A stretch of 64,000 bases of DNA from Anaerolineae bacterium. Lineage in GTDB: Bacteria; Chloroflexota; Anaerolineae; Anaerolineales; UBA4823. Shown here piece after piece: positions 1 through 64,000 of this stretch; position 1 is the stretch's first letter, and every line of letters begins with the position of its first letter. The notes below the pieces were generated by a model. It worked only from the letters and a program-made list of their open reading frames with translations, ran no database searches and was not told where the DNA came from. A program made the translations under genes and the position numbers. The DNA is taken from positions 331,650 to 395,649 of the forward strand of contig JBBIVW010000002.1 of the NCBI GenBank assembly GCA_037439525.1. Reading direction: 5' to 3'.

Positions 1-153
1 GTAGCTTTGGAAATACTCCGACAATTGAACGCTCTTTCGGCAGAGCAATTACAGTTGTTGGCCGAGTTTGGTCCAGAATGGGCGGTGACAAATTGGCGCG
101 GTTTGGAGGTGGGGCGAGCTTATCCCATTTTTACACTCCATTGGAATGGCTAG
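1..153 (+). CDS. 3' end of an unidentified protein-coding gene (partial, enters from upstream of the window)
   Basis: Frame 1 is open from base 1 to TAG at 151-153 (...GPEWAVTNWRGLEVGRAYPIFTLHWNG*). The stop overlaps the ATG (146) of the next gene. No family recognised. Confidence 0.3.
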   Translation, partial: VALEILRQLNALSAEQLQLLAEFGPEWAVTNWRGLEVGRAYPIFTLHWNG

Positions 154-859
154 AGAATCTGTTTTCATGGAGGCTGATGAAAAAGCTCGATGGGCGCATG
201 CCAGGTTGCTGGAGTTTTATGGCTATCCTCAATGGCGCAACCCACTCCCGCCGCTGGATGAGTTGGTATCCACTTTGCTTTCCCAAAACACCAATGATCA
301 CAATCGGGACCGTGCGTATTTGAGTTTAAAGAGACGTTTTCCAACCTGGGAACAGGTGCGTGATGCATCCCTGAATGAAATTGTCGAAGCCATTCGCCCC
401 GCGGGCCTGGCAAACCAAAAAGGAGCGCGGTTGCAAAATATTCTCAGGCAGATTACTGCCCAGCGCGGCGACCTGGATTTATCATTTCTTGGTGATATGT
501 CTGTGGAGCAAGCAAGAGAATGGTTGTTGCAGTTTAAAGGGGTTGGTCCTAAAACTGCAGCGATTGTTTTGTTGTTTTCCCTGGGGAAACCCGCCTTTCC
601 GGTGGATACGCATATCTTTCGGGTCACTGGCAGGTTAGGGTTGCGCCCCGAAAAGATGAGCCCGGAAGCAGCTCATGCAACCCTCGAGAAGCTATTCCCT
701 CCCAAAGCTTATTATGCAGCACACCTGAATCTCATCCGCCTGGGACGCGAGATTTGCCGCGCACGACGCCCCTCATGTCCACGATGCCCATTACGCGAAG
801 TATGTGTATACTATAAGGAGAATATAGCCTCTTTTTCTCCAGCAAAGGCGATGGAATAA
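146..859 (+). CDS. nth: Endonuclease III family DNA glycosylase/lyase (HhH-GPD with 4Fe-4S loop)
   Basis: HhH motif 'LLQFKGVGPKTAAIVLL', 'FPVDTHIFRV' and C-terminal Cys cluster 'CRARRPSCPRCPLREVC' (C-x6-C-x2-C-x5-C). Confidence 0.85.
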   Translation: MARESVFMEADEKARWAHARLLEFYGYPQWRNPLPPLDELVSTLLSQNTNDHNRDRAYLSLKRRFPTWEQVRDASLNEIVEAIRPAGLANQKGARLQNILRQITAQRGDLDLSFLGDMSVEQAREWLLQFKGVGPKTAAIVLLFSLGKPAFPVDTHIFRVTGRLGLRPEKMSPEAAHATLEKLFPPKAYYAAHLNLIRLGREICRARRPSCPRCPLREVCVYYKENIASFSPAKAME

Positions 860-871
860 AAAGGAAAAACC

Positions 872-2686
872 ATGCCATTAGACTTGCATAAATCGAATTT
901 TGAATCTTTGCAATCCATTTTGCGAGATTTGGAAGCCGAGTTGGCTGCGGGGAGTGGACGGGATTATCTGGCAAAGGCATACCAGTATTTGGAAAAACTG
1001 GGGGAGGATTTGAAGCGCAGTGAGGAACAAAGTCATCTGGCAGTTCTTTACCAGGTTTCGCGAATTTTGGGCACATCTCTCGATCTGGACGAAGTGCTCG
1101 CCCAAGTTATGGACGCCGTGATCCGTTTGACCGGCGCGGAACGAGGCTTTTTGGTGCTGATTGAGGAAGGGGAGGATTGGAAGTTGCGCGCCGCACGAAA
1201 TTTCGTGCAGGAAACGCTTTCGCACAAGGACATGGAGGTAAGCCGTACGATTATCGATACGGTGTTGGAACGGGGAGAAGGGGTGGTTACGACAGACGCA
1301 CAAACCGACCCGCGGTTTTCTGGCACGGAATCGGTAGTCTTTTATGCTTTGCGCTCCATCATGTGTGCGCCGCTTTTAGCGCGCGGCCAAATCATTGGAG
1401 CAATTTATGTCGATAATCGCACCCAAGCGGGCTTGTTTACCCGTCGCGATTTGGAAATGCTGAACACCCTGGCTATTCAAGCGGCGATTGTGATCGAGAA
1501 CGCGCGCCTGTACACCCGCACCGACCAGGCTCTAACACGCCGAGTGGAGGAACTCGAAACCTTGGCTCAGATTGACCGCGAGTTGAATACCCGCTTAGAT
1601 GTCGAACATGTCTTGGAGATCTTACACAAATGGGCGCAGAAGGAAAGCCATTCGGCACATGTGTGGATCAAGCTCCTTTCGGATGAAAAAACCAATACTC
1701 CACCGGTTGCTGTTTATCCTGAACCCCTACCGCATGTGCTGGAAAATGAACGGGGCATCGAAAAGGCAATCGCAGAATTAGCACCACAGACGGTACGGGT
1801 TGCCGAAGGGGAGCAAATATACCTGATCATTCCTATCCCGCATAGTGGCAAGCCAATTGGCGTGCTGGTTTTTGAACGCGCGCAACCTTATCACCAAGAT
1901 GAAATCAGTTTTTTAGGTCATCTTGCCGGTAGGGCTGCCGCGGCTTTGGAAAATGCCCGTCTTTATCAGGCTTTGCATTTCGCCAATCAGGCGAAGTCCC
2001 AGTTTGTGTCTATGGTTTCCCATGAACTCCGCATTCCCATGACATCCATCCGTGGCTACACCGATTTACTTCAACAAGGTGTGGTAGGAGCAGTCAACGA
2101 ACAGCAGGTGAAATTCCTGGAGGTGATCCGCAACAACGTTGACCGCATGTCGGCGTTGGTCGCGGACTTGTCGGATATCTCCCGCATCGAAACAGGGCGT
2201 CTGAAGTTGGAACGAAAAGCACTAGAGTTGCCCCATTATATTGACGAAACGCTTCAAAGGCTGAGACCTAAATTCGAAGAGAAGGGTCAACGTCTGGCAC
2301 TTGAATTGGAAGAAGCGCTTCCAGAGGTATATGCAGACCCTAACCGCCTGGTCCAGGTGCTCACCAATTTGATGAGTAATGCCTGCAAATACACGCCTGA
2401 AGGGGGAGAGATTCGTGTTGTGGCGAGACAGGTTGAAAAAGCTGTGCGTGTGGATGTCGTGGATACAGGTATCGGGATTGACCCGAAAGACCACGGCAAG
2501 ATCTTTTCTCAGTTCTTTCGTTCGGATGACCCCGTCGTTCGCAATGAGCAGGGATGGGGTTTGGGCTTGAATGTGACTAAAAGCCTGGTGGAGCTGATGG
2601 GGGGCGAAATCGGTTTTGTCAGCGCCGCAGGGGAGGGGAGTATTTTTTGGTTTACAATCCCATTGGCGTCTGAGGAAAATTTCTAA
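872..2686 (+). CDS. Sensor histidine kinase with coiled-coil N-terminus and two GAF domains
   Basis: H-box 'SHELRIPMTSIRGY', N-box 'LTNLMSNACKYTPEGG', G-boxes 'DTGIGI' and 'GWGLGL'. GAF-like 'GFLVLIEE...IGAIYVDN'. Confidence 0.9.
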   Translation: MPLDLHKSNFESLQSILRDLEAELAAGSGRDYLAKAYQYLEKLGEDLKRSEEQSHLAVLYQVSRILGTSLDLDEVLAQVMDAVIRLTGAERGFLVLIEEGEDWKLRAARNFVQETLSHKDMEVSRTIIDTVLERGEGVVTTDAQTDPRFSGTESVVFYALRSIMCAPLLARGQIIGAIYVDNRTQAGLFTRRDLEMLNTLAIQAAIVIENARLYTRTDQALTRRVEELETLAQIDRELNTRLDVEHVLEILHKWAQKESHSAHVWIKLLSDEKTNTPPVAVYPEPLPHVLENERGIEKAIAELAPQTVRVAEGEQIYLIIPIPHSGKPIGVLVFERAQPYHQDEISFLGHLAGRAAAALENARLYQALHFANQAKSQFVSMVSHELRIPMTSIRGYTDLLQQGVVGAVNEQQVKFLEVIRNNVDRMSALVADLSDISRIETGRLKLERKALELPHYIDETLQRLRPKFEEKGQRLALELEEALPEVYADPNRLVQVLTNLMSNACKYTPEGGEIRVVARQVEKAVRVDVVDTGIGIDPKDHGKIFSQFFRSDDPVVRNEQGWGLGLNVTKSLVELMGGEIGFVSAAGEGSIFWFTIPLASEENF

Positions 2687-2712
2687 CGTGTAGACTTTCG
2701 TAGAGGTTGAAG

Positions 2713-3306
2713 ATGAAATCAAAACGTTCTGGCCATCGTTATCCTCTTATCTTTTACCGCAGAACATTGGGGCGCCTTGCCTTGGGTGCTTTGATCTTGG
2801 GGATTGCCCTGCTTGCCGTTTGGGAATGGTCGCTCATTGAACCGCGCGATATTCTTTTTCTGAAAGGGGAGGTGTTGATCCTTGCTGCATCCATTATGTC
2901 ATTGTTCGTGAGCCTGGTAGCATTTTTAGCTCAATGGATGGCATATGTCAAACCATTTCGTGATTCTCTCTTCATCGCCACACCGCTTATACGGATGCAC
3001 ATCTCATATCGGCGCATCCGTAGCCTGCATCCAGCGTTGATTCAGCAGATCTTCCCTCCAGATAAGCAAAAATGGTCACGCAGGATGTTTTTAGAGCCCT
3101 TTATGGGGAAAACAGCGTTGATCTTAGAGTTGCGGGGGTATCCGCTAAATAAAACCTTATTGCGTCTGTTATTACCCGGTTACATGTTCTACCCTCAAGG
3201 AGAGGGCTTTGTGTTATTAGTTTCCGATTGGATGAAGTTCAGCACAGAATTTGATTCCTTTTCTGGCGCCTGGTTGCAAAAACGCGGAAGCGCTGTCAAA
3301 CGTTAG
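2713..3306 (+). CDS. Hypothetical membrane protein (two predicted TM helices)
   Basis: ORF with hydrophobic stretches 'LALGALILGIALLAVW' and 'VLILAASIMSLFVSLVAFLAQW'. ATG at 2713 follows AGAGG (2702-2706); the track start at 2707 is TTG. Confidence 0.5.
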   Translation: MKSKRSGHRYPLIFYRRTLGRLALGALILGIALLAVWEWSLIEPRDILFLKGEVLILAASIMSLFVSLVAFLAQWMAYVKPFRDSLFIATPLIRMHISYRRIRSLHPALIQQIFPPDKQKWSRRMFLEPFMGKTALILELRGYPLNKTLLRLLLPGYMFYPQGEGFVLLVSDWMKFSTEFDSFSGAWLQKRGSAVKR

Positions 3307-3520
3307 ATGGCTCTATTGAGACCGCAAGCTTGTTACATTTATCACATTTTCAGTGAGCATCTTCCTCATAAATTCATGATTTATGACAATAACCCAACGG
3401 CTATTATTTCGGTATGATAAAGTCACCTGGAATATGGGGGCATAAAAATTGCTCATCGCTGTTTCCTCCTTTGGCGAAAGCCTCCGCCTGCAACACCTCA
3501 CCGTTCAGGCGGAGGCGGCT

Positions 3521-5470
3521 TTAATGAGCACCCTCTCGTTTCTCGTGCGGGACGATGTCTGCTTGCGGGAGCATGATGGTAAATACAGTCCCTTTACCAG
3601 GCGCGGAATCGAGCCAGATGCGCCCCTGGTGGTTTTCGACTATGGATTTGACAATTGCCAACCCTAAACCGGTGCCGGTTGTGGATGCAGCCACATTGCT
3701 CGCGCGATAGAACTTATCGAAGATAAAGGATTGTTCTGCCACGGGGATCCCCACTCCGGTATCCGCTACTTGTAGAACGACTTGCTCTTTTTCCGCGCGC
3801 GCCAGGAGGCGAATCTCTCCTCCCTCCGGCGTGTATTTGATGGCATTGTCTATCAAGTTCAGCAGCATCTGTCGCAATCGCAGTGGATTCCCCAACACGT
3901 AAGGAAGGTTTTCAGGCACGTCCGTGATCAGGTTGATCTTCTTCTTCTCAATGCGCTGATCGATTCCATCGAGTACATAGTGGATCACCAGAGAAAGAGG
4001 GATGCGCTCTTTCTCTAAGTCAAACCCTGCTTCAATCCGCCCCAAATCGAGCAAATCGTTTATCAAAGCGGTAATATTATGGACGCTGTTTTTTATCCGC
4101 TGGACAAACTCTCTTTGTTGATCGTTGAGTGGTCCGATGCGGTCAAGCAGTTCTACATAACCCAAAATCGCCGTAAGTGGCGACCGCAAGTCGTGGGACA
4201 CGGCGCTTACGAATTCCGATTTAATGCGGTCCAGCTCTTTTTGTTGAGTGATTTCCTGCATAGTGATGGCCGTGCCAATTTCCGGAATTGGAGTGGCTGT
4301 GGCACGATATATGCGCCCGTTCTCGACCTGGAACTCAATTTTAGGGTTCAGGGATGTGGGAGTTTGTTCGATGAGGTCGACCAGCTCTTTACATGGAAGC
4401 ACCTCTCGGGCTGTTTTGCCCAACACCTGTTCCTGGGTCAACGATAAAGCCTCTCTGGCTTGTAAGTTGATCATCATTACGCGTTGCTCGTGATCGACTA
4501 CCAAAACTCCATCGATAATGTTTTCTAGCAACGTATGGAGTTTTTGCTGTTCCTGGCGAACATGGGTGTAGAGACGTGCGTTTTCGATGGCAATGGCCGC
4601 ATAATCGGCTAGGGTGGACAAGAGTGCCAAGTGACTTTCGAGGAAGGGACGCTGACTTTGACGGTTGTCCACAGAAAGCACCCCGATGGCTTTCCCTTGG
4701 ATCGTGATGGGCACGTAGATCAAGTTATAGACCATGAAAGAGGTTTTGATTTTGTGAGGTGCCTCTCGATCCAGGATGAGAGGTTTTCCCGAGCGCAGAA
4801 CTTCACCTGCTAGGCTATCCTCTACAGGAAGGCGAAAGGTCCTGGCGAATTCTTCCTGGAAATTCTTTTGAGCGCGTACGTACAGCTCGCCGCCCGGTTC
4901 ATCCAAGAGCATCAAGTTGCCTTCTTCTGCGTTCGTTAGAGTCACCGAGGCTTCTACCACAGCGCTCAGCACTTTATCGATATCCAGCGAATGGGTCAAT
5001 TCACGCCCGATGCGGTGAATCGTCTCGAGCAAATCCACCTGCTCTTTGAGGCTTGCAGTGTCCCGCGCCGAGACCATTCGGGCATATTCCTGTTGCCGTT
5101 TGGAGGCCTTTATGGCGCGCTCGAGTGATGCGGATAACTCTTGTATCTTGAGTGGAGTTTGGAGCAGATCGAAAAAATCCAACCGCAATGCTTCTAAAGG
5201 GGAAATCGTGGGCTGCTCCAAACAAAGCAGAATCACAGGGCTCAATGGAGCAAGATGACTGAGGTCTTCTTTGATGCTGTAGATATCGGCTTCGGGTAGA
5301 GGTACACCCAATAGGATCGCCTGGGGAGGATGGCGCATGAGCAGGTTCTTTGCCTCTTGCCAGGAAGTGGTCATTATAGGATAGAAATGTGATGATGTTT
5401 GCAAGCTACGCGCGATGAGGTCGCGTGTGGGTTCATCATGCAAGATAACGAGCAGTGGATGGCTTTCCAT
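3521..5470 (-). CDS. Histidine kinase with receiver-like (Asp-less) N-terminal domain, GAF and PAS domains
   Basis: H-box 'SHDLRSPLTAILGY', N-box 'LLNLIDNAIKYTPEGG', 'DTGVGI', 'GTGLGLAI'. GAF 'GNLMLLDE...IGVLSVDN'. PAS 'LENIIDGVLVVD'. Confidence 0.9.
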   Translation of the reverse strand: MESHPLLVILHDEPTRDLIARSLQTSSHFYPIMTTSWQEAKNLLMRHPPQAILLGVPLPEADIYSIKEDLSHLAPLSPVILLCLEQPTISPLEALRLDFFDLLQTPLKIQELSASLERAIKASKRQQEYARMVSARDTASLKEQVDLLETIHRIGRELTHSLDIDKVLSAVVEASVTLTNAEEGNLMLLDEPGGELYVRAQKNFQEEFARTFRLPVEDSLAGEVLRSGKPLILDREAPHKIKTSFMVYNLIYVPITIQGKAIGVLSVDNRQSQRPFLESHLALLSTLADYAAIAIENARLYTHVRQEQQKLHTLLENIIDGVLVVDHEQRVMMINLQAREALSLTQEQVLGKTAREVLPCKELVDLIEQTPTSLNPKIEFQVENGRIYRATATPIPEIGTAITMQEITQQKELDRIKSEFVSAVSHDLRSPLTAILGYVELLDRIGPLNDQQREFVQRIKNSVHNITALINDLLDLGRIEAGFDLEKERIPLSLVIHYVLDGIDQRIEKKKINLITDVPENLPYVLGNPLRLRQMLLNLIDNAIKYTPEGGEIRLLARAEKEQVVLQVADTGVGIPVAEQSFIFDKFYRASNVAASTTGTGLGLAIVKSIVENHQGRIWLDSAPGKGTVFTIMLPQADIVPHEKREGAH

Positions 5471-5533
5471 AACTTATGTGCTCGAGGATGTTTTTCCCGG
5501 CGTGTGAGATTGGATTTTGCACTGATTGAGCGC

Positions 5534-6451
5534 TCATTTATCGAACGGCGTTTGCCACCACAGGATGGCAATGATCTCGCTGATCATATCCAGAAACTTC
5601 TTATCGATTTCGGAAAATGGTTGTGCAGATTTCCGTATCAGGGTGATCGTGCCGTGATCGATGCGCGCGGCTTTAATCGGCACAACAAGCGCGGCTTCAC
5701 CGAACCTGCCGATCGGGAATTTCTTGAGTGCCGCGCCATGCAAGCTAATTGCTTCGTTCTTTTGATTGGCCATCTTTGCCACCCCATCATCCCAAGCTTT
5801 TCCAAGCAAGACATGCGATCCGTAAGGGAGGTTTACCGCGGCTGCAAGAAGGTAATTTCGGGAAGTCGCCTGAAAGCGCAGCAGCCATCCCATGTCTGCA
5901 TTGCAAAATGTGACAGCTTCTTTGAGCAAGGTTTCTATTTTAGTCGCCTGTGTGAAATTGGAAGCCAGGACTTTTGCCATTGTGCGCATACTGGCGAGAA
6001 GGCGCGTGTTTTCCTGGTTTTCTTGCAATGATTTTGAAAGTTCCTGCTCAAGTCTGTTTCGCTCTTCCCTTAACCGTGACCGTACCAGCGTGCGTTCGAT
6101 CACTCCCCAAACCTCGGTTTCTTTTGCCGGCAGGAGGATGAAATCGCTTGCCCCAAGGCGAAGTGCCTGAACCAGCTTGCTCTCGCACCCTTTTTCGGCT
6201 AACAAGATGACTGGAATGGGCATGGATTGAGCCGAAAGCGCCACGAGCAGGTCTTTGCAACTAAGGCTTGTGAGGGCAAGTGAACACAAGATAAGATGAG
6301 GTGAGTAACGGTTTAGGTCCTGAATGGCTTGGGCGATCGTTCGCACGAGATGCACATGATGGCTGCGGTCAGATAGAACCTGCTTGACCAGCCACTCGAT
6401 GATCTCGGGTTGATCACAAACCAGCATGATGCGCTGCGCGTCGGGTATCAT
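5534..6451 (-). CDS. Receiver-like (Asp-less) domain protein fused to a GAF-like domain
   Basis: (beta-alpha)5 pattern 'IMLVCDQPE..HLILCSLAL..PVILLAEKG..SDFILLPAK', then a coiled linker and a GAF-like C-terminus. Lies 63 nt upstream of the kinase on the same strand. Confidence 0.65.
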   Translation of the reverse strand: MIPDAQRIMLVCDQPEIIEWLVKQVLSDRSHHVHLVRTIAQAIQDLNRYSPHLILCSLALTSLSCKDLLVALSAQSMPIPVILLAEKGCESKLVQALRLGASDFILLPAKETEVWGVIERTLVRSRLREERNRLEQELSKSLQENQENTRLLASMRTMAKVLASNFTQATKIETLLKEAVTFCNADMGWLLRFQATSRNYLLAAAVNLPYGSHVLLGKAWDDGVAKMANQKNEAISLHGAALKKFPIGRFGEAALVVPIKAARIDHGTITLIRKSAQPFSEIDKKFLDMISEIIAILWWQTPFDK

Positions 6452-6552
6452 ACACTAATCATAGCATGGAAACGGGGTTTCAGAAACTATCGCGCGTTCG
6501 ATATATTATGATAAGCTTGGGTTAGGATGTTGTAAAGACTCCCGCCCTCTAC

Positions 6553-6582
6553 TTGACTTTTTACTCTATGGATATATACAAT
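6553..6582 (+). promoter_or_regulatory. Candidate sigma-70-type promoter for the HtrA-like protease gene
   Basis: TTGACT (6553-6558), 18-nt spacer, TACAAT (6577-6582), about 30 nt upstream of the ORF start. Confidence 0.35.
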
Positions 6583-6610
6583 AAATAAAATTCCTCTGCA
6601 GCGCGACTCA

Positions 6611-7783
6611 ATGAGGCACACGGTGTGTTTAGGTCTTATGACAAGGACAAGAGGGTTATCGGCTTTCATCTCAGGAGCGTGGATGGTACTGTTCCTTTTC
6701 GCCTGCACCGCTCAGAGAACGATCGAGCAAGGAACTGAAATGGTAGTTCCCCCTTATATTACCCAGGGAGTAGCTCAATCACCCGCCTTGCTGGCTGGGA
6801 TGAGCCAGGAATTGGCGAGCATATATGCGCAGACCCATCCAGGCATTGTAGCGATTCGCGCCCTTAGCCCAGGAAGCGCATCTTTGGGTTCGGGCATTGT
6901 TATCGATTCAGCAGGACATATTGTGACCAATGCACATGTGCTCGCTGCCCAACAGGAAGAGGTAGAGGTGTTTTTCGCCTCCGGCTACAAAGCCCGCGGC
7001 AAGCTCGTCGGCATAGACCCGATCTCCGATCTGGCTGTGGTGAACGTTTCTGTACCCCAAAGCGAATTGCATCCCTTGATTTGGGGAGATTCGGATCAAG
7101 TGAGCGTTGGCCAGGTGGTGGTTGCTTTGGGCAACCCCTACGGCTTTCAGGGGGTGATGACCTTGGGCATCGTTTCCGGGTTGGGTAGGACCTTGCAATC
7201 CCTTAACCTGGAATCCGATGAGCGTTTGCAATCCATCGCCGAAGTCATTCAAACCGACGCCGCGCTCAGCCCAGGGAGTTCGGGTGGTGCCTTGCTGAAC
7301 CTTGAGGGCGAAGTCATTGGCGTGATCGCCCAGGTGCTGACCAGCGGCTTGGGTCGAGGCCAAGTAGGGGTAGGTTTTGCCATCACCGCAAACCTGGCAA
7401 AACGTATTGTGCCCTTCCTCATCGAAGAAGGAACGTTCACATATCCCTATCTGGGGATTTCCAGCCTGGGAGAAATCACCCTTGTAGAACAAGAAATTCT
7501 TGGCCTTCCTCAAGCCACGGGCATCTACATCACCAAAGTCCATCCTGGAGGGCCAGCCGAAAAGGCTGGGTTGTGCGCCGGAGAACAGATTACCAATCTA
7601 CCTGGCGTGCGCGCCGGGGGGGATTTAATCATCGCCGTAGATGGACATGCGCTGGTCAATTTCAACGATTTGATGCTTTATTTGATTAAGAATAAGCGCC
7701 CTGGTGATACAATATATCTAACCGTCTTACGCGGCGCTGAGCAATTAGAAATCAGTTTGATTCTGGGTGAAAAGCCTGAATAG
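6611..7783 (+). CDS. HtrA/DegP-family trypsin-like serine protease with C-terminal PDZ domain
   Basis: Catalytic triad context 'TNAHV', 'DLAVV', 'GSSGGALLN'. PDZ-like 'GIYITKVHPGGPAEKAGL'. N-terminal hydrophobic anchor. Confidence 0.85.
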   Translation: MRHTVCLGLMTRTRGLSAFISGAWMVLFLFACTAQRTIEQGTEMVVPPYITQGVAQSPALLAGMSQELASIYAQTHPGIVAIRALSPGSASLGSGIVIDSAGHIVTNAHVLAAQQEEVEVFFASGYKARGKLVGIDPISDLAVVNVSVPQSELHPLIWGDSDQVSVGQVVVALGNPYGFQGVMTLGIVSGLGRTLQSLNLESDERLQSIAEVIQTDAALSPGSSGGALLNLEGEVIGVIAQVLTSGLGRGQVGVGFAITANLAKRIVPFLIEEGTFTYPYLGISSLGEITLVEQEILGLPQATGIYITKVHPGGPAEKAGLCAGEQITNLPGVRAGGDLIIAVDGHALVNFNDLMLYLIKNKRPGDTIYLTVLRGAEQLEISLILGEKPE

Positions 7784-7859
7784 ATCGAAGTAAAAAACCA
7801 TTCAGGGGCGTGTTGGTTTTAATCATTATTGAACAACTACAAAAGACAAGGAGGCAGCC

Positions 7860-8954
7860 ATGTTTAGCGAGAAAGACTTACAGGAATTGCTGGAATTCAA
7901 AGGCTCGGCTCAAGTCCTTAGCGTCTTTTTAAACACAGATCCGCAAAAAGGCTCTTCCGATTTTCATAAGCGCAACCTGCGCAGCATGTTGAAGGATTTG
8001 GAAGCCCCCCAAGACATTGCCGCCATTTTGGATTACATCAACCATCAACATGATTGGTCTGGACGCAGCGTAGCCATGTATTCTAGCGCGGCTGCAGATT
8101 TTTTCAGAGCATTCACCTTTGCAGTGCCCATGCGCAGCCGCATGCATATCAGCGATCGCCCATATGTCAAGCCTCTGGCAGATTTACTCGATTTATACGG
8201 TGGTTTCGGCGTGGTTTTGGTGGATAAACAAGGCGCGCGTTTGTTTTACTACCATTTAGGCGAATTGAGAGAAGAAGAAGGCGTACTCGGGGAGAGTGTG
8301 CGCCGGACAAAACGCGGCGGCGGCTCCCAGTACGCCGGTCGGAGAGGAGGTGTGGCTGGAAACACGGATTACGTCGATGAGGTTACAGAACGAAACTTGC
8401 GTGAAGTAGCCGAAGTTGCGGCGAAGTTCTTCGCCGAAAATCAGGTACGCCGCATCCTGATCGGCGGGACGGATGAAAACGTGGCTTTGTTTCGCAGCCT
8501 CTTGCCCAAAGCCTGGCAGAGTCTTGTGGTGGGCAGCTTTCCCATGGCGATGACAGCTTCCGAAAGTGAAATCTTGGAAAAAGCCATTCAGATTGGGGAG
8601 AGGGCTGAAGAACGAAGGGAAGCTTTATTGGCGCAAAGCGTGGTGACCAGCGCAGCAAAAGGCAAGGGAGGGGTCGTCGGTTTGGATGATGTGTTGAAGT
8701 CGATTCATGAAGGCAGGGTGCAAACGCTTTTATTACGCGACGGCTACCGGGCGCCAGGGTTTCGCTGCATGGGTTGTGGTTTGATCTCTTCGGTCGAGTT
8801 TGAGGCTTGCCCTTATTGTGGGGGGAAGATCGACAGAATTGTGGATGTCGTTGAATTGGCGGTGCGCAGAGTGTTGAATTCGGGAGGAGAGGTTGAGGTT
8901 TTGCATATCGATGTTCCGGGTATTAAACACATCGGCGCGGTGTTACGCTATTGA
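7860..8954 (+). CDS. Bacterial eRF1/Pelota-like (VLRF1/baeRF1-type) release-factor homologue with Zn-ribbon insert
   Basis: Central-domain-like 'GVVLVDKQGARLFYY', loop 'RRTKRGGGSQYAGRRGG' resembling eRF1 'KKHGRGGQSALRF', eRF1 domain 3-like 'GGVVGLDDVLKSIHEGRVQTLLL', and 'CMGCG...CPYCGG'. Confidence 0.7.
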   Translation: MFSEKDLQELLEFKGSAQVLSVFLNTDPQKGSSDFHKRNLRSMLKDLEAPQDIAAILDYINHQHDWSGRSVAMYSSAAADFFRAFTFAVPMRSRMHISDRPYVKPLADLLDLYGGFGVVLVDKQGARLFYYHLGELREEEGVLGESVRRTKRGGGSQYAGRRGGVAGNTDYVDEVTERNLREVAEVAAKFFAENQVRRILIGGTDENVALFRSLLPKAWQSLVVGSFPMAMTASESEILEKAIQIGERAEERREALLAQSVVTSAAKGKGGVVGLDDVLKSIHEGRVQTLLLRDGYRAPGFRCMGCGLISSVEFEACPYCGGKIDRIVDVVELAVRRVLNSGGEVEVLHIDVPGIKHIGAVLRY

Positions 8955-9078
8955 CCGAAGAATCGTGGAGCGCATACGCGCACGCTGTCCAGAAGAAATG
9001 AGGCATCTGCGCATCTAGAGTTAAGCGAAAGGCCATTCCCGCCTGAACTGCTAAAGCAGCGCTGCTTTTACCATCGTT

Positions 9079-9109
9079 AGGGCGAAGCGATTTTCGCCCT
9101 AATTTTTTT
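9079..9109 (+). terminator. Rho-independent terminator in the convergent gap
   Basis: Stem AGGGCGAA (9079-9086) / TTCGCCCT (9093-9100), 6-nt loop, then AATTTTTTT. Confidence 0.6.
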
Positions 9110-9117
9110 AAAACTCC

Positions 9118-9747
9118 TTATTGAGTCAAAGCATTTTGGAGTTCTGTCAAAGCATTGGATAGGACATCCAGGTCGGATTGGGCTGCGTAAGCGTCTTTTT
9201 CCAGTTCCTGAAGCACCAGATCGAGGCGCACTTTCATACTATTGACCACACTGCGTTGGTACACAGGCAACTTTTGCTCCAACTCGTCCAGGAGATTTGC
9301 CGTGTTGCTCAAAGCCAGGTGCGCTTTTCCCGTGTCTTCCAACATGAGGGCAAGCTGCGCAGAGACCACATCCACGCGTATGTTCAAAATGAGGTTGAGT
9401 ATTTCGGCTTGCTCAATGCGATGAAGCAGCTTTTCATTCTCCTCTTGCAAGGCAGCGAGGCGAGCGGTTTGAGATTCGGCGGTTGCGCGGTCTGCTGTCG
9501 CTTGTTGGGATAACCCCAGGAGTTCGTTATCGGCCACCATTTTGCTCTGGCGCATGGGTACGTAAAGTGTGAATATCGCCAGGATGACACCCAATCCCAC
9601 CATGATGACCGCGCTGAGCACCCAGCGTAGAAACTTGCGGATCGGGGAGAGTGTGGGCATCTCTGAGAGGCTCTCTCCCTCTGTGGCTGCACCCTCTGAA
9701 TCAGGCAGGGATGTTTGCGGTTGCGAAGTGCTTTCTTTGTCTTCCAT
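9118..9747 (-). CDS. Single-pass membrane protein with extracytoplasmic coiled coil (HemX-like layout)
   Basis: Acidic/Ser-rich N-terminus, TM 'WVLSAVIMVGLGVILAIFTLYV', then heptad-rich sequence. RBS GGAGG lies upstream of the ATG. Confidence 0.6.
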   Translation of the reverse strand: MEDKESTSQPQTSLPDSEGAATEGESLSEMPTLSPIRKFLRWVLSAVIMVGLGVILAIFTLYVPMRQSKMVADNELLGLSQQATADRATAESQTARLAALQEENEKLLHRIEQAEILNLILNIRVDVVSAQLALMLEDTGKAHLALSNTANLLDELEQKLPVYQRSVVNSMKVRLDLVLQELEKDAYAAQSDLDVLSNALTELQNALTQ

Positions 9748-9766
9748 AAATAACCTCCAAAGTCGT

Positions 9767-10696
9767 TCAAGGAGTAGGGGTGGGGGTGAATGCAGACGAT
9801 AGAACCGGCGCAGGCGTTAGGGTACCCGTGCTTGAGAGCGTGGGTGAAGGAGTGGGGGTCGCGGTAGCGCTTGCTGGCAATCCGTGTTTCAGCAATTGCC
9901 AAGCAAGCTCAAGCGCTTCCGCCGCGATCACCGGCGCATCGGGTAGGTTCTGGCTGGCATCCTCCAGGTGTCCAATGATCTTGTCCAATGTCTCTAGCTG
10001 GAACTCCGGGACTTCAAGCGCACTGAGGATTTGCATGGCGGCTTCGATGTCTTGCTTTGCCAGGCCATAGTTATTTTGCACCAGTGAGAAACGGCTGCGG
10101 GTGAGCAATTCCATCGCCTTCACCAATTGAAGCTCGCGATACACTTTTTCGAGTGTCAGTTGACCCGCGGGGCTTAGTTCGAGATTTCCAACGCGCGCCT
10201 CTAAGGCATCGAAATCGTTGAGCAATGGTTCGATGGTTGCTTCTAACGTTGCTAAGTGTGCTTCGATCTGAGTTAGGGATTCACCCAGTTGCGCCAATTG
10301 GAGGGAAACAGACTCTTGAGTGGCAAGCAGATCCACCATCTGCGTTTCCTGTTTGGCAGCCAATTGTGCCGCCTGGCTGTTGAGACCATCCAGTAGTTGT
10401 TTGGTCGTGTCGTTGTCCGCTTCAATTTTGGAGAGGCGTTGCCGCATATCCTCCAGATGAGTCTGCAGATGTGCAGAAGCCTGTGCCTGGAGGGTCTGGT
10501 TTTGCTCTAAACTCCCCAGGCGTTGTTCCATCGGCTGGAGGTATTGTTGATACAGCATTGGGACGCCGAAGTACACCAACGCGGCGAACAACAAAATGGT
10601 AAGCACCAGAATCACAAGCCGAATCAAGGCGCGCAAGAAAGCCACAAAAGCCAGCCATAAGCGGCGCCCAAAAGAGGGAGGGTGGTTATCACTCAT
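9767..10696 (-). CDS. Single-pass membrane protein with long coiled coil and Pro/Thr-rich C-terminal tail
   Basis: TM 'LVILVLTILLFAALVYFGV', long Q/L/E-rich heptads, tail 'TATPTPSPTLSSTGTLTPAP...TPTPTP'. Start overlaps the upstream stop (ATGA). Confidence 0.6.
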   Translation of the reverse strand: MSDNHPPSFGRRLWLAFVAFLRALIRLVILVLTILLFAALVYFGVPMLYQQYLQPMEQRLGSLEQNQTLQAQASAHLQTHLEDMRQRLSKIEADNDTTKQLLDGLNSQAAQLAAKQETQMVDLLATQESVSLQLAQLGESLTQIEAHLATLEATIEPLLNDFDALEARVGNLELSPAGQLTLEKVYRELQLVKAMELLTRSRFSLVQNNYGLAKQDIEAAMQILSALEVPEFQLETLDKIIGHLEDASQNLPDAPVIAAEALELAWQLLKHGLPASATATPTPSPTLSSTGTLTPAPVLSSAFTPTPTP

Positions 10697-11577
10697 GGCA
10701 ACACCTCATTCAGCAATTGTTTTAACCCTTCCAGGAAGGTTTGGAAGCCATTAGTGCGAGTCTGAAGCTCTTCCACCTGACTTGCCAGGCTTACCAGTTG
10801 TTCGTTGAAAGTGGCGATTTGTGTGGAAAGGGCAGTTATATCGCGGTTCATCGCGCTCACCCCATCCTCCAGGCTGCTGATGCGACCCCCCAAGCCTTCC
10901 AGGTTATCCATACGCGTACGCAGGGTTTGCATGTTCTCTTCGAGCAAAGCAGATTGGCTTTGAAGGCTGGATACCTGATTGCGTAAATCGGCCACCTCGG
11001 CAGGTCGAACGAACCTCAGACCACCATTGAGCAGAGCCAGGGTGCCCAGGGTGAGGAGGATCGAAATGATAAAGGTGATCAGGCTGCCGGCTGTGATCGC
11101 CCCCAACATCTCGGATTGGGTGACGCCCAAAGGGCTTGTTCTCGATACTTGGGGTTGAGGGATGGGCGCCCCTGGGGCTGCCTGCGCCTGATCCTGTTTG
11201 GGAGATGGCGCCGCCTCGAAGACTGCTTCAGGGGGCTCTTCCGCTTCGGCTTCTACAACCTCCTCCTGGCTTTCGACTGCTGGTGCCACCTCCGCTTCGG
11301 TCGTCGAATGCGGTTCCGATTGAACGGAGGCTTCGATGACCTCTTCGGGGAGATACTTTGTTATTGGTGCCTCCTCTATGGTGGATAATGATAGATAAGG
11401 CGAAAAGCGCGCCAGAGATGCTTGGCCCACGCCACTCACGCGCCGCAAGTCTTCAATGGATGAAAATGGGCGTGCCTGGATGATGCGTTCCGCAAGCTGA
11501 CGCCCAATGCCGGGAATTTGAGTCAATTCATCAAGGCTTGCGGTGTTTAGATCGAATTTTGGGTTATTCTGGTTCAT
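10693..11577 (-). CDS. N-terminal ComEA-like helix-hairpin-helix domain, acidic linker, TM helix and C-terminal coiled coil
   Basis: 'LNTASLDELTQIPGIGRQLAERIIQARPFSSIEDLRRVSGVGQASL' (HhH x2), TM 'AITAGSLITFIISILLTLGTLALL', then heptad repeats. Confidence 0.65.
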   Translation of the reverse strand: MNQNNPKFDLNTASLDELTQIPGIGRQLAERIIQARPFSSIEDLRRVSGVGQASLARFSPYLSLSTIEEAPITKYLPEEVIEASVQSEPHSTTEAEVAPAVESQEEVVEAEAEEPPEAVFEAAPSPKQDQAQAAPGAPIPQPQVSRTSPLGVTQSEMLGAITAGSLITFIISILLTLGTLALLNGGLRFVRPAEVADLRNQVSSLQSQSALLEENMQTLRTRMDNLEGLGGRISSLEDGVSAMNRDITALSTQIATFNEQLVSLASQVEELQTRTNGFQTFLEGLKQLLNEVLP

Positions 11578-11607
11578 GGTTCATCGCCTCTCTCGCTCAT
11601 CGCGAAA

Positions 11608-12456
11608 CTAAGCTGCTTTTTTACCGTTTCCAGGGATCGTTTGGGGCATCGGATAAGGGGTAGGGATGTATTCTACAGATGGACGACCTGTGCCTGCCTG
11701 GGGATAGAGATTCATGAGTTGATATACTTCGGTAGGCACTTCGGTTTTAATCGGCAAACCTAACGCCCGCGCCTCATCCACCGAGATGGGATAGTCGTGT
11801 GTCCAGCGTCCGCGGGAAAGCTCGTTCGCCAGATGCTCGGCTTCTTCTTTTGGCATACGTGTGCTAAGGATCCGAGTGACGGTTTCTTTGACCTGAGCAA
11901 GCGCTTTTTTGCCAATATCGGCAAGGATTAGAGTTTCATCGCTGACTTCGTTGATATCCTTTTGTTCTAGCACTTTCAAAATCGATGCCGCCGGATATTT
12001 TCCCACTTGGGGGTCAACCGGCCCAAGCACGGCGTTTTCGTCCATGACAATCTCGTCCGCTGCCAGGGCGATCAGCGTGCCCCCAGAGAGGGCGTAATGG
12101 GGTACGAACACAGTCACTTTTGCTGGATGGCGACAAAGGGCATAGGCAATCTGCTCTGCAGCCAATACCAAGCCACCCGGTGTATGCAAGATGAGGTCAA
12201 TGGGCACCTGTGCGTCGGTGAGTTTGATGGCACGCAAAATCTCTTCGGAGTCGGTGATGTCGATGAAACGTGAGAGGGGAAACCCCAGGAAAGACAGTCG
12301 TTCCTGGCGGTGGATCAGGGCAATGGCGCGCGTCTTTCTTTTCTCCTCTAATTGTCGCAGGAGTTTGGTGCGCGCAGCCTCCAGGATTTTTTGTCGGATG
12401 ATCGGTTGAAGGAAGGAGATGATCAAGAACAGGGTAAAGATGAGCGTGATGTCCAT
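11608..12456 (-). CDS. SDH-family (Clp/SppA-fold) membrane-anchored serine protease
   Basis: N-terminal TM, 'LILHTPGGLVLAAEQIA', 'ALSGGTLIALAADEIVM'. Family named from memory (serine dehydrogenase proteinase family). Confidence 0.7.
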   Translation of the reverse strand: MDITLIFTLFLIISFLQPIIRQKILEAARTKLLRQLEEKRKTRAIALIHRQERLSFLGFPLSRFIDITDSEEILRAIKLTDAQVPIDLILHTPGGLVLAAEQIAYALCRHPAKVTVFVPHYALSGGTLIALAADEIVMDENAVLGPVDPQVGKYPAASILKVLEQKDINEVSDETLILADIGKKALAQVKETVTRILSTRMPKEEAEHLANELSRGRWTHDYPISVDEARALGLPIKTEVPTEVYQLMNLYPQAGTGRPSVEYIPTPYPMPQTIPGNGKKAA

Positions 12457-12498
12457 AGCTCGCCAACCTCCTCGTGTGTGGTGAACCTACTCAAAACC

Positions 12499-13215
12499 TC
12501 AAAATGGCCAATACTCATCAGGATACTGCCGGTAATAGACTGCGCGGCGTGGGGTGAAGAAGCGATGAAAGAGCATGCCGAAGAAAAAGCCTCCAATATG
12601 TGCCCACCAGGCGACGCCTCCCATGATGCCGGTCTGGGGCAGGCTGAGCAAGCCCGAGAACAATTGAGATACGAACCATAGCCCGAGGTAAATCACGGCA
12701 GGGATCTCAACAAACCATGGGAGAAAGAAGAGGGGCACCAGAGAGATGACCCTGGAGCGTGGAAACAGGATGAAGTACGCGCCGAGCACCCCTGCGATCG
12801 CCCCGCTTGCCCCAATGGCGGGCACACGGCTCGCAGGAGCAATGGCAGACTGTGCCAGGCCGGCGATTACACCGCTGATGAGGTAAAAAATCAAATACCG
12901 CCCAGAGCCCATGCGGTCTTCTACGTTGTCACCAAAGATGAATAATGTCCACATATTCGAAAGGAAATGAAACCAGCCCCCGTGTAAGAACATGTGGGTA
13001 AATAGGGTGATCAAAGGTAGCGGGTTTGCCGCCAAGCTTAGCGGGTCGTTGAGGTGCAGTCGCGCTGGGACGATGCCAAACAAACTAATCAAGCGATTAA
13101 GTACCGTGGAGGGTAGAGATGCCTCCAACAGGAATACCAGCGTTGTGGCGCCAATCAGCAGCCAGTTGACAATGGGGAAAGAATGTGAGCGGATGGTGTC
13201 TTTGAGAGGTAACAT
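12499..13215 (-). CDS. Rhomboid-family intramembrane serine protease
   Basis: 'HGGWFHFLSNM', catalytic 'GASGAIAGVLGAY' and 'AHIGGFFFG'. Multiple TM helices. Confidence 0.9.
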   Translation of the reverse strand: MLPLKDTIRSHSFPIVNWLLIGATTLVFLLEASLPSTVLNRLISLFGIVPARLHLNDPLSLAANPLPLITLFTHMFLHGGWFHFLSNMWTLFIFGDNVEDRMGSGRYLIFYLISGVIAGLAQSAIAPASRVPAIGASGAIAGVLGAYFILFPRSRVISLVPLFFLPWFVEIPAVIYLGLWFVSQLFSGLLSLPQTGIMGGVAWWAHIGGFFFGMLFHRFFTPRRAVYYRQYPDEYWPF

Positions 13216-13323
13216 TTCCTGGCCTCCACGGGTAAATTAAGGGCGTATAGGAATTCTATCGCGAAATGGCGCCTTCAGGACTTGGTTTCTGGTTTTGGAT
13301 GAGCGATGACATCCCCTGGGTAT

Positions 13324-14064
13324 TCATGGGGCTCTTTTCAACACAAGGATCATCTCGGGGGAGGCAGGCGTAAAGGGGCTTCGCTCGAAATCCCCGTAGA
13401 TGGTCAGGGGTATAAGACCATTCGCGCGCACGCGCCTCAGTTCCTCATCAGTTGGATAGATATAATGGGTCGTGGATAGGGTGATGCGCTCGACCTGGCC
13501 TTGAGGCAAGAGATGATCGTAATGCCACAGAAGGGTAAACTCATTGCGCGTTCTCTGCCAGGCGCTGCTGATTTGCAACGGATTTCGGCTTTGTGGATGT
13601 TGGAGCACTTCCTCCAATTGCGATTCTCCGCACGCAGGCAGGTCTAAGAGGCGGTGTGGGTTAGGCAGGCTGATCACGCATACGCCCTCTGCATGAAGGT
13701 GCGCCTGGACGCGTTCGAGCAAGTTTTGGCGCGCTTCGCAGTTGAGCGTGCTATAGGTGTTGCATGGGATCAGAATGCTGCCAAAGCGAAGGCTCAGGTT
13801 GAATTGGCAAATGTCTGCCTGGATCAGCCAACACCTTTCTTGCAAGTGGCGAAGTGCCGCTTTTCGTTTGAGCAGCGCCAGCATTTCCGCATCGTGATCG
13901 ATTCCGATGAAGTGGAAGCCTTTGAGCAGCAAAGGGATATACACGCGGCCGCTGCCACACCCCAGCTCTAATCCTGGCATGGGAGTCATGGCTGCGATTC
14001 CCAGCCAGAACGGGAGGTCTTCCTGGTAGGTTTGATGCTGGGCATCGTATAGTAGGGCATGCAT
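13324..14064 (-). CDS. Class I SAM-dependent methyltransferase
   Basis: Motif I 'LELGCGSGRV', then 'IGIDHDAEML'. Start abuts the upstream stop (TAAATG). Confidence 0.8.
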   Translation of the reverse strand: MHALLYDAQHQTYQEDLPFWLGIAAMTPMPGLELGCGSGRVYIPLLLKGFHFIGIDHDAEMLALLKRKAALRHLQERCWLIQADICQFNLSLRFGSILIPCNTYSTLNCEARQNLLERVQAHLHAEGVCVISLPNPHRLLDLPACGESQLEEVLQHPQSRNPLQISSAWQRTRNEFTLLWHYDHLLPQGQVERITLSTTHYIYPTDEELRRVRANGLIPLTIYGDFERSPFTPASPEMILVLKRAP

Positions 14065-14853
14065 TTACTTTTTGTGTAAAAATTTTTCCACAGCTTCGAT
14101 ATGTTCTTGCCCAACCCAAAGTGAGGGAAATTGCGCCCGCTCGTAACCTTTAGCGGCTTCGCGGTTGGCGATCGACGCCACGCGGAGCAGGCGTTTGATG
14201 GCATATACCGTTTCTTGAGGTTTGTTGGAAATCTCTTCGGCAAGTTGCAAAGCGCTATCCAAGGATTTTCCAGGTGCAGAGAGGCGATTTGCTAAGCCAA
14301 AGGTATAAGCCTCTTCGGCGCTGAGGATGCGCCCCGTGGTCAGCCACTCCAAGGAGCGGCTGTAGCCCACCAGTTGTGCCAGGCGCAACCCACCGCCCCA
14401 GCCAGGGGTGAGGCCCAGTTCGACTTGAACGAATCCAATCGTGGCTTGCGGGTCGAATACGCGCAAGTCGCATGCCAGGCAGATTTCTGCGCCACCGCCT
14501 CGCGCTGCCCCGTTGACCGCCGCGATCGTTGGGCAGGGCAGGGCATGTAAGCCATCCAGCGCTGTGCTCATCAATTCAGAAAGCCTTTGCCCATCCTGAA
14601 AGGTGGGAGAGCGGATCAGCTCTTTCAAATCACCTCCTGCAATAAAGGCGCCACCCGCGCCGGTCAGCACCACAGCGCGTACCGATGGGTACGTGTGCAA
14701 GTCTTCGATCAGTCGCGAAAAGGTGTGCATGTCCTCCCAGTTCAATGCGTTGCGCACTTCGGGGCGCTGGACTTTAAGCAGAGCGACCTCTGGTAAGGGC
14801 CATTCTAATAAAATCGCCACCAGACCTCCTTGACGGTTGAGGATAAATCGCAT
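14065..14853 (-). CDS. Enoyl-CoA hydratase/isomerase (crotonase) family protein
   Basis: 'RNALNWEDM...VVLTGAGGAFIAGGDLKE...AAVNGAARGGGAEICLACDLR'. Start trimmed to ATG 14853 because the longer ORF runs through tRNA-Pro. Confidence 0.85.
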   Translation of the reverse strand: MRFILNRQGGLVAILLEWPLPEVALLKVQRPEVRNALNWEDMHTFSRLIEDLHTYPSVRAVVLTGAGGAFIAGGDLKELIRSPTFQDGQRLSELMSTALDGLHALPCPTIAAVNGAARGGGAEICLACDLRVFDPQATIGFVQVELGLTPGWGGGLRLAQLVGYSRSLEWLTTGRILSAEEAYTFGLANRLSAPGKSLDSALQLAEEISNKPQETVYAIKRLLRVASIANREAAKGYERAQFPSLWVGQEHIEAVEKFLHKK

Positions 14854-14859
14854 TATACT
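14830..14859 (+). promoter_or_regulatory. Candidate promoter of tRNA-Pro
   Basis: TTGACG (14830-14835), 18-nt spacer, TATACT (14854-14859), about 10 nt before the tRNA 5' end. Confidence 0.4.
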
Positions 14860-14868
14860 CAATTCCAT

Positions 14869-14943
14869 CGGGGCGTAGCGCAGTCCGGTCAGCGCACCGC
14901 GTTTGGGACGCGGGGGTCGGCGGTTCAAATCCGCCCGCCCCGA
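14869..14943 (+). tRNA. tRNA-Pro (anticodon TGG), CCA not encoded
   Basis: Hand-folded cloverleaf. Acceptor CGGGGCG/CGCCCCG, D stem GCGC/GCGC, anticodon stem CCGCG/CGCGG with loop TTTGGGA, T arm GGCGG-TTCAAAT-CCGCC, discriminator A. Confidence 0.9.
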
Positions 14944-14987
14944 CTGAATGAAGAGCATCATCGTATCCCACCGCTCTGGGAGGGTAT

Positions 14988-15299
14988 ATGGCAAAACAGA
15001 AACTTGACGGCGTCATCGAAGCAGTCCACTACCAGACCGATGGACAGGTAGATTGGGTGCGCGCCTATCTCAGGCGTGGCCCCGTTTTTTCTGATCTGGT
15101 GATTCTAGACCGACAAACACTCATCGACCTTCTGCGTTCAGGAAAGCGTTTTATGGTGGGTGAGCGCGTCGCATATATGGGCGCGCAATTCAACCTTTCG
15201 CATCCACTGCGCCTGGTGCAAAAGGATGGTAAAGCCGTTCTAGTCGTTGGCGATGGCGACGCGGAACACGACAGATTGGATGGGGTGCCGCAGCTCTAG
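14988..15299 (+). CDS. Small hypothetical protein (103 aa)
   Basis: Clean ORF with ATG start downstream of tRNA-Pro. No family recognised. Confidence 0.45.
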   Translation: MAKQKLDGVIEAVHYQTDGQVDWVRAYLRRGPVFSDLVILDRQTLIDLLRSGKRFMVGERVAYMGAQFNLSHPLRLVQKDGKAVLVVGDGDAEHDRLDGVPQL

Positions 15300-15549
15300 A
15301 GCGTAACCACATTCCATTGAACATATTCACATAATACGCTTGCGTGCCCGCGCGCGGGCGCGTAAGCGGTGCCTCATTTTTTTCCTGACATTGGGGGATG
15401 GATGTTCCATAAGAAATCGGCGTATAATTTAGCTGCCAGGAAGGCGACCTTGCCAAGGCCAGAACGCCATGTAGTGTTGCTCGTGGCTTCAAGCGTCTTG
15501 TGCCCCTGCAGGTCGAGCCTCAAGGTGATGAGAGCAAGGATGCTCCGCT

Positions 15550-16380
15550 ATGAAAATCATCGGTAAAGATGTCTATGTGAGAAAAAAGCAGAGACGCGCG
15601 GGTGCGCCGGTATGGTTGCAGCCTTTCCTCCCGCCGTTGCGCCTAACTCCTTCGGAGAATGTCGTCCAGGAACTTGAGCGATTGCTCGATGATCGCTTTG
15701 TGCTTTTATGTGATGTCCGCCTGGTCGGTGTCGATCACCCCGTGCCTTTTGTCCTCATCGGCCCCCCTGGAATTTACACCTTATTGATCAGCGAAGTCAG
15801 GAGGATGTACCGCGCAGTACAAGATGCTTGGGAAATCTACGACATCAAAGGTAAGAAGTATCGAAGTGCCCGCCCGAACCTCCTGCGCCATGCCGCCCTC
15901 TATGCTCACCTGGTGCAGGAGAAAGTGAATGCCCTCGGAGCAGGCATGCCCGCTGTGCAGGCGCTTCTGATCTTCGCCGATGCAGGGATTCACGTCGATA
16001 TGGACAAGCCCAGTGTACGCATTGTCTTGGCGGATGCTATTCAGCGCCTGGCGGTCAACCTATCTCGCAGTGAAAGGGTTTTGACGCGCGAGCAGGTAAA
16101 CCATGTGGTTGAGTACCTTTTGCGAGGAGGTAGCGCTACCCCCTCTGCACAGGAGGACGCGGAGATTCAGGACGCGTTTTCCTTTCGCGATTTGGATGAG
16201 GAGAAGCCTCGCGCCCCATCGCTGCTTTCTCGTCTGCCAAGCGAAGAACCGCGTGTGATTCGAAAGGTTGGCCAGCGCTTTGCCTGGAGCAAACGACAGT
16301 GGATTATTTTTGGCGTATTGTTGCTCATCAATATTCTCATTCTTTCGGCACTCATCTTGATCTTATGGATTTCGGCGTGA
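15550..16380 (+). CDS. NERD-like (nuclease-related) domain protein with C-terminal TM anchor
   Basis: 'FVLLCDVRLVGVDHPVPFVLIGPPGIYTLLISEVR' resembles the NERD core (D...D-h...E-x-K, here E-V-R). C-terminal 'WIIFGVLLLINILILSALILILWI'. Confidence 0.5.
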   Translation: MKIIGKDVYVRKKQRRAGAPVWLQPFLPPLRLTPSENVVQELERLLDDRFVLLCDVRLVGVDHPVPFVLIGPPGIYTLLISEVRRMYRAVQDAWEIYDIKGKKYRSARPNLLRHAALYAHLVQEKVNALGAGMPAVQALLIFADAGIHVDMDKPSVRIVLADAIQRLAVNLSRSERVLTREQVNHVVEYLLRGGSATPSAQEDAEIQDAFSFRDLDEEKPRAPSLLSRLPSEEPRVIRKVGQRFAWSKRQWIIFGVLLLINILILSALILILWISA

Positions 16381-16404
16381 CGCCATGAAACGGGGAAATG
16401 TGCC

Positions 16405-17193
16405 TTGAAAGCGCCTTTCTTATCGGTGATCATCCCGGCATACAATGAGGAAAATCGCCTGTTGAGCACTTTGAGCCAGGTGCACGATTTTATGGAGCAA
16501 CAGGAGTATTTTGCCGAGATTTGGGTGGCGGAGAATGGAAGCACTGACCGCACCTATGACATTGCCCAAGAATTTGCCGCGACCCACGCGCATGTCTTTG
16601 TTTTGAAGTTGCCCACGCGCGGAAAAGGCGGCGCGGTGAGGCAGGGAATGCTCCACGCACGGGGAGAGTATCGCTTTATGTGCGATGCCGACCTTTCTAT
16701 GCCTGTCCAGGAGATCAACCGCTTCTTACCTCCAGCTTTGCAGGAGGCAGACATTGCCATTGCCTCGCGTGAAGCGCCCGGAGCGGTGCGATACAATGAG
16801 CCTTTCTATCGCCATTGGGGGGGACGGGCGATCAACCTCCTTGTGCGTACCATGTTGCTCCCCGGTTTACGAGACACGCAGTGCGGCTTCAAGTGCTTTC
16901 GAGGAGCGGTGGCAGATGACCTTTTCGCGCAATTGACTTTACATGGCTGGTCGTTCGATATTGAACTGCTCTACCTGGCGCGACTGCGTGGCTATCGCAT
17001 TGTTGAAGTGCCTATCCCCTGGTATTTCAATCCCGAATCCAAACTCCACCTCGGGCGAGATGCGTTACGCATGGTGATGGACATGGCGTACATTCGTCGG
17101 AAGGCGCGGCAGGGTGAATATATGCATCGGGCGGTACTTCGGGCAAATTCGCCCGAGGAGCGCTCTGTGTATAAAGCCCGGAAGAATACCTGA
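16405..17193 (+). CDS. Family 2 glycosyltransferase (dolichyl/polyprenyl-phosphate glycosyltransferase-like)
   Basis: 'LSVIIPAYNEE', 'ENGSTDRT', 'CDADLS', 'DTQCGFK'. No in-frame ATG, so a TTG start is implied. Confidence 0.8.
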   Translation: MKAPFLSVIIPAYNEENRLLSTLSQVHDFMEQQEYFAEIWVAENGSTDRTYDIAQEFAATHAHVFVLKLPTRGKGGAVRQGMLHARGEYRFMCDADLSMPVQEINRFLPPALQEADIAIASREAPGAVRYNEPFYRHWGGRAINLLVRTMLLPGLRDTQCGFKCFRGAVADDLFAQLTLHGWSFDIELLYLARLRGYRIVEVPIPWYFNPESKLHLGRDALRMVMDMAYIRRKARQGEYMHRAVLRANSPEERSVYKARKNT

Positions 17194-17221
17194 GGTGAAC
17201 TTCCTCGAAAGTCTCAAAACC

Positions 17222-17854
17222 ATGAAGCCAGAGATGCACGCACCTCCCAGTCTAGATATCGAAATGGAGTTGTGGAAGCGCGGCGCTTATCCGGTTGCGG
17301 GCTTGGATGAGGTAGGCCGAGGCGCCTTGGCTGGTCCGGTGGTCGTCGCGGCGGTGATCCTGCCTCCAGAGGACGATCTTGTAGAGGCGTTGAACGGGGT
17401 GCGCGATTCCAAACAGATGAGTCCTGCACAGCGGCACCGTTGGTCACAGCGCATTCAAGCGCTTGCTGCCTCCTGGTCGATTGGCTGGGCATCGAATGAG
17501 GAAGTGGATCAATACGGCATCGTGAAATCGGTGCAAACAGCGGCTTTGCGCGCCCTGGCGGATTTACCGGTGCAGCCCGAACACTTGCTTTTGGATTACA
17601 TGCACTTCCTGGATCATCCCGCTCAGCAGACTCGGCTGATCAAGGGCGATCAGCGCTCGTTGAGCATTGCTGCAGCTTCTATCCTTGCTAAGGTATGGCG
17701 GGATGAGCTCTTGTGCCGGCTTGATGCACTCTACCCGCAATATGATTTCAAGCACAATAAAGGCTATGGCAGCCGCGCTCATCGCCAGGCGCTGGTACAA
17801 TTTGGGCTTACTCCTATTCACCGCCGCAGTTTCTCTTATAAGAAACCGACATAA
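17222..17854 (+). CDS. rnhB: Ribonuclease HII
   Basis: 'GLDEVGRGALAGPVVVAAV', 'DSKQMS', 'ASILAKVWRD', 'GYGS..H'. Start moved to ATG 17222, downstream of the GT2 stop at 17193. Confidence 0.9.
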   Translation: MKPEMHAPPSLDIEMELWKRGAYPVAGLDEVGRGALAGPVVVAAVILPPEDDLVEALNGVRDSKQMSPAQRHRWSQRIQALAASWSIGWASNEEVDQYGIVKSVQTAALRALADLPVQPEHLLLDYMHFLDHPAQQTRLIKGDQRSLSIAAASILAKVWRDELLCRLDALYPQYDFKHNKGYGSRAHRQALVQFGLTPIHRRSFSYKKPT

Positions 17855-17889
17855 CCGATCCCTGAATATCTCTTGCATGGAGGAAGACG

Positions 17890-19812
17890 ATGAACACCCC
17901 TCTGAAAAGCTCTCAAGAAGCGCAAGCCTCTGATAGGCGCATGAGTCCAATTAGCCCACAACACATGGCACTGGGCTTGAAAATCAGCGATGTGCAATTG
18001 AGCTCGAATGGTCATGTGGTGTGGCTGGAAGGGCGTGGCGACCAGCGTGTGTTGATGGTGCAGCCATTAGCCGGGGGAGGTTTGTGGGAGTTGAATGCCA
18101 CGCGTTCCGTGGCCGCAAAGGTGGGCTATGGAGGCGGAGATTTCACGCTGCATGGAGAGAGTGTCTATTTTGTGGATGCTGAATCGGCGCGCCTGTGCCG
18201 TCAGTCGATATATGGCGGAGAGGTGGAGTGGATCACACCAGCATTTGGCGCGGTTGCCTCTCCTTGTGTCTCGCCGAATGGCATGTATGTGCTTTTTGTG
18301 CGCTCATATGAGCTCCTGGATACGTTGGAAATTGTGGATGCCCAGGGCAGCCACTGGCCACAAAAGTTGGCTTCCGGAGAGGATTATTACATGCAGCCTG
18401 CTTGGCATCCCCACGGGAAGATGATCGCCTGGGTGGCATGGAATGCACCCAACATGCCCTGGGATGGGACGGCATTATACCTGGGTCGCCTGCGCTCGAA
18501 TCAGGATGGTTTGCCGCGTCTGGTCAGCCGCCAGGTAATCGCCGGGGGCGAAAATATCTCGGTGGTGCAGCCCACATTTTCCCCAGACGGCCGCTTTCTG
18601 GCATACGCCGGTGACGAAAGCGGGTGGTGGCAATTGTATCTCTACGAACTGGAGACGGGAAAGACGCGCCAACTGACCCATGCACCGGCTGAGCATGCTC
18701 AACCTTGCTGGGTGCAGGGTGTGCGCACGTTTGCGTTTGACCCCAATGGGGAGTGGATTTATTTCCTGCGCAATCAAGACGCCCGAGTCACCATACACCG
18801 CCTGAATATTTATCGGGGGGAGGAAATGCCCATCCCGCTCGACGACGAGATTACGTACCTGGAGCAAATTAGCGTCTCGTCCGGTAATATAGCGCTGCTG
18901 GCTTCGGGAGCGTGCAGACCAACCTGCGTGTTGACCATGCCTTTGCCAGGCAAAAGGGGGGCGCGTGCATTTCGCCCCACTGTCTGGCGGGAATCCCTGG
19001 CGAGAGAGATTTCATACCAAGGTTTTTCGAAGCCCGAAAACATCTCCTGGAAAGGGGAGCATGGTGAGTTCGTGCATCTGCTGCTCTATCCGCCTTGTTC
19101 TACAGATGATCATCGGAGTGGCGTTCCGCCGCTGGTGCTGAATGTGCATGGTGGTCCAACCAGCCAGCGCTTCGATAGCTTCAACCTGAATGCTCAGTTT
19201 TTCACCAGCCGCGGGTATGCTTATGCAGAACTCAATCACCGCGGCAGCACGGGGTATGGGCGTGCTTATCGGAATCTGTTGCGCGGCAATTGGGGGCTGG
19301 TGGATGTTCAGGATGCTGTGGAGGCGATGAACCACCTTGCTGCTCAGGGCAAGATCGATGCTGAACGCGCCGTGATCATGGGCGGCAGCGCGGGAGGCTA
19401 TACCGTACTGCGTACTTTGCAGGAGCATCCTGGTTGCTTCAAAGCTGGGATCGCCGTATTCCCAGTGGGCAACCTGTTCGCTTTGGCTGCCGAAACGCAC
19501 AAGTTCGAAGCCCATTACATGGACAGTATAATCGGCCCGCTGCCTGAGGCGCGCGACTTATACCACGAACGCTCACCGGTGTTCTTTGCTGAGCGCATCC
19601 GAGACCCCCTGGCGCTCTTTCAGGGAGAGGAGGACAAGGTTGTGCCCAGGTCGCAGTCTGACGAGGTTGCGGCGGCGCTACGGGCGCGCGGCGTGCCCCT
19701 GGTGTATCACACTTACCCTGGCGAGGGGCATGGCTTCAGGAAGCCGGAGACGATCGCGCATTTTTATATGGTGGTGGAGAAATTTCTTAAAGAGTATGTG
19801 CTTTTTCGGTGA
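17890..19812 (+). CDS. S9 family serine peptidase (beta-propeller plus alpha/beta-hydrolase domain)
   Basis: Nucleophile elbow 'GGSAGGY', 'EEDKVVP', 'GEGHGF'. N-terminal propeller-like repeats. Confidence 0.85.
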   Translation: MNTPLKSSQEAQASDRRMSPISPQHMALGLKISDVQLSSNGHVVWLEGRGDQRVLMVQPLAGGGLWELNATRSVAAKVGYGGGDFTLHGESVYFVDAESARLCRQSIYGGEVEWITPAFGAVASPCVSPNGMYVLFVRSYELLDTLEIVDAQGSHWPQKLASGEDYYMQPAWHPHGKMIAWVAWNAPNMPWDGTALYLGRLRSNQDGLPRLVSRQVIAGGENISVVQPTFSPDGRFLAYAGDESGWWQLYLYELETGKTRQLTHAPAEHAQPCWVQGVRTFAFDPNGEWIYFLRNQDARVTIHRLNIYRGEEMPIPLDDEITYLEQISVSSGNIALLASGACRPTCVLTMPLPGKRGARAFRPTVWRESLAREISYQGFSKPENISWKGEHGEFVHLLLYPPCSTDDHRSGVPPLVLNVHGGPTSQRFDSFNLNAQFFTSRGYAYAELNHRGSTGYGRAYRNLLRGNWGLVDVQDAVEAMNHLAAQGKIDAERAVIMGGSAGGYTVLRTLQEHPGCFKAGIAVFPVGNLFALAAETHKFEAHYMDSIIGPLPEARDLYHERSPVFFAERIRDPLALFQGEEDKVVPRSQSDEVAAALRARGVPLVYHTYPGEGHGFRKPETIAHFYMVVEKFLKEYVLFR

Positions 19813-19852
19813 TAGAAATCCTTTGGCGCTTTTCAGAAGCATAGCTGACGGG

Positions 19853-22663
19853 TTAGCTCTTCCCCCGCCTCCCCAACACCACTTTGGTCACCTCTGCTGC
19901 CAGGGAGGGGAAAATCAATAATGGCAGGATGACCTCCCACTGCACCCAGGTTAGCGGTACGGTGTTGAAGATTGGTTGCAGGAAGGGGATGTAGATCACA
20001 CCCACCAATAAAATCAGCGAAGTGATCACCGCCAAGTTCATGTTGCGGTTCTTGAATATCCCCAACTTCAATATGGGATAGCGCTCGGAGCGTGCCGTGA
20101 AGGCGCGTAGCAGCTCGGAAAATGAGAGGGTGACAAAAGCCATCGTGCGCCCCAATTCCGGGGATTCGGGGTGGTTACGCAGCCCCAGGAGGTACGCGAT
20201 CAGCGTCACGGCGGTGATGGCTACCGTCTGCACGATGATGCCGGTGCGCATGAAACGGTTGATAATCGGTTCCTCTGGTGGACGCGGTGGTTGCTGCATG
20301 ATATCCGGGTCGCCTTTCTCGGTGCCCAGTGCCAGGGCTGGGGCGCCATCGGTGATCAGGTTGAGCCATAGCAACTGAATCGCACTCAGCGGTGAACCGC
20401 GGGTGAAGAGCGTTCCCAGAAAGATAGTGGCGATTTCCGCCAGATTGCAGGAGAGCAGGTAATAGACAAACTTGCGGATGTTGCTGTAAATCACCCGCCC
20501 CTGCTCAACAGCCGCAACGATGCTGGCGTAATTGTCATCTGTCAGCACCATGTCGGCGCTCTCTTTGGCGACATCTGTACCGGTGATGCCCATAGCGACG
20601 CCAATATCCGCCAGCTTGATCGAAGGAGCATCGTTTACACCGTCACCGGTCATGGCAACCACATCCCCGTTTTTACGCAGCGCCTCGACAATGCGCATTT
20701 TGTGTTCCGGCGAGACGCGAGCAAAAGCATCTACCCGCATCACTCTATCCTGGAGCGTCCGATCATCCATGGGGTTCAGCTCGTTACCGGTGAGCACCTC
20801 ACCATTCTGTCGCAGGAGCCCGATCTCGGCGGCGATTGCGCGGGCAGTATTGGGGTAGTCCCCAGTAATCATGATCGTGCGGATGCCAGCTTGTTGGGCT
20901 TTTTGCAGTGCCTGAGGGACTTCTGGCCTGGGCGGGTCGATCATGCCGATTAGTCCGCAGAAGACGAAGTTACCTTCCAGTGATTCCAGGTGCCTCACGT
21001 CTGGTGCTTTCGGGACGACTTTGTAAGCCATAGCCAACACGCGCAAGGCATCCCTTGTCAGGGCGTCATTTGCCGCCATGATTTCGGCTTTTTTCGCCTC
21101 ATCCAGAGGAGCGATGCTGCCATCCATGCGTTGATAGGCGCTGCACAGGCTGAGCACCTCATCCAGCGCGCCTTTTATCGTCGCCGCGTACCGATTACGG
21201 TTCTTTTTATCATGGAACGGAGAGATATCCTCATCGTGAGGGTCGACAATGCGATGCACGGTGAGCATGCGTTTGCGCGTCGAGTCGAAAGGAATTTCCT
21301 GCACTCTAGGGTAAGCCGATTGAAGCGCTTCGAAATCCACGCCGTATTTCGAGGCGGCGACAATCAGCGCTCCCTCTGTGGGGTCGCCTACCATGCGGTA
21401 GGTCGGCCTGCCATTGCTTTCTCCACTGACTTCCAAACTGGCATCGTTATTCAACGCGGCCACCCAAAGCGTGGTTGTCGCGGCTTTGTAATCTGCCAGC
21501 TCCACCGCCTGACCATGGAGCAGAAATTGTCCTTTTGGTTCATAGCCGCTGCCGCTGATCTCGAAGGTCTGCCCATCTGCCCACATTTTTGTAGCCGTCA
21601 TCTGGTTCTGGGTGAGCGTGCCGGTTTTATCCGAGCAAATCACGGTGGCTGAACCGAGCGTCTCCACCGAGGACAGGCGGCGGATGAGGGCATGGCGTTT
21701 GATCATCTCGCGCATACCCAATGCCAGGCTGATGGTGACCACCGCAGGCAAGCCTTCTGGCACAGCTGCGATGGCCAGGCTGACGGCGATGAGGAACATA
21801 TCCAGCGGGTTGTAACCACGCAACCAGCCGGTGAGAAACACCAATGCGCACACCGCGATCGCTGCCCATCCTAATGTTTTCCCGAGCTGGTCCAGGCGCT
21901 TCTGCAGGGGAGTGGGTTCCTGTTCAACAGATTGCAGCATCTCGGCGATCATGCCGATTTGAGTGTTCATGCCTGTAGCCACAACCACGCCTTTGCCACG
22001 CCCGTAGGTGACCAGAGTGCCCATGAAAGCAGTGTTGGCGCGGTCTCCAAGGGGAATATCCTTGGCGCCCAGGATGGCTTCAGCATCTTTGCTCACCGGC
22101 GCAGATTCACCGGTCAGCGCAGCCTCATCGATGCGCAGGTTCACGGCTTCGATCAGGCGCACATCTGCTGGCACGTAGTTGCCGGCTTCGAGCAAGACAA
22201 TGTCCCCCGGCACGAGCTGTGTCGCTGGGATGGTTTTGCGTGAGCCGTCGCGGATGACGTGCGCCTCAGGGGCAGCCAACTTTTTCAGCGCGGCAAGCGC
22301 TCGCTCTGCACGTCGTTCTTGGATGATGCCTAACATTGCGTTGAGGATGACAATTGCCAGAATCGCGCCTGCCTCGATGTAGTCCCCCAACAGGGCTGAG
22401 ATGACCGCTGCAACGATGAGCAACATGACCACGAAATTGTTGAATTGCTCCCAGAGCATTTGCAGAAATGTGGTCGGTGGGGCTTCAACGAGCTGGTTCG
22501 GCCCGGCGATTTCCAGGCGCTGGGCGGCATCCTTCTCCGACAACCCGCGTTGGGCACGCGTGTGCAGTTCCTGGAGCACTTGATCGGATCTCAAGGCGTG
22601 CCAGTTATGGCCGTTTTGTGTGAGCGTGGTTACCAGTTGTGGAGAAAAATCCTGGATGGTCAT
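19853..22663 (-). CDS. P-type cation-transporting ATPase, type IIA (Ca2+-ATPase-like)
   Basis: 'LTGESAPV', '[12 protein letters not shown]', 'CSDKTGTLT', 'MITGD', '[10 protein letters not shown]'. Confidence 0.92.
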
Positions 22664-22900
22664 GTCGATCTTTCCGCGTAGTCCGTGATGTAATTAATCG
22701 CAGAGATTATAGCACGCGCCAGGTTGGGCTCGAAGCATGTATGATCTTCCAGGTTTCTTTTATCCTCCAGGCGCGTGACTCTAGTACAATCGTATTGCCA
22801 CCAGGGCAGAGCGATTTCCTTTTATCTTGCGCAAATAATCATCGCCAGAAGTCGTGCGCCTAAAAGCCTTCCTGCGCGTGGGCAGCTGTGAATGTGCCTT

Positions 22901-22909
22901 TGATATAAT
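22901..22909 (+). promoter_or_regulatory. Candidate extended -10 promoter element for icd
   Basis: TGATATAAT (TG-N-TATAAT) about 38 nt upstream of ATG 22947. No good -35 seen. Confidence 0.35.
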
Positions 22910-22946
22910 CAGGAGTATTATAAACGCATTACTTTTGTGGAGAGAA

Positions 22947-24248
22947 ATGATGAGCTATCAAAACTTAAAGGTCCCTTCAAACGGGGAAAAAATCAGCGTT
23001 CACAACGGCACATTGCAAGTGCCAGATTGCCCGATCATCCCTTTTGTGGAAGGAGATGGCACCGGTCCCGACATCTGGCGCGCCTCCAAGCGTGTGATTG
23101 ACGCTGCGGTGGAAAAGGCATACCATGGGCGCCGCCATATCGAATGGATGGAGGTGTACGCCGGAGAAAAGGCATTCAATCTATTCGCTTCCTGGCTTCC
23201 AGAAGAGACCGTGGCGGCATTCAAAGAATTTCTGGTAGGCATTAAAGGACCTTTGACCACCCCTGTGGGAGGCGGTATCCGCTCCCTCAATGTGGCTTTA
23301 CGAAAAGCGTTGGACTTGTATGTCTGCCAGCGCCCTGTGCGCTACTTTAAAGGGGTGCCCTCACCTGTCAAGCACCCCGAAGACGTGGATATGGTCGTCT
23401 TTCGAGAGAATACCGAGGATATCTACACGGGCATCGAATTCGAATACGGCACGCCAGAAAACGAGCGCTTCAAGCAGCTGTTGAAAGAGCATTTCCCTGA
23501 TGAGTATATGAAAATGCGCTTCCCGGAGACCGCCGGCATTGGTTTAAAACCCATATCCAAAGAAGGAAGTGAACGCTTGGTGCGCGCCGCGATTCGATGG
23601 GCGCTGGACAACCACCGCCGCAGTGTTACCCTGGTGCATAAGGGCAATATTATGAAATACACTGAAGGCGCGTTTCGCAAGTGGGGGTATAAACTCGCTG
23701 AGCGCGAGTTCGGCGAGCGTGTCTATACCTGGGCGCAATGGGAGCGCACGAAAGAGTCGCAGGGCGAAGACGCCGCCAACGCCGAGCAAACCCGAGCGCT
23801 CGCCGAAGGCAGGCTGCTCATCAAAGATGTCATTGCAGATATCGTCTTTCAGCAGACGATCACCCGTGCCAGAGATTTTGATGTCCTGGCGACAATGAAT
23901 CTGAATGGAGATTATCTCTCCGATGCATTGGCGGCGCAGGTGGGTGGCATTGGTATCGCCCCAGGCGGGAACATCAATTACACCAGCGGGCATGCCGTCT
24001 TCGAGGCAACACATGGCACTGCGCCAAAGTATGCCGGCCAGGATAAAGTCAACCCAGGCTCGGTGATTCTCTCTGCCGAGATGATGCTTCGCTATATGGG
24101 TTGGCATGAAGCCGCGGATTTGATTATCAAGGGCATGGAAGGTGCCATTGCGGCTAAAACGGTGACCTACGACTTTCACCGTTTGATGGATGGTGCAGTG
24201 CTACTGAAATGCTCCGAGTTTGGCGATGCAGTGATCCGTCATATGTAA
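22947..24248 (+). CDS. icd: NADP-dependent isocitrate dehydrogenase (prokaryotic homodimeric type)
   Basis: '[14 protein letters not shown]', '[19 protein letters not shown]', '[10 protein letters not shown]', 'HGTAPKYAG'. Start taken at ATG 22947 after GGAGAG. Confidence 0.92.
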
Positions 24249-24264
24249 GCATGAAGGCGATGGT

Positions 24265-24304
24265 AAAAACAAGCCCCCCGGAGAACGGGGGGCTTTGTTA
24301 TTTG
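24265..24304. terminator. Bidirectional rho-independent terminator between icd and qcrC
   Basis: GCCCCCCG (24273-24280) / CGGGGGGC (24286-24293), flanked by A-run upstream and TTTGTTATTT downstream, so a U-tract follows on either strand. Confidence 0.65.
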
Positions 24305-24316
24305 TGAAGCTGGCGC

Positions 24317-25558
24317 TCATTGAGGTTGTGGCGTCGTTGTGGCTTGCCCCTCAGGGGGCGACGGCTCTGTGCTCTCTGTGGTAGGGGTTTCGAGCGCAGG
24401 TGGGGGCGTGGCTGTGGGCGAGAGCGCTGCAGCGTCAGCCGCGGTATTGGGCATACCTCCCAGCACCCAGCGCTCGAAGATTTCGATTAACTCTGGCTTG
24501 AGCGCTTTTGTCGGTGGCATGGGTCCACCAGCCTCGATCTCCTGGCGGTAGAGCATCAGGATCAGGTTGCTGTTCAAATCTCCAGGGATGAGGTTGGGGG
24601 TATGATCGCCGCTGTTTATCGTTTCGTTGTAATCGCGCATCAGGTAGTTGTTGTTTTTCTTCCCAGGGCGGTGGCAGGAGAGGCAATAGCGTTTGACGAT
24701 GGGGAAAATATGCACCTCGAATGAGGGGATTTCATTCGGCCCCAACGCGGGCACAGCCGAAGCTTCAGCTACCTCAGCAGGTAGTTCGGCGCGGTCATCC
24801 CAGGTGTAGCGCATAAAAGTGACAATGGCTTCGATATCACCAGGGCTGAGTTCACCGCCATACGCACGGGAGAAGGGCGGCATACCCAGGGAAGGCTGTC
24901 CAAAGGCGATGATGTTATACAAGGTTTCATCGCTGCGTGTGTACATCTCATCCTGGCTGTTGATTGGTTTGACGATGACCCCTTCCAACCCTTCGACGCC
25001 AACGATTTCGCCTCCTTCTCCATCGGCGCCATGGCATTCAACGCAATGCACGCCATACAGATCGGTGCCGGCGAAAATTTGCTCGGTGATCGTGCCCGCG
25101 ACTGTGCCGGCGGCTTCTTGGGGTGGCGTGGTCACTGCTGCGAGGATGGTCAGTGCGACCATCCCCACAACGACAACGGTCATGATGGAAACAGAAAGCC
25201 TGCGCTTCTTCCAGTGGCGGTAAGGATTACGGTCGATAAAAGGGAGCACGAACAAGAGTATCACTACCAGTGCGGGGAGTACTGCCGCGCCAAGCCATTC
25301 CAACTCGCCCGGAAAATATTTGAGCAATTGAAACAAGAACAGGAAGTACCATTCGGGGCGGGGGATATATGAGGTGTCGCTGGGGTCCGCTTTGGGCTCG
25401 TTAGCCACACCCACAAAAGTTGCCAGCCCGATTAATAGCACGAACAGGGCAAACATCACCACCAGGTCTTTATAAATAATATCGGGAAAGAACTTCACCC
25501 CTTTTTGTTTTGCCTGGTTGTATCTTTCCTGGATTTTAAGTTTCTGCTCTTCGTTCAC
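24317..25558 (-). CDS. qcrC: Cytochrome bc complex subunit IV fused to a dihaem c-type cytochrome domain
   Basis: N-terminal 3-TM subunit IV-like region ('PEWYFLFLFQLLKYF'), haem sites 'CVECH' and 'CLSCH', Pro/Thr tail. GTG start at 25558 is preceded by AGGAG 7 nt upstream. Confidence 0.75.
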   Translation of the reverse strand: MNEEQKLKIQERYNQAKQKGVKFFPDIIYKDLVVMFALFVLLIGLATFVGVANEPKADPSDTSYIPRPEWYFLFLFQLLKYFPGELEWLGAAVLPALVVILLFVLPFIDRNPYRHWKKRRLSVSIMTVVVVGMVALTILAAVTTPPQEAAGTVAGTITEQIFAGTDLYGVHCVECHGADGEGGEIVGVEGLEGVIVKPINSQDEMYTRSDETLYNIIAFGQPSLGMPPFSRAYGGELSPGDIEAIVTFMRYTWDDRAELPAEVAEASAVPALGPNEIPSFEVHIFPIVKRYCLSCHRPGKKNNNYLMRDYNETINSGDHTPNLIPGDLNSNLILMLYRQEIEAGGPMPPTKALKPELIEIFERWVLGGMPNTAADAAALSPTATPPPALETPTTESTEPSPPEGQATTTPQPQ

Positions 25559-25574
25559 AACGGTGCTCCTAGTG

Positions 25575-26234
25575 TTAGTCCTCTTCCGTAGGGATGTGTG
25601 AGATACCCAGGCGGATGACCAGGTAGATATGCACACCGATCACCGCAGCAAGCACTGCTGGCAGCAACCAGATGTGGGCGGAGAAAAAGCGTGCCAGGGT
25701 CACCGCGCTCAAATCCTCGCCGCCGCGCAAAATGCGCGTGATCCAGGGCCCCAACAAGGGCAATGTGCCGGGAATCTCCGTGCCGACAACGGTCGCCCAA
25801 AGCGAGCGTTGATTCCACGGGAGCAAGTAACCGGTAAATCCCATGCCCAGGGTTGCCAACAACAATACGACCCCGCTCACCCAGGTGAGTTCGCGGGGGT
25901 ATTTGTAAGCTGCGTAGTAAAAAGTGCGCAGCATGTGAGCAAAAACAATCAACACCATCAGCGTGGCGCCCCAGTGGTGGATGCCGCGAATCAGCCAGCC
26001 GAAGGCAACTTCGTTCATGATGAATTGGATGCTATCGTAGGCATGGTCGGGCGAAGGCACGTAATACACCGTGAGAAAGATGCCCGTTATTCCCTGCATC
26101 ATGAACAAAAACAGGCTGGCGCTACCCAGGGTAAACCACCAATTAACTTTGGGTACCTTGCGATCAAGCACCACTCGATAGATAGCGCTTAGGCCAAGAC
26201 GTTCGTCCAACCAGGTTAGAGCTTTGGATGCCAT
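25575..26234 (-). CDS. qcrB: Cytochrome b (b6-like, N-terminal four-helix half)
   Basis: 'NWWFTLGS', 'RGIHHWGA..MVLIVFAHM', 'FSAHIWLLPAVL'. ATG 26234 lies 1 nt after the Rieske stop. Confidence 0.88.
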   Translation of the reverse strand: MASKALTWLDERLGLSAIYRVVLDRKVPKVNWWFTLGSASLFLFMMQGITGIFLTVYYVPSPDHAYDSIQFIMNEVAFGWLIRGIHHWGATLMVLIVFAHMLRTFYYAAYKYPRELTWVSGVVLLLATLGMGFTGYLLPWNQRSLWATVVGTEIPGTLPLLGPWITRILRGGEDLSAVTLARFFSAHIWLLPAVLAAVIGVHIYLVIRLGISHIPTEED

Positions 26235-26235
26235 T

Positions 26236-26721
26236 TTATCCTTCCATAAAATGAATTGAGAGATTGCCGTCTTCAATCTTGGTTTCGTAGCGCTCCAGCG
26301 GGCGCGGCGGCGGCCCATGGGTAACATCACCATCAATGGAAAAGCGTCCATCGTGGCATGGGCAAATGAACTCCGCACTCGTTTCCTGCCAGTTCACGCG
26401 GCAACTCAAGTGGGTACACACATTGGAATAAACAACTACTTCGTGCTCGCTTTTACGCAATACGAACACGCCGTAGCTGTTCACGGTTTTTTCCCAACCG
26501 TTGACCTTTGAGCGGGTGAAAGTAAATAAAGTAGGCACGCCAATCGGGTAGTTTTCCAGGGGGCCTAAGGCGATCCAGGCTTCACCGCTGCGTACTTTAA
26601 GCGCCGGGGAGAGCAGATAGCCAATTGCCGGCAACCCGACCAGGGCTCCCATGATCGTTCCAAGAACACCCAGCGCGAAAGTGACAAACTCATTGCGGCT
26701 TAGGTGGGGGGATTTTTTCAT
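26236..26721 (-). CDS. qcrA: Rieske 2Fe-2S subunit of the cytochrome bc complex
   Basis: 'CTHLSCRVNW' and 'CPCHDGRF' boxes. N-terminal TM anchor. Confidence 0.88.
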   Translation of the reverse strand: MKKSPHLSRNEFVTFALGVLGTIMGALVGLPAIGYLLSPALKVRSGEAWIALGPLENYPIGVPTLFTFTRSKVNGWEKTVNSYGVFVLRKSEHEVVVYSNVCTHLSCRVNWQETSAEFICPCHDGRFSIDGDVTHGPPPRPLERYETKIEDGNLSIHFMEG

Positions 26722-27035
26722 CGTACCTCCTGGGGATTTCCCATGCAGTAGTGTGGGTTGTTTGCAGATTCTGTGAGCAACTGTGCCATATGCTATAATC
26801 CCATTGCCGACAATTTTACTCTAGTTTATGCTTGGGTTGCTAGAAGCTTGATCCAATTAGGCACTTGCTGAGGCGAAATTATAGAATAAATCTGATTAAA
26901 TTGATGAGGATTTCTGGAACGAATAAGGCATGAACATTGTCACTTTCCCAATTAGCAGTAAAAATGAGATAATGAGGCGCTGGAAGGAGCGGTAAAGATA
27001 CCAACACCTTTTTGAGGAGAATCAAGGAGGTTTGC

Positions 27036-27422
27036 ATGGCTCTTAAAAGGAATGTCGGGTTGAAAGGCTTCCGTTATCGTGGCGGGGGGCCAATGTGGTC
27101 ATGGATTGTACACCGCATTGGAGGGCTGGCTATGGTGGTGTTCGTCGGCACCCACGTATTAGCCTCCTTCTTTATGCAACAATTGGGCAGCGACCTGGCG
27201 ACGACGATCAACATCGTCTATGAATCCGCCTACTTTCAGGCGGTATTTTATTTTCTGGTCATCTTCCATGGGATTAATGGCTTGCGGATTATCATCCTGG
27301 ATACTTGGCCCAAACTCCTCGAATATCAACGTGAAGTGACCTGGTTGCAGTGGTTGGTTTTTGTGCCCATCTATGGCTTATCTGTCTTTATCATGCTGCA
27401 ACGCGCGCTGGCAGGCGGGTGA
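27036..27422 (+). CDS. sdhC: Succinate dehydrogenase cytochrome b subunit
   Basis: Three TM helices, 'HRIGG', first gene of the sdh cluster. ATG 27036 follows AAGGAGG (27024-27030). Confidence 0.7.
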   Translation: MALKRNVGLKGFRYRGGGPMWSWIVHRIGGLAMVVFVGTHVLASFFMQQLGSDLATTINIVYESAYFQAVFYFLVIFHGINGLRIIILDTWPKLLEYQREVTWLQWLVFVPIYGLSVFIMLQRALAGG

Positions 27423-27449
27423 GCTTGTAACATACAAGGAGAGTAGTAC

Positions 27450-27872
27450 ATGAGTTCCAGACCAGTTCCTAAAGTGGGTTTTAATTTTGAATACCTCATG
27501 TGGGTGTTCACACGCCTTTCCGGACTGGCGCTCATTCTGTTGGCTTTATTTGGGATGAGCGCAGCTTTTTGGATGGGGGCGCGCACACAAATGGATGTAG
27601 GCACTTTGTTGCGTTGGACATTTTTCCCCAACCCTAACCATGTCATCAACAGTGACATACCGGATGTTACCCTGGGCTGGGCGAATGCCTACTGGCAGGT
27701 GATGCAGATGCTGATCTTCTTTTTCGGCGTCACTCATGGGGTGAACGGCTTGCGTGTGGTGATTGAAGATTACCTCCGCGCCAGTTGGGGGCGGGTATTC
27801 TTACGTGGCCTTTTATTTTTATTCTGGCTGTTCATGCTGATTGTGGCCATCTATGTAATTCTGGCTTCGTAG
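27450..27872 (+). CDS. sdhD: Succinate dehydrogenase hydrophobic membrane anchor subunit
   Basis: Three TM helices, located between sdhC and sdhA. Confidence 0.6.
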   Translation: MSSRPVPKVGFNFEYLMWVFTRLSGLALILLALFGMSAAFWMGARTQMDVGTLLRWTFFPNPNHVINSDIPDVTLGWANAYWQVMQMLIFFFGVTHGVNGLRVVIEDYLRASWGRVFLRGLLFLFWLFMLIVAIYVILAS

Positions 27873-27887
27873 CTCAGGAGTTGAAGA

Positions 27888-29681
27888 ATGGAGAATTATC
27901 ATCAATACGAAGTAATTGTTGTCGGCGGAGGCGGGGCGGGCCTGATGGCCGCGTTGTATGCCTCACGCAGCGCCAGCACTGCGGTGGTGAGCAAACTGTA
28001 TCCCACGCGATCTCACACCGGCACTGCGCAGGGAGGAGTTGGCGCGGCGTTGGGCAGTATGGAAGAAGACCATCCGGACTGGCACACCTTCGACACAGTC
28101 AAAGGCAGTGATTACCTGGGAGATCAGGATGCCATCGAATTCATGTGCAACGAAGCGGTGCCGGCAGTGTATGAATTAGAACATATGGGGCTGCCCTTCT
28201 CGCGCACCCCAGACGGCAAGATTGCTCAACGACCCTTTGGTGGGCACACCAACAACCTCACCGGTAAACCTGTGCGCCGTGCGTGTTACTCTGCGGACCG
28301 CACCGGTCATATGATCTTACAAACCTTATATCAGCAATGCATTAAGAATAATGTCATCTTTTACGACGAGTTCCAGGTCATCGATCTGCTGATCGAAAAT
28401 GGTGTGACGGCTGGCGTGGTCGCCCTGGAGCTGGCAACGGGTGCACTGCATACCTTTCATGCCAAAGCGGTGATCATTGCCACCGGTGGTCATGGTCGCA
28501 TTTGGGAGATCACCTCGAACGCATACTCCTTTACAGGGGATGGCGTGGCAGTCACGCTACGGCGCGGCATTCCTGCAGAAGATATGGAGTTCTTCCAGTT
28601 CCATCCTACAGGCATTTACCGCCTGGGGATTCTCATCACGGAGGGGGTGCGCGGCGAAGGGGGCGTGCTGATCAATGATAAAGGCGAGCGCTTCATGGAA
28701 CGTTATGCCCCAACCGCTAAAGACCTGGCTTCACGCGATGTGATCAGCCGCGCCATGTACCTGGAAATGCGCGAGGGTAGGGGCATCAACGGCAAACGCT
28801 ACCTATACCTGGATATGCGCCCGGAAACAGTGAACAAATACGCCGCGTTGGACGGGCGCAAACGGCCGGATGGCTCCCCTTATGTTGTCACAGGCGAGGA
28901 ATTGCTTGCCAAACTTCCCGATATTGTGGACTTTGCCCGCACCTATTTGGGTGTGGATCCGGTGACTCAGCCCATGCCTGTGCAGCCAACCGCCCACTAT
29001 GCCATGGGAGGCATCCCAACTACAGTGTATGGCGAGGTGATCCTGGATGAGAAGAACACCATCCTGCCTGGCCTGTACGCGGCTGGCGAGGTGGCTTGCG
29101 TTTCGGTGCATGGCGCAAACCGCCTGGGCACCAATTCATTGCTCGACCTGATCGTTTTCGGAAAGTACTCCGGTTTGAAAGCCGCCGAATATGCCAACCA
29201 GACAGGATTCCCCAAATTGCCCTCGAACCCCACCGAATTTGCCCGCCAACAATTGGACGCGATCCGCAATGCTCAGGGGGACGAGAACGCCATGCAGATC
29301 AGCCAAGAAATGAAGCAGGTGATGTTCGAGCATGTGGGCGTTTTTCGCACCGAGGAGGGGATGCAGATTGCCTTGCAAAAGGTGCGCGAACTGAAGGAAC
29401 GTGCCCGTCATATCACCCCGCAAGACCACAGCAAGGTGTATAACACGCAACTGATGAACATTTGGGAACTGAAGAACTTGTTGGATCTGGCGGAAGTCAC
29501 CACCGTTTCCGCGCTGGCGCGTACCGAAAGCCGTGGCGCCCATTCGCGCGAGGACTTCCCGAAGCGGGATGACAAACGCTGGCTGAAACATACCCTGGCC
29601 TGGATGAGGGATGGCGAGGTATTGCTGAGGTACAAGCCTGTCGTGATCACTAAGTATCCGCCCAAAGAACGCGTGTACTAA
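27888..29681 (+). CDS. sdhA: Succinate dehydrogenase / fumarate reductase flavoprotein subunit
   Basis: 'VVGGGGAGLMAA', 'SHTGTAQGG', 'FHPTG', 'GGIPT', 'RTESRGAHSREDFP'. Confidence 0.95.
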   Translation: MENYHQYEVIVVGGGGAGLMAALYASRSASTAVVSKLYPTRSHTGTAQGGVGAALGSMEEDHPDWHTFDTVKGSDYLGDQDAIEFMCNEAVPAVYELEHMGLPFSRTPDGKIAQRPFGGHTNNLTGKPVRRACYSADRTGHMILQTLYQQCIKNNVIFYDEFQVIDLLIENGVTAGVVALELATGALHTFHAKAVIIATGGHGRIWEITSNAYSFTGDGVAVTLRRGIPAEDMEFFQFHPTGIYRLGILITEGVRGEGGVLINDKGERFMERYAPTAKDLASRDVISRAMYLEMREGRGINGKRYLYLDMRPETVNKYAALDGRKRPDGSPYVVTGEELLAKLPDIVDFARTYLGVDPVTQPMPVQPTAHYAMGGIPTTVYGEVILDEKNTILPGLYAAGEVACVSVHGANRLGTNSLLDLIVFGKYSGLKAAEYANQTGFPKLPSNPTEFARQQLDAIRNAQGDENAMQISQEMKQVMFEHVGVFRTEEGMQIALQKVRELKERARHITPQDHSKVYNTQLMNIWELKNLLDLAEVTTVSALARTESRGAHSREDFPKRDDKRWLKHTLAWMRDGEVLLRYKPVVITKYPPKERVY

Positions 29682-29697
29682 AAATACGGAGGCAACG

Positions 29698-30402
29698 ATG
29701 CGTGTTCAGCTAAAGATCTTCCGTTATAACCCTGAAACAGACAAGAAACCACACTACGACAAGTTTGAGGTCGAGGCGGACCCCACCGATCGCGTGCTAG
29801 ATATACTGGAATATATTAAAGGTCATCTGGATGGCACGCTTTCCTTCCGCCGGTCTTGCGCGCACGGTATTTGCGGCTCCGATGCCATGCGCATCAATGG
29901 AGTTAACCGCCTGGCTTGTAAAGTGTTGATAAACACCCTGGGCACGGATAAAATTGTCGTCGAACCGTTGCTGGGTTTGCCCATCGAACGCGATTTGATT
30001 GTGGATATGGAGCCATTCTTCGCCAATTACCGCGCCGTGATGCCCTACCTGGTGAACGACGAGCCGCCGCCCAAGCGGGAACGCCTGCAGAGCCCCGAGG
30101 AACACGAACGGTTCGATGACACAACGAAGTGCATCCTTTGCGCTGCCTGTACCACTTCTTGCCCTTCATACTGGGCGAACGATAAGTACCTCGGTCCTGC
30201 GGCCTTTGTGGCTGCGCACCGCTTCATTTTCGACAGCCGCGATCGTGCCGCAGCAGAGCGTCTCAAAATCATCAACGATGCCTTTGGTGTGTATCGCTGC
30301 CATACGATTTTCAATTGCACCCTCGCCTGCCCGCGTGAAATTCAAATCACCAAAGCCATCGGCGAGCTCAAGCAGGCGATTGCCACCGGCAACCTGGACT
30401 AA
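29698..30402 (+). CDS. sdhB: Succinate dehydrogenase iron-sulfur subunit
   Basis: 2Fe-2S 'CAHGICGSDAMRINGVNRLAC', 4Fe-4S 'CILCAACTTSCP', 3Fe-4S 'CHTIFNCTLACP'. Confidence 0.95.
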   Translation: MRVQLKIFRYNPETDKKPHYDKFEVEADPTDRVLDILEYIKGHLDGTLSFRRSCAHGICGSDAMRINGVNRLACKVLINTLGTDKIVVEPLLGLPIERDLIVDMEPFFANYRAVMPYLVNDEPPPKRERLQSPEEHERFDDTTKCILCAACTTSCPSYWANDKYLGPAAFVAAHRFIFDSRDRAAAERLKIINDAFGVYRCHTIFNCTLACPREIQITKAIGELKQAIATGNLD

Positions 30403-30407
30403 CTATA

Positions 30408-30443
30408 GAAGGGCGGACCCAGTTTCCGCCCTTCTCGTTTCTT
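30408..30443 (+). terminator. Rho-independent terminator after sdhB
   Basis: GAAGGGCGGA (30408-30417) / TCCGCCCTTC (30425-30434), 7-nt loop, then TCGTTTCTT. Confidence 0.6.
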
Positions 30444-30470
30444 GAACAATCCTTTTCGCAGTGCTATAAT
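30442..30470 (+). promoter_or_regulatory. Near-consensus promoter of tRNA-Arg
   Basis: TTGAAC (30442-30447), 17-nt spacer, TATAAT (30465-30470), 10 nt before the tRNA 5' end. Confidence 0.55.
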
Positions 30471-30480
30471 TTTCCATCAT

Positions 30481-30553
30481 GCCCCAGTAGCTCAATGGAC
30501 AGAGCGAGGCTCTCCTAAGGCCGAGGTTATGGGTTCGACTCCCATCTGGGGCT
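30481..30553 (+). tRNA. tRNA-Arg (anticodon CCT), CCA not encoded
   Basis: Hand-folded. Acceptor GCCCCAG/CTGGGGC, D stem GCTC/GAGC, anticodon loop CTCCTAA, T arm ATGGG-TTCGACT-CCCAT. The anticodon stem has one A/G mismatch. Confidence 0.8.
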
Positions 30554-30605
30554 TGCCCATCCACCCTGCCGACGCAGGGTTTTTCTTGCAATCCCGGAGG
30601 CGTGT

Positions 30606-31871
30606 ATGAGCTTAGACCTGCCCACCATTCGACAGAAATTCCCGGCGTTACGCCGTCAGGCGATCTTTCTGGACAACCCAGGGGGTACGCAAATTGCCCA
30701 ACCTGCGATCGATCGCATGTTGGAGTACCTTACGCGGCATAACGCCAATCATGGTGGTGCCTTTCCCACCAGCCAGGAATCGGATGCAGTCATTGACCAG
30801 GCGCGGCTGGCAGTAGCAGATTTTTTAAACGCGGCTGACCCGCGCGAGATCGTCTTTGGGGCAAACATGACCAGCCTGACATTGCACATCAGTCGTTCGA
30901 TTGCCCGCACCTGGAAAGCAGGGGATGAAATTGTCGTCACGCGCCTAGACCACGATGCCAATATCACTCCCTGGGCTTTGGCGGCTCGCGATTGTGGGGT
31001 ACAGGTGCGCCATGTCGATTTCCATCCAGAAGATGGAACCCTGGATTTGCAGGCTTTGGAAGCAGCCTTGGAGCACAAACCGCGCTTGCTGGCGGTGGGA
31101 TACGCCTCCAATGCCCTAGGGACGATCAACCCTTTGGAGAAGATTATCCCCCTGGCGAAAGAAGCCGGCGCCTGGGTGTATGTAGATGCTGTGCAGTACG
31201 CTCCGCATGGTCCCATGGATGTGCAACGCCTGGGTTGCGATTTTTTGGTGTGTTCCGCCTATAAGTTTTTCGGTCCGCATGTGGGCATGCTCTACGGACG
31301 CCTAGAGTTATTGGAAGAACTGGAAGCCTACAAAGTGCGCCCGGCCTCAAATGAGCCGCCCGGCAAGTTCGAGACCGGCACACAGAACTTCGAGGGTATC
31401 GCCGGCGTGCTGGGCGCGCTGGAATATCTTGCTTGGGTGGGGGAGCGCTTTGGCGGGGATTATCAGGAAAAATATGCCGCGCGCTTCAGCGGCCGGCGCC
31501 TGCACCTGAAGCAGGCGATGAGCGCTATCCGTGCCTATGAATTCGAGTTGTCGCGTGCCTTGCTGGACGTGCTTGAGGAGACGCCCGGGGTGACTGTGTA
31601 CGGTCTCACTGACCGGCGGCAACTGGAGGCGCGCGTCCCCACAGTGAGCTTCACCCTGAAAGAATGGCATCCCCGCCAGGTTGCTGAAGCGCTGGGGGAA
31701 CGCGGTGTCTATGTCTGGGACGGCAACTACTACGCCCTGGCGGTCACCGAGCGTCTTGGGCTGGAGGAAAGCGGCGGCATGGTGCGTGTGGGACCGGTGC
31801 ATTACAACACGGAAGAGGAAATACATCAATTTGGCGAAGTATTGAGGAACATTGTTGTTGGTGGAATATAG
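30606..31871 (+). CDS. Class V aminotransferase / cysteine desulfurase-like PLP enzyme
   Basis: 'VTRLDHDANI', 'VDAVQYAPH', PLP-lysine context 'CSAYKFFGPH'. Confidence 0.85.
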   Translation: MSLDLPTIRQKFPALRRQAIFLDNPGGTQIAQPAIDRMLEYLTRHNANHGGAFPTSQESDAVIDQARLAVADFLNAADPREIVFGANMTSLTLHISRSIARTWKAGDEIVVTRLDHDANITPWALAARDCGVQVRHVDFHPEDGTLDLQALEAALEHKPRLLAVGYASNALGTINPLEKIIPLAKEAGAWVYVDAVQYAPHGPMDVQRLGCDFLVCSAYKFFGPHVGMLYGRLELLEELEAYKVRPASNEPPGKFETGTQNFEGIAGVLGALEYLAWVGERFGGDYQEKYAARFSGRRLHLKQAMSAIRAYEFELSRALLDVLEETPGVTVYGLTDRRQLEARVPTVSFTLKEWHPRQVAEALGERGVYVWDGNYYALAVTERLGLEESGGMVRVGPVHYNTEEEIHQFGEVLRNIVVGGI

Positions 31872-32043
31872 GAGTGAGCCCTAACCTATAGGAGAACGGA
31901 ACGCAATCCCATCCTCCATCACACATCACGCGAAATGCAAAAGCTAACGCTCTGGTTTTCAGGCAACATGCGCACTTTTTAGTGGGTTTGTCTAAGAGGG
32001 AACTGGTGATTGCAGCGCGGTTGAGCGCACCAATGACCAGGCG

Positions 32044-32418
32044 CTATTTGCACAACAGGAGGAATTGAGTAATGAAATAAGCCATCACTCCGATAGCAAG
32101 CGCCAATTGAGCGGCTGCCAGGGGGAAATTCAACAGCGCACCGGCTTGGGACAAGCCCAGGTAGGATAACAAACCCAAGGCCACCGCGGCGATCAACGCC
32201 TGGCGCTGAACGAGTTGGGCGCGCATATCCCGGCGGAGCGGAGTGAGCGGTTGGGATATATCCACAACGAACCATCCACTATGCAAGTAGAGCACGAAAA
32301 ATCCAAAAAGGACCATGCTGAGCAAACCGGCTTTCCAGTTTAAGCCCATGATCAGGATGGCGAGCAGCGCGCTGAGTATGGCTCTTGAGAGGTAGTATGG
32401 CAGGTAGGTTCTTCTCAT
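32044..32418 (-). CDS. Small polytopic membrane protein co-translated with an XRE regulator
   Basis: Four hydrophobic helices. ATG 32418 overlaps the regulator stop (ATGA). Confidence 0.55.
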   Translation of the reverse strand: MRRTYLPYYLSRAILSALLAILIMGLNWKAGLLSMVLFGFFVLYLHSGWFVVDISQPLTPLRRDMRAQLVQRQALIAAVALGLLSYLGLSQAGALLNFPLAAAQLALAIGVMAYFITQFLLLCK

Positions 32419-32633
32419 GGGGGTGTATCCTTCAAATAGAAAATCTTCTCAACTGGCACTTTGAATAGCGCACTGAGGCGCAGCGCAGTTTCGATGGAGG
32501 GGAGGAAATAACCTTTCTCAATGGCGATAATAGACTGGCGTGCCACCCCAACCTGCTCCGCTAACTGCGCTTGGGTCATGCCGTGCTGTTTTCTCAATGC
32601 TTTCAGGCAGTTGCCAACACGTGGTTGCCTCAT
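32415..32633 (-). CDS. XRE/Cro-family helix-turn-helix transcriptional regulator (72 aa)
   Basis: 'LRKQHGMTQAQLAEQVGVARQSIIAIEKG'. Start set at ATG 32633 because the TTG at 32669 lies within a -35 box (TTGACA, 32665-32670). Confidence 0.8.
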   Translation of the reverse strand: MRQPRVGNCLKALRKQHGMTQAQLAEQVGVARQSIIAIEKGYFLPSIETALRLSALFKVPVEKIFYLKDTPP

Positions 32634-32641
32634 GAGGTGAA

Positions 32642-32670
32642 GATTACCTGAAATTCCCAATTTTGTCAAG
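32642..32670 (-). promoter_or_regulatory. Promoter of the XRE regulator, implying a leaderless or near-leaderless mRNA
   Basis: Minus strand reads TTGACA (32670-32665), 17-nt spacer, TAATCT (32647-32642), 8 nt, then ATG (32633). Confidence 0.5.
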
Positions 32671-32751
32671 TGTTATTTACAATTAATTAGGGAGTTATCC
32701 TCAACTATTCCAATATTCGATAATTTGTCATCGAAAAAAGTGGAATAGATT

Positions 32752-32767
32752 TGTGACGCTTGTCACT
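32752..32767. promoter_or_regulatory. CRP/FNR-family-like palindrome upstream of the multihaem cytochrome gene
   Basis: TGTGA-CGCTTG-TCACT, compared with the CRP consensus TGTGA-N6-TCACA. A TACAAT hexamer lies at 32810-32815. Confidence 0.35.
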
Positions 32768-32858
32768 AGGTGTCTATTAATCCTCCCTTTAAAATTCGAG
32801 CAAGCTACCTACAATAGGAGAGTGTACCATACGATACAAGACCCATAAGGAGAATGCT

Positions 32859-34049
32859 ATGAAGAGAACTTTGTTATTTGGCTGCCTGTTGTTTGCAGGG
32901 GCATTGCTCCTGGTCGCATGTCAACCCGCGCCCACTCCGCAGGTGGTTGAGGTCACCAAAGAGGTCATCGTTACCCAAGAAGTGCCCGTGGAAGTGATCA
33001 AAGAAGTGGTGGTTACCCAGGAAGTGATGGTGGAGCCTCCAGCGCCTTGGGAGGTTGCCCATGAACGCGTGCCGCTTTCGCTGCATGCCACCACACAAGG
33101 CATGCGTTATTTCTATAGCGCTGAGCAGGGGGGCATCGAACTGCTTACCAACGTGCCGTATGATGATTTACAGTGTAAGAACTGTCATGTCGGTGAGGTG
33201 GATGGCGAAACCAACTGTGCTGCTTGCCATATTACCCAGGTGAGTGATGCCCCACCTCAATTCAAGTGCATCGTTTGTCATGGTCGCCAAAACTTCGAGA
33301 TGATGGCAAAAAATCCCGATGGCACACCTGGGATGAGCGATGTGCATTATGCCAAGGGCATGCAATGCATCAACTGCCATGGTGTCGACCAGATTCATGG
33401 TGATGGTGAGTCTTACAACTCGCTGCATGAGATGGACCTGGTCGCTTGCGAGGACTGCCATGCGGAAATCAATATGGAAGTGCAAGCACACAGTGTGCAT
33501 AACGAGAATTTGGATTGCGCTGCCTGCCATGTCAAGAATGTGATCAATTGCGTCAATTGCCACTTTGACACCGAGTTGGAAGGCGGTCCAAAAGTGCAAC
33601 AGACGCGCTACTTCAACTGGAAGTTCCTGCTGAAGGACGCTCAAACAGGCAAGATCACCACAGGTACGATCATGTCCATGGTCACCGGCGGGAAGTCCTT
33701 TGTGGCTGCCGCGCCGTTCTACGGACACACGATTGTCAAGCCAGATGCGGCAGCGATCTGCGATGAATGCCATCAATCCGCAGCCGTTGCCGAGTATCTG
33801 GCGACTGGGAAGATCACCATTCAAAAATGGGATGCAGCCCAGGGTAAGTTCATCTTTGCTACTGGGGTGATCCCCTTCCCTCCGGATTACATCGAGGCGT
33901 TCATCATGGACTTCGTCACCCGCGATGGAGATACCTGGAACGAGACCTTTAGCAACTGGATCTTTTTGAAGACGGGTGTAGATTTGTGGCAGATGCTCTT
34001 TGCCCAACCGCTGGATAAGATGCCTCCCCAAATGGATGTGACACCTTAG
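32859..34049 (+). CDS. Octahaem c-type cytochrome, predicted lipoprotein
   Basis: Eight CxxCH motifs (CKNCH, CAACH, CIVCH, CINCH, CEDCH, CAACH, CVNCH, CDECH). Signal peptide with lipobox 'LLVAC'. Confidence 0.85.
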   Translation: MKRTLLFGCLLFAGALLLVACQPAPTPQVVEVTKEVIVTQEVPVEVIKEVVVTQEVMVEPPAPWEVAHERVPLSLHATTQGMRYFYSAEQGGIELLTNVPYDDLQCKNCHVGEVDGETNCAACHITQVSDAPPQFKCIVCHGRQNFEMMAKNPDGTPGMSDVHYAKGMQCINCHGVDQIHGDGESYNSLHEMDLVACEDCHAEINMEVQAHSVHNENLDCAACHVKNVINCVNCHFDTELEGGPKVQQTRYFNWKFLLKDAQTGKITTGTIMSMVTGGKSFVAAAPFYGHTIVKPDAAAICDECHQSAAVAEYLATGKITIQKWDAAQGKFIFATGVIPFPPDYIEAFIMDFVTRDGDTWNETFSNWIFLKTGVDLWQMLFAQPLDKMPPQMDVTP

Positions 34050-34090
34050 GTCCCCTTTGCACTCTCCAGGCAGTAGGTGGGTAGGGAATA

Positions 34091-34117
34091 GGGAGCGATG
34101 CTTCGCTCCCTTTTTTT
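34091..34117 (+). terminator. Rho-independent terminator after the cytochrome gene
   Basis: GGGAGCGA (34091-34098) / TCGCTCCC (34103-34110), 4-nt loop, T7 run (34111-34117). Confidence 0.7.
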
Positions 34118-34118
34118 A

Positions 34119-35030
34119 TTAGCCTGTGACCAGGTCTAGGTTATCGGAATCATGGATAAACCCCCAAAACAATTCTGCCGGTCGGGAGGTTGTATGGTTG
34201 GCAGAGCGTAACATGCAAATCTTGCGCTGCAAGTCGAAGCCAGCAACCTTCACCTCACACACGCGCCCGGCTTCCAGGGCGAATTTCGCGGAGGCTTTAG
34301 AGACGAAAGAAACGCCCACTCCCGCTGCAACGGCGGCCACGATTGATTCTGCATTGCCCAGCTCCAGAACGATGTTCAAGTCTTCCAGGGCGATGTCATG
34401 TGCTGCCAGGGCGGATTGCATCACGCGCCGCGTGCCAGAAGTGGCTTCGCGAATGAGAAAAGGTTCTTGTAGGATTTCCTCGGGTTGGATTTCTTGGCGT
34501 GTACACCAAGGATGGCCCACGGGTGTGATCAGCACGATGGTGTCTGTAAAGAAATGCTGACATTCCAGGTCTGGAGTGACGGCTTCGAAACTTACTACCG
34601 CCAGGTCGGCGGTTTCATTGCGCAGCATCTCCTCCACATCCACCGGACGGCAGAGCAGGATTTTCACCTGAACGCGGGGAAAGCGCGTTCGGAAGCGGAC
34701 GGATAACATCGGCAGGATATACTTCCCTGCTGCTGTCGTGCAGGCGATAAGCAAAGGACCGGCGACTTCCCCCTTCAGCGATTGAGCCATCTCTTGAAAA
34801 CGAGTGTATTCCAGGAACAGTTGCCTCGCCCAGGGCACGAGTGCCTCACCGGTTTGTGTCAGGCGCAACTTGGAGCCAAGGCGTTCAAATAGATCGGTTT
34901 GCAGTTCGTGCTCCAAATCCTGAATGTGCTTGCTCACCGTTGACTGGCTGATGTGTAGCCTTTGCGCGGTTTCGGAGAAATTCAGCGTCTGGGTGGCGTC
35001 CAGGAAGGTTCTGATACGTTCTATTTCCAT
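34119..35030 (-). CDS. LysR-family transcriptional regulator
   Basis: N-terminal wHTH 'FSETAQRLHISQSTVSKHIQDLE' and a typical LTTR substrate-binding domain length. Confidence 0.9.
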   Translation of the reverse strand: MEIERIRTFLDATQTLNFSETAQRLHISQSTVSKHIQDLEHELQTDLFERLGSKLRLTQTGEALVPWARQLFLEYTRFQEMAQSLKGEVAGPLLIACTTAAGKYILPMLSVRFRTRFPRVQVKILLCRPVDVEEMLRNETADLAVVSFEAVTPDLECQHFFTDTIVLITPVGHPWCTRQEIQPEEILQEPFLIREATSGTRRVMQSALAAHDIALEDLNIVLELGNAESIVAAVAAGVGVSFVSKASAKFALEAGRVCEVKVAGFDLQRKICMLRSANHTTSRPAELFWGFIHDSDNLDLVTG

Positions 35031-35231
35031 AATGCTCGTGGTGATAAAGATTTATGCGCGCGATTCGATACGGAACTCAATGGCGCCTCATCAAGCATAC
35101 GTAGAGATGATTAATAGTAACACGATATTGATACAATATGCTTAGGCCGCTCATGTAAAAATCCGCCATTAGCCCCGCGATCGAAATGCTACATTCACAG
35201 GATATGTGCAAAACCCGAATATTGCTCCACA

Positions 35232-36005
35232 TTATTGAAATTGGGTGAAATATGCCTCGATCTCAGGCTTGAGGGTTAATCCTGCGCTCTCGAAGCACCC
35301 CAACAGGTCTTGATAAGCTCCTTCTCCGCCCAGAAAGTCCCAAAATTCTTCAGCGACTTTCAATTCATGTTGTAGGTCAAGCATACCTTTGATCGTCCAC
35401 CGTTCATAAGGTTTAGGCTCATAGGGATTGTATGGAATCGCAATATATGTATCGATTTCAAGTTTGGGGTTTTGATATAAGCAAATCGCAACCCACTCTA
35501 ATAATGTGCGTTTATAGTCTTTAAAGTTACTGACGTTTGGTTTAGCGGTTTTTATGTCAAAAAGATGCACCGATCCATTATCTGCTCGAATGTATAAATC
35601 CACCTTGGTACTGCTTAATTGCGTAAATGGTTCTAGCCGACATACTTTGCGTAGCCTTTTAATTTCCTCCGGTTTATTTGGTAGGGCGCCCGTAGACAAT
35701 GAATTGATGATGTGTTGGATTTCATATTGTGCAGCTTCGCTGAGTTTGTCCCCAACTTTAAACTGGCGTTGGACTTCTGGAAAGTTGCTTTTGGCAATGC
35801 GCTCTGCCAATGGTTCAAAAATAGAGGTGCCAAACACAGTGTTCAGCGAGTGGATAAAGGAGAACAAGGCCATCCGATCCTTGCCCAATAGCCTGTATTG
35901 AAAGGGCATTCGATGGGTCTCTGGTTTGTATCTTCGGAATTTCTCACGAATGACCTGGATTATAGTCTCTATAATTTCATCTTTTAGTTGCCTGGATAGA
36001 GCCAT
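35232..36005 (-). CDS. Putative type II restriction endonuclease (TdeIII-like, from memory)
   Basis: Sits 1 nt downstream of a DNA methyltransferase gene. PD-(D/E)xK-like 'VDLYIRADNGSVHLFDIKTAK'. N-terminal 'MPFQYRLLGKDRMALFSFIHSLNTVFGTSIFEP' recalls the TdeIII family. Confidence 0.55.
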   Translation of the reverse strand: MALSRQLKDEIIETIIQVIREKFRRYKPETHRMPFQYRLLGKDRMALFSFIHSLNTVFGTSIFEPLAERIAKSNFPEVQRQFKVGDKLSEAAQYEIQHIINSLSTGALPNKPEEIKRLRKVCRLEPFTQLSSTKVDLYIRADNGSVHLFDIKTAKPNVSNFKDYKRTLLEWVAICLYQNPKLEIDTYIAIPYNPYEPKPYERWTIKGMLDLQHELKVAEEFWDFLGGEGAYQDLLGCFESAGLTLKPEIEAYFTQFQ

Positions 36006-36006
36006 G

Positions 36007-37614
36007 TTATTTCTCTTTGAGATGAAAGATGGTCTCCGCGTACGCGGAGCGATTTTTTTCTACACGATTGAGCACTGGACGTTTGAATTGTTGCACGATA
36101 TACATCCCGGCCAGCGCAGCGATATCCGCGTATAGTTGGAATTTGTCGTTTGCTACTAGAAAAACATCGTAATCCTGCTGAAGGTATCTTTTACAATTCC
36201 GCAGAACCTCTGCTATTCCCTGAATATAGGAAGCGCGCGCATCCTTCCCCTGGCCGCGGTACAGGGGGCCGATCTCCAGTTCATCTCTCCGTTCAAAACC
36301 AAAAAGCTCATAGGCATAGGCATGTTGTTCGTGGTAGTTAATCAGCCCAACATAAGGAGGGCTGGAAAAGATGCCCCGAATCTTTTGCCTGGCGACTAAT
36401 TCGGCAAGGTGTGGATGCTTTTTCTTGAGCCCTTCCACGATATCCAGTGTGCGGCTATCACCAGTGAGGCAGATTTGGTACGTGTTTGTGCGTAGTTTAT
36501 CGAATTCTCGCAAGCGATTGAGCGTATCTAAGGAATATCGTTTCCACCACGAGGTGACGGAGAAAAGAGGTTTGCAGATTTTGCCGTGTTTTCGGCAATA
36601 ATAAGGCTGGATCATGGGCTCTTTGAGCGTGGCAAGGTCGGCGTGTGTTGTCGCGCGACAAGAGCGCGCGGTGCGGCTGAGAATGATTGCCAACACTTTT
36701 TTGATTTCGGCATCTTCCACCTGCCTGATTTCGTTGAATAGAAATTCGATTTCTTCCCGTACCGGTGCCAAATACCATATATCCAGAAACCCTTGCGTTT
36801 GCTTTTCCTGTGTCAGTTGGATGCGATATTTGTGGATGAGTTCTTGGTATATTGGGAGAAACTCCCTTGCTTTCTGCTCGCCATACTCCATTTCTTTGAT
36901 CTGACCTTGGCGCACTTTTTGCTTGTACGCCGGGGAAGGGAAGAATTCACTATTAAAGCGATTGAGTTCTTCCAGAAGGTGTGCCTCAAACGCAAGGTGC
37001 ATCTTCGTGCTCTGGAATTGAGCCAGCCGCTGGTTCAGCTTTTTGATTTCTACGAGCAGCCCAGGAAGGTCATGTTTTCGGATTTTTACATTGCTGATCA
37101 TGACATTGAAAGCAGAAATGTCAATTCCAATCGCATGCAACCCCAACTCATTCGCCTGAACCAAAGTGGTGCCACTGCCACAGAATGGATCGAGGACGAT
37201 GTCGCCTGGATGGAAAAAGACCTGTTGTTTAAATTCGTCAGTATGCTCATCCAAGAAGTATTCTACAAGTTGCGGAATGAATTTACCCTTATAAGGGTGT
37301 AGGCGATGAACGTGCTTTGTCCTTTCGGATTCTTTATACTCGATGAAAGAAAGTCGCCAATTCAGGTCGTGTCCTAAAACCTGCTTCCATTGCTTTTCTT
37401 TCGATGAAGAGTCGTAGTACCTTTTTAGCTCCTCTAAGTCCACGCGTACCCCTGTGGGCGTCGGATGTTTGTGAAGATGCCCGTATTGCAACAGGTATGA
37501 GATATTCGCCGGGGTAATCGGGCGCTGGAGGTATTGAGAAGCCCAACGGCTGGCTTCTTTGAGGTCCACCAGCCTAGTTTGATCTTCATCGAGGAGAGAA
37601 AGCTGTTTTGCCAT
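36007..37614 (-). CDS. DNA methyltransferase (amino-methyltransferase, N4-C or N6-A), alpha-like motif order
   Basis: 'HRLHPYKGKFIPQL' plus motif I 'VLDPFCGSGTT' (aa 141-150), and motif IV 'SSPPY' (aa 417-421), with about 270 aa between them. Confidence 0.85.
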   Translation of the reverse strand: MAKQLSLLDEDQTRLVDLKEASRWASQYLQRPITPANISYLLQYGHLHKHPTPTGVRVDLEELKRYYDSSSKEKQWKQVLGHDLNWRLSFIEYKESERTKHVHRLHPYKGKFIPQLVEYFLDEHTDEFKQQVFFHPGDIVLDPFCGSGTTLVQANELGLHAIGIDISAFNVMISNVKIRKHDLPGLLVEIKKLNQRLAQFQSTKMHLAFEAHLLEELNRFNSEFFPSPAYKQKVRQGQIKEMEYGEQKAREFLPIYQELIHKYRIQLTQEKQTQGFLDIWYLAPVREEIEFLFNEIRQVEDAEIKKVLAIILSRTARSCRATTHADLATLKEPMIQPYYCRKHGKICKPLFSVTSWWKRYSLDTLNRLREFDKLRTNTYQICLTGDSRTLDIVEGLKKKHPHLAELVARQKIRGIFSSPPYVGLINYHEQHAYAYELFGFERRDELEIGPLYRGQGKDARASYIQGIAEVLRNCKRYLQQDYDVFLVANDKFQLYADIAALAGMYIVQQFKRPVLNRVEKNRSAYAETIFHLKEK

Positions 37615-37682
37615 GGTTTAGCGAGTGAAAGATGCATGTCCGTGTATGCTGATTAGAAACATCTCCATTCTACCAGAAGCGT

Positions 37683-39569
37683 CTAAGCTGTACGATTAGC
37701 GGGGAGGATTTCAATCCGATGTGTACCGCCATGGTGCGCCGGGAGGTAGCTAAGCACCTGCTGGTCGAGGTCGTAATGATAGCTTCCATCTGAAAGACGC
37801 AAACGGAAACCTTGTGGGTATTGGAATTTGGGCACGAAGATCAGCGTGGGTGCGTCAACGGAAATGTCCTCTTCGAAGGTGAATACAAAACGCCTGGTCC
37901 AGGAGTTGAAGGAAGCGTGCAATGGTTCTCCCGCTGTCGCTAGGGCATACGGGCGCAGGCAAGCCTCCAGAGCACGCCCGCCGGAATACATATCTCCAGG
38001 GCTTTTATGCTGATCGCGGCTGAAAATCGAAAAGTCTTCCCCGTTCCATTGATCGCCGCGCGCGTTGGTGTTATCCGCGGTGTAGTTCCACAAGGTGTAG
38101 CTCAGCAAATGCTCGTCCATGGCTTGCAGGGTGCGTTGCAGGGCGCGAATTTGAGGGCGAAAATCGCCACTTTGATACGCGCGCCCTTCCTGAAAATCGA
38201 ACGGGATCCCTGTCTCGCCAATCAATACTGGGATGTCTCCCAGGTGCGCTCTGGCGTGCGTTTTGAAGCTGAGCAGATGGCGAGAGATCGCCCGGCGAAT
38301 GGCGCGTTGACCGAAGATAACCCTGCGCGTGAGCTGGTCAAAGCCCAGAATGGGGGAATAGCGTTTGAGAAAAAGCGTTGCCCCATCGTACCAGTGCGGC
38401 GCGTAGACCAGACCTTCAACAAATGGCGCATCCCAGGCAGGCGCAGGATGTTCCAGGGCATGCTCGATAAAGATCAGCGCCTCGCTATGTACTTGACGAA
38501 TAGCCTGGATAAAGCGCCGGTTGAACGGCAGGTAGCCATCGCGGTTGAAATCCACCTGTGCTCCATTGACTTGCGTAAAGTAATCTGGGCGTAGTAGGGT
38601 AGGGTTGCCCTGGTCATCAAGGTGCCACACGCCATGTTCCTTCCAGATGCACTCGCGCCCTGGTAACCAGGCGCGCTTACCCTCCAGGTTGAGCCATTTG
38701 CGGCCAATGAGTTTGACACCCAAGATGCCCCGCTCCCAAATCGGCACTTCCTGCGGCAAGCCATATGCCAGGAGCATGGATTGGTACGGGCTGGGGATGG
38801 CGCCGAGTTCGATAATGGCATGGGCTTTGGACAGGTCTTGCCAGCCAAAGTAGCCAGCGAGAGGCTCGTTCATCGTGTCGTAGCCGATGACATGAGAAAA
38901 GCGCCTCAGCCTCTGAGCCACTTGTTGGAGAGCTGCGCAGTAATGCCGTTGCAAAAACTCTTGTATGGGCTCACCATCCACCTTCAGCTTTGGGGCGAAG
39001 AGGTTGCCGCCAAAGAACAGGGTGAACATGGTCGCTGCCGCCAGCTTCGTGCCGTTGGTGGGCCAGATCAGGCGAGGAGGGGGATCGCCATGGACTTGGT
39101 GAAGAAAGGCGGCGCCAGTTTGATGCAATGCAGTCAGGTCAAAACCAGCAGCTTCGAGCGTCCAGCCCGGGGCGCCATCGCCACCACAGAAACGGCTCCA
39201 AACGTCTTGATGGGGGTCGATGAATAATTTCAAGCCATAGTCATGCGCCTTGGCGACCACTGCTTCCAGGTAATCCAAATATTCCTGGTCATATTGTCCT
39301 GGTCCGGCATGTTCGATCGCTTCCCAGGTGACCAGGAAGCGCAAAAAGGTCAAGCCCCAGGCGCGTAAACGCGAAAAATGCTCATCCGCCTCTTCTAACG
39401 GAAAGGGTCGCCCAACAAAGGAAACCCGACGATGGTCGAAGAACCCATCGCTGAGATGGGTGGCGCCGTTCGGTGAGCAGGGGACTTTACTGCTACCGCC
39501 CAAATTAACGCCATGCAAAATCAGCCTTCGGCCGAATTCATCGATAAACCATGCACCTTGTGTTCGCAT
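37683..39569 (-). CDS. Glycoside hydrolase family 5 protein (glucosylceramidase/endoglycoceramidase-like), no signal peptide
   Basis: Acid/base 'GYDTMNEPLAGY', nucleophile 'VLIGETGIPF', extra C-terminal beta-domain. Confidence 0.75.
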   Translation of the reverse strand: MRTQGAWFIDEFGRRLILHGVNLGGSSKVPCSPNGATHLSDGFFDHRRVSFVGRPFPLEEADEHFSRLRAWGLTFLRFLVTWEAIEHAGPGQYDQEYLDYLEAVVAKAHDYGLKLFIDPHQDVWSRFCGGDGAPGWTLEAAGFDLTALHQTGAAFLHQVHGDPPPRLIWPTNGTKLAAATMFTLFFGGNLFAPKLKVDGEPIQEFLQRHYCAALQQVAQRLRRFSHVIGYDTMNEPLAGYFGWQDLSKAHAIIELGAIPSPYQSMLLAYGLPQEVPIWERGILGVKLIGRKWLNLEGKRAWLPGRECIWKEHGVWHLDDQGNPTLLRPDYFTQVNGAQVDFNRDGYLPFNRRFIQAIRQVHSEALIFIEHALEHPAPAWDAPFVEGLVYAPHWYDGATLFLKRYSPILGFDQLTRRVIFGQRAIRRAISRHLLSFKTHARAHLGDIPVLIGETGIPFDFQEGRAYQSGDFRPQIRALQRTLQAMDEHLLSYTLWNYTADNTNARGDQWNGEDFSIFSRDQHKSPGDMYSGGRALEACLRPYALATAGEPLHASFNSWTRRFVFTFEEDISVDAPTLIFVPKFQYPQGFRLRLSDGSYHYDLDQQVLSYLPAHHGGTHRIEILPANRTA

Positions 39570-39729
39570 CGCATGCCCTCCTGAGATCTTCCGGCTGGAC
39601 CATGTGCATACCGACAGTTGGTCTAGATATTGTGTGCCTCCTGCGGAGTACGGGTGGATTTTTTTATTGTATCATTGGGGTGGCACGGTGCATAATCCAT
39701 AATAGTACCGATGTAGGAGAAAACCGCTT

Positions 39730-40611
39730 ATGGAAAAAATTGAACTCACAGCCAGGTTGAAGTCGCAATTGAAAGCTTGGCAACGCGCCGAAATCACCGG
39801 TTACCATACCTATCTGTGGTTGGCTAACAGCATTAAAGACGAACATAACCGTCAGGTAGTGGTGCGCATCGCTCATCAGGAGATGGAGCACTATCATACG
39901 TTTCGCGCCTATACGGGCGAAGATGTCTCTCCCGATAGGATTAAAATCTGGTTCTTTTACCCGATCGCGCGCGTGCTTGGCCTGACCTTCGGCATCAAAC
40001 TTTTGGAGCAAGAGGAGGAGCGCGTGCAGCGCGCCTATGCCGAGGTGTTGAATTCCATCCCCGAAATCGCCGAAGTGGTCAGGGAAGAGGAGGAACATGA
40101 AGACAAGCTGTTGGGAATGCTGGACGAAGAGGCGCTTAAGTACGCAGGCTCTGTCGTTTTGGGCTTGAACGATGCGCTGGTGGAACTCACCGGCGCGCTG
40201 GCGGGTCTGACCCTGGCGTTCCAGAATACGCGATTGATCGCTCTGACCGGGTTGATCACGGGCATTTCTGCTTCGCTTTCCATGGCAGCTTCGGAATATC
40301 TCTCCTCCCGTGCCGAGGCTGGCGAAACCAACCCACTCAAATCCGCTGTGTACACAGGCGTGGCGTATATCTTCACGGTATTCATTCTAATCTTGCCCTA
40401 TTTGATTTTGCAAAATTATTTGCTCTGCCTGGCCTGGACTTTGGTGAATGCCATTCTGGTGATCGCGTTCTTCAACTATTATCTTTCGGTTTCCAGAGAC
40501 TTGCCGTTTAGCCGGCGCTTTGCCGAGATGGCGCTCATCAGCATGGGTGTGGCCGCTTTTTCTTTTGGGTTGGGCTTTATCATTCGGCAGTTCTTTGGTA
40601 TAGAGGTATAA
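39730..40611 (+). CDS. VIT1/CCC1-family iron/manganese transporter with N-terminal ferritin-like (rubrerythrin-type) domain
   Basis: 'AHQEMEHYHTF...EEEERVQ...EEEEHEDKL' (E-x-x-H pairs), then 'VLGLNDALVELTGALAGL' and TM helices. Confidence 0.8.
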   Translation: MEKIELTARLKSQLKAWQRAEITGYHTYLWLANSIKDEHNRQVVVRIAHQEMEHYHTFRAYTGEDVSPDRIKIWFFYPIARVLGLTFGIKLLEQEEERVQRAYAEVLNSIPEIAEVVREEEEHEDKLLGMLDEEALKYAGSVVLGLNDALVELTGALAGLTLAFQNTRLIALTGLITGISASLSMAASEYLSSRAEAGETNPLKSAVYTGVAYIFTVFILILPYLILQNYLLCLAWTLVNAILVIAFFNYYLSVSRDLPFSRRFAEMALISMGVAAFSFGLGFIIRQFFGIEV

Positions 40612-40665
40612 AAAGTGCGACTTCCTTCGATGAGTGGACGCCTCATTGTGTGTCCGAAGGTGTGT

Positions 40666-41271
40666 CTATCCTCCTTCTAACCTCAAGGCAAGCTCCTCCG
40701 CTTGCTTGAACTCCTCGGCCGTGTTTACGTTGATGAAGCTGAGCAGGTCGGGGTCATACGTTCTGATTTCATCGATTTGGAATACCCGCATGCGCGCCTG
40801 CTTGAACCAGGCATCTACGCGCCAGTGCCCCTCATCGAGGGCAGCTTGCACCAAAGGCAGGCATGTCTCCCGGCGATAGATGGCATGGAAGGGCTCCAAG
40901 CCCTGTTCGGTTTTGGGAATAACCAAGTCTGCATGGCTGGCTTCGAGGGCTGCACGTTGTGCCGTGAGCAATCTGGGGTTGATGAACGGCATGTCGCAGG
41001 CGATCACCGCTACCAGAGGGTGGCGCGCCACGCTTAGGGCAGTATATAGACCTCCTAATGCCCCACGGTTGGGGATGAGATCGGTGAAGAGAGGCAGGGT
41101 GAGAAACTGATATGCTTGTGGATTGTTGGTCGTGATGAGCAACTCATCGGCGATCGGTCCCAAGCGTGCTATGGAGCGCTGAATCAGAGCGCTGCCTAAA
41201 AAAGGCATCAGCGCTTTATCCTTTCCCATGCGTCGTGAGGCACCTCCAGCCTGAATGACGACACTGAGCAT
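40666..41271 (-). CDS. mobA: Molybdenum cofactor guanylyltransferase
   Basis: 'VIQAGGASRRMGKDKALMPF', 'GALGGLYTAL', 'ACDMPF'. Confidence 0.85.
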   Translation of the reverse strand: MLSVVIQAGGASRRMGKDKALMPFLGSALIQRSIARLGPIADELLITTNNPQAYQFLTLPLFTDLIPNRGALGGLYTALSVARHPLVAVIACDMPFINPRLLTAQRAALEASHADLVIPKTEQGLEPFHAIYRRETCLPLVQAALDEGHWRVDAWFKQARMRVFQIDEIRTYDPDLLSFINVNTAEEFKQAEELALRLEGG

Positions 41272-41361
41272 ACAAAGATTATAATAGGGAGTGGTTCATC
41301 TCTGCCTTACACCTGGGTAGGCGTAGGGCGTGCGGTTTGGTTGTGTGTTTAGGAGACTGCG

Positions 41362-42477
41362 ATGACGACAATCGGAGAGTTCCTGGATCGTCTGACTGTT
41401 GAAGGGGAGTTATATGAAAAATTGGACGATAACGCAGTGCGTTGCTATGCCTGCGGGCATCGCTGCCTGATTCGTGATGGTAGGCGCGGCATCTGCCAGG
41501 TGCGCTTCAATCGCCAAGGCAGGTTGCAGGTACCGTGGGGTTATGTCGCCGCTCTGCAAGTCGACCCCATCGAAAAGAAGCCTTTCTTCCATGTCTATCC
41601 CGGAGAAGAAGCGCTTACCTTTGGCATGTTGGGTTGCGATTTCCATTGTTCCTATTGTCAAAACTATTTCACTTCTCAGGCGATGCGCGACCCGGTTTCG
41701 GATGCCTCTATTTCTTTGGTGCGCAAGATCTCCCCCCAACAAATGATCGAGCTGGCGAAGCGCAGCCGCGCGCGCGTGATCGCCTCATCGTACAACGAGC
41801 CGTTGATCACCTCGGAATGGGCAGTGAGCATTTTCAAGCGAGCCAAAGAAGAGGGCTTCACGTGCGTGTATGTTTCCAACGGTAACGCGACCCCTGAAGC
41901 GCTTGAATACCTGCGACCTTACCTGGATGGTTTTAAAGTAGACCTGAAAACCATGCAAGATGAACAGTATCGCCAATTGGGCGGGGTCTTGCAGCATGTG
42001 CTGGATAGCATTCAGCAAGCGCATCGTGTAGGATTGTGGGTAGAGGTAGTGACTCTGGTGGTGCCGGGCTTCAATGACAGCACAGAAGAATTGATGGATG
42101 CGGCGCGCTTCATTGCCTCTGTTTCGCCGGACATCCCCTGGCATGTCACCGCATTTCATCCGGATTACAAGATGACCGATCCGCCTCCCACTTCGGTGCG
42201 CACGTTGATCCGCGCCGCGGAGATCGGTCAGGAAGCCGGGCTGCATTTTGTGTACGCCGGCAATATCCCGGGGCGTGTCGGAGAATACGAAAACACCTAT
42301 TGCCCCCATTGCGGGACGGTGCTCATCGAACGCTATAGCTATGTCATTCGAGGCTACCACCTCACCGAAAAAGGCACCTGCCCAAAGTGTCACACGCCTA
42401 TTGCTGGCTTATGGACGCATACACCCGATTCGGTGCGCTTGAGCGGGTTGGGGATGCCGCGCGTGATTGCACCATGA
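41362..42477 (+). CDS. AmmeMemoRadiSam-system-type radical SAM enzyme (PflA-like activase fold)
   Basis: 'CYACGHRCLIRDGRRGICQVR', 'DPIEKKPFFH', radical SAM 'CDFHCSYCQN', C-terminal 'CPHCG...CPKCH'. Confidence 0.8.
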   Translation: MTTIGEFLDRLTVEGELYEKLDDNAVRCYACGHRCLIRDGRRGICQVRFNRQGRLQVPWGYVAALQVDPIEKKPFFHVYPGEEALTFGMLGCDFHCSYCQNYFTSQAMRDPVSDASISLVRKISPQQMIELAKRSRARVIASSYNEPLITSEWAVSIFKRAKEEGFTCVYVSNGNATPEALEYLRPYLDGFKVDLKTMQDEQYRQLGGVLQHVLDSIQQAHRVGLWVEVVTLVVPGFNDSTEELMDAARFIASVSPDIPWHVTAFHPDYKMTDPPPTSVRTLIRAAEIGQEAGLHFVYAGNIPGRVGEYENTYCPHCGTVLIERYSYVIRGYHLTEKGTCPKCHTPIAGLWTHTPDSVRLSGLGMPRVIAP

Positions 42478-42513
42478 GACGATCGCCCCACAGCGACGAT
42501 ACCCCGCCTTCTT

Positions 42514-43539
42514 TTATCTGGTAATGGTGGCGCGAAGCACGTAGCGGTTGATCCCGCCCAAGCGATATTTGTATTCTTCGTCACCACGCATGAAGTCGAA
42601 AGTAGTGCGTTTGTGTTCGATAGCCCATTCCAACAGATGACCGAGCAGCACCCATCCGGGAGAAAGCGCGCGGTAAGCGAAGTTGAGCGCCGAGTTATAT
42701 ACCCAGATATGCCCGCCAAAGTCGAAGTTTAAGTACCCCGCAGCCTTTTCCCCCCCGAATTCTAGGAATGCCAGTTGAAGCCAACCGGCGCGAAAGGCGG
42801 CCCGTGCTGCTGCGTGCATCTGGGTGCGCATCTCTGGAGTGAGAAAGACTTCTTTTTCAGGGTCTTGTGCCATGAGGTTTAGAAACGCTTCGATTTCTGC
42901 TTCCAGGTGCTGCTCGCTCTCGACAATATACCAGCGCGCGGCAGGGTCATGTTCTTGGGCGCGGCGCATTTTGCGACGTAGTTCATGGCGCTGCTTTTTA
43001 TCCAACCCTGCCAGGTAGGCTTCCCAGGTATCGGGTAGGGGGATATAAGGACAAGGATGTAGCTTTTCTTGGACGAAACTCCAGCCGCGTGACCTGATTG
43101 CTTCTTCGAGAAGAGATAGTGATGGTGAGGTTTCCAATAGGTTGTATAGGTCGATCGACTTCCACGGGGGGGCCGCCTGCGTATCCAGAACATCGAGTAG
43201 GTGAGAAAAGAATTCGGAAGCCGCGTCCACACACACGATAAAGTCCAGATAATCGGAAATTTCGATACTTCCTAGGAACAGCAAGGAAGCCTGACCTTCG
43301 TGATCGGGGGTGAAAAAGAAAGGGGCAATGCCCATCAATTCGCCGGTTGCGCTGCGTGCTATGATTGTAAACAGGTCAGCCTGCTCCCACTCGCCACCGC
43401 CTTTTGTTTTCCACCAGGTGGTTAAATACTCATGGCGCAGGAATGGCACATGACTTGCACTGCACCGGGCATGTGCCCGATTCCAGGCTTCGCCGAGATT
43501 TTCAAATGCGTCGATCGTGCGGATAACTTCGAATTGCAT
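42514..43539 (-). CDS. GNAT/FemAB-like acetyltransferase (BioF2/CelD-like domain)
   Basis: Typical family N-terminus 'MQFEVIRTIDAFENLGEAWN', 'AAGYLNFDFGGHIWVYNSA', 'DFMRGDEEYKYRLG'. ATG 43539 is preceded by AAGGAG. Confidence 0.65.
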   Translation of the reverse strand: MQFEVIRTIDAFENLGEAWNRAHARCSASHVPFLRHEYLTTWWKTKGGGEWEQADLFTIIARSATGELMGIAPFFFTPDHEGQASLLFLGSIEISDYLDFIVCVDAASEFFSHLLDVLDTQAAPPWKSIDLYNLLETSPSLSLLEEAIRSRGWSFVQEKLHPCPYIPLPDTWEAYLAGLDKKQRHELRRKMRRAQEHDPAARWYIVESEQHLEAEIEAFLNLMAQDPEKEVFLTPEMRTQMHAAARAAFRAGWLQLAFLEFGGEKAAGYLNFDFGGHIWVYNSALNFAYRALSPGWVLLGHLLEWAIEHKRTTFDFMRGDEEYKYRLGGINRYVLRATITR

Positions 43540-43710
43540 TACACTCCTTATCGAAGACCCATGAGAAGATGGGGAAGTGGAGGTTATGGTTGTCTTGCGT
43601 GTGATTTTACCAGTATAATTCCAACCGAGCGATGAAAGGGCTTGATGGTTGTCATTTGGAGCCTCGTATCGTCGTAAGGCATAGCACAGGCTCAACCGTG
43701 CGGGTAGGGT

Positions 43711-45954
43711 ATGTTTGATGTAACTTTGCTTCCGGTCATGCGGCGCGATGGAAAAGAAACTGCGGATGCGTTCAGCTTTTATCTCGCAGAGGCGCCGCGA
43801 CGTGCCGCGCGTGGACGTAGCGGTGACCGTCTCATCCTTTATTTGTGCCTCAAAGGCAACGCTCCCATACCATTGGAACGGCAGAAGCAGATGCTTGCTC
43901 ACCTTGCTTCAGTTTTTTTCAAGACTCCGGGATCGGTCACCGCGGCATTGCGCACGGTAGCCACCACGCTGAACCAACATCTCCTAGAGCGTAATCAGCA
44001 GATGGCCCGAAGCGGCCAGCAGATCCTGGGCTTGCTTGCCCAGGTGGTATTGCGCGGGGAGCATCTCTACCTGGCTTATTCCGGACCGATCACCACCTTT
44101 TGGAGCTCCCCAGAGGAAAGCCGCATGGTTGAAGACGTGGAGATGCTCGGAAGGGGGTTGGGTCTGGGTCGCCATGCTCCTATCTCGTTCTTGCATTACG
44201 AATTGAAGGCGGGGGGTGCAGTTTTGCTGGCAGCGGAAGCCTCTCCAACCTGGAGCGCCTCGACATTGACCGGCATTCATCAATGGAACGCTGAAGCCCT
44301 GAGGCGGAAGTTGTTTGGCACCCACGCACCAAATTTGAGCGCTTTATTGGTTGTCGCACGGCAAGGAGAGGGAAAATATTTTCTCATGCGTCCAAAGATA
44401 GACGCGTCGCGACCTGCTACAGATGCCCTGGCTTCACAAAGTGAAGCGGGGGAAATTGAGCCACAGCCATCGGCTCAAAAGGAAATTGAAGGGGAAAGCC
44501 TTGATGGCACTGGCAAAGAAGCGCTTGGTCGCGCAAGCGCACCATCCACAGGAGGGGTAATCCCGCCTCCTTCAGTTCCTTTAGGCGCTGAGAGGTTTGC
44601 CACTCCACTCCCGCACACGACTCGACGGAGAAGCTCAACTTCTCGCCTTTCACCGTTTGCGTCTTTCTTCCTGTCTCTGGGCCAGTCGCTTTTTGGAGTT
44701 CTGCGCAAAGTGGGTTTAGGCGTGCTCACAGGGCTCGAGAAGGCTTTCCCGGAATCTGCGCTGGAGCAGATTCCAACCAGGTTGATGATCGCTTTGGCGT
44801 TGATCATCCCAATCCTGGTGGTGACTGCCTCCAGCCTGGCCTATTTTCGCATGGGGCGAAGCGTGCAATATCAGCTCTATCTCGAACAAGCGCAGAAGAT
44901 CGCCGAAGAAGCCGCATTGCAATCCGATCTCAATGTACAGCGCCAGGAATGGCGCACGGTGCTGGACTTGATTCAGCAAGCAGAGACGTATAATGTCACT
45001 CCAGACACACAACACTTGAAAGCACTGGCCAACGGTGTGCTCGATCAACTCGACCTGATCAAGCGAGTAAACTATCAGGAAGCGATTGAGGGCGGATTGC
45101 CACTTTCCGTGCGCGTGCGCGCCATGGTTGCGGCGAAGGAGGAATTGTATCTTTTAGATGAGAGCAGCGGTGTGGTGCTTCGCGCGCGCAAGACTTCGCG
45201 TGGCAGTTATGAAGTCGATACCTCCTTCCGTTGTTCAATGGAGGACGCCGGGGGCATCATCCCTTTGGTGGATATCGCTCCCTGGCCGGCTGGGTATGCA
45301 CCGCACCCTGAGGCTACAATTGTGGCGGTCGATGCTTTGGGCCATTTGCTCTTTTGCCAGCCGGGCAGTTTGCCTATAGCCGAAGATTTACCTCCTCCCA
45401 TGACCGCCGAATGGAGCAGGGTGAACGCTTTATCTCTGGACCTGGGAAATATGTTCCTCTTAGACCCATCCTCAGGGGTGTGGATCTTTTGGGCTAGACA
45501 GTTTGATCAGCCGCCGAAGTTCTTCTTCAGCGGGGAGGTGCCCCCTCTTGAGAATGTTATCGACATGCTGGTCGTTTCCAACGAGCTGTACCTCCTGGAT
45601 ACCGATGGACAGCTCACCCTTTGTGCCTTGAGCCTGGTGGATAGTGCGCCCACACGCTGCACCAAAGGAGTCTATCTGGATAACCGACCCGGCTATGAAA
45701 GCCTCCCCATGGCGATTCAACCAGGCTTTGTGCAAGTGGTTTACGTCCCTCCCCCCGACGCTTCTTTGCTCCTTGTGCAGGCAGAAAGTCATGCCATCTT
45801 TCACTTTAGCTTGCGCAGCCTGGTGTATCAGACGCAATACCTTCCGCTTACCTCGCTTGTTGAATACCCCATTACTGCAGCTTCAGTTGACCCCTCGGCG
45901 CGCTTGATTTTCATCGCGCTAGGGAATCGCATTTACTACGCGGTTTTACCGTGA
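43711..45954 (+). CDS. Large hypothetical membrane protein: PP2C-like (apparently inactive) N-domain, TM, helical region, C-terminal beta-propeller-like repeats
   Basis: 'GDRLILYLCLKG...LLAQVVLRGEHLYLAYSGPITTFW', TM 'LMIALALIIPILVVTASSLAYF', repeats 'ELYLLDESSGVV', 'NMFLLDPSSGVW', 'ELYLLDTDGQLT'. Confidence 0.5.
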   Translation: MFDVTLLPVMRRDGKETADAFSFYLAEAPRRAARGRSGDRLILYLCLKGNAPIPLERQKQMLAHLASVFFKTPGSVTAALRTVATTLNQHLLERNQQMARSGQQILGLLAQVVLRGEHLYLAYSGPITTFWSSPEESRMVEDVEMLGRGLGLGRHAPISFLHYELKAGGAVLLAAEASPTWSASTLTGIHQWNAEALRRKLFGTHAPNLSALLVVARQGEGKYFLMRPKIDASRPATDALASQSEAGEIEPQPSAQKEIEGESLDGTGKEALGRASAPSTGGVIPPPSVPLGAERFATPLPHTTRRRSSTSRLSPFASFFLSLGQSLFGVLRKVGLGVLTGLEKAFPESALEQIPTRLMIALALIIPILVVTASSLAYFRMGRSVQYQLYLEQAQKIAEEAALQSDLNVQRQEWRTVLDLIQQAETYNVTPDTQHLKALANGVLDQLDLIKRVNYQEAIEGGLPLSVRVRAMVAAKEELYLLDESSGVVLRARKTSRGSYEVDTSFRCSMEDAGGIIPLVDIAPWPAGYAPHPEATIVAVDALGHLLFCQPGSLPIAEDLPPPMTAEWSRVNALSLDLGNMFLLDPSSGVWIFWARQFDQPPKFFFSGEVPPLENVIDMLVVSNELYLLDTDGQLTLCALSLVDSAPTRCTKGVYLDNRPGYESLPMAIQPGFVQVVYVPPPDASLLLVQAESHAIFHFSLRSLVYQTQYLPLTSLVEYPITAASVDPSARLIFIALGNRIYYAVLP

Positions 45955-46096
45955 GTGGATAAAGATTCTCCTTAGACGAAAGATAGCTTTCAGACGCTCG
46001 TTTCACTCCCTACCTGAAAAGCAAGGGAGAAATTGACTTTCGCGAGAGATGGACGCGCGTCAGGTTTCCCCTCGCGAATCCATTTTGGAGCGTAGG

Positions 46097-48046
46097 TTAT
46101 GGCTTGGTAGCGCCATCGGTGGGCAGGTGTTCCTGGCGATCTTCCCTTTGGGGAAGGACCACCGGTTTGCGCACGCGCGCGGGATTGCGCATCATAAAGC
46201 GAAAGCCGAGGCGTCCAAAATGCACCAGATCTCCATGCTCCAGGATGGCGCCATTGGAGGATACAGGGGAATAATTGAGCCAGGTGCCCGCGATTGAGCC
46301 CTCATCCGCCAGGCGGTACACCCCCTGCTCGTCGCACTGGATGCGCGCATGAACGGGGGAAATCGAATCGTCTTCCAAGACGATGTGTACCGCGCGCGCA
46401 TCTTTGCCAAAAGTAACCAGAGGGGACGAGATAGGGATAGGAGGAGCACTGGTGAGTTCTTCGCGTTCTGAAAGGCGGTATAGGAAGGCTTGCGCCTTCG
46501 GCGCGGCGATCTGCGTTGACCAAGGCAAACGGTCCACCCAGCTTTTCGCCTGCGCCGTAGGGAGGTCGGTTTCGATGACCACGGGTTGCGTGAGAGGGTC
46601 GCTCTTGCGCCGCCGTTTACGCTGGGCACGCAATGGGCGTGGATGGATCTTACCGCTCAAGATCAAGCTCAGAAGCAAGATGCCCCCAGCGATGACCGCG
46701 ATCAGCACCGAAATAAGAGAGAGGTTTTTGCGAATCAGACTGAGCGGGTCTTGGGTGGGTTGTTCGAAGGTGATGAACACAGGTGTTTCAATGCTGCTCC
46801 CGCTCAATCCGTATGCATCGCGCACTTCAGCTTTGAGGATATAGGCGCCGGAAGAGGTGATGTGCCGAATGTCCCAAATGAATTCCTCGAAGGGTGGGGC
46901 GCGATGCTCATCCACAAGTTGACCGTCGACATACAGGGCGGAGAATTCGATGGGGCGTTTACGCCCATCTGGGAAGTCCACAACGATCTCCAATCGTACC
47001 TCTTCAGGCAGGTATGATTCTGGGGAGATTTTTTGTGCCGATGTGATTTGTGTCTCCGGTGGATAGCGCACGATTTGGATTGGTGGGTTGACAAAGGCTG
47101 GGCTTGGGGGCTGAATATTGATTTCGAAGTTTTGGGCTGCGGTTTCGAGCCTTGTGCCGGCGATTTGAATTTGCGCGTAAATCTGGTGCGCGCCAGCCTG
47201 TCGGATTTGGGAGGCGTATGCCACGAGATACACGTTGCGGAATGGTTCAGCAAGTTCCTCGATGGAGGGCAGTTCTTCTATTCCGCTGAAAGCGTAGAAC
47301 TCTCCCCCGCTTTCCTGAGCGAGACGGGCGAGCTGATCTGCGCCGCGCGTGCCAAAAGCGCCGGGTGAAGCGATCATCCAAACAAAGACGGGCAAGCCAC
47401 GTTGCTTTGCCTGTGTGATCAGGTCATCTAAGACGCGAATCTCGTCCCCCTCTGGAGGTGGGGTGATCCACAGTATCATGCTGCCCATCCCTTGGCGGGG
47501 TGGGGTATCCGAAGCCAGTTCAAGCGCTTGAAAGAGATTGTCCAGGCTGGGTTTGGCATTGCGCATGTCGATGTCGAGGGAGTCTAAAGCTTCCAGCCAG
47601 CGCATGGGGTCGGAGGTATGGCTGATGGTGGGACCATTGGTGACCACCAGACTCAGGTCATCCAACCGTGAGCCACGTCGGCTTTTTGCCCATGTGGAGA
47701 GGGCTTCATCGATCAGGTCGAAGCGAGAAACTGCCTGTGCGCTGCGTACCGCAAATGAAGGTGCAGGGTTGAGGGCAACGACGATTTGCGCTCCAGGGCG
47801 CAACATCGAGATGCTCACCTTAGAGATGATCTGCCCATCTTCGATGATACGGATTTGGTCAGGTTGCACATCCTGGGTGAAATTACCCTCTTCATCCAGT
47901 ACTCTTAAGTAGGTTTTTATGGTGGGAAACGCATCCAGAAGCGGTGGGCTAATCTGTACCTGAGCGGGGCTTTGTGCCTTTGTCGGCACAGGCAGCGTGC
48001 TCAAAAGAACCAGGATGAACAACAAGCGACCCATGCGCGGTCTCAT
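46097..48046 (-). CDS. Transmembrane protein with extracytoplasmic vWA-like domain and cytoplasmic C-terminal FHA domain
   Basis: Signal peptide 'MRPRMGRLLFILVLLSTLPVPTKA', vWA-like 'IVVALN...MILWITPP...VFVWMI', TM 'LISVLIAVIAGGILLLSLIL', FHA 'VTFGKD...ISPVHARI...YRLADEGSIAGTWLN...GDLVHFG'. Confidence 0.8.
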   Translation of the reverse strand: MRPRMGRLLFILVLLSTLPVPTKAQSPAQVQISPPLLDAFPTIKTYLRVLDEEGNFTQDVQPDQIRIIEDGQIISKVSISMLRPGAQIVVALNPAPSFAVRSAQAVSRFDLIDEALSTWAKSRRGSRLDDLSLVVTNGPTISHTSDPMRWLEALDSLDIDMRNAKPSLDNLFQALELASDTPPRQGMGSMILWITPPPEGDEIRVLDDLITQAKQRGLPVFVWMIASPGAFGTRGADQLARLAQESGGEFYAFSGIEELPSIEELAEPFRNVYLVAYASQIRQAGAHQIYAQIQIAGTRLETAAQNFEINIQPPSPAFVNPPIQIVRYPPETQITSAQKISPESYLPEEVRLEIVVDFPDGRKRPIEFSALYVDGQLVDEHRAPPFEEFIWDIRHITSSGAYILKAEVRDAYGLSGSSIETPVFITFEQPTQDPLSLIRKNLSLISVLIAVIAGGILLLSLILSGKIHPRPLRAQRKRRRKSDPLTQPVVIETDLPTAQAKSWVDRLPWSTQIAAPKAQAFLYRLSEREELTSAPPIPISSPLVTFGKDARAVHIVLEDDSISPVHARIQCDEQGVYRLADEGSIAGTWLNYSPVSSNGAILEHGDLVHFGRLGFRFMMRNPARVRKPVVLPQREDRQEHLPTDGATKP

Positions 48047-48235
48047 GGTTTGAATTTTAGCACAGCTCACCCCGTAGAGAATGCGCCGCTCCTGTGTGGG
48101 ATCAGGAACATCGCCCGAATAAGGCGCAAGGATACCTCCTGTAAAGATGCCGACCCCCGTCTGTGCGCGCGTGCACTCTGCACGTGCTTGGGCTGCACGC
48201 GCCGTATTGTCGTTGGCTGGGTTTGCCTTCAGGTT

Positions 48236-49159
48236 CTAAGGCGTTTCTGGAGTGTCTTGAACCGCGGCGCTCAACGTGGGTGTGGCTAACCTCAAATAGG
48301 TCAACGTCCAGGCGGATTCGTAATAGGAGCGCAAAACGCCATTGAGCAATAACCATATCGGAAGGTACACGAGCAAGGAAATGGCGGCGATGATCAACCC
48401 GACACTAAGCGCCTCCTGTGAACCGACCACCGCCCCAGCGATGGCGGGGCCGAGGGCGAAGAATATGGGTAAAGTGATCAAGAAACCCAGGAATATGTTC
48501 ACCCCTAGACTGAGGATTAGACCCATGAGCAGGTAGCTGCCTATGTTCTTCGTCACCAACTCCCAGGCGCGTTGCAACCCTTGGAACACCCCACATGGTT
48601 CGGTGATGATGGCAATGCTCGCCTGTTCGATGAATATGCCACTCGCCCAAAGTACCGGGATGAGGAGGCAGATGAGCGGTATGGCACAAAGCAAGGCAAC
48701 GCCCAATGTGACGATCGAGCTAATCACCAGGTAAAACGCCAGAATCACTGCGACTAGGGCGATTGCCAATCCGAAACCCAAATTGAGCAGAAACACGCGC
48801 CAGAAAAAAGGCAGGCTGTCTTTGAACAAGTCGCCAAACGCCAGGCGCTCAACGCCTCGATCTACCCTTTGGGTGCCCAGAACCACACCGATGCGTCCAA
48901 TGGTGCCGAAAAAGATAGAGACGATTGCCAGGATGAGGATCAACATGAACAGGCTGATTGCCAGTGTAATCAGCATCTCTGGGGGGATGCGCTCGAAAAA
49001 GCGTTCTATATCTGGGGGCAGTTCCCCTCGGTAACTGAACCGTGAGTTGCCTGCATTCATCCCGGCGCCGGAGCAACCCGCAAAAATGCCAAATATCCAC
49101 AAGACTTTATGCTTCCAGATGATCTCCCAGGCTTTGGAAAGAACTTCACCGATTTCCAT
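48236..49159 (-). CDS. Polytopic membrane protein of unknown function
   Basis: At least six hydrophobic helices. ATG 49159 is preceded by AAGGAG 9 nt upstream. Confidence 0.5.
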   Translation of the reverse strand: MEIGEVLSKAWEIIWKHKVLWIFGIFAGCSGAGMNAGNSRFSYRGELPPDIERFFERIPPEMLITLAISLFMLILILAIVSIFFGTIGRIGVVLGTQRVDRGVERLAFGDLFKDSLPFFWRVFLLNLGFGLAIALVAVILAFYLVISSIVTLGVALLCAIPLICLLIPVLWASGIFIEQASIAIITEPCGVFQGLQRAWELVTKNIGSYLLMGLILSLGVNIFLGFLITLPIFFALGPAIAGAVVGSQEALSVGLIIAAISLLVYLPIWLLLNGVLRSYYESAWTLTYLRLATPTLSAAVQDTPETP

Positions 49160-49309
49160 GTTTGTTCGCTCCTTATTAAGAATTATGAGTGGATACGTCA
49201 CCCTCCAACCCCTATTGGTTCGGTGCGTTAGGGGTCCTTTTAGAAAAAATTGAGGGCGGTTGTGGCAAGTGAGATAAACGTTTAGTGCCCATTTGTTAAC
49301 CAGATACGT

Positions 49310-50875
49310 TCACTCCCACTCGATGGTCGCGGGGGGCTTGCTGGTGATGTCATACACCACGCGATTGACCCCTTCCACTTCGTTGACCACACGCCGGGCG
49401 ATGTTCGCCAGCACTTCATACGGCAGGCGCGCCCAGTCGGCAGTCATAAAGTCTTCGGTGGTTACCGCGCGGATGGCAATGACCTCCTGATATGTGCGCT
49501 GATCACCCATTACGCCGACCGAACGCACCGGCAGGAGCACGGCAAACGCCTGAGCGCTACCCCGCACTTCATCTTGGTTCGCGGTCATGTTCAGCAACCC
49601 AGCCTTGTCGAGTTCCTCACGCAGTATGGCATCTGCCTGCCTCAACCTTTGGAGGCGCTCGGATGTGACCTCCCCCAAACAGCGCACCGCCAAGCCAGGA
49701 CCGGGAAAAGGCTGCCTGGCCAGCGCCTCTTCAGGCAGGCCGAGCGCACGCCCTACGGCACGCACCTCGTCTTTGAAGAGCAGGCGCAGTGGTTCGACCA
49801 GCTCGAATTCCATTTTTTCTGGCAGACCGCCGACGTTGTGGTGCGTCTTGATGCGTTGAGAGCTGGCTTGAGCATGAGCGCTGGATTCGATCACGTCGGG
49901 ATAGATGGTGCCCTGTACCAAAAAGCGCGGCGACCCCAGTTGGCGCGCTTGAGCCTCAAAAGTGCGGATAAACAGCTCTCCAATCCTGCGCCGTTTTTCC
50001 TCGGGGAGCGATATCCCTGAAAGGGCTTGCAGAAACTGCTCCGTGGCGTCCACATAGACCAGTTCGATGCCCAATCGGTTGGCGAGCAGGTCTTGCACAT
50101 AGCCGGCTTCCCCCTGTCTTAAAAGGCCGGTATTCACAAATATGGCCGTCAACTGGTCGCCCACGGCTGTTTGCGCGAGCAGAGTGGCAACCGTCGAATC
50201 CACCCCTCCGCTGACCGCAGACAGAACGCGCTCCTCCCCCACTTGTTGGCGGATGCGTGCGAGGCTTTCTTCGATGATCGAGGCTGGCGTCCAATCTGCT
50301 GATGCTCCACAGACCTCGACCACGAAACGGCGCAATACCTCTTTACCAATCGGTGTGTGATGCACTTCGGGATGGAATTGAAGGCCATAAATCCCTCGTG
50401 CTTCGTTGCCAAAAGCAGCTACAGGCGAATTGGCACTCGATGCCAGGATGGTGAAACCAGGGGGAGGCTGAACGATGCGATCCCCGTGAGACATCCACAC
50501 CGTATGGTTGCCAGAGGCAAGGATCGGGTTGGCATGTGTGACCTGGATCTCTGCAGGACCGTATTCGCGCGCTTCGGCCTGCCCCACATCACCCCCCAAA
50601 GCATGGGTTAGGGCTTGCATACCGTAACAGATGCCCAGGATGGGTTTTCCGCTGTTGAGCACATAATGCGGAATTTGCGGCGCACCCTCAGCGTAAATCG
50701 ACGCTGGTCCCCCAGAGAGGATGATCCCTTTGGGCTGTATTTCGTTAAAGCGCGTCTCTGGGAGGTTCCAGGGCACGATTTCGCTATAGACATGCGCCTC
50801 GCGCACGCGCCGGGCGATCAGTTGGGCGTATTGAGAACCGAAATCCAGGATAAGGATCGTATCTTTGTGGCTCAT
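49310..50875 (-). CDS. guaA: GMP synthase (glutamine-hydrolysing)
   Basis: GATase 'ILGICYGMQ', 'LQFHPEV'. ATP-PPase 'SGGVDSTV'. C-terminal 'KPPATIEWE'. Start at '[16 protein letters not shown]'. Confidence 0.95.
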
Positions 50876-50910
50876 AATGGGATCAAGAACATGAACGGAA
50901 CGACAACCTT

Positions 50911-51486
50911 TCAATCGTCTGAGAAGGCGATGCGCTCCCCTTCCATTTCAACAATGCATGCCAGGGATTCGATGGGCACACCAAGCGGTTGTAAAGCCTG
51001 GCGACCGCCTTCGAATCGCTTTTCGATCAACGCACCAATGCCCACCACCTGTGCGCCGGCGGTTTGCGTCAGGCGCACCAAGCCGAGGATGGTCGCGCCG
51101 GTGGCCAGGAAGTCGTCGATGATCAACACCCGCTCGCCTCTGCCCAGGTATTCAGGAGAGATGATCAATTCCACCATACGCCCTTTGGTATGGGATGGCG
51201 AAAGGGTCAGGAATACCTGGTCGGGCATGGTGATCGGTTTGTGCTTGCGCGCATACACCACTGGCAAGCCAAGGTGCAAAGCGGTCAGCACGGCCGGCGC
51301 GATGCCAGAGATCTCTGCGGTTAACAATTTGGTTGCCCCGATATGTTGAAAGCGACGTGCGAACTCTCGAGCGCAGGCTTCCATCAAACCTACATCCACC
51401 TGATGATTGATGAATCCATCCACTTTGAGAATGCCATTGCCTAGGTTTCGTCCTTCGCGCATGATGCGCTCTTTTAACACTTGCAT
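50911..51486 (-). CDS. xpt: Xanthine phosphoribosyltransferase
   Basis: '[26 protein letters not shown]', PRPP loop '[13 protein letters not shown]'. Confidence 0.9.
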
Positions 51487-51690
51487 AAGCCCTCCTTTGG
51501 GTCAGTCTTTGGGTTTACTTGCCTGCCTCCATGTGGCATGTTGGATGACCGCATTGAGCCGTGTTTGCCGCGCCGTACTCCTGCTACCTCAATAGGCATG
51601 CCAAAGAGGAACGGTGAGCAAATGGTTGATTTCTGTCTTTCGATGCATCATCCTCTTTGTAGATTTTACCCTGCCTTGAAGGAACGCGTA
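51487..51690 (-). promoter_or_regulatory. Roughly 200-nt untranslated leader of xpt-guaA with alternative-pairing potential (unclassified)
   Basis: Perfect 9-bp helix CAAAGAGGA (51659-51651) / TCCTCTTTG (51610-51602). The 3' arm is also largely complementary to the RBS region CCAAAGGAGG (51500-51491). Confidence 0.3.
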
Positions 51691-51708
51691 TGTTAAAATA
51701 ACTCTTTG

Positions 51709-52428
51709 ATGTTCATTCTGGCTTCAACCTCTTCGCGCCGCATGGAACTGCTCTCTCTAACCGGCTGGAATTTCGAGACATTAGCCGTCGAGGTCGATGA
51801 ATCGCATCTCCCAGGGGAGACGCCGCAGGACTATGTCGCTCGCCTGGCGATGCGAAAGGCGCAGACTGCCCATAAAATGCTGACGCATGAGAACCACACT
51901 CCTCCTGCAACCATCATTGCCGCAGATACGGCCGTAGTGGACTTGGACGAATTTGCAATCGAACAGCGACTTACCTGGGAGCATGCGCTTGCTGAAGGGC
52001 GATATGTCATTTTAGGAAAACCCGCCTGTGAAGAGGAAGCGGTACAAATGTTGCTCCGCTTACGTAACCGCAGCCATCGCGTCTATTCCGCGGTTGCGGT
52101 GGTGGACGAGGCGCGGGATGTGAGGCGATGCGAGGTATGTATCTCGGAGGTGACCATGCGCGGCTACAGTGATAGGGAGCTGTACGCCTATGTCGCCAGC
52201 GGTGACCCGCTGGATAAAGCCGGAGGTTATGCCCTTCAGCATCCTGGCTTCCACCCTGTTAAACAAGTGATCGGGTGTTATGCCAATGTCGTTGGTTTGC
52301 CACTTTGTATGCTCGCCCGTATGGTTTCCCCATTTCAAACCACACTATTGGATCGGCTTGTGCTTCGATGCCAGGAAAGGTTCGACCAACCCTGTCAGGT
52401 TTACCAGACATGGCTTGGCGCGCGATGA
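51709..52428 (+). CDS. maf: Maf-like nucleoside triphosphate pyrophosphatase
   Basis: 'ILASTSSRRMELL', 'ADTAVV', 'ILGKP..EEEA..ML', 'DKAGGYALQ'. Confidence 0.85.
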   Translation: MFILASTSSRRMELLSLTGWNFETLAVEVDESHLPGETPQDYVARLAMRKAQTAHKMLTHENHTPPATIIAADTAVVDLDEFAIEQRLTWEHALAEGRYVILGKPACEEEAVQMLLRLRNRSHRVYSAVAVVDEARDVRRCEVCISEVTMRGYSDRELYAYVASGDPLDKAGGYALQHPGFHPVKQVIGCYANVVGLPLCMLARMVSPFQTTLLDRLVLRCQERFDQPCQVYQTWLGAR

Positions 52429-54689
52429 GTCTTTTTCCAAAGCTCTCCAAATACTGGGTGAGGTGGAACATCCTGATGGTTCTTGTGAGCCTGGCTGGTG
52501 GATGCCTGGCCAATGTTCAGGGCGGAGGAGCTCCTACACCTTCATGGGTGGCATCAACGGAGGGCTGGGATGCGAGCCTTCAGAAGGTGGTGCAGGATTT
52601 TTTAAATGGCTGGAAAGCGAAGGATTACAAAGCAATGTATGCACTCCTGACACAGATCAGTCAGGATGCCATAGACTTCGAGGAGTTTGAACGCACTTTT
52701 CAAGGGGTTGAAGAACAGATCGTTCTGAGTGGTGTAGATTACAACATTCGATCTGTATTAGTCAATGAGGATACTGCCCAAGTGCGTTATCAGGTCGTGT
52801 TGCATAGCGTTCTGGTGAATGACATTGCCCGTGAGACGGTGATGTATTTACGGCGTGAAGGCAATCGCTGGCGTGTTCAGTGGGATGAGGGTTTGATCCT
52901 CCCCGAATTACATGGCGGCAACACCTTATGGATGGAACGACGCGGCTATGTACCCATGCGGGCGAATATTTATGACCGCTATGGAAATCCGCTGGTGGCA
53001 CAGACGGACGCGGTAGCTGTGGGGTTACATCCGGATGAGGTGGACCCTGACCAGAAAGAGGCGCTGTTCGAGCAACTGGCCAGCTTGCTTGGCATGCGCG
53101 TCGAGGCGATCCGTGCGTATTATGAGAGCGCGCCGCCTGGCGCGGGATGGTATGTGCCTTTGGGAGAAGTTTCCGCAGAGCGTGCCATCGCGAGTTATGA
53201 AGCACTCTCAAAATTCAGCGGTGTGGTTTTGAGCGCCTATAAATCGCGATACTACTATGAGGGTGGCATTGCTCCGCATGTTACTGGCTATGTCAGCTCG
53301 ATCCAACCCGAAGAAGTTGAGTACTATACCCGCCTGGGGTATCAGCAGGATGAGCGTGTCGGGCGTAGCGGATTGGAGCGATGGGGGGAGGCTTATTTGA
53401 CGGGTAAACGCGGTGGCGCTTTGTATGTCGTCAACCCGCAAGGTCAACTCATTACCCTGCTGGCAGAGGTCAGCCCGGAGCCCCCTATGGCGATATATAC
53501 GACCATAGAGAGGGACTTTCAGCTTGCCGCGCAACAGGCGATCAGCGGCTTTCGAGGGGCAATTGTGGTCATCGAGATGCACACGGGGCGTGTATTGGCG
53601 ATGGTATCCTCTCCCGGGTTCAACCCCAATGCTTTTGAGCCGATCAACATCAACAGCACGAATATGTTGGAAGAGATTTTCTCCAATCCGTATCTTCCCT
53701 TGTTGAACCGCGCCACGCAAGGTCAGTACCCCATCGGATCGGTATTCAAGATCGTCACCATGTCTGCTGCCCTGAAAAGCGGTCTTTATTCTGCTGAATC
53801 CTCGTATCAGTGCGGGTATTTTTTTGAAGAAATCGAAGGGTTACGTCTAAACGATTGGACATATGATTATTTCCTGCATGACGGTCGGACAATGCCCAGT
53901 GGATTGCTTACCCTGCCTCAAGGGTTGATTCGTTCGTGCAACCCGTTTTTCTGGCATATTGGGCTGGATTTTTACAATCGTGGCATGACCACGGCAATTG
54001 CAGACATGGCGCGTGCCTTTGGGCTTGGCTCTGCGAGTGGTATTGTGGGTTTAGACGAGGCTTCAGGGCGCGTGCCTGAACCGGTAAATGCCATTGATGC
54101 CGTAAATCTGGCTATTGGGCAGGGAGAATTTCTGGCAACACCTTTACAGGTGGCAAACATGGTCGCTTCCATTGGCAACGGTGGCACGCTGTATCGCCCC
54201 CAGGTGATCGAGCGTGTGGTTCCACCAAGAGGCGAACCCGTGATCGAGTTCAAGCCAGAGGTCATTGGAACAATTCCTCTTAATCCGGAGAACCTGCGCA
54301 TCATCCAGGAAGCCATGGTAGGTGTCATCCGCAGTGAAAGCCCGCGCGGCACCGCCTGGCACCGCTTTACCGGTTTAGATATCCCTGTCGCCGGAAAGAC
54401 GGGCACAGCCACCTCCGGCTCGGGTCTGCCCCATGCCTGGTTTGCGGGATACACCTTTGCCGCGCAGCCCGACCGCCCAGACATCGCCATTGCTGTGGTG
54501 GTGGAAAACATCGGAGAAGGTTCCGATTACGCCGCCCCGATCTTTCGGCGCATCGTAGAACTTTATTTTAGCGGGCAGCCCCAGAAACTTTACTGGTGGG
54601 AAGCCGCCTACAACGTGACCCTGACACCCACTCCGGCGCCGGTGACGCTTACGCCCTCTCCCAGCGCGACGCAAACCTCATCCCCATAG
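52425..54689 (+). CDS. Class B penicillin-binding protein (transpeptidase) with lipobox and NTF2-like N-terminal domain
   Basis: SxxK 'GSVFKI', SxN 'RSCN', 'KTGTA'. Lipobox 'LAGGC'. ATG 52425 overlaps the maf stop (ATGA). Confidence 0.85.
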   Translation: MSLFPKLSKYWVRWNILMVLVSLAGGCLANVQGGGAPTPSWVASTEGWDASLQKVVQDFLNGWKAKDYKAMYALLTQISQDAIDFEEFERTFQGVEEQIVLSGVDYNIRSVLVNEDTAQVRYQVVLHSVLVNDIARETVMYLRREGNRWRVQWDEGLILPELHGGNTLWMERRGYVPMRANIYDRYGNPLVAQTDAVAVGLHPDEVDPDQKEALFEQLASLLGMRVEAIRAYYESAPPGAGWYVPLGEVSAERAIASYEALSKFSGVVLSAYKSRYYYEGGIAPHVTGYVSSIQPEEVEYYTRLGYQQDERVGRSGLERWGEAYLTGKRGGALYVVNPQGQLITLLAEVSPEPPMAIYTTIERDFQLAAQQAISGFRGAIVVIEMHTGRVLAMVSSPGFNPNAFEPININSTNMLEEIFSNPYLPLLNRATQGQYPIGSVFKIVTMSAALKSGLYSAESSYQCGYFFEEIEGLRLNDWTYDYFLHDGRTMPSGLLTLPQGLIRSCNPFFWHIGLDFYNRGMTTAIADMARAFGLGSASGIVGLDEASGRVPEPVNAIDAVNLAIGQGEFLATPLQVANMVASIGNGGTLYRPQVIERVVPPRGEPVIEFKPEVIGTIPLNPENLRIIQEAMVGVIRSESPRGTAWHRFTGLDIPVAGKTGTATSGSGLPHAWFAGYTFAAQPDRPDIAIAVVVENIGEGSDYAAPIFRRIVELYFSGQPQKLYWWEAAYNVTLTPTPAPVTLTPSPSATQTSSP

Positions 54690-54831
54690 GGATTGTCTTG
54701 CTGTTTCAAGGATATTTCGCCCGCACCGGCCCTTCGCATCGCCTGACCACTTTCAACGCTTGGTGGGTGGAATCGCCCACGGCTGAGGCGAAAGGATTTG
54801 CGACCTTAGAGAGTGCCGCGGAGCGTCATCG

Positions 54832-55767
54832 ATGATGAGCGAACCAGAAGAGGCAAAGACGAATTTGCTGAGAGGTCAGGTGATCAAAGCGCAGTCCGGC
54901 TTTTTTGAGGTGAGCACCCCTCAAGGGATGTTCACTTGCCGTGTGCGAGGCAGGCTTAAAAAGGGAGGCCTCAAGGGAGACCTGGTCGCAGTGGGGGATT
55001 GGGTTTGGATTTCTATGATCCGCACAGGCGTAGGCGTGATTGAACGTGTGGACCCTCGCGTGCGTGTCTTTGCGCGCCTGGCGCCTTCCCCCCAGGGAGA
55101 GTATCAACAGGTGTTGATCGCGAATTTGGACCAGGCTGTGTTGGTCTTTGCCTGTGCCAAACCCGCACCGCGTTTTGGCATGCTCGATCGCTTTTTAGTG
55201 ATCGCTGAAAAGCAAGGCGTGCCCACCTTAATCGTAGCCAATAAGATTGACCTGGTAGGAAGGCAAGCGGCTCAAGCGATGTTTGCCCCTTATCAGGCGA
55301 TTGGCTATGAGGTGTTATACACCTCCGCGCACACCAATGTGGGTGTGAGAAAACTGATGCATCACCTGAAAGGAAAACTCTCCTTGTTTACCGGCCCTTC
55401 AGGCACGGGGAAGACCAGCCTGCTCAATGCCATTCAGCCGGAATTGGGATTGCAGGTGCGTAGCGTAAGCCATGCCACAGGCAAGGGGCGCCATGCAACT
55501 GTTGTGCGACAAATGTTTCCATTAAAGGGCGGCGGGTATGTTGCCGACACTCCAGGCATCAAAGCCCTGGCATTTTGGGATATCACCCCCGAGGAATTGG
55601 ATGGCTATTTCCCCGAATTGCGCCAATTGGTGCCGGAATGTCAGTTTTCCGACTGCACGCATGTCAATGAACCTGGGTGCGCGGTGTTGCAGGCTCTGGC
55701 TGAGGGGAGGCTTCACGCCCAACGCTACCAATCGTACCTGCGCATGCGTTTTGGGGGAGAGGAGTGA
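54832..55767 (+). CDS. rsgA: Ribosome small-subunit-dependent GTPase A
   Basis: Circularly permuted GTPase 'VANKIDL', 'GPSGTGKTSLLN', 'DTPG', Zn site 'CQFSDCTHVNEPGC'. Confidence 0.9.
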   Translation: MMSEPEEAKTNLLRGQVIKAQSGFFEVSTPQGMFTCRVRGRLKKGGLKGDLVAVGDWVWISMIRTGVGVIERVDPRVRVFARLAPSPQGEYQQVLIANLDQAVLVFACAKPAPRFGMLDRFLVIAEKQGVPTLIVANKIDLVGRQAAQAMFAPYQAIGYEVLYTSAHTNVGVRKLMHHLKGKLSLFTGPSGTGKTSLLNAIQPELGLQVRSVSHATGKGRHATVVRQMFPLKGGGYVADTPGIKALAFWDITPEELDGYFPELRQLVPECQFSDCTHVNEPGCAVLQALAEGRLHAQRYQSYLRMRFGGEE

Positions 55768-55885
55768 GCTGCATGCCGATTTGCGTGCATGGGTTAGGAT
55801 TGGTGTAAAATATGGGTATGGATCGGGTAGCGGGAACTGCTTGAACCAAGTTCCCACCTGAAGAGTATCAGATATAAGGCAGATC

Positions 55886-56494
55886 ATGGAATCGTTGGTG
55901 AATTCAGGCAAGGATCGTGACTTGCTCCTCCAGCTCAAAAGGGGGAGTTTGGATGCACTCGGAGAATTGTACGATCGCCATCGCCTGTTGGTGTATCGCA
56001 CCGCACTGGTGATTTTGGGCGATCATGAAGCAGCTTCTGACCTTCTACAAGATGTTTTCTTGCGCCTGTATCGCTTTGCCGATCACATCGACTTCAATCG
56101 GCCATTAGAGCCATGGTTGTATCGTATGACGACCAACTTATGCTACACCTGGCTCAAGCGCAATCGGCGCTGGGCTTTGCCGGTGGAGGATTTACTGCAC
56201 TTCTTGATGGCTTCAAAACGAAACCTGCCAGATGAGGTGGTGGAACGCCTGGATGACTGGCAGAATGTACAAAAAGCGGTAGCCGAACTGCCCTGGCCAC
56301 AACGGGTTGTCGTGGTGTTGTACTATTTGAACGATTTGTCCATCGAGGAGATCGCCGAGGTGCTGAACATTCCGCCGGGCACAGTGAAGTCACGTTTGCA
56401 TTATAGCCGCCGGGCGTTACGGCGCTCTCTGGAGCGCGCCTATCTCCCCGAAGGCGATCGCCTCCCAGGCTTGGAATATGAAGGTTCGAGTTGA
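55886..56494 (+). CDS. ECF-subfamily RNA polymerase sigma factor
   Basis: Region 2 'LLQDVFLRLYR...PWLYRMTTN', region 4 'LSIEEIAEVLNIPPGTVKSRLHYSR'. Confidence 0.9.
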   Translation: MESLVNSGKDRDLLLQLKRGSLDALGELYDRHRLLVYRTALVILGDHEAASDLLQDVFLRLYRFADHIDFNRPLEPWLYRMTTNLCYTWLKRNRRWALPVEDLLHFLMASKRNLPDEVVERLDDWQNVQKAVAELPWPQRVVVVLYYLNDLSIEEIAEVLNIPPGTVKSRLHYSRRALRRSLERAYLPEGDRLPGLEYEGSS

Positions 56495-56512
56495 TATCGA
56501 GGCTGGTTGAGT

Positions 56513-56791
56513 ATGGATGAGGAGATGGATTTTTTCCTTAGTCGCAGTTTGAAGAACTGGGCTGCCAAGTTCTCTCCCCCGAAAGAGGCACGGGAACGCC
56601 TGCTTCAACGGGCTTCACAAACTGCACATCCTCAAAAACGTTGGTTTGTGCGGCTTCTAGAATTGATTCAACCTCGCCCTTTTGAGCCTTATGCCTTTAT
56701 CTACAATGGCGCGGAGTGGGTGATCGCGCCGCGCACCCATATGCAACTTTGGGTGTTCCACATGGCCACCGGCTGGAGATTGGCGAACTAG
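56513..56791 (+). CDS. Small hypothetical protein downstream of the ECF sigma (possible anti-sigma factor)
   Basis: Position only. Lies 18 nt after the sigma stop. No TM helix or zinc-binding anti-sigma (ZAS) motif recognised. Confidence 0.3.
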   Translation: MDEEMDFFLSRSLKNWAAKFSPPKEARERLLQRASQTAHPQKRWFVRLLELIQPRPFEPYAFIYNGAEWVIAPRTHMQLWVFHMATGWRLAN

Positions 56792-56807
56792 CCTATTACT
56801 GGCATCT

Positions 56808-58739
56808 ATGCACCATCCTCGACATCGATCGCCCCTGGCTTGGCTATGGCTGTGTGTTCTATTGTCGGCATGTACCTTGCTGGTTATTCCGCCCCAAAAC
56901 GAAGACAATCCCCCATCGCTTACCGAAGCAGCCCCTGTTCCTGTGCCTTCTTTCACACCAGAGGCGGAGGGTTTGCTGACGATTTGCCTGCCCAATGAAC
57001 CCGCTTCGCTTTTCGTTTATGCCGACACCTCTCGTTCCGCTGAGATTGTACGTCAGGCGCTTTTCGACCCGCCAGTAGAGATGATCGATTTCCAGCCTCA
57101 GGCAGTGTTGCTGGAGCAGTTGCCCGCGCAGGAGGATGGTAGCATTCGTTTTGAACCTGTAGAGGTGCAAAAGGGTAATTTAATCGTCAATAGTGAAGGT
57201 TTCTTAGTGAATCTATCCGAGGGTGTGCGCGTTTTGCCTTTTGGTTGTAAAAGCCTGGACTGTGCCCTTTCCTACACGGAGAGCATGGGCAAGATACACA
57301 TGAGTCAGATGATCGTGAAATTTACTCTGCGCAACGACCTGCTTTGGTCGGATGGCGCACCGCTTGTCGCGGATGACTCTGTGTTTTCTTTTGAAATCGC
57401 CAATGCGTACTACCCGATGATCCCCAAACCCGAGAGCATTGCCTATACTCAGTCCTACCAGTCTCTGGATACCAAAACCGTGGAGTGGCGTGGCGTGCCG
57501 GGATATAGCCCCGCGTATCCCGTGGACTTTTTCTTTCAACCTGTGCCACGCCATGTGGGGATGAACTTTTCGCCGGAAGATTTGAGAACTGCCGAGCAGT
57601 TCAATCAACAACCGATAGGTTGGGGCGCGTTTGCTTTGGAAGAATGGACGCCGGGCGATCATATATCATTGAAGCGAAACCCCAATTATTTCCAGGCATC
57701 TGCAAACTTGCCGTATTTTGATCGCCTAACGTTTCGCTTCATTTCCAATCAAAGCCAGGCGATAGAGGCATTACGCATTGGTGAATGCGATGTTTTGGAT
57801 GCCTCATATGACTTGGAAAGCCAGCGCACCCAACTGGAGGCTTTGCAAGTCGAAGGCAAGGTAAAGCTCGTTCAGCGCTCGTCTCGAGGTCTGGTGGCGC
57901 TTACCTTTGGCATTTCGTCAGAGGCACTGGGTTTTTTTGAACCAAAGGAGGCTCGCCAGGCAGTGGCTATGTGCCTGGATAAAGCCCAGATTATGGAAAA
58001 CGTGTTCCAGGATAGAGCAGAATTGGCTGAAAGCTACCTTCCCACGGGTCATCCTTTGTTAGCAATGGAATTCAAGCGCTATACCTACGATGTTCCGGCT
58101 GCCTCTGACCTGTTGACGCGCCTTGGCTGGCTGGATCACGATGGCAACCCGCTCACGCCGCGACTCGCTCAGGGCGTCGCCGGAGTGGCGGATGGCACGG
58201 AGTTTGCCGTAGAGCTGCTCGCCTTGGATGAACCTGGGCAATTGACCCTGGCTGAGGCGATCGCCGAGGCGATGGCTCAATGCGGTCTGCGCCTCACAGT
58301 CCGCGCCCTGCCCGCCGAAACGCTCTATGCCGCCTCCGAGAACGCGCCTCTTTTTGGGCGAAGGTTCGACCTGGCGCTCATCAGCTACGCATCTGGAGAG
58401 CTGCCGGCCTGCGCCTGGTTTACTTCCTCCCAAATCCCTGGGCCGATAACCGAGGCTCCCCTGGGCTGGGCTGGCTTGAACATCGCCGGATATAGTCGGA
58501 ATGAATTCGATGCCGCCTGCCAGAGCGCAACGATGGTCCCCTATCTTTCTGCAGAGTGGCACCAGGCGCAGCGCGAAGCACATGCCATATTTCAAGAGGA
58601 CTTGCCTGTGCTTCCCCTATATTGGTTGAAGCAAACCTGGGCTTTGCGCGCAGGCTTGTGTGTACCTCAGAGCCACAGCATCGCTTCAGATATTTATTGG
58701 AATTTGGAGGCCTGGACGGATGCTGAGACCTGCGAATGA
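56808..58739 (+). CDS. Family 5 (peptide/nickel type) ABC substrate-binding lipoprotein, no adjacent permease of its own
   Basis: Lipobox 'LLSAC', 'LKRNPNYF', length and overall pattern of SBP_bac_5 proteins. Confidence 0.75.
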   Translation: MHHPRHRSPLAWLWLCVLLSACTLLVIPPQNEDNPPSLTEAAPVPVPSFTPEAEGLLTICLPNEPASLFVYADTSRSAEIVRQALFDPPVEMIDFQPQAVLLEQLPAQEDGSIRFEPVEVQKGNLIVNSEGFLVNLSEGVRVLPFGCKSLDCALSYTESMGKIHMSQMIVKFTLRNDLLWSDGAPLVADDSVFSFEIANAYYPMIPKPESIAYTQSYQSLDTKTVEWRGVPGYSPAYPVDFFFQPVPRHVGMNFSPEDLRTAEQFNQQPIGWGAFALEEWTPGDHISLKRNPNYFQASANLPYFDRLTFRFISNQSQAIEALRIGECDVLDASYDLESQRTQLEALQVEGKVKLVQRSSRGLVALTFGISSEALGFFEPKEARQAVAMCLDKAQIMENVFQDRAELAESYLPTGHPLLAMEFKRYTYDVPAASDLLTRLGWLDHDGNPLTPRLAQGVAGVADGTEFAVELLALDEPGQLTLAEAIAEAMAQCGLRLTVRALPAETLYAASENAPLFGRRFDLALISYASGELPACAWFTSSQIPGPITEAPLGWAGLNIAGYSRNEFDAACQSATMVPYLSAEWHQAQREAHAIFQEDLPVLPLYWLKQTWALRAGLCVPQSHSIASDIYWNLEAWTDAETCE

Positions 58740-58765
58740 AGCCCGAATTTTGGAAAAATTTAGTG

Positions 58766-58794
58766 TTGACCTTTGCGCAGTTTCTTATTATAAT
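58766..58794 (+). promoter_or_regulatory. Consensus-like sigma-70 promoter of the ABC transporter operon
   Basis: TTGACC (58766-58771), 17-nt spacer, TATAAT (58789-58794). Confidence 0.6.
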
Positions 58795-58806
58795 TCTGCC
58801 GCAAAG
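58771..58806. promoter_or_regulatory. Inverted repeat bracketing the -10 box (candidate operator)
   Basis: CTTTGCGCAG (58771-58780) and CTGCCGCAAAG (58796-58806) are reverse complements apart from one extra C. Confidence 0.4.
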
Positions 58807-58976
58807 TTGAACTACATCATAATCGTGGTATAGGATATGTTTTTTTCTCCAAGACTAGTGACTCCCGAACCTTTGGAAGGAGGTGGTGTTATCGAAAGGA
58901 ACTTTGTATCGAAACCCCTAATCGCGTTGTTACCAAAAATCCTTTTATCTTCAAACATTCATAGGAGGAGAATACT

Positions 58977-61115
58977 ATGAACGGCAAATCGAAAGTTTTG
59001 ATCCTCTTCAGCTTTGTGGTCGTGCTGAGCATGATTTTAGCTGCGTGCGCGCCACAGGAAGTGGTCAAAACAGTGGTTGTAACGGAAGTCGTTGAGGTGC
59101 CCGGCGCTACTCAGATCGTAGAGAAGGTTGTCACCGCCGAGCCGGAAGTGGCTGCTGGGCCGATCCCTGCAGAGGGGTTGGTGGCATGCAATCCGCTGCC
59201 GGAGTTGCCCGAAGCCGCGAATTACCTGTCTTCAGCGACCTCTGGTAGCATTGCAGCTGTTCCACAGAAGCCGGCTGTTTTGCAGCTTGAGGCTGTGCCG
59301 CTGCAAGAGGGCAAAGTCTATCGCGTCGGCGTCTTTGAAGACGCGACCACGCTCAACTACTTTGCTGCCAATGGCCCGGATAACACCGTGTGGAACAGCT
59401 ATATGCTCCCTGGCCGCCTGGCACTGTATGGCTTGACCCCCAAGTACTTCAGCTTCACCCCCGTACTTGCTGCAGCCATGCCAGATCCATTGGCACAGGA
59501 AGGCGACTTCTGGGTAGTGACCATTCCGCTGCGCCAGGACATTGTCTGGAGCGACGGCACCCCGGTTTCAGCCAAAGATGTGGCCTTTACCGCCGCCACA
59601 GTAAAGAAGTTTGGCTTGATCTCGGGCAACTGGGGTAACTGGTACGACTTCAGCTACCTGGATCGGATCGAGGTGGTGGATGACTTCACCGTGAAGTATT
59701 TCTTCCACACCAAACCCGGTCTGGCACGTTACGAATGGGGCGTATTGCAGGCTCCGATCCTGCCAGCGCACTACTGGGAACCCGTGGTGACCGAAGCCGC
59801 CGCTCCGATCGACGCCTTGGGCGAGAACCCCAGCGAGGAAGACCTGGCCGCGGCACAGGCTGAAGCTCAAGACAACCTCTTCGCCCATGTCCCGGATGGC
59901 GAACCTCTTGCGGGCGCATTCGTACTCAGCAAATGGGAAAAAGGTGCGTTCCTGGAGAGTGCAAAGAACGAGACCTACTATGCAACCGGTTTGGTGGTTG
60001 AGCAGTGGGCCAATGGCGCCTATCGCGACAGCGAGGGCGTCGTTGTGGGTGAGATCGAAGGCGATCCGGAAGTGACCTACGAAGTAGGCCCGCATGTCGA
60101 CTCCGTGGTCTTCACCCTCTATGGGTCGCAGGATGCAGCTATCCTGGCGCTCAAGAACGGCGAAGTGGACTTCGTGCTCAACCCGCTTGGTCTGCAGCGC
60201 GGTCTGGCGAACCAGATTAAAACGGATCCCAACCTGACAGTGGTTGAGAACAACGTCAATGGCTTCCGCTATCTGGCTTTCAACCATCGCCGCCGCCCGA
60301 TGAACGACTGCTCGTTCCGCCAGGCGGTCGCCGTGCTCATCGATAAGGAATTCGTGACCGGCACCATCTTGCAGGGTGTGGCGTTCCCGCTGTACACCTT
60401 TGTACCGGCTGGCAACAAAGCCTGGTACTACGATGACGTTCCCAAGCTCGGTCAGGGACTGACCCGCGAACAGCGCACAAACCTGGCGCGCGAGATCCTC
60501 AAGCAGGCGGGCTACACCTGGGAGGGTGGCGTAGAACCCACCTGGGACGCGGACAACCGCCAGGTCGTTGCGGGTGGACGCTTGATCATGCCCGATGGCA
60601 CCCCCGTGCCTCCATTGACCATGCCGGCGCCCAGCCCAGGTTACGACCCATTGCGCTCGACCTTCGCCATCTGGATCGAGACCTGGTTGAACGAGTTCGG
60701 CATCCCGTTGACCGCCAACCTGGCTGGCTTCAACGTCATCGTGCCGATCATCTTCACCGAGCAGAACTTCGATATGTACATCCTCGGTTGGAGCCTGGGC
60801 CTCTTCCCAGACTACCTGTATGACTTCTTCGCCGAGGAACAGGCAGTTGCGGACGGCAACAACGCCGCCGGCTATGTCAACCCCGAATTCGAGGCGCTGG
60901 CCAAGCAACTGCTGGAGTGCGACTCCTTCGAAACCTGCAAAGCACTCTCGGACCAGATTCAGCTCTTGCTGGCCACCGAGGTGCCCTACGTGCTCCTCTT
61001 CGATACGGGCATCATCGAGGCTTACCGCAGCGCGGCGGTGGAGTATCCCTTCACCAACATGCTCAGCGGTTTGCAGTACTCTTCTGGCTTGCAGGATCTG
61101 GTAAAGGTCAAATAA
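58977..61115 (+). CDS. Family 5 ABC substrate-binding lipoprotein (oligopeptide/dipeptide type)
   Basis: Lipobox 'ILAAC', 'FNHRRRPMND', 'YILGWS'. First gene of an SBP-permease-permease-ATPase operon. Confidence 0.88.
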   Translation: MNGKSKVLILFSFVVVLSMILAACAPQEVVKTVVVTEVVEVPGATQIVEKVVTAEPEVAAGPIPAEGLVACNPLPELPEAANYLSSATSGSIAAVPQKPAVLQLEAVPLQEGKVYRVGVFEDATTLNYFAANGPDNTVWNSYMLPGRLALYGLTPKYFSFTPVLAAAMPDPLAQEGDFWVVTIPLRQDIVWSDGTPVSAKDVAFTAATVKKFGLISGNWGNWYDFSYLDRIEVVDDFTVKYFFHTKPGLARYEWGVLQAPILPAHYWEPVVTEAAAPIDALGENPSEEDLAAAQAEAQDNLFAHVPDGEPLAGAFVLSKWEKGAFLESAKNETYYATGLVVEQWANGAYRDSEGVVVGEIEGDPEVTYEVGPHVDSVVFTLYGSQDAAILALKNGEVDFVLNPLGLQRGLANQIKTDPNLTVVENNVNGFRYLAFNHRRRPMNDCSFRQAVAVLIDKEFVTGTILQGVAFPLYTFVPAGNKAWYYDDVPKLGQGLTREQRTNLAREILKQAGYTWEGGVEPTWDADNRQVVAGGRLIMPDGTPVPPLTMPAPSPGYDPLRSTFAIWIETWLNEFGIPLTANLAGFNVIVPIIFTEQNFDMYILGWSLGLFPDYLYDFFAEEQAVADGNNAAGYVNPEFEALAKQLLECDSFETCKALSDQIQLLLATEVPYVLLFDTGIIEAYRSAAVEYPFTNMLSGLQYSSGLQDLVKVK

Positions 61116-61157
61116 ACCTCAGGGAGGGTAAATCTTTATCCACCTAAGGTGAGTACT

Positions 61158-61188
61158 GGGAGGGCAAGGGGATTCCCCTGGCCCTCCC
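61158..61188 (+). terminator. Strong intra-operon stem-loop between the SBP and permease genes (partial terminator or mRNA stabiliser)
   Basis: GGGAGGGCAAGGGGA / TCCCCTGGCCCTCCC, 14 of 15 positions paired with a tiny loop, followed by ATTTCAAAA (weak U-tract). Confidence 0.45.
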
Positions 61189-61243
61189 ATTTCAAAAGGA
61201 TGTTTCAGACTCTGAGAAGAAAGCGAGGCAAGAGACCGATTCA

Positions 61244-62395
61244 ATGCGCCGATACTTGCTGAACCGCCTTGCACAAAATATATTGATTTTCTTTGCCTTC
61301 CTCACCCTGGTTTATGTCCTGGTGGACGCTCAACCTGGAAGCTATGCGGATCAATATCTGAGCGACCCTCGATTGACACCTGCGCAACGCGAAATCCTGA
61401 AAAAGAACCTCGGTTTGGACCGGCCGGTTTTAGAGCGATATTTCCTTTGGCTGAGAAATGCTTTTCGCGGCGATTTTGGCATCTCTTTTTCGAATTACCC
61501 CAGACAGGTGCTGGATGTCATTGCTGAACGCGCCCCACGCACGATCATTTTATTCTTGACCGCGACCATTTTATCTTATTATATTGGCTTTCTTACCGGC
61601 AAGATTCTGGCGTGGAAACGCGGCGGTTGGGGGGAGTATGCTGCCACGATCGGTGGGGTTGGACTATATACCGTATTTCTGCCCTGGTTTGCATTGATGA
61701 TGGTCTGGTTTTGGGCTTATACCCTCAAGGTGTTCCCCATTGGCAAATTCCTCGACCCTGTGCTCTGGAGGCAGTCACCGGTGGACGCCAATTATGTGTT
61801 TACGCGCATGTTGATTACCGCGTTCCTCAGTGCACTGATTTTGTTCATCGTTTTTATCCTTGCACGGCGGTTGAATCCAGCACAGCGTACGCCGGTGCGC
61901 CTGGTTACTTTAGCCGTAGTGCTCATCGGGATTTTTGCCTATTGGTCTTCCACAGGGGTGGGGAGGTATGCCGCCGATATTCTACACCATTTGGTGTTGC
62001 CCATTTTCACCCTGGCGACGGTAAACTTCGCTGGCACCATGCTCCTCACACGGAATAGCATGTTGGAAACCTTACGCGAAGATTACATCATGGCCGCAAA
62101 GGCAAAGGGCTTGCCGGACCAGATTGTGCGCGACAAACATGCCTCCCGCAATGCCTTGCTGCCAGTGGTCACTTCTTTCGTCCTCGCGGTAGCATTCATC
62201 CTGGATGGAGGCGTGATCACGGAGACAACCTTCTCCTGGCCTGGTATGGGGCTGACCTTGCTCAGCGCAGCACTGGTGCAGGACATTCCCATGGTGGTGG
62301 GCGCATTAGTGTTTACCGGCATCATGGCGCTTTCCGCACACCTGATCGCAGACCTTTTGTACGCATTTTTGGATCCACGCATCCGTTACGCGTAA
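61244..62395 (+). CDS. ABC transporter permease (DppB/OppB-like)
   Basis: N-terminal 'RRYLLNRLAQNILIFFAF', EAA-like 'REDYIMAAKAKGLPDQIVRDKHASRNALLPVVT'. Confidence 0.9.
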   Translation: MRRYLLNRLAQNILIFFAFLTLVYVLVDAQPGSYADQYLSDPRLTPAQREILKKNLGLDRPVLERYFLWLRNAFRGDFGISFSNYPRQVLDVIAERAPRTIILFLTATILSYYIGFLTGKILAWKRGGWGEYAATIGGVGLYTVFLPWFALMMVWFWAYTLKVFPIGKFLDPVLWRQSPVDANYVFTRMLITAFLSALILFIVFILARRLNPAQRTPVRLVTLAVVLIGIFAYWSSTGVGRYAADILHHLVLPIFTLATVNFAGTMLLTRNSMLETLREDYIMAAKAKGLPDQIVRDKHASRNALLPVVTSFVLAVAFILDGGVITETTFSWPGMGLTLLSAALVQDIPMVVGALVFTGIMALSAHLIADLLYAFLDPRIRYA

Positions 62396-62412
62396 TCCCT
62401 TTGGAGAATGGT

Positions 62413-63375
62413 ATGGCTGAATTAACTCAATCCACCCCTCCTGCCAAATCCGTCCTCGAGATTCCGCTCTGGCAGGTGCGCCTGAGATTGCTCTGGCGCA
62501 GTTTGAAGACCAACCTGGCGCTCTTTGCAGAAAACCCTATCGGTTTGGTGGGAGTGGCGATCATCGCCTTTTTCTTCATGTTTACCATCATTCATCCCAT
62601 TCTGATGAACACGGTGTGGGATAAAAACACCTATGACCCCGTGGTCGGTTATGATGCTGAGATTCCCTTTCACCCCGCCCCTCCCTCTGCGAAGCATATT
62701 CTAGGGACAGACCCTCTAGGCCGGGATGTTCTTAGCCAGTTGATGTGGAGCACGCGCTCGGAGTTTATCTTAGGCTTGGTCGCTGCCTTGGTCTCTGTGG
62801 TCATTGCCACGACCATCGGCGCGATTACCGCTTACTATGGCGGTTTTATTGATAACTTCTTCATGCGCCTGGCAGATATTGTCATCATGCTCCCGTATAT
62901 TTCGATCCTGATCGTCATGTCTGCCTTGTTTGATCTAACCCTGCCTGTTTTGGCGTTGATTCTGGGGATTCTCGGCGGCTTCGGGGGCACGACCATCATC
63001 ATCAAATCTCAAGCCCTGACCATCAAGGTGCGCACCTATATCGAAGCCGCGCGTGTCGCTGGCGGTGGTGATTTTCACATCATCTTGCGGCATATCATCC
63101 CTAATCTGATGCCGCTTTCCTTCCTGTACATGATGTTTGCGGTCAATGGAGCGATTGCCTCTGAGGCTGTGCTTTCGTTCTTCGGCTTGCTCAACATTCG
63201 TATGTCCTGGGGGTTGATGATTTACACTTCTTCATATTCGGGTTATTTGCTGGATTTTCAGAAGTGGTGGCTGATCTTTCCTGCCAGCCTTTCAATCAGT
63301 ATGTTATGCGCTGCCTTTTACTTGGTAGGTCGGGCCATGGATGAGATTATTAATCCGCGCTTGCGCAAACGATAG
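62413..63375 (+). CDS. ABC transporter permease (DppC/OppC-like)
   Basis: 'HILGTDPLGRDVLSQL', 'YIEAARVAGGGDFHIILRHIIPN'. ATG 62413 lies 6 nt after GGAG. Confidence 0.9.
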   Translation: MAELTQSTPPAKSVLEIPLWQVRLRLLWRSLKTNLALFAENPIGLVGVAIIAFFFMFTIIHPILMNTVWDKNTYDPVVGYDAEIPFHPAPPSAKHILGTDPLGRDVLSQLMWSTRSEFILGLVAALVSVVIATTIGAITAYYGGFIDNFFMRLADIVIMLPYISILIVMSALFDLTLPVLALILGILGGFGGTTIIIKSQALTIKVRTYIEAARVAGGGDFHIILRHIIPNLMPLSFLYMMFAVNGAIASEAVLSFFGLLNIRMSWGLMIYTSSYSGYLLDFQKWWLIFPASLSISMLCAAFYLVGRAMDEIINPRLRKR

Positions 63376-63384
63376 GAGCGTCCT

Positions 63385-64000
63385 GTGAGCGAAACCGTTC
63401 TAAGAGTCGACGATTTGACCATGCATTACACCACCCGTGCCGGGGAGGTCTCGGCCGTCAACAACGTGTCTTTCTCTTTGCAACGCGGGCAATCCATGGG
63501 CTTGGTAGGCGAATCGGGGTGTGGAAAGACTTCCGTCGCGTTTTCGCTTATGAAGCTCTTACCGGATAATGCACATATCAAACAGGGGCATATTTATCTG
63601 AATGGCACCGACGTTGTCTCTTTGCGTGAAGAAGATATGCGCAAACTCCGCTGGAGCAAGATTTCGATGGTCTTTCAGGCAGCCATGAATGCCTTGAACC
63701 CGGTGTATAAGGTGGGAGATCAAATTTTAGAGGCCATGGAAACGCATGGCTTGGTAGAAACGCTCCAATCGGCACGCGAACACATTGCCAGCCTGTTTGA
63801 ACTGGTGGGACTGGATCCAAAGCTGATGGATCAGTACCCTCACGAATACAGCGGTGGTATGCGGCAGCGAGCCGTAATTGCCATGGCTTTGTCTTGTAAC
63901 CCGGATATTATCATCGCTGACGAGCCAACCACCGCCCTGGACGTGATCGTGCAGGACGCGCTATTGCGCGAGATGATCGAGTTGCAGAAAAAGCTGAATA
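63385..64000 (+). CDS. ABC transporter ATP-binding protein (DppD/OppD-like), 3'-truncated by the window edge
   Basis: My own translation from GTG 63385 gives 'VSETVLRVDDLTMHY...', Walker A 'GESGCGKT', signature 'YSGGMRQR' and Walker B 'IIIADEPTTALD'. Absent from the ORF track (no stop in the window). Confidence 0.9.
   Translation, partial: MSETVLRVDDLTMHYTTRAGEVSAVNNVSFSLQRGQSMGLVGESGCGKTSVAFSLMKLLPDNAHIKQGHIYLNGTDVVSLREEDMRKLRWSKISMVFQAAMNALNPVYKVGDQILEAMETHGLVETLQSAREHIASLFELVGLDPKLMDQYPHEYSGGMRQRAVIAMALSCNPDIIIADEPTTALDVIVQDALLREMIELQKKLN

Follow-up and report, generated by a model that had tools for sequence, protein, structure and literature searches.

The window analysed here is a 64-kb stretch of DNA (64,000 nucleotides) from a host of the order Anaerolineales (Chloroflexota). 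At positions 7860-8954 of its forward strand lies an open reading frame with an ATG start, which codes for a protein of 364 amino acid residues and is referred to below as baeRF. The reading frame is real, and the sequence motifs quoted in the original prediction were all found in its translation: GVVLVDKQGARLFYY at residues 117-131, RRTKRGGGSQYAGRRGG at residues 148-164 (nucleotides 8301-8351) and GGVVGLDDVLKSIHEGRVQTLLL at residues 270-292. A Shine-Dalgarno sequence, AAGGAGG (7849-7855, forward strand), ends 5 nucleotides ahead of the ATG. The upstream neighbour on the same strand, at 6611-7783, is the gene of an HtrA-type serine protease with Trypsin_2 and PDZ domains, and this arrangement is conserved. 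About 120 nucleotides past the baeRF stop codon there is a terminator-like hairpin with a stem of 12 base pairs (9076-9103). Together with the T-run that follows, it occupies positions 9076-9110 of the forward strand and is shared with a convergent gene at 9118-9747 of the reverse strand.

The gene does lie between htrA and the hairpin, as originally described. However, its description as monocistronic is not established. The gap of 76 nucleotides between htrA and baeRF contains no terminator-like site, the sole promoter-like candidate near this gap (7686-7713, 9/12 matches) is weak, and the orthologues of baeRF in other genomes usually follow dnaJ and/or htrA closely. The best sigma-70-like promoter match upstream of htrA is TTGACT-18-TACAAT at 6553-6582 of the forward strand. 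It agrees with the consensus at 10 of 12 positions and is, as a consensus match only, a possible source of an htrA-baeRF transcript. No second copy of the baeRF gene is present in the 64-kb window. The Rfam and tRNA scans found no non-coding RNA near baeRF, the only hits being two tRNAs elsewhere, and no HPF/RaiA gene (raiA/hpf) adjoins it.

The protein is predicted to consist of three domains (N-M-C), the middle one RNase H-like and the C-terminal one of the eRF1_3 type. This architecture is present both in the AF2 model and in an end-to-end profile alignment with aRF1 (PDB code 4af1). The N-terminal domain (residues 1-100, nucleotides 7860-8159) carries the family motif LSVFLNTDP. Its helix-loop-helix at residues 33-63 contains the acidic loop KDLEAPQD. 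In the family-profile alignment the NIKS stretch of aRF1 falls on LKDLEAPQD, and the YxCxxxF stretch on HISDRPY, the window residues having been mapped by us. The protein has neither motif when aligned by profile with aRF1 and eRF1, and the aRF1/eRF1 model TIGR03676 gives 37 bits against a cut-off of 234.7. A canonical stop-codon-reading release factor is thereby ruled out.

The middle domain (residues 101-246, nucleotides 8160-8597) is of the eRF1_2 type and is the region covered by the Pfam family baeRF_family10. The segment 'IHPL' of Msmeg1130, the Balon of M. smegmatis, aligns here with 'VKPL', in which K104 and P105 are near-invariant; this is a possible counterpart of the HP motif described for the N domain of Balon. 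The Gly/Arg-rich loop RRTKRGGGSQYAGRRGGVAGNT (residues 148-169, nucleotides 8301-8366) is the topological equivalent of the GGQ loop, and the codon of Gln157 (8328-8330) lies inside it. The C-terminal domain (residues 247-364, nucleotides 8598-8951) is of the eRF1_3/Pelota type and contains the final superfamily motif IGAVLRY. As first proposed, a Zn ribbon, CMGC-x10-CPYC, is inserted in this domain at residues 303-320 (8766-8819). Its four cysteines, C303, C306, C317 and C320, are invariant in 120/120 closest homologues and conserved to at least 93% in family representatives. By profile alignment, the site of the ribbon corresponds to the Cys-containing insert of aRF1 and to a beta-hairpin-like, Cys-free segment of Msmeg1130. 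A two-strand insert of the C domain has been regarded as a degenerate Zn ribbon by Burroughs & Aravind (PMC6514570).

The family assignment is clear. The protein scores 146.8 bits (E = 6.9e-43) on the Pfam model baeRF_family10 (PF18854), for which the cut-off is 27.1 bits, and the runner-up families are family 3 (38.2 bits) and family 2 (37.5 bits). With this E-value and 2,342 homologues found in a set of 5.8 billion proteins, the similarity is well above chance. The Balon sequence Msmeg1130 (PDB codes 8v9j/8v9l) itself gives 124.6 bits on the same model. It is also the top PDB match, both in a single-sequence search (E = 7e-7) and with the family profile (E = 2.3e-32), where it ranks ahead of aRF1 (4af1, E = 2.3e-23). 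The scores against the hibernation-factor equivalogs of NCBIfam fall far short of the cut-offs: 99.2 versus 480 bits for MSMEG_1130, 58 versus 320 for Rv2629 and 44.9 versus 330 for AOC03_06830. Judged by these scores, the protein is a distant relative of the Balon equivalogs and not an equivalog. It belongs to baeRF-1 family 10 of the aeRF1 superfamily, and the original view of a stand-alone bacterial eRF1/Pelota homologue with M and C domains agrees with the Pfam, profile and Foldseek matches. Membership in the Vms1/VLRF1 clade, which had also been suggested, is ruled out by Pfam, NCBIfam, PDB-HMM and Foldseek: the acVLRF1 model gives 15.5 bits, under its cut-off of 27.1, an NCBIfam Vms1 match is absent, and no Vms1 chain occurs among the HMM matches at E <= 0.01 or the 50 Foldseek matches listed.

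The AF2 model of the protein has a pLDDT of 88 and a pTM of 0.79. Its top Foldseek match is again Msmeg1130 (E = 1.5e-25, TM 0.78), while the TM values are 0.70 for Rv2629, 0.62-0.64 for P. urativorans Balon and about 0.5 for eRF1. The matches to Balon, aRF1 and eRF1 have E-values of 1e-25 to 1e-13 over approximately 380-415 aligned columns; the Pelota structures rank below them, with TM 0.2-0.44 and E = 1e-8 to 1e-5. In the model a loop of residues 144-166 sits between a strand (135-143) and a helix (167-193), at the position of the GGQ loop. Residues 151-168 are predicted to be flexible and exposed because their pLDDT is below 50. The expectation that the GGSQ segment would lie in an exposed flexible loop is therefore in agreement with the model.

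It is important to consider the conservation of this loop in detail. Among 82 syntenic Anaerolineales orthologues, K151, G153, G154 and S156 are invariant, and the mean column identity of the loop is 0.81, against 0.73 for the remaining protein. This shows a precise function, which may differ from that of the 'lasso' of Balon. The loop of the subclade to which the window protein belongs has an extra GRRGGxAG insertion, making it 8-11 residues longer than in canonical family 10. The orthologue group shows no variation in loop length, and almost all of its members have 366 residues. Residue 157, however, is Gln in 51 of the orthologues (62%), Ala in 16, Ser in 11 and Thr in 4, so that it is replaced in 31/82, by at least 12 independent changes at the same locus. 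The Gln is present in 117/120 closest homologues but in only 36/110 family representatives. Non-conservation of this residue among orthologues had been named beforehand as evidence against the original prediction, and conservation largely fails. The Gln changes readily in evolution, but K-x-G-G-x-S and the Zn ribbon are kept. Its correspondence to the catalytic residue depends on the alignment: in a single-sequence alignment Gln157 falls on the Gln of the eRF1 GGQ motif, as had been claimed, whereas the family-profile alignment to aRF1 has Trp or Gly in that column, with the family Gln two residues further on. A separate clade does conserve the residue (Q in 86/99, in the pattern PGWH[KD]QGGW[SA]QARFQRH). 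Its members are 27-32% identical to the window protein, and their gene contexts differ from those in Anaerolineales.

The first broad alignment of homologues was too diverse for a scan of gene loci, and a narrower one gave Anaerolineales genomes only. Distant family members were therefore sought, and reached, through a metagenome scan and contig look-ups. In 64/81 Anaerolineales loci the orthologue immediately follows dnaJ and/or htrA in the same orientation, the median gaps being 54-92 nucleotides; htrA is the direct neighbour in 33/81, and hsp20 is found nearby in 29/81. The Gln is missing from the nearest relatives that are not orthologues (35-49% identity), but these share the dnaJ/htrA context, to which merR and clpB are added. 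The Gln-less relatives are found in operons of the form (grpE)-dnaJ-(htrA)-merR-X-clpB. The metagenome scan pattern required [AS] at the Gln column and so selected Gln-less proteins by construction, which means that the operon statistics apply to the Gln-less clade only. A merR/hspR-baeRF-clpB operon was not found in a literature search. Contrary to the earlier view that the context gives no partner, the comparison of orthologues shows recurrent dnaJ, htrA, hsp20, merR and clpB neighbours. The dnaJ/htrA/hsp20 context matches the published setting of Balon genes, which adjoin genes of Hsp20, DnaK and DnaJ (PMC10901736). Consensus searches for CIRCE and HAIR elements, allowing <= 3 mismatches in the window or <= 2 across 166 related loci, yielded nothing beyond shuffled controls, so regulation by HrcA or through classical HspR sites is unsupported.

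The activity of such a protein can hardly be called uncharacterised, as the original prediction had it. Family 10 and its Gln were described in 2019 by Burroughs & Aravind (PMC6514570), and the nearest characterised relatives are the Balon hibernation factors Msmeg1130 (8v9j/8v9l), Rv2629 (8v9k) and P. urativorans Balon (8rd8) (Helena-Bueno et al., Nature 2024, PMC10901736). Binding to the A site of hibernating ribosomes has been seen for four divergent bacterial aeRF1 homologues, namely these three proteins and Synechocystis Balon (PMC10901736; Synechocystis preprint). The text supplements of the Balon paper hold no Chloroflexi entries (PMC10901736). Since family 10 was already described and includes Balon, a stress-induced ribosome plug is more likely than a new peptide-releasing enzyme. 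We propose that the window protein is probably a Balon-type A-site factor linked to proteotoxic stress, although this is held with only modest confidence. The protein would be made along with products of proteostasis and heat-shock genes, htrA in this genome and dnaJ, hsp20, merR and clpB in relatives. It would enter the ribosomal A site as a mimic of tRNA or eRF1, reading no codon, with the N domain placed at the decoding centre. In the M domain, the conserved Gly/Arg-rich loop may contact 23S rRNA at or beside the peptidyl-transferase centre, and the C domain with its Zn ribbon would be turned to the factor-binding site, the place of the Balon-EF-Tu contact. Occupancy of the A site would silence and shield ribosomes in stress. 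The Gln of GGSQ could then be an ancestral remnant, unneeded for hibernation. By analogy with the homologues, the ribosome binding, A-site occupancy, stress induction and EF-Tu contact of this protein are all plausible.

In place of a plug, the protein could be an active, codon-independent peptidyl-tRNA hydrolase. In ribosomes that heat or damage has stalled, the GG-x-S-Q loop would then reach the peptidyl-transferase centre and free the nascent chain in release or rescue, after which DnaJ, ClpB, Hsp20 and HtrA would refold or degrade it. We consider such an enzyme rather unlikely. The Gly-Gly backbone outweighs the Gln side chain in catalysis by release factors, and release factors with a Gln-to-Ala substitution retain substantial hydrolytic activity in vitro, so the loss of Gln is no proof that hydrolase activity is lost. 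The invariant G153, G154 and S156, the fixed loop length, the retention of Gln157 in the window protein and in most orthologues, and its single-sequence alignment with the eRF1 Gln also speak for hydrolysis, and the protein-quality-control context suits nascent-chain release as well. In addition, the motif fits the 'GGxSQ' pattern of predicted active families, and family 10 was named potentially catalytic (PMC6514570). However, proven release-factor hydrolase families keep the Gln almost invariably, which the repeated replacements seen here do not match. The closest outgroups, in the same operon context, are entirely without it, and the profile alignment shifts it away from the GGQ column. The motifs for the stop codon and mRNA channel are missing, and the nearest characterised relatives are non-catalytic (PMC10901736).

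A more general version of the hydrolase proposal is distinctly unlikely in our estimate. Here the Gly-Gly family-10 proteins of the dnaJ/htrA/clpB clusters, including the window protein, would free nascent chains from heat-stalled ribosomes independently of a codon, as catalysts or as triggers, and pass the chains to the co-encoded DnaJ, ClpB, Hsp20 and HtrA, as a bacterial aeRF1-based counterpart of the ribosome-associated quality control of eukaryotes. The chemistry would be done by the backbone of the K-x-G-G-x-S loop, which would account for the variation of the Gln side chain.

A non-catalytic rescue factor like Pelota/Dom34 is very doubtful. On stalled ribosomes, such a factor would enter the vacant A site and, together with EF-Tu or another GTPase, promote subunit splitting or recycling instead of long hibernation. 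The window protein shares its three-domain fold with Pelota and aRF1, and its catalytic Gln is dispensable among orthologues. However, the Pelota structures match far worse than those of Balon and aRF1, no splitting partner is encoded nearby in the window or the orthologue loci, and bacteria are not known to have ABCE1. The option was nevertheless raised for baeRF-1 proteins by Burroughs & Aravind (PMC6514570), and the Synechocystis preprint raises the idea that Balon may parallel recycling factors. Finally, cleavage of peptidyl-tRNA at its CCA end on split large subunits, as by Vms1/ANKZF1, is extremely improbable. The G-S-Q string is reminiscent of the GxuQ/GGxSQ motifs found in the VLRF-1 clade, and some family-10 proteins that conserve the Gln bear the NCBI label 'Vms1/Ankzf1 family peptidyl-tRNA hydrolase', in name only. 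But the Gln is labile, the acVLRF1 score is below its cut-off, and Vms1 is absent from the HMM matches at E <= 0.01 and the 50 Foldseek matches listed.

The bacterial aeRF1 homologues were recognised computationally in 2019 (PMC6514570), and in 2024 one of their branches proved to be a widespread hibernation factor, Balon (PMC10901736). Family 10 most resembles a true release factor and is therefore a place to study the switch from 'releases peptides' to 'parks ribosomes'. To this the present locus adds that among orthologues the Gln is expendable while K-x-G-G-x-S and the Zn ribbon are not, and that an Anaerolineae subclade has a longer, highly conserved Gly/Arg loop. The tie of this lineage to dnaJ, htrA, merR and clpB makes heat or proteotoxic stress the condition of interest. 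If the protein is only a variant of Balon, the gain is one of routine annotation: a Balon-like factor would replace the labels 'hypothetical protein' or 'peptide chain release factor subunit 1'. A Gly-Gly loop that has remained catalytic would reveal a new bacterial rescue pathway.

With Vms1/ANKZF1 (VLRF-1) the window protein shares the superfamily and, in its loop, a G-S-Q-like string, but not the domain architecture. The Sm-like N-terminal domain and loop A of Pelota/Dom34 are not matched, and the family profile aligns to Pelota over parts of the M and C domains only. The homology to aRF1/eRF1 extends over the M and C domains: a Gly-Gly loop stands where these factors have GGQ, the C domain has a Cys-containing insert in the corresponding place, and a C-terminal G-x-x-A-x-LRY is present. 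However, the window protein is without NIKS and YxCxxxF, its Gln is offset or labile, and it coexists with bacterial RF1/RF2, which baeRF-1 proteins never displace (PMC6514570). It shares with baeRF-1 family 10 the family architecture, the Zn ribbon and the Gln singled out as possibly catalytic (PMC6514570), but falls in an Anaerolineae subclade whose loop is extended and whose Gln is not stably conserved.

The closest likeness is to Balon, which provides the best structural and sequence matches, and Msmeg1130 is assigned to the same Pfam family 10. The three-domain fold, the absence of NIKS, the insertion at the same site of the C domain and the stress/chaperone gene context are common to both. 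However, the identity to the characterised Balons is only 15-19%, the NCBIfam equivalog cut-offs are missed, and the gene does not adjoin raiA/hpf. The characterised Balons, Msmeg1130 among them, lack GGQ and have neither the Gly-Gly pair, nor the Gln, nor the four-Cys Zn ribbon. The window protein carries GGGSQ and the ribbon, and its orthologue group retains an invariant Gly-Gly within K-x-G-G-x-S and, in most members, the Gln.

The gene at 7860-8954 (+) codes for a protein of 364 amino acid residues, and all the peptides quoted in the original prediction are found in this product. A Shine-Dalgarno sequence, AAGGAGG, ends 5 nt upstream of the ATG. An HtrA-type protease gene (Trypsin_2 and PDZ domains, 6611-7783, +) lies upstream, and a hairpin of 12 pairs with a T-run is located downstream (9076-9103). 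The loop RRTKRGGGSQYAGRRGGVAGNT is coded by nt 8301-8366 (+) and the Zn ribbon CMGC-x10-CPYC by nt 8766-8819 (+).

The protein belongs to family 10 of the bacterial aeRF1 homologues. The search for eRF1-type families in Pfam was led by baeRF_family10 (146.8 bits, E = 6.9e-43), with weaker matches to other bacterial aeRF1 families; acVLRF1 gave 15.5 bits, under its cut-off of 27.1. In NCBIfam the top matches, aRF1 and the three Balon families ("ribosome hibernation factor"), all stay far under the equivalog cut-offs. In the PDB the top match to the single sequence is Msmeg1130 (E = 7e-7), and a 54-member family profile finds Msmeg1130 (2.3e-32), aRF1 (2.3e-23), Rv2629 (1.4e-20), eRF1 (~1e-18) and P. 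urativorans Balon (5.7e-8). Pfam scans of sequences rebuilt from the profile alignments assign Msmeg1130 also to baeRF_family10 (124.6 bits) and Rv2629 to family 2. The AlphaFold2 model, calculated with 118 orthologues as input, is confident (pLDDT 88, pTM 0.79). Msmeg1130 is the structure in the PDB that it matches best (E = 1.5e-25, TM 0.78); Rv2629 at TM 0.70 and P. urativorans Balon at TM 0.62-0.64 come next, then aRF1/eRF1 (TM ~0.5) and Pelota. No Vms1 structure is among the matches listed. On the basis of these profile, sequence and structure matches the protein is placed in family 10 and not in the Vms1/VLRF1 clade proposed originally. Its closest homologues all come from metagenome-assembled genomes of Anaerolineales/Chloroflexota.

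Residues 151-168 form the sole low-confidence segment of the model (pLDDT below 50). This segment joins strand 135-143 to helix 167-193, which is where the GGQ loop sits in the topology, and it is exposed, as was predicted. The register of Gln157, the Gln of the GGGSQ motif, relative to the GGQ Gln is ambiguous at the sequence level, because the pairwise alignment to wheat eRF1 places one on the other, while the family-profile alignment to aRF1 places Gly-Gly on Gly-Gly and the family Gln two residues past the GGQ Gln. The Anaerolineae subclade has an insertion of 8-11 residues, GRRGGxAG, compared with canonical family 10 (HKQGGW..-QRH).

Gln157 is retained in 117 of the 120 closest homologues (60-84% identity), where the loop is nearly invariant. 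At the species level (81 GTDB representative genomes and the window, 55-65% identity), the same column contains Q 51, A 16, S 11 and T 4, and at least 12 independent changes are needed on a neighbour-joining tree. The Gln-less proteins of this set are orthologues and not paralogues, since they occupy the same locus, with htrA and the response-regulator and kinase genes again on its flanks. In these sequences K151, G153, G154 and S156 are 100% conserved and G160, R162, G163 and G164 at least 94%. Residues 155 and 157 (codons 155-157, nt 8322-8330) co-vary among the window and the 81 orthologue loci: the G...Q pair occurs in 48 sequences, and where Gln is lost residue 155 is mostly Ala or Ser (GGASS, GGASA, GGSSA). 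This may come from shared ancestry or from functional coupling. The sister group of 370-residue Chloroflexi proteins (~48% identity) has KHGRGSA at the motif. Among 110 family 10 representatives the column holds Q 36, A 26, E 17 and S 10, and the four Cys residues of the Zn ribbon are at least 93% conserved. A separate distant clade (27-32% identity) with the motif PGWH[KD]QGGW[SA]QARFQRH keeps the Gln in 86 of 99 proteins; the 2019 description (PMC6514570) probably refers to this clade. The original prediction named a Gln not conserved among orthologues as a refuting outcome, and this is largely what is seen in this lineage.

The original prediction also held that the context gives no partner. 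This is contradicted by the recurrence of dnaJ, htrA, hsp20, merR and clpB beside relatives. Counting directly adjacent upstream genes on the same strand, dnaJ and/or htrA are found at 64 of 81 Anaerolineales loci: a dnaJ-type gene (J domain and DnaJ_C) at 31, dnaJ then htrA at 27, and htrA only, as in the window, at 6. Neither was detected at 17 loci, several on truncated contigs. Median upstream gaps are 54-92 nt, and hsp20 lies within 6 kb at 29/81 loci. In the sister group the gene order is dnaJ-htrA-X-(Clp_N protein)-clpB, and two 38%-identical Gln-less proteins show dnaJ-merR-X-clpB and groEL-grpE-dnaJ-htrA-merR-X. Across 46 metagenomic loci with a length of 5 kb or more, from a scan whose pattern picked Gln-less proteins by design so that the counts hold for that clade, clpB is downstream on the same strand in 36, and dnaJ-type (27), merR-family (21) and htrA (9) genes are upstream on the same strand. 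The arrangement (hsp20)/(grpE)-dnaJ-(htrA)-merR-family regulator-baeRF10-clpB, all on one strand, is seen among the metagenome loci L085-L166 (for example L166 1715-12530, L161 25-11535 and L113 4547-9610), some clusters having two copies of clpB. Our literature search found no paper on this operon. Consensus searches of the window and related loci, including the Gln-less clusters, gave no CIRCE or HAIR operators, so the link to stress is drawn from gene order.

The neighbours of the Gln-conserving clade are of other kinds. In two genomes the gene follows a protein-isoaspartate methyltransferase gene and precedes an efflux system (L167 5321-7113 and L168 5326-7116, 12-43 nt after the PCMT gene and before an RND/MacB-type system); one of these is NCBI-named as Candidatus Eisenbacteria. 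In another it adjoins an ArsA/HSP20-like gene, and one genome has no evident stress neighbour, having upstream a gene with a FokI-like nuclease domain and downstream genes for polysaccharide export and glycosyltransferases. Some proteins of this clade are NCBI-named "Vms1/Ankzf1 family peptidyl-tRNA hydrolase". By similarity and gene context, the window protein is nearer the Gln-less chaperone-operon lineage.

Divergent from htrA are genes for a receiver-GAF protein with no obvious output domain (5534-6451, -), kept at 44/81 loci, and a PAS/GAF histidine kinase (3521-5470, -), kept at 43/81; this pair could be a local regulator. A second GAF kinase is at 872-2686 (+). Beyond the hairpin, three genes in a row (9118-9747, 9767-10696 and 10693-11577, -) encode coiled-coil proteins that have hydrophobic segments at the N-terminus and match no Pfam family with confidence; the last bears a ComEA-like helix-hairpin-helix. 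After them come genes for a ClpP-like serine protease of the SDH type (11608-12456, -) and for a rhomboid protease (12499-13215, -). The synteny of this block (9118-13215) is kept at several orthologous loci. The longest enoyl-CoA hydratase ORF (14065-14994, -) overlaps the tRNA-Pro(TGG) gene of the other strand (14869-14944, +); since the Pfam match starts only at residue 70, translation of the ORF probably begins downstream of this tRNA. The lowest G+C stretch (34001-38000, 0.486-0.487 against 0.53-0.57 around), with a LysR regulator (34119-35030) and a 535-residue protein with a partial DNA-methylase domain (36007-37614), may be acquired DNA. A 747-residue ORF (43711-45954, +) with no Pfam match at E <= 1e-5 adjoins a 657-residue FHA-domain protein (46097-48070, -). 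The rest is ordinary chromosome: GMP synthase, isocitrate dehydrogenase, succinate dehydrogenase flavoprotein, a penicillin-binding protein, solute-binding proteins and two tRNAs.

On balance, the window protein is probably a Balon-type factor of the A site tied to proteotoxic stress. It would be produced together with proteostasis genes and enter the A site without dependence on the codon. The Gly/Arg loop would have its binding site in the peptidyl-transferase centre or close to it, the Zn ribbon would face EF-Tu, and ribosomes so occupied would be silenced and protected in heat or proteotoxic stress. The analysis shows the family, the fold, the exposed loop, the conserved residues and the gene order, whereas binding to ribosomes, induction by stress and contact with EF-Tu are inferred from homologues. 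An active codon-independent peptidyl-tRNA hydrolase is unlikely, as the Gln is expendable here, which sets the protein apart from all families of proven hydrolases. Catalysis by release factors depends more on the conformation of the Gly-Gly backbone than on the side chain of the Gln, so the invariant Gly-Gly keeps the hydrolase reading alive, and the quality-control neighbour genes would suit it; if the loop were catalytic, the interest of the finding would be far greater. A Pelota-like non-catalytic rescue or splitting factor is quite improbable, Pelota ranking below the Balons among the model's matches, and a Vms1-like tRNA nuclease is very improbable for this family 10 protein.

The original prediction described an uncharacterised aeRF1-type factor, but the baeRF-1 clade was defined by Burroughs & Aravind in 2019 (PMC6514570) and a relative was characterised in 2024 (PMC10901736); the protein is therefore a member of a known family with a characterised relative. 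The 2019 computation already gave family 10, its Gln and the Zn ribbon: the catalytic Gln is missing in most baeRF-1 families, family 10 was singled out for "a well-conserved glutamine" and considered a potential peptidyl hydrolase, and the C-domain insert was described as a Zn ribbon or its two-strand remnant (PMC6514570). A ribosome-bound structure of a protein from this Pfam family followed in 2024. Balon, Msmeg1130 and Rv2629 occupy the A site, lack NIKS and GGQ, inhibit translation and contact EF-Tu by a C-domain beta-hairpin, and their genes were noted to be often beside stress genes including Hsp20, DnaK and DnaJ (Helena-Bueno et al. 2024, PMC10901736). Synechocystis Balon has been reported on hibernating ribosomes (2026 preprint). 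New here are the finding that the Gln is labile in orthologues while the K-x-G-G-x-S core is invariant, the longer loop particular to Anaerolineae, and the dnaJ-(htrA)-merR-X-clpB linkage put in numbers.

The superfamily motif IGAxLRY is retained at the C-terminus. Unlike aRF1/eRF1, the protein has no NIKS or YxCxxxF; the aRF1/eRF1 stretches that bear these motifs align with its LKDLEAPQD and HISDRPY, so codon reading is not expected from the sequence. In the family-profile alignment the Zn ribbon corresponds to the Cys-containing insert of aRF1, common to both at the same C-domain site, and to a segment of Msmeg1130 which, according to PMC6514570 and PMC10901736, lies at the site of Balon's EF-Tu-binding hairpin but which, in contrast to the ribbon of the window protein, is free of Cys.
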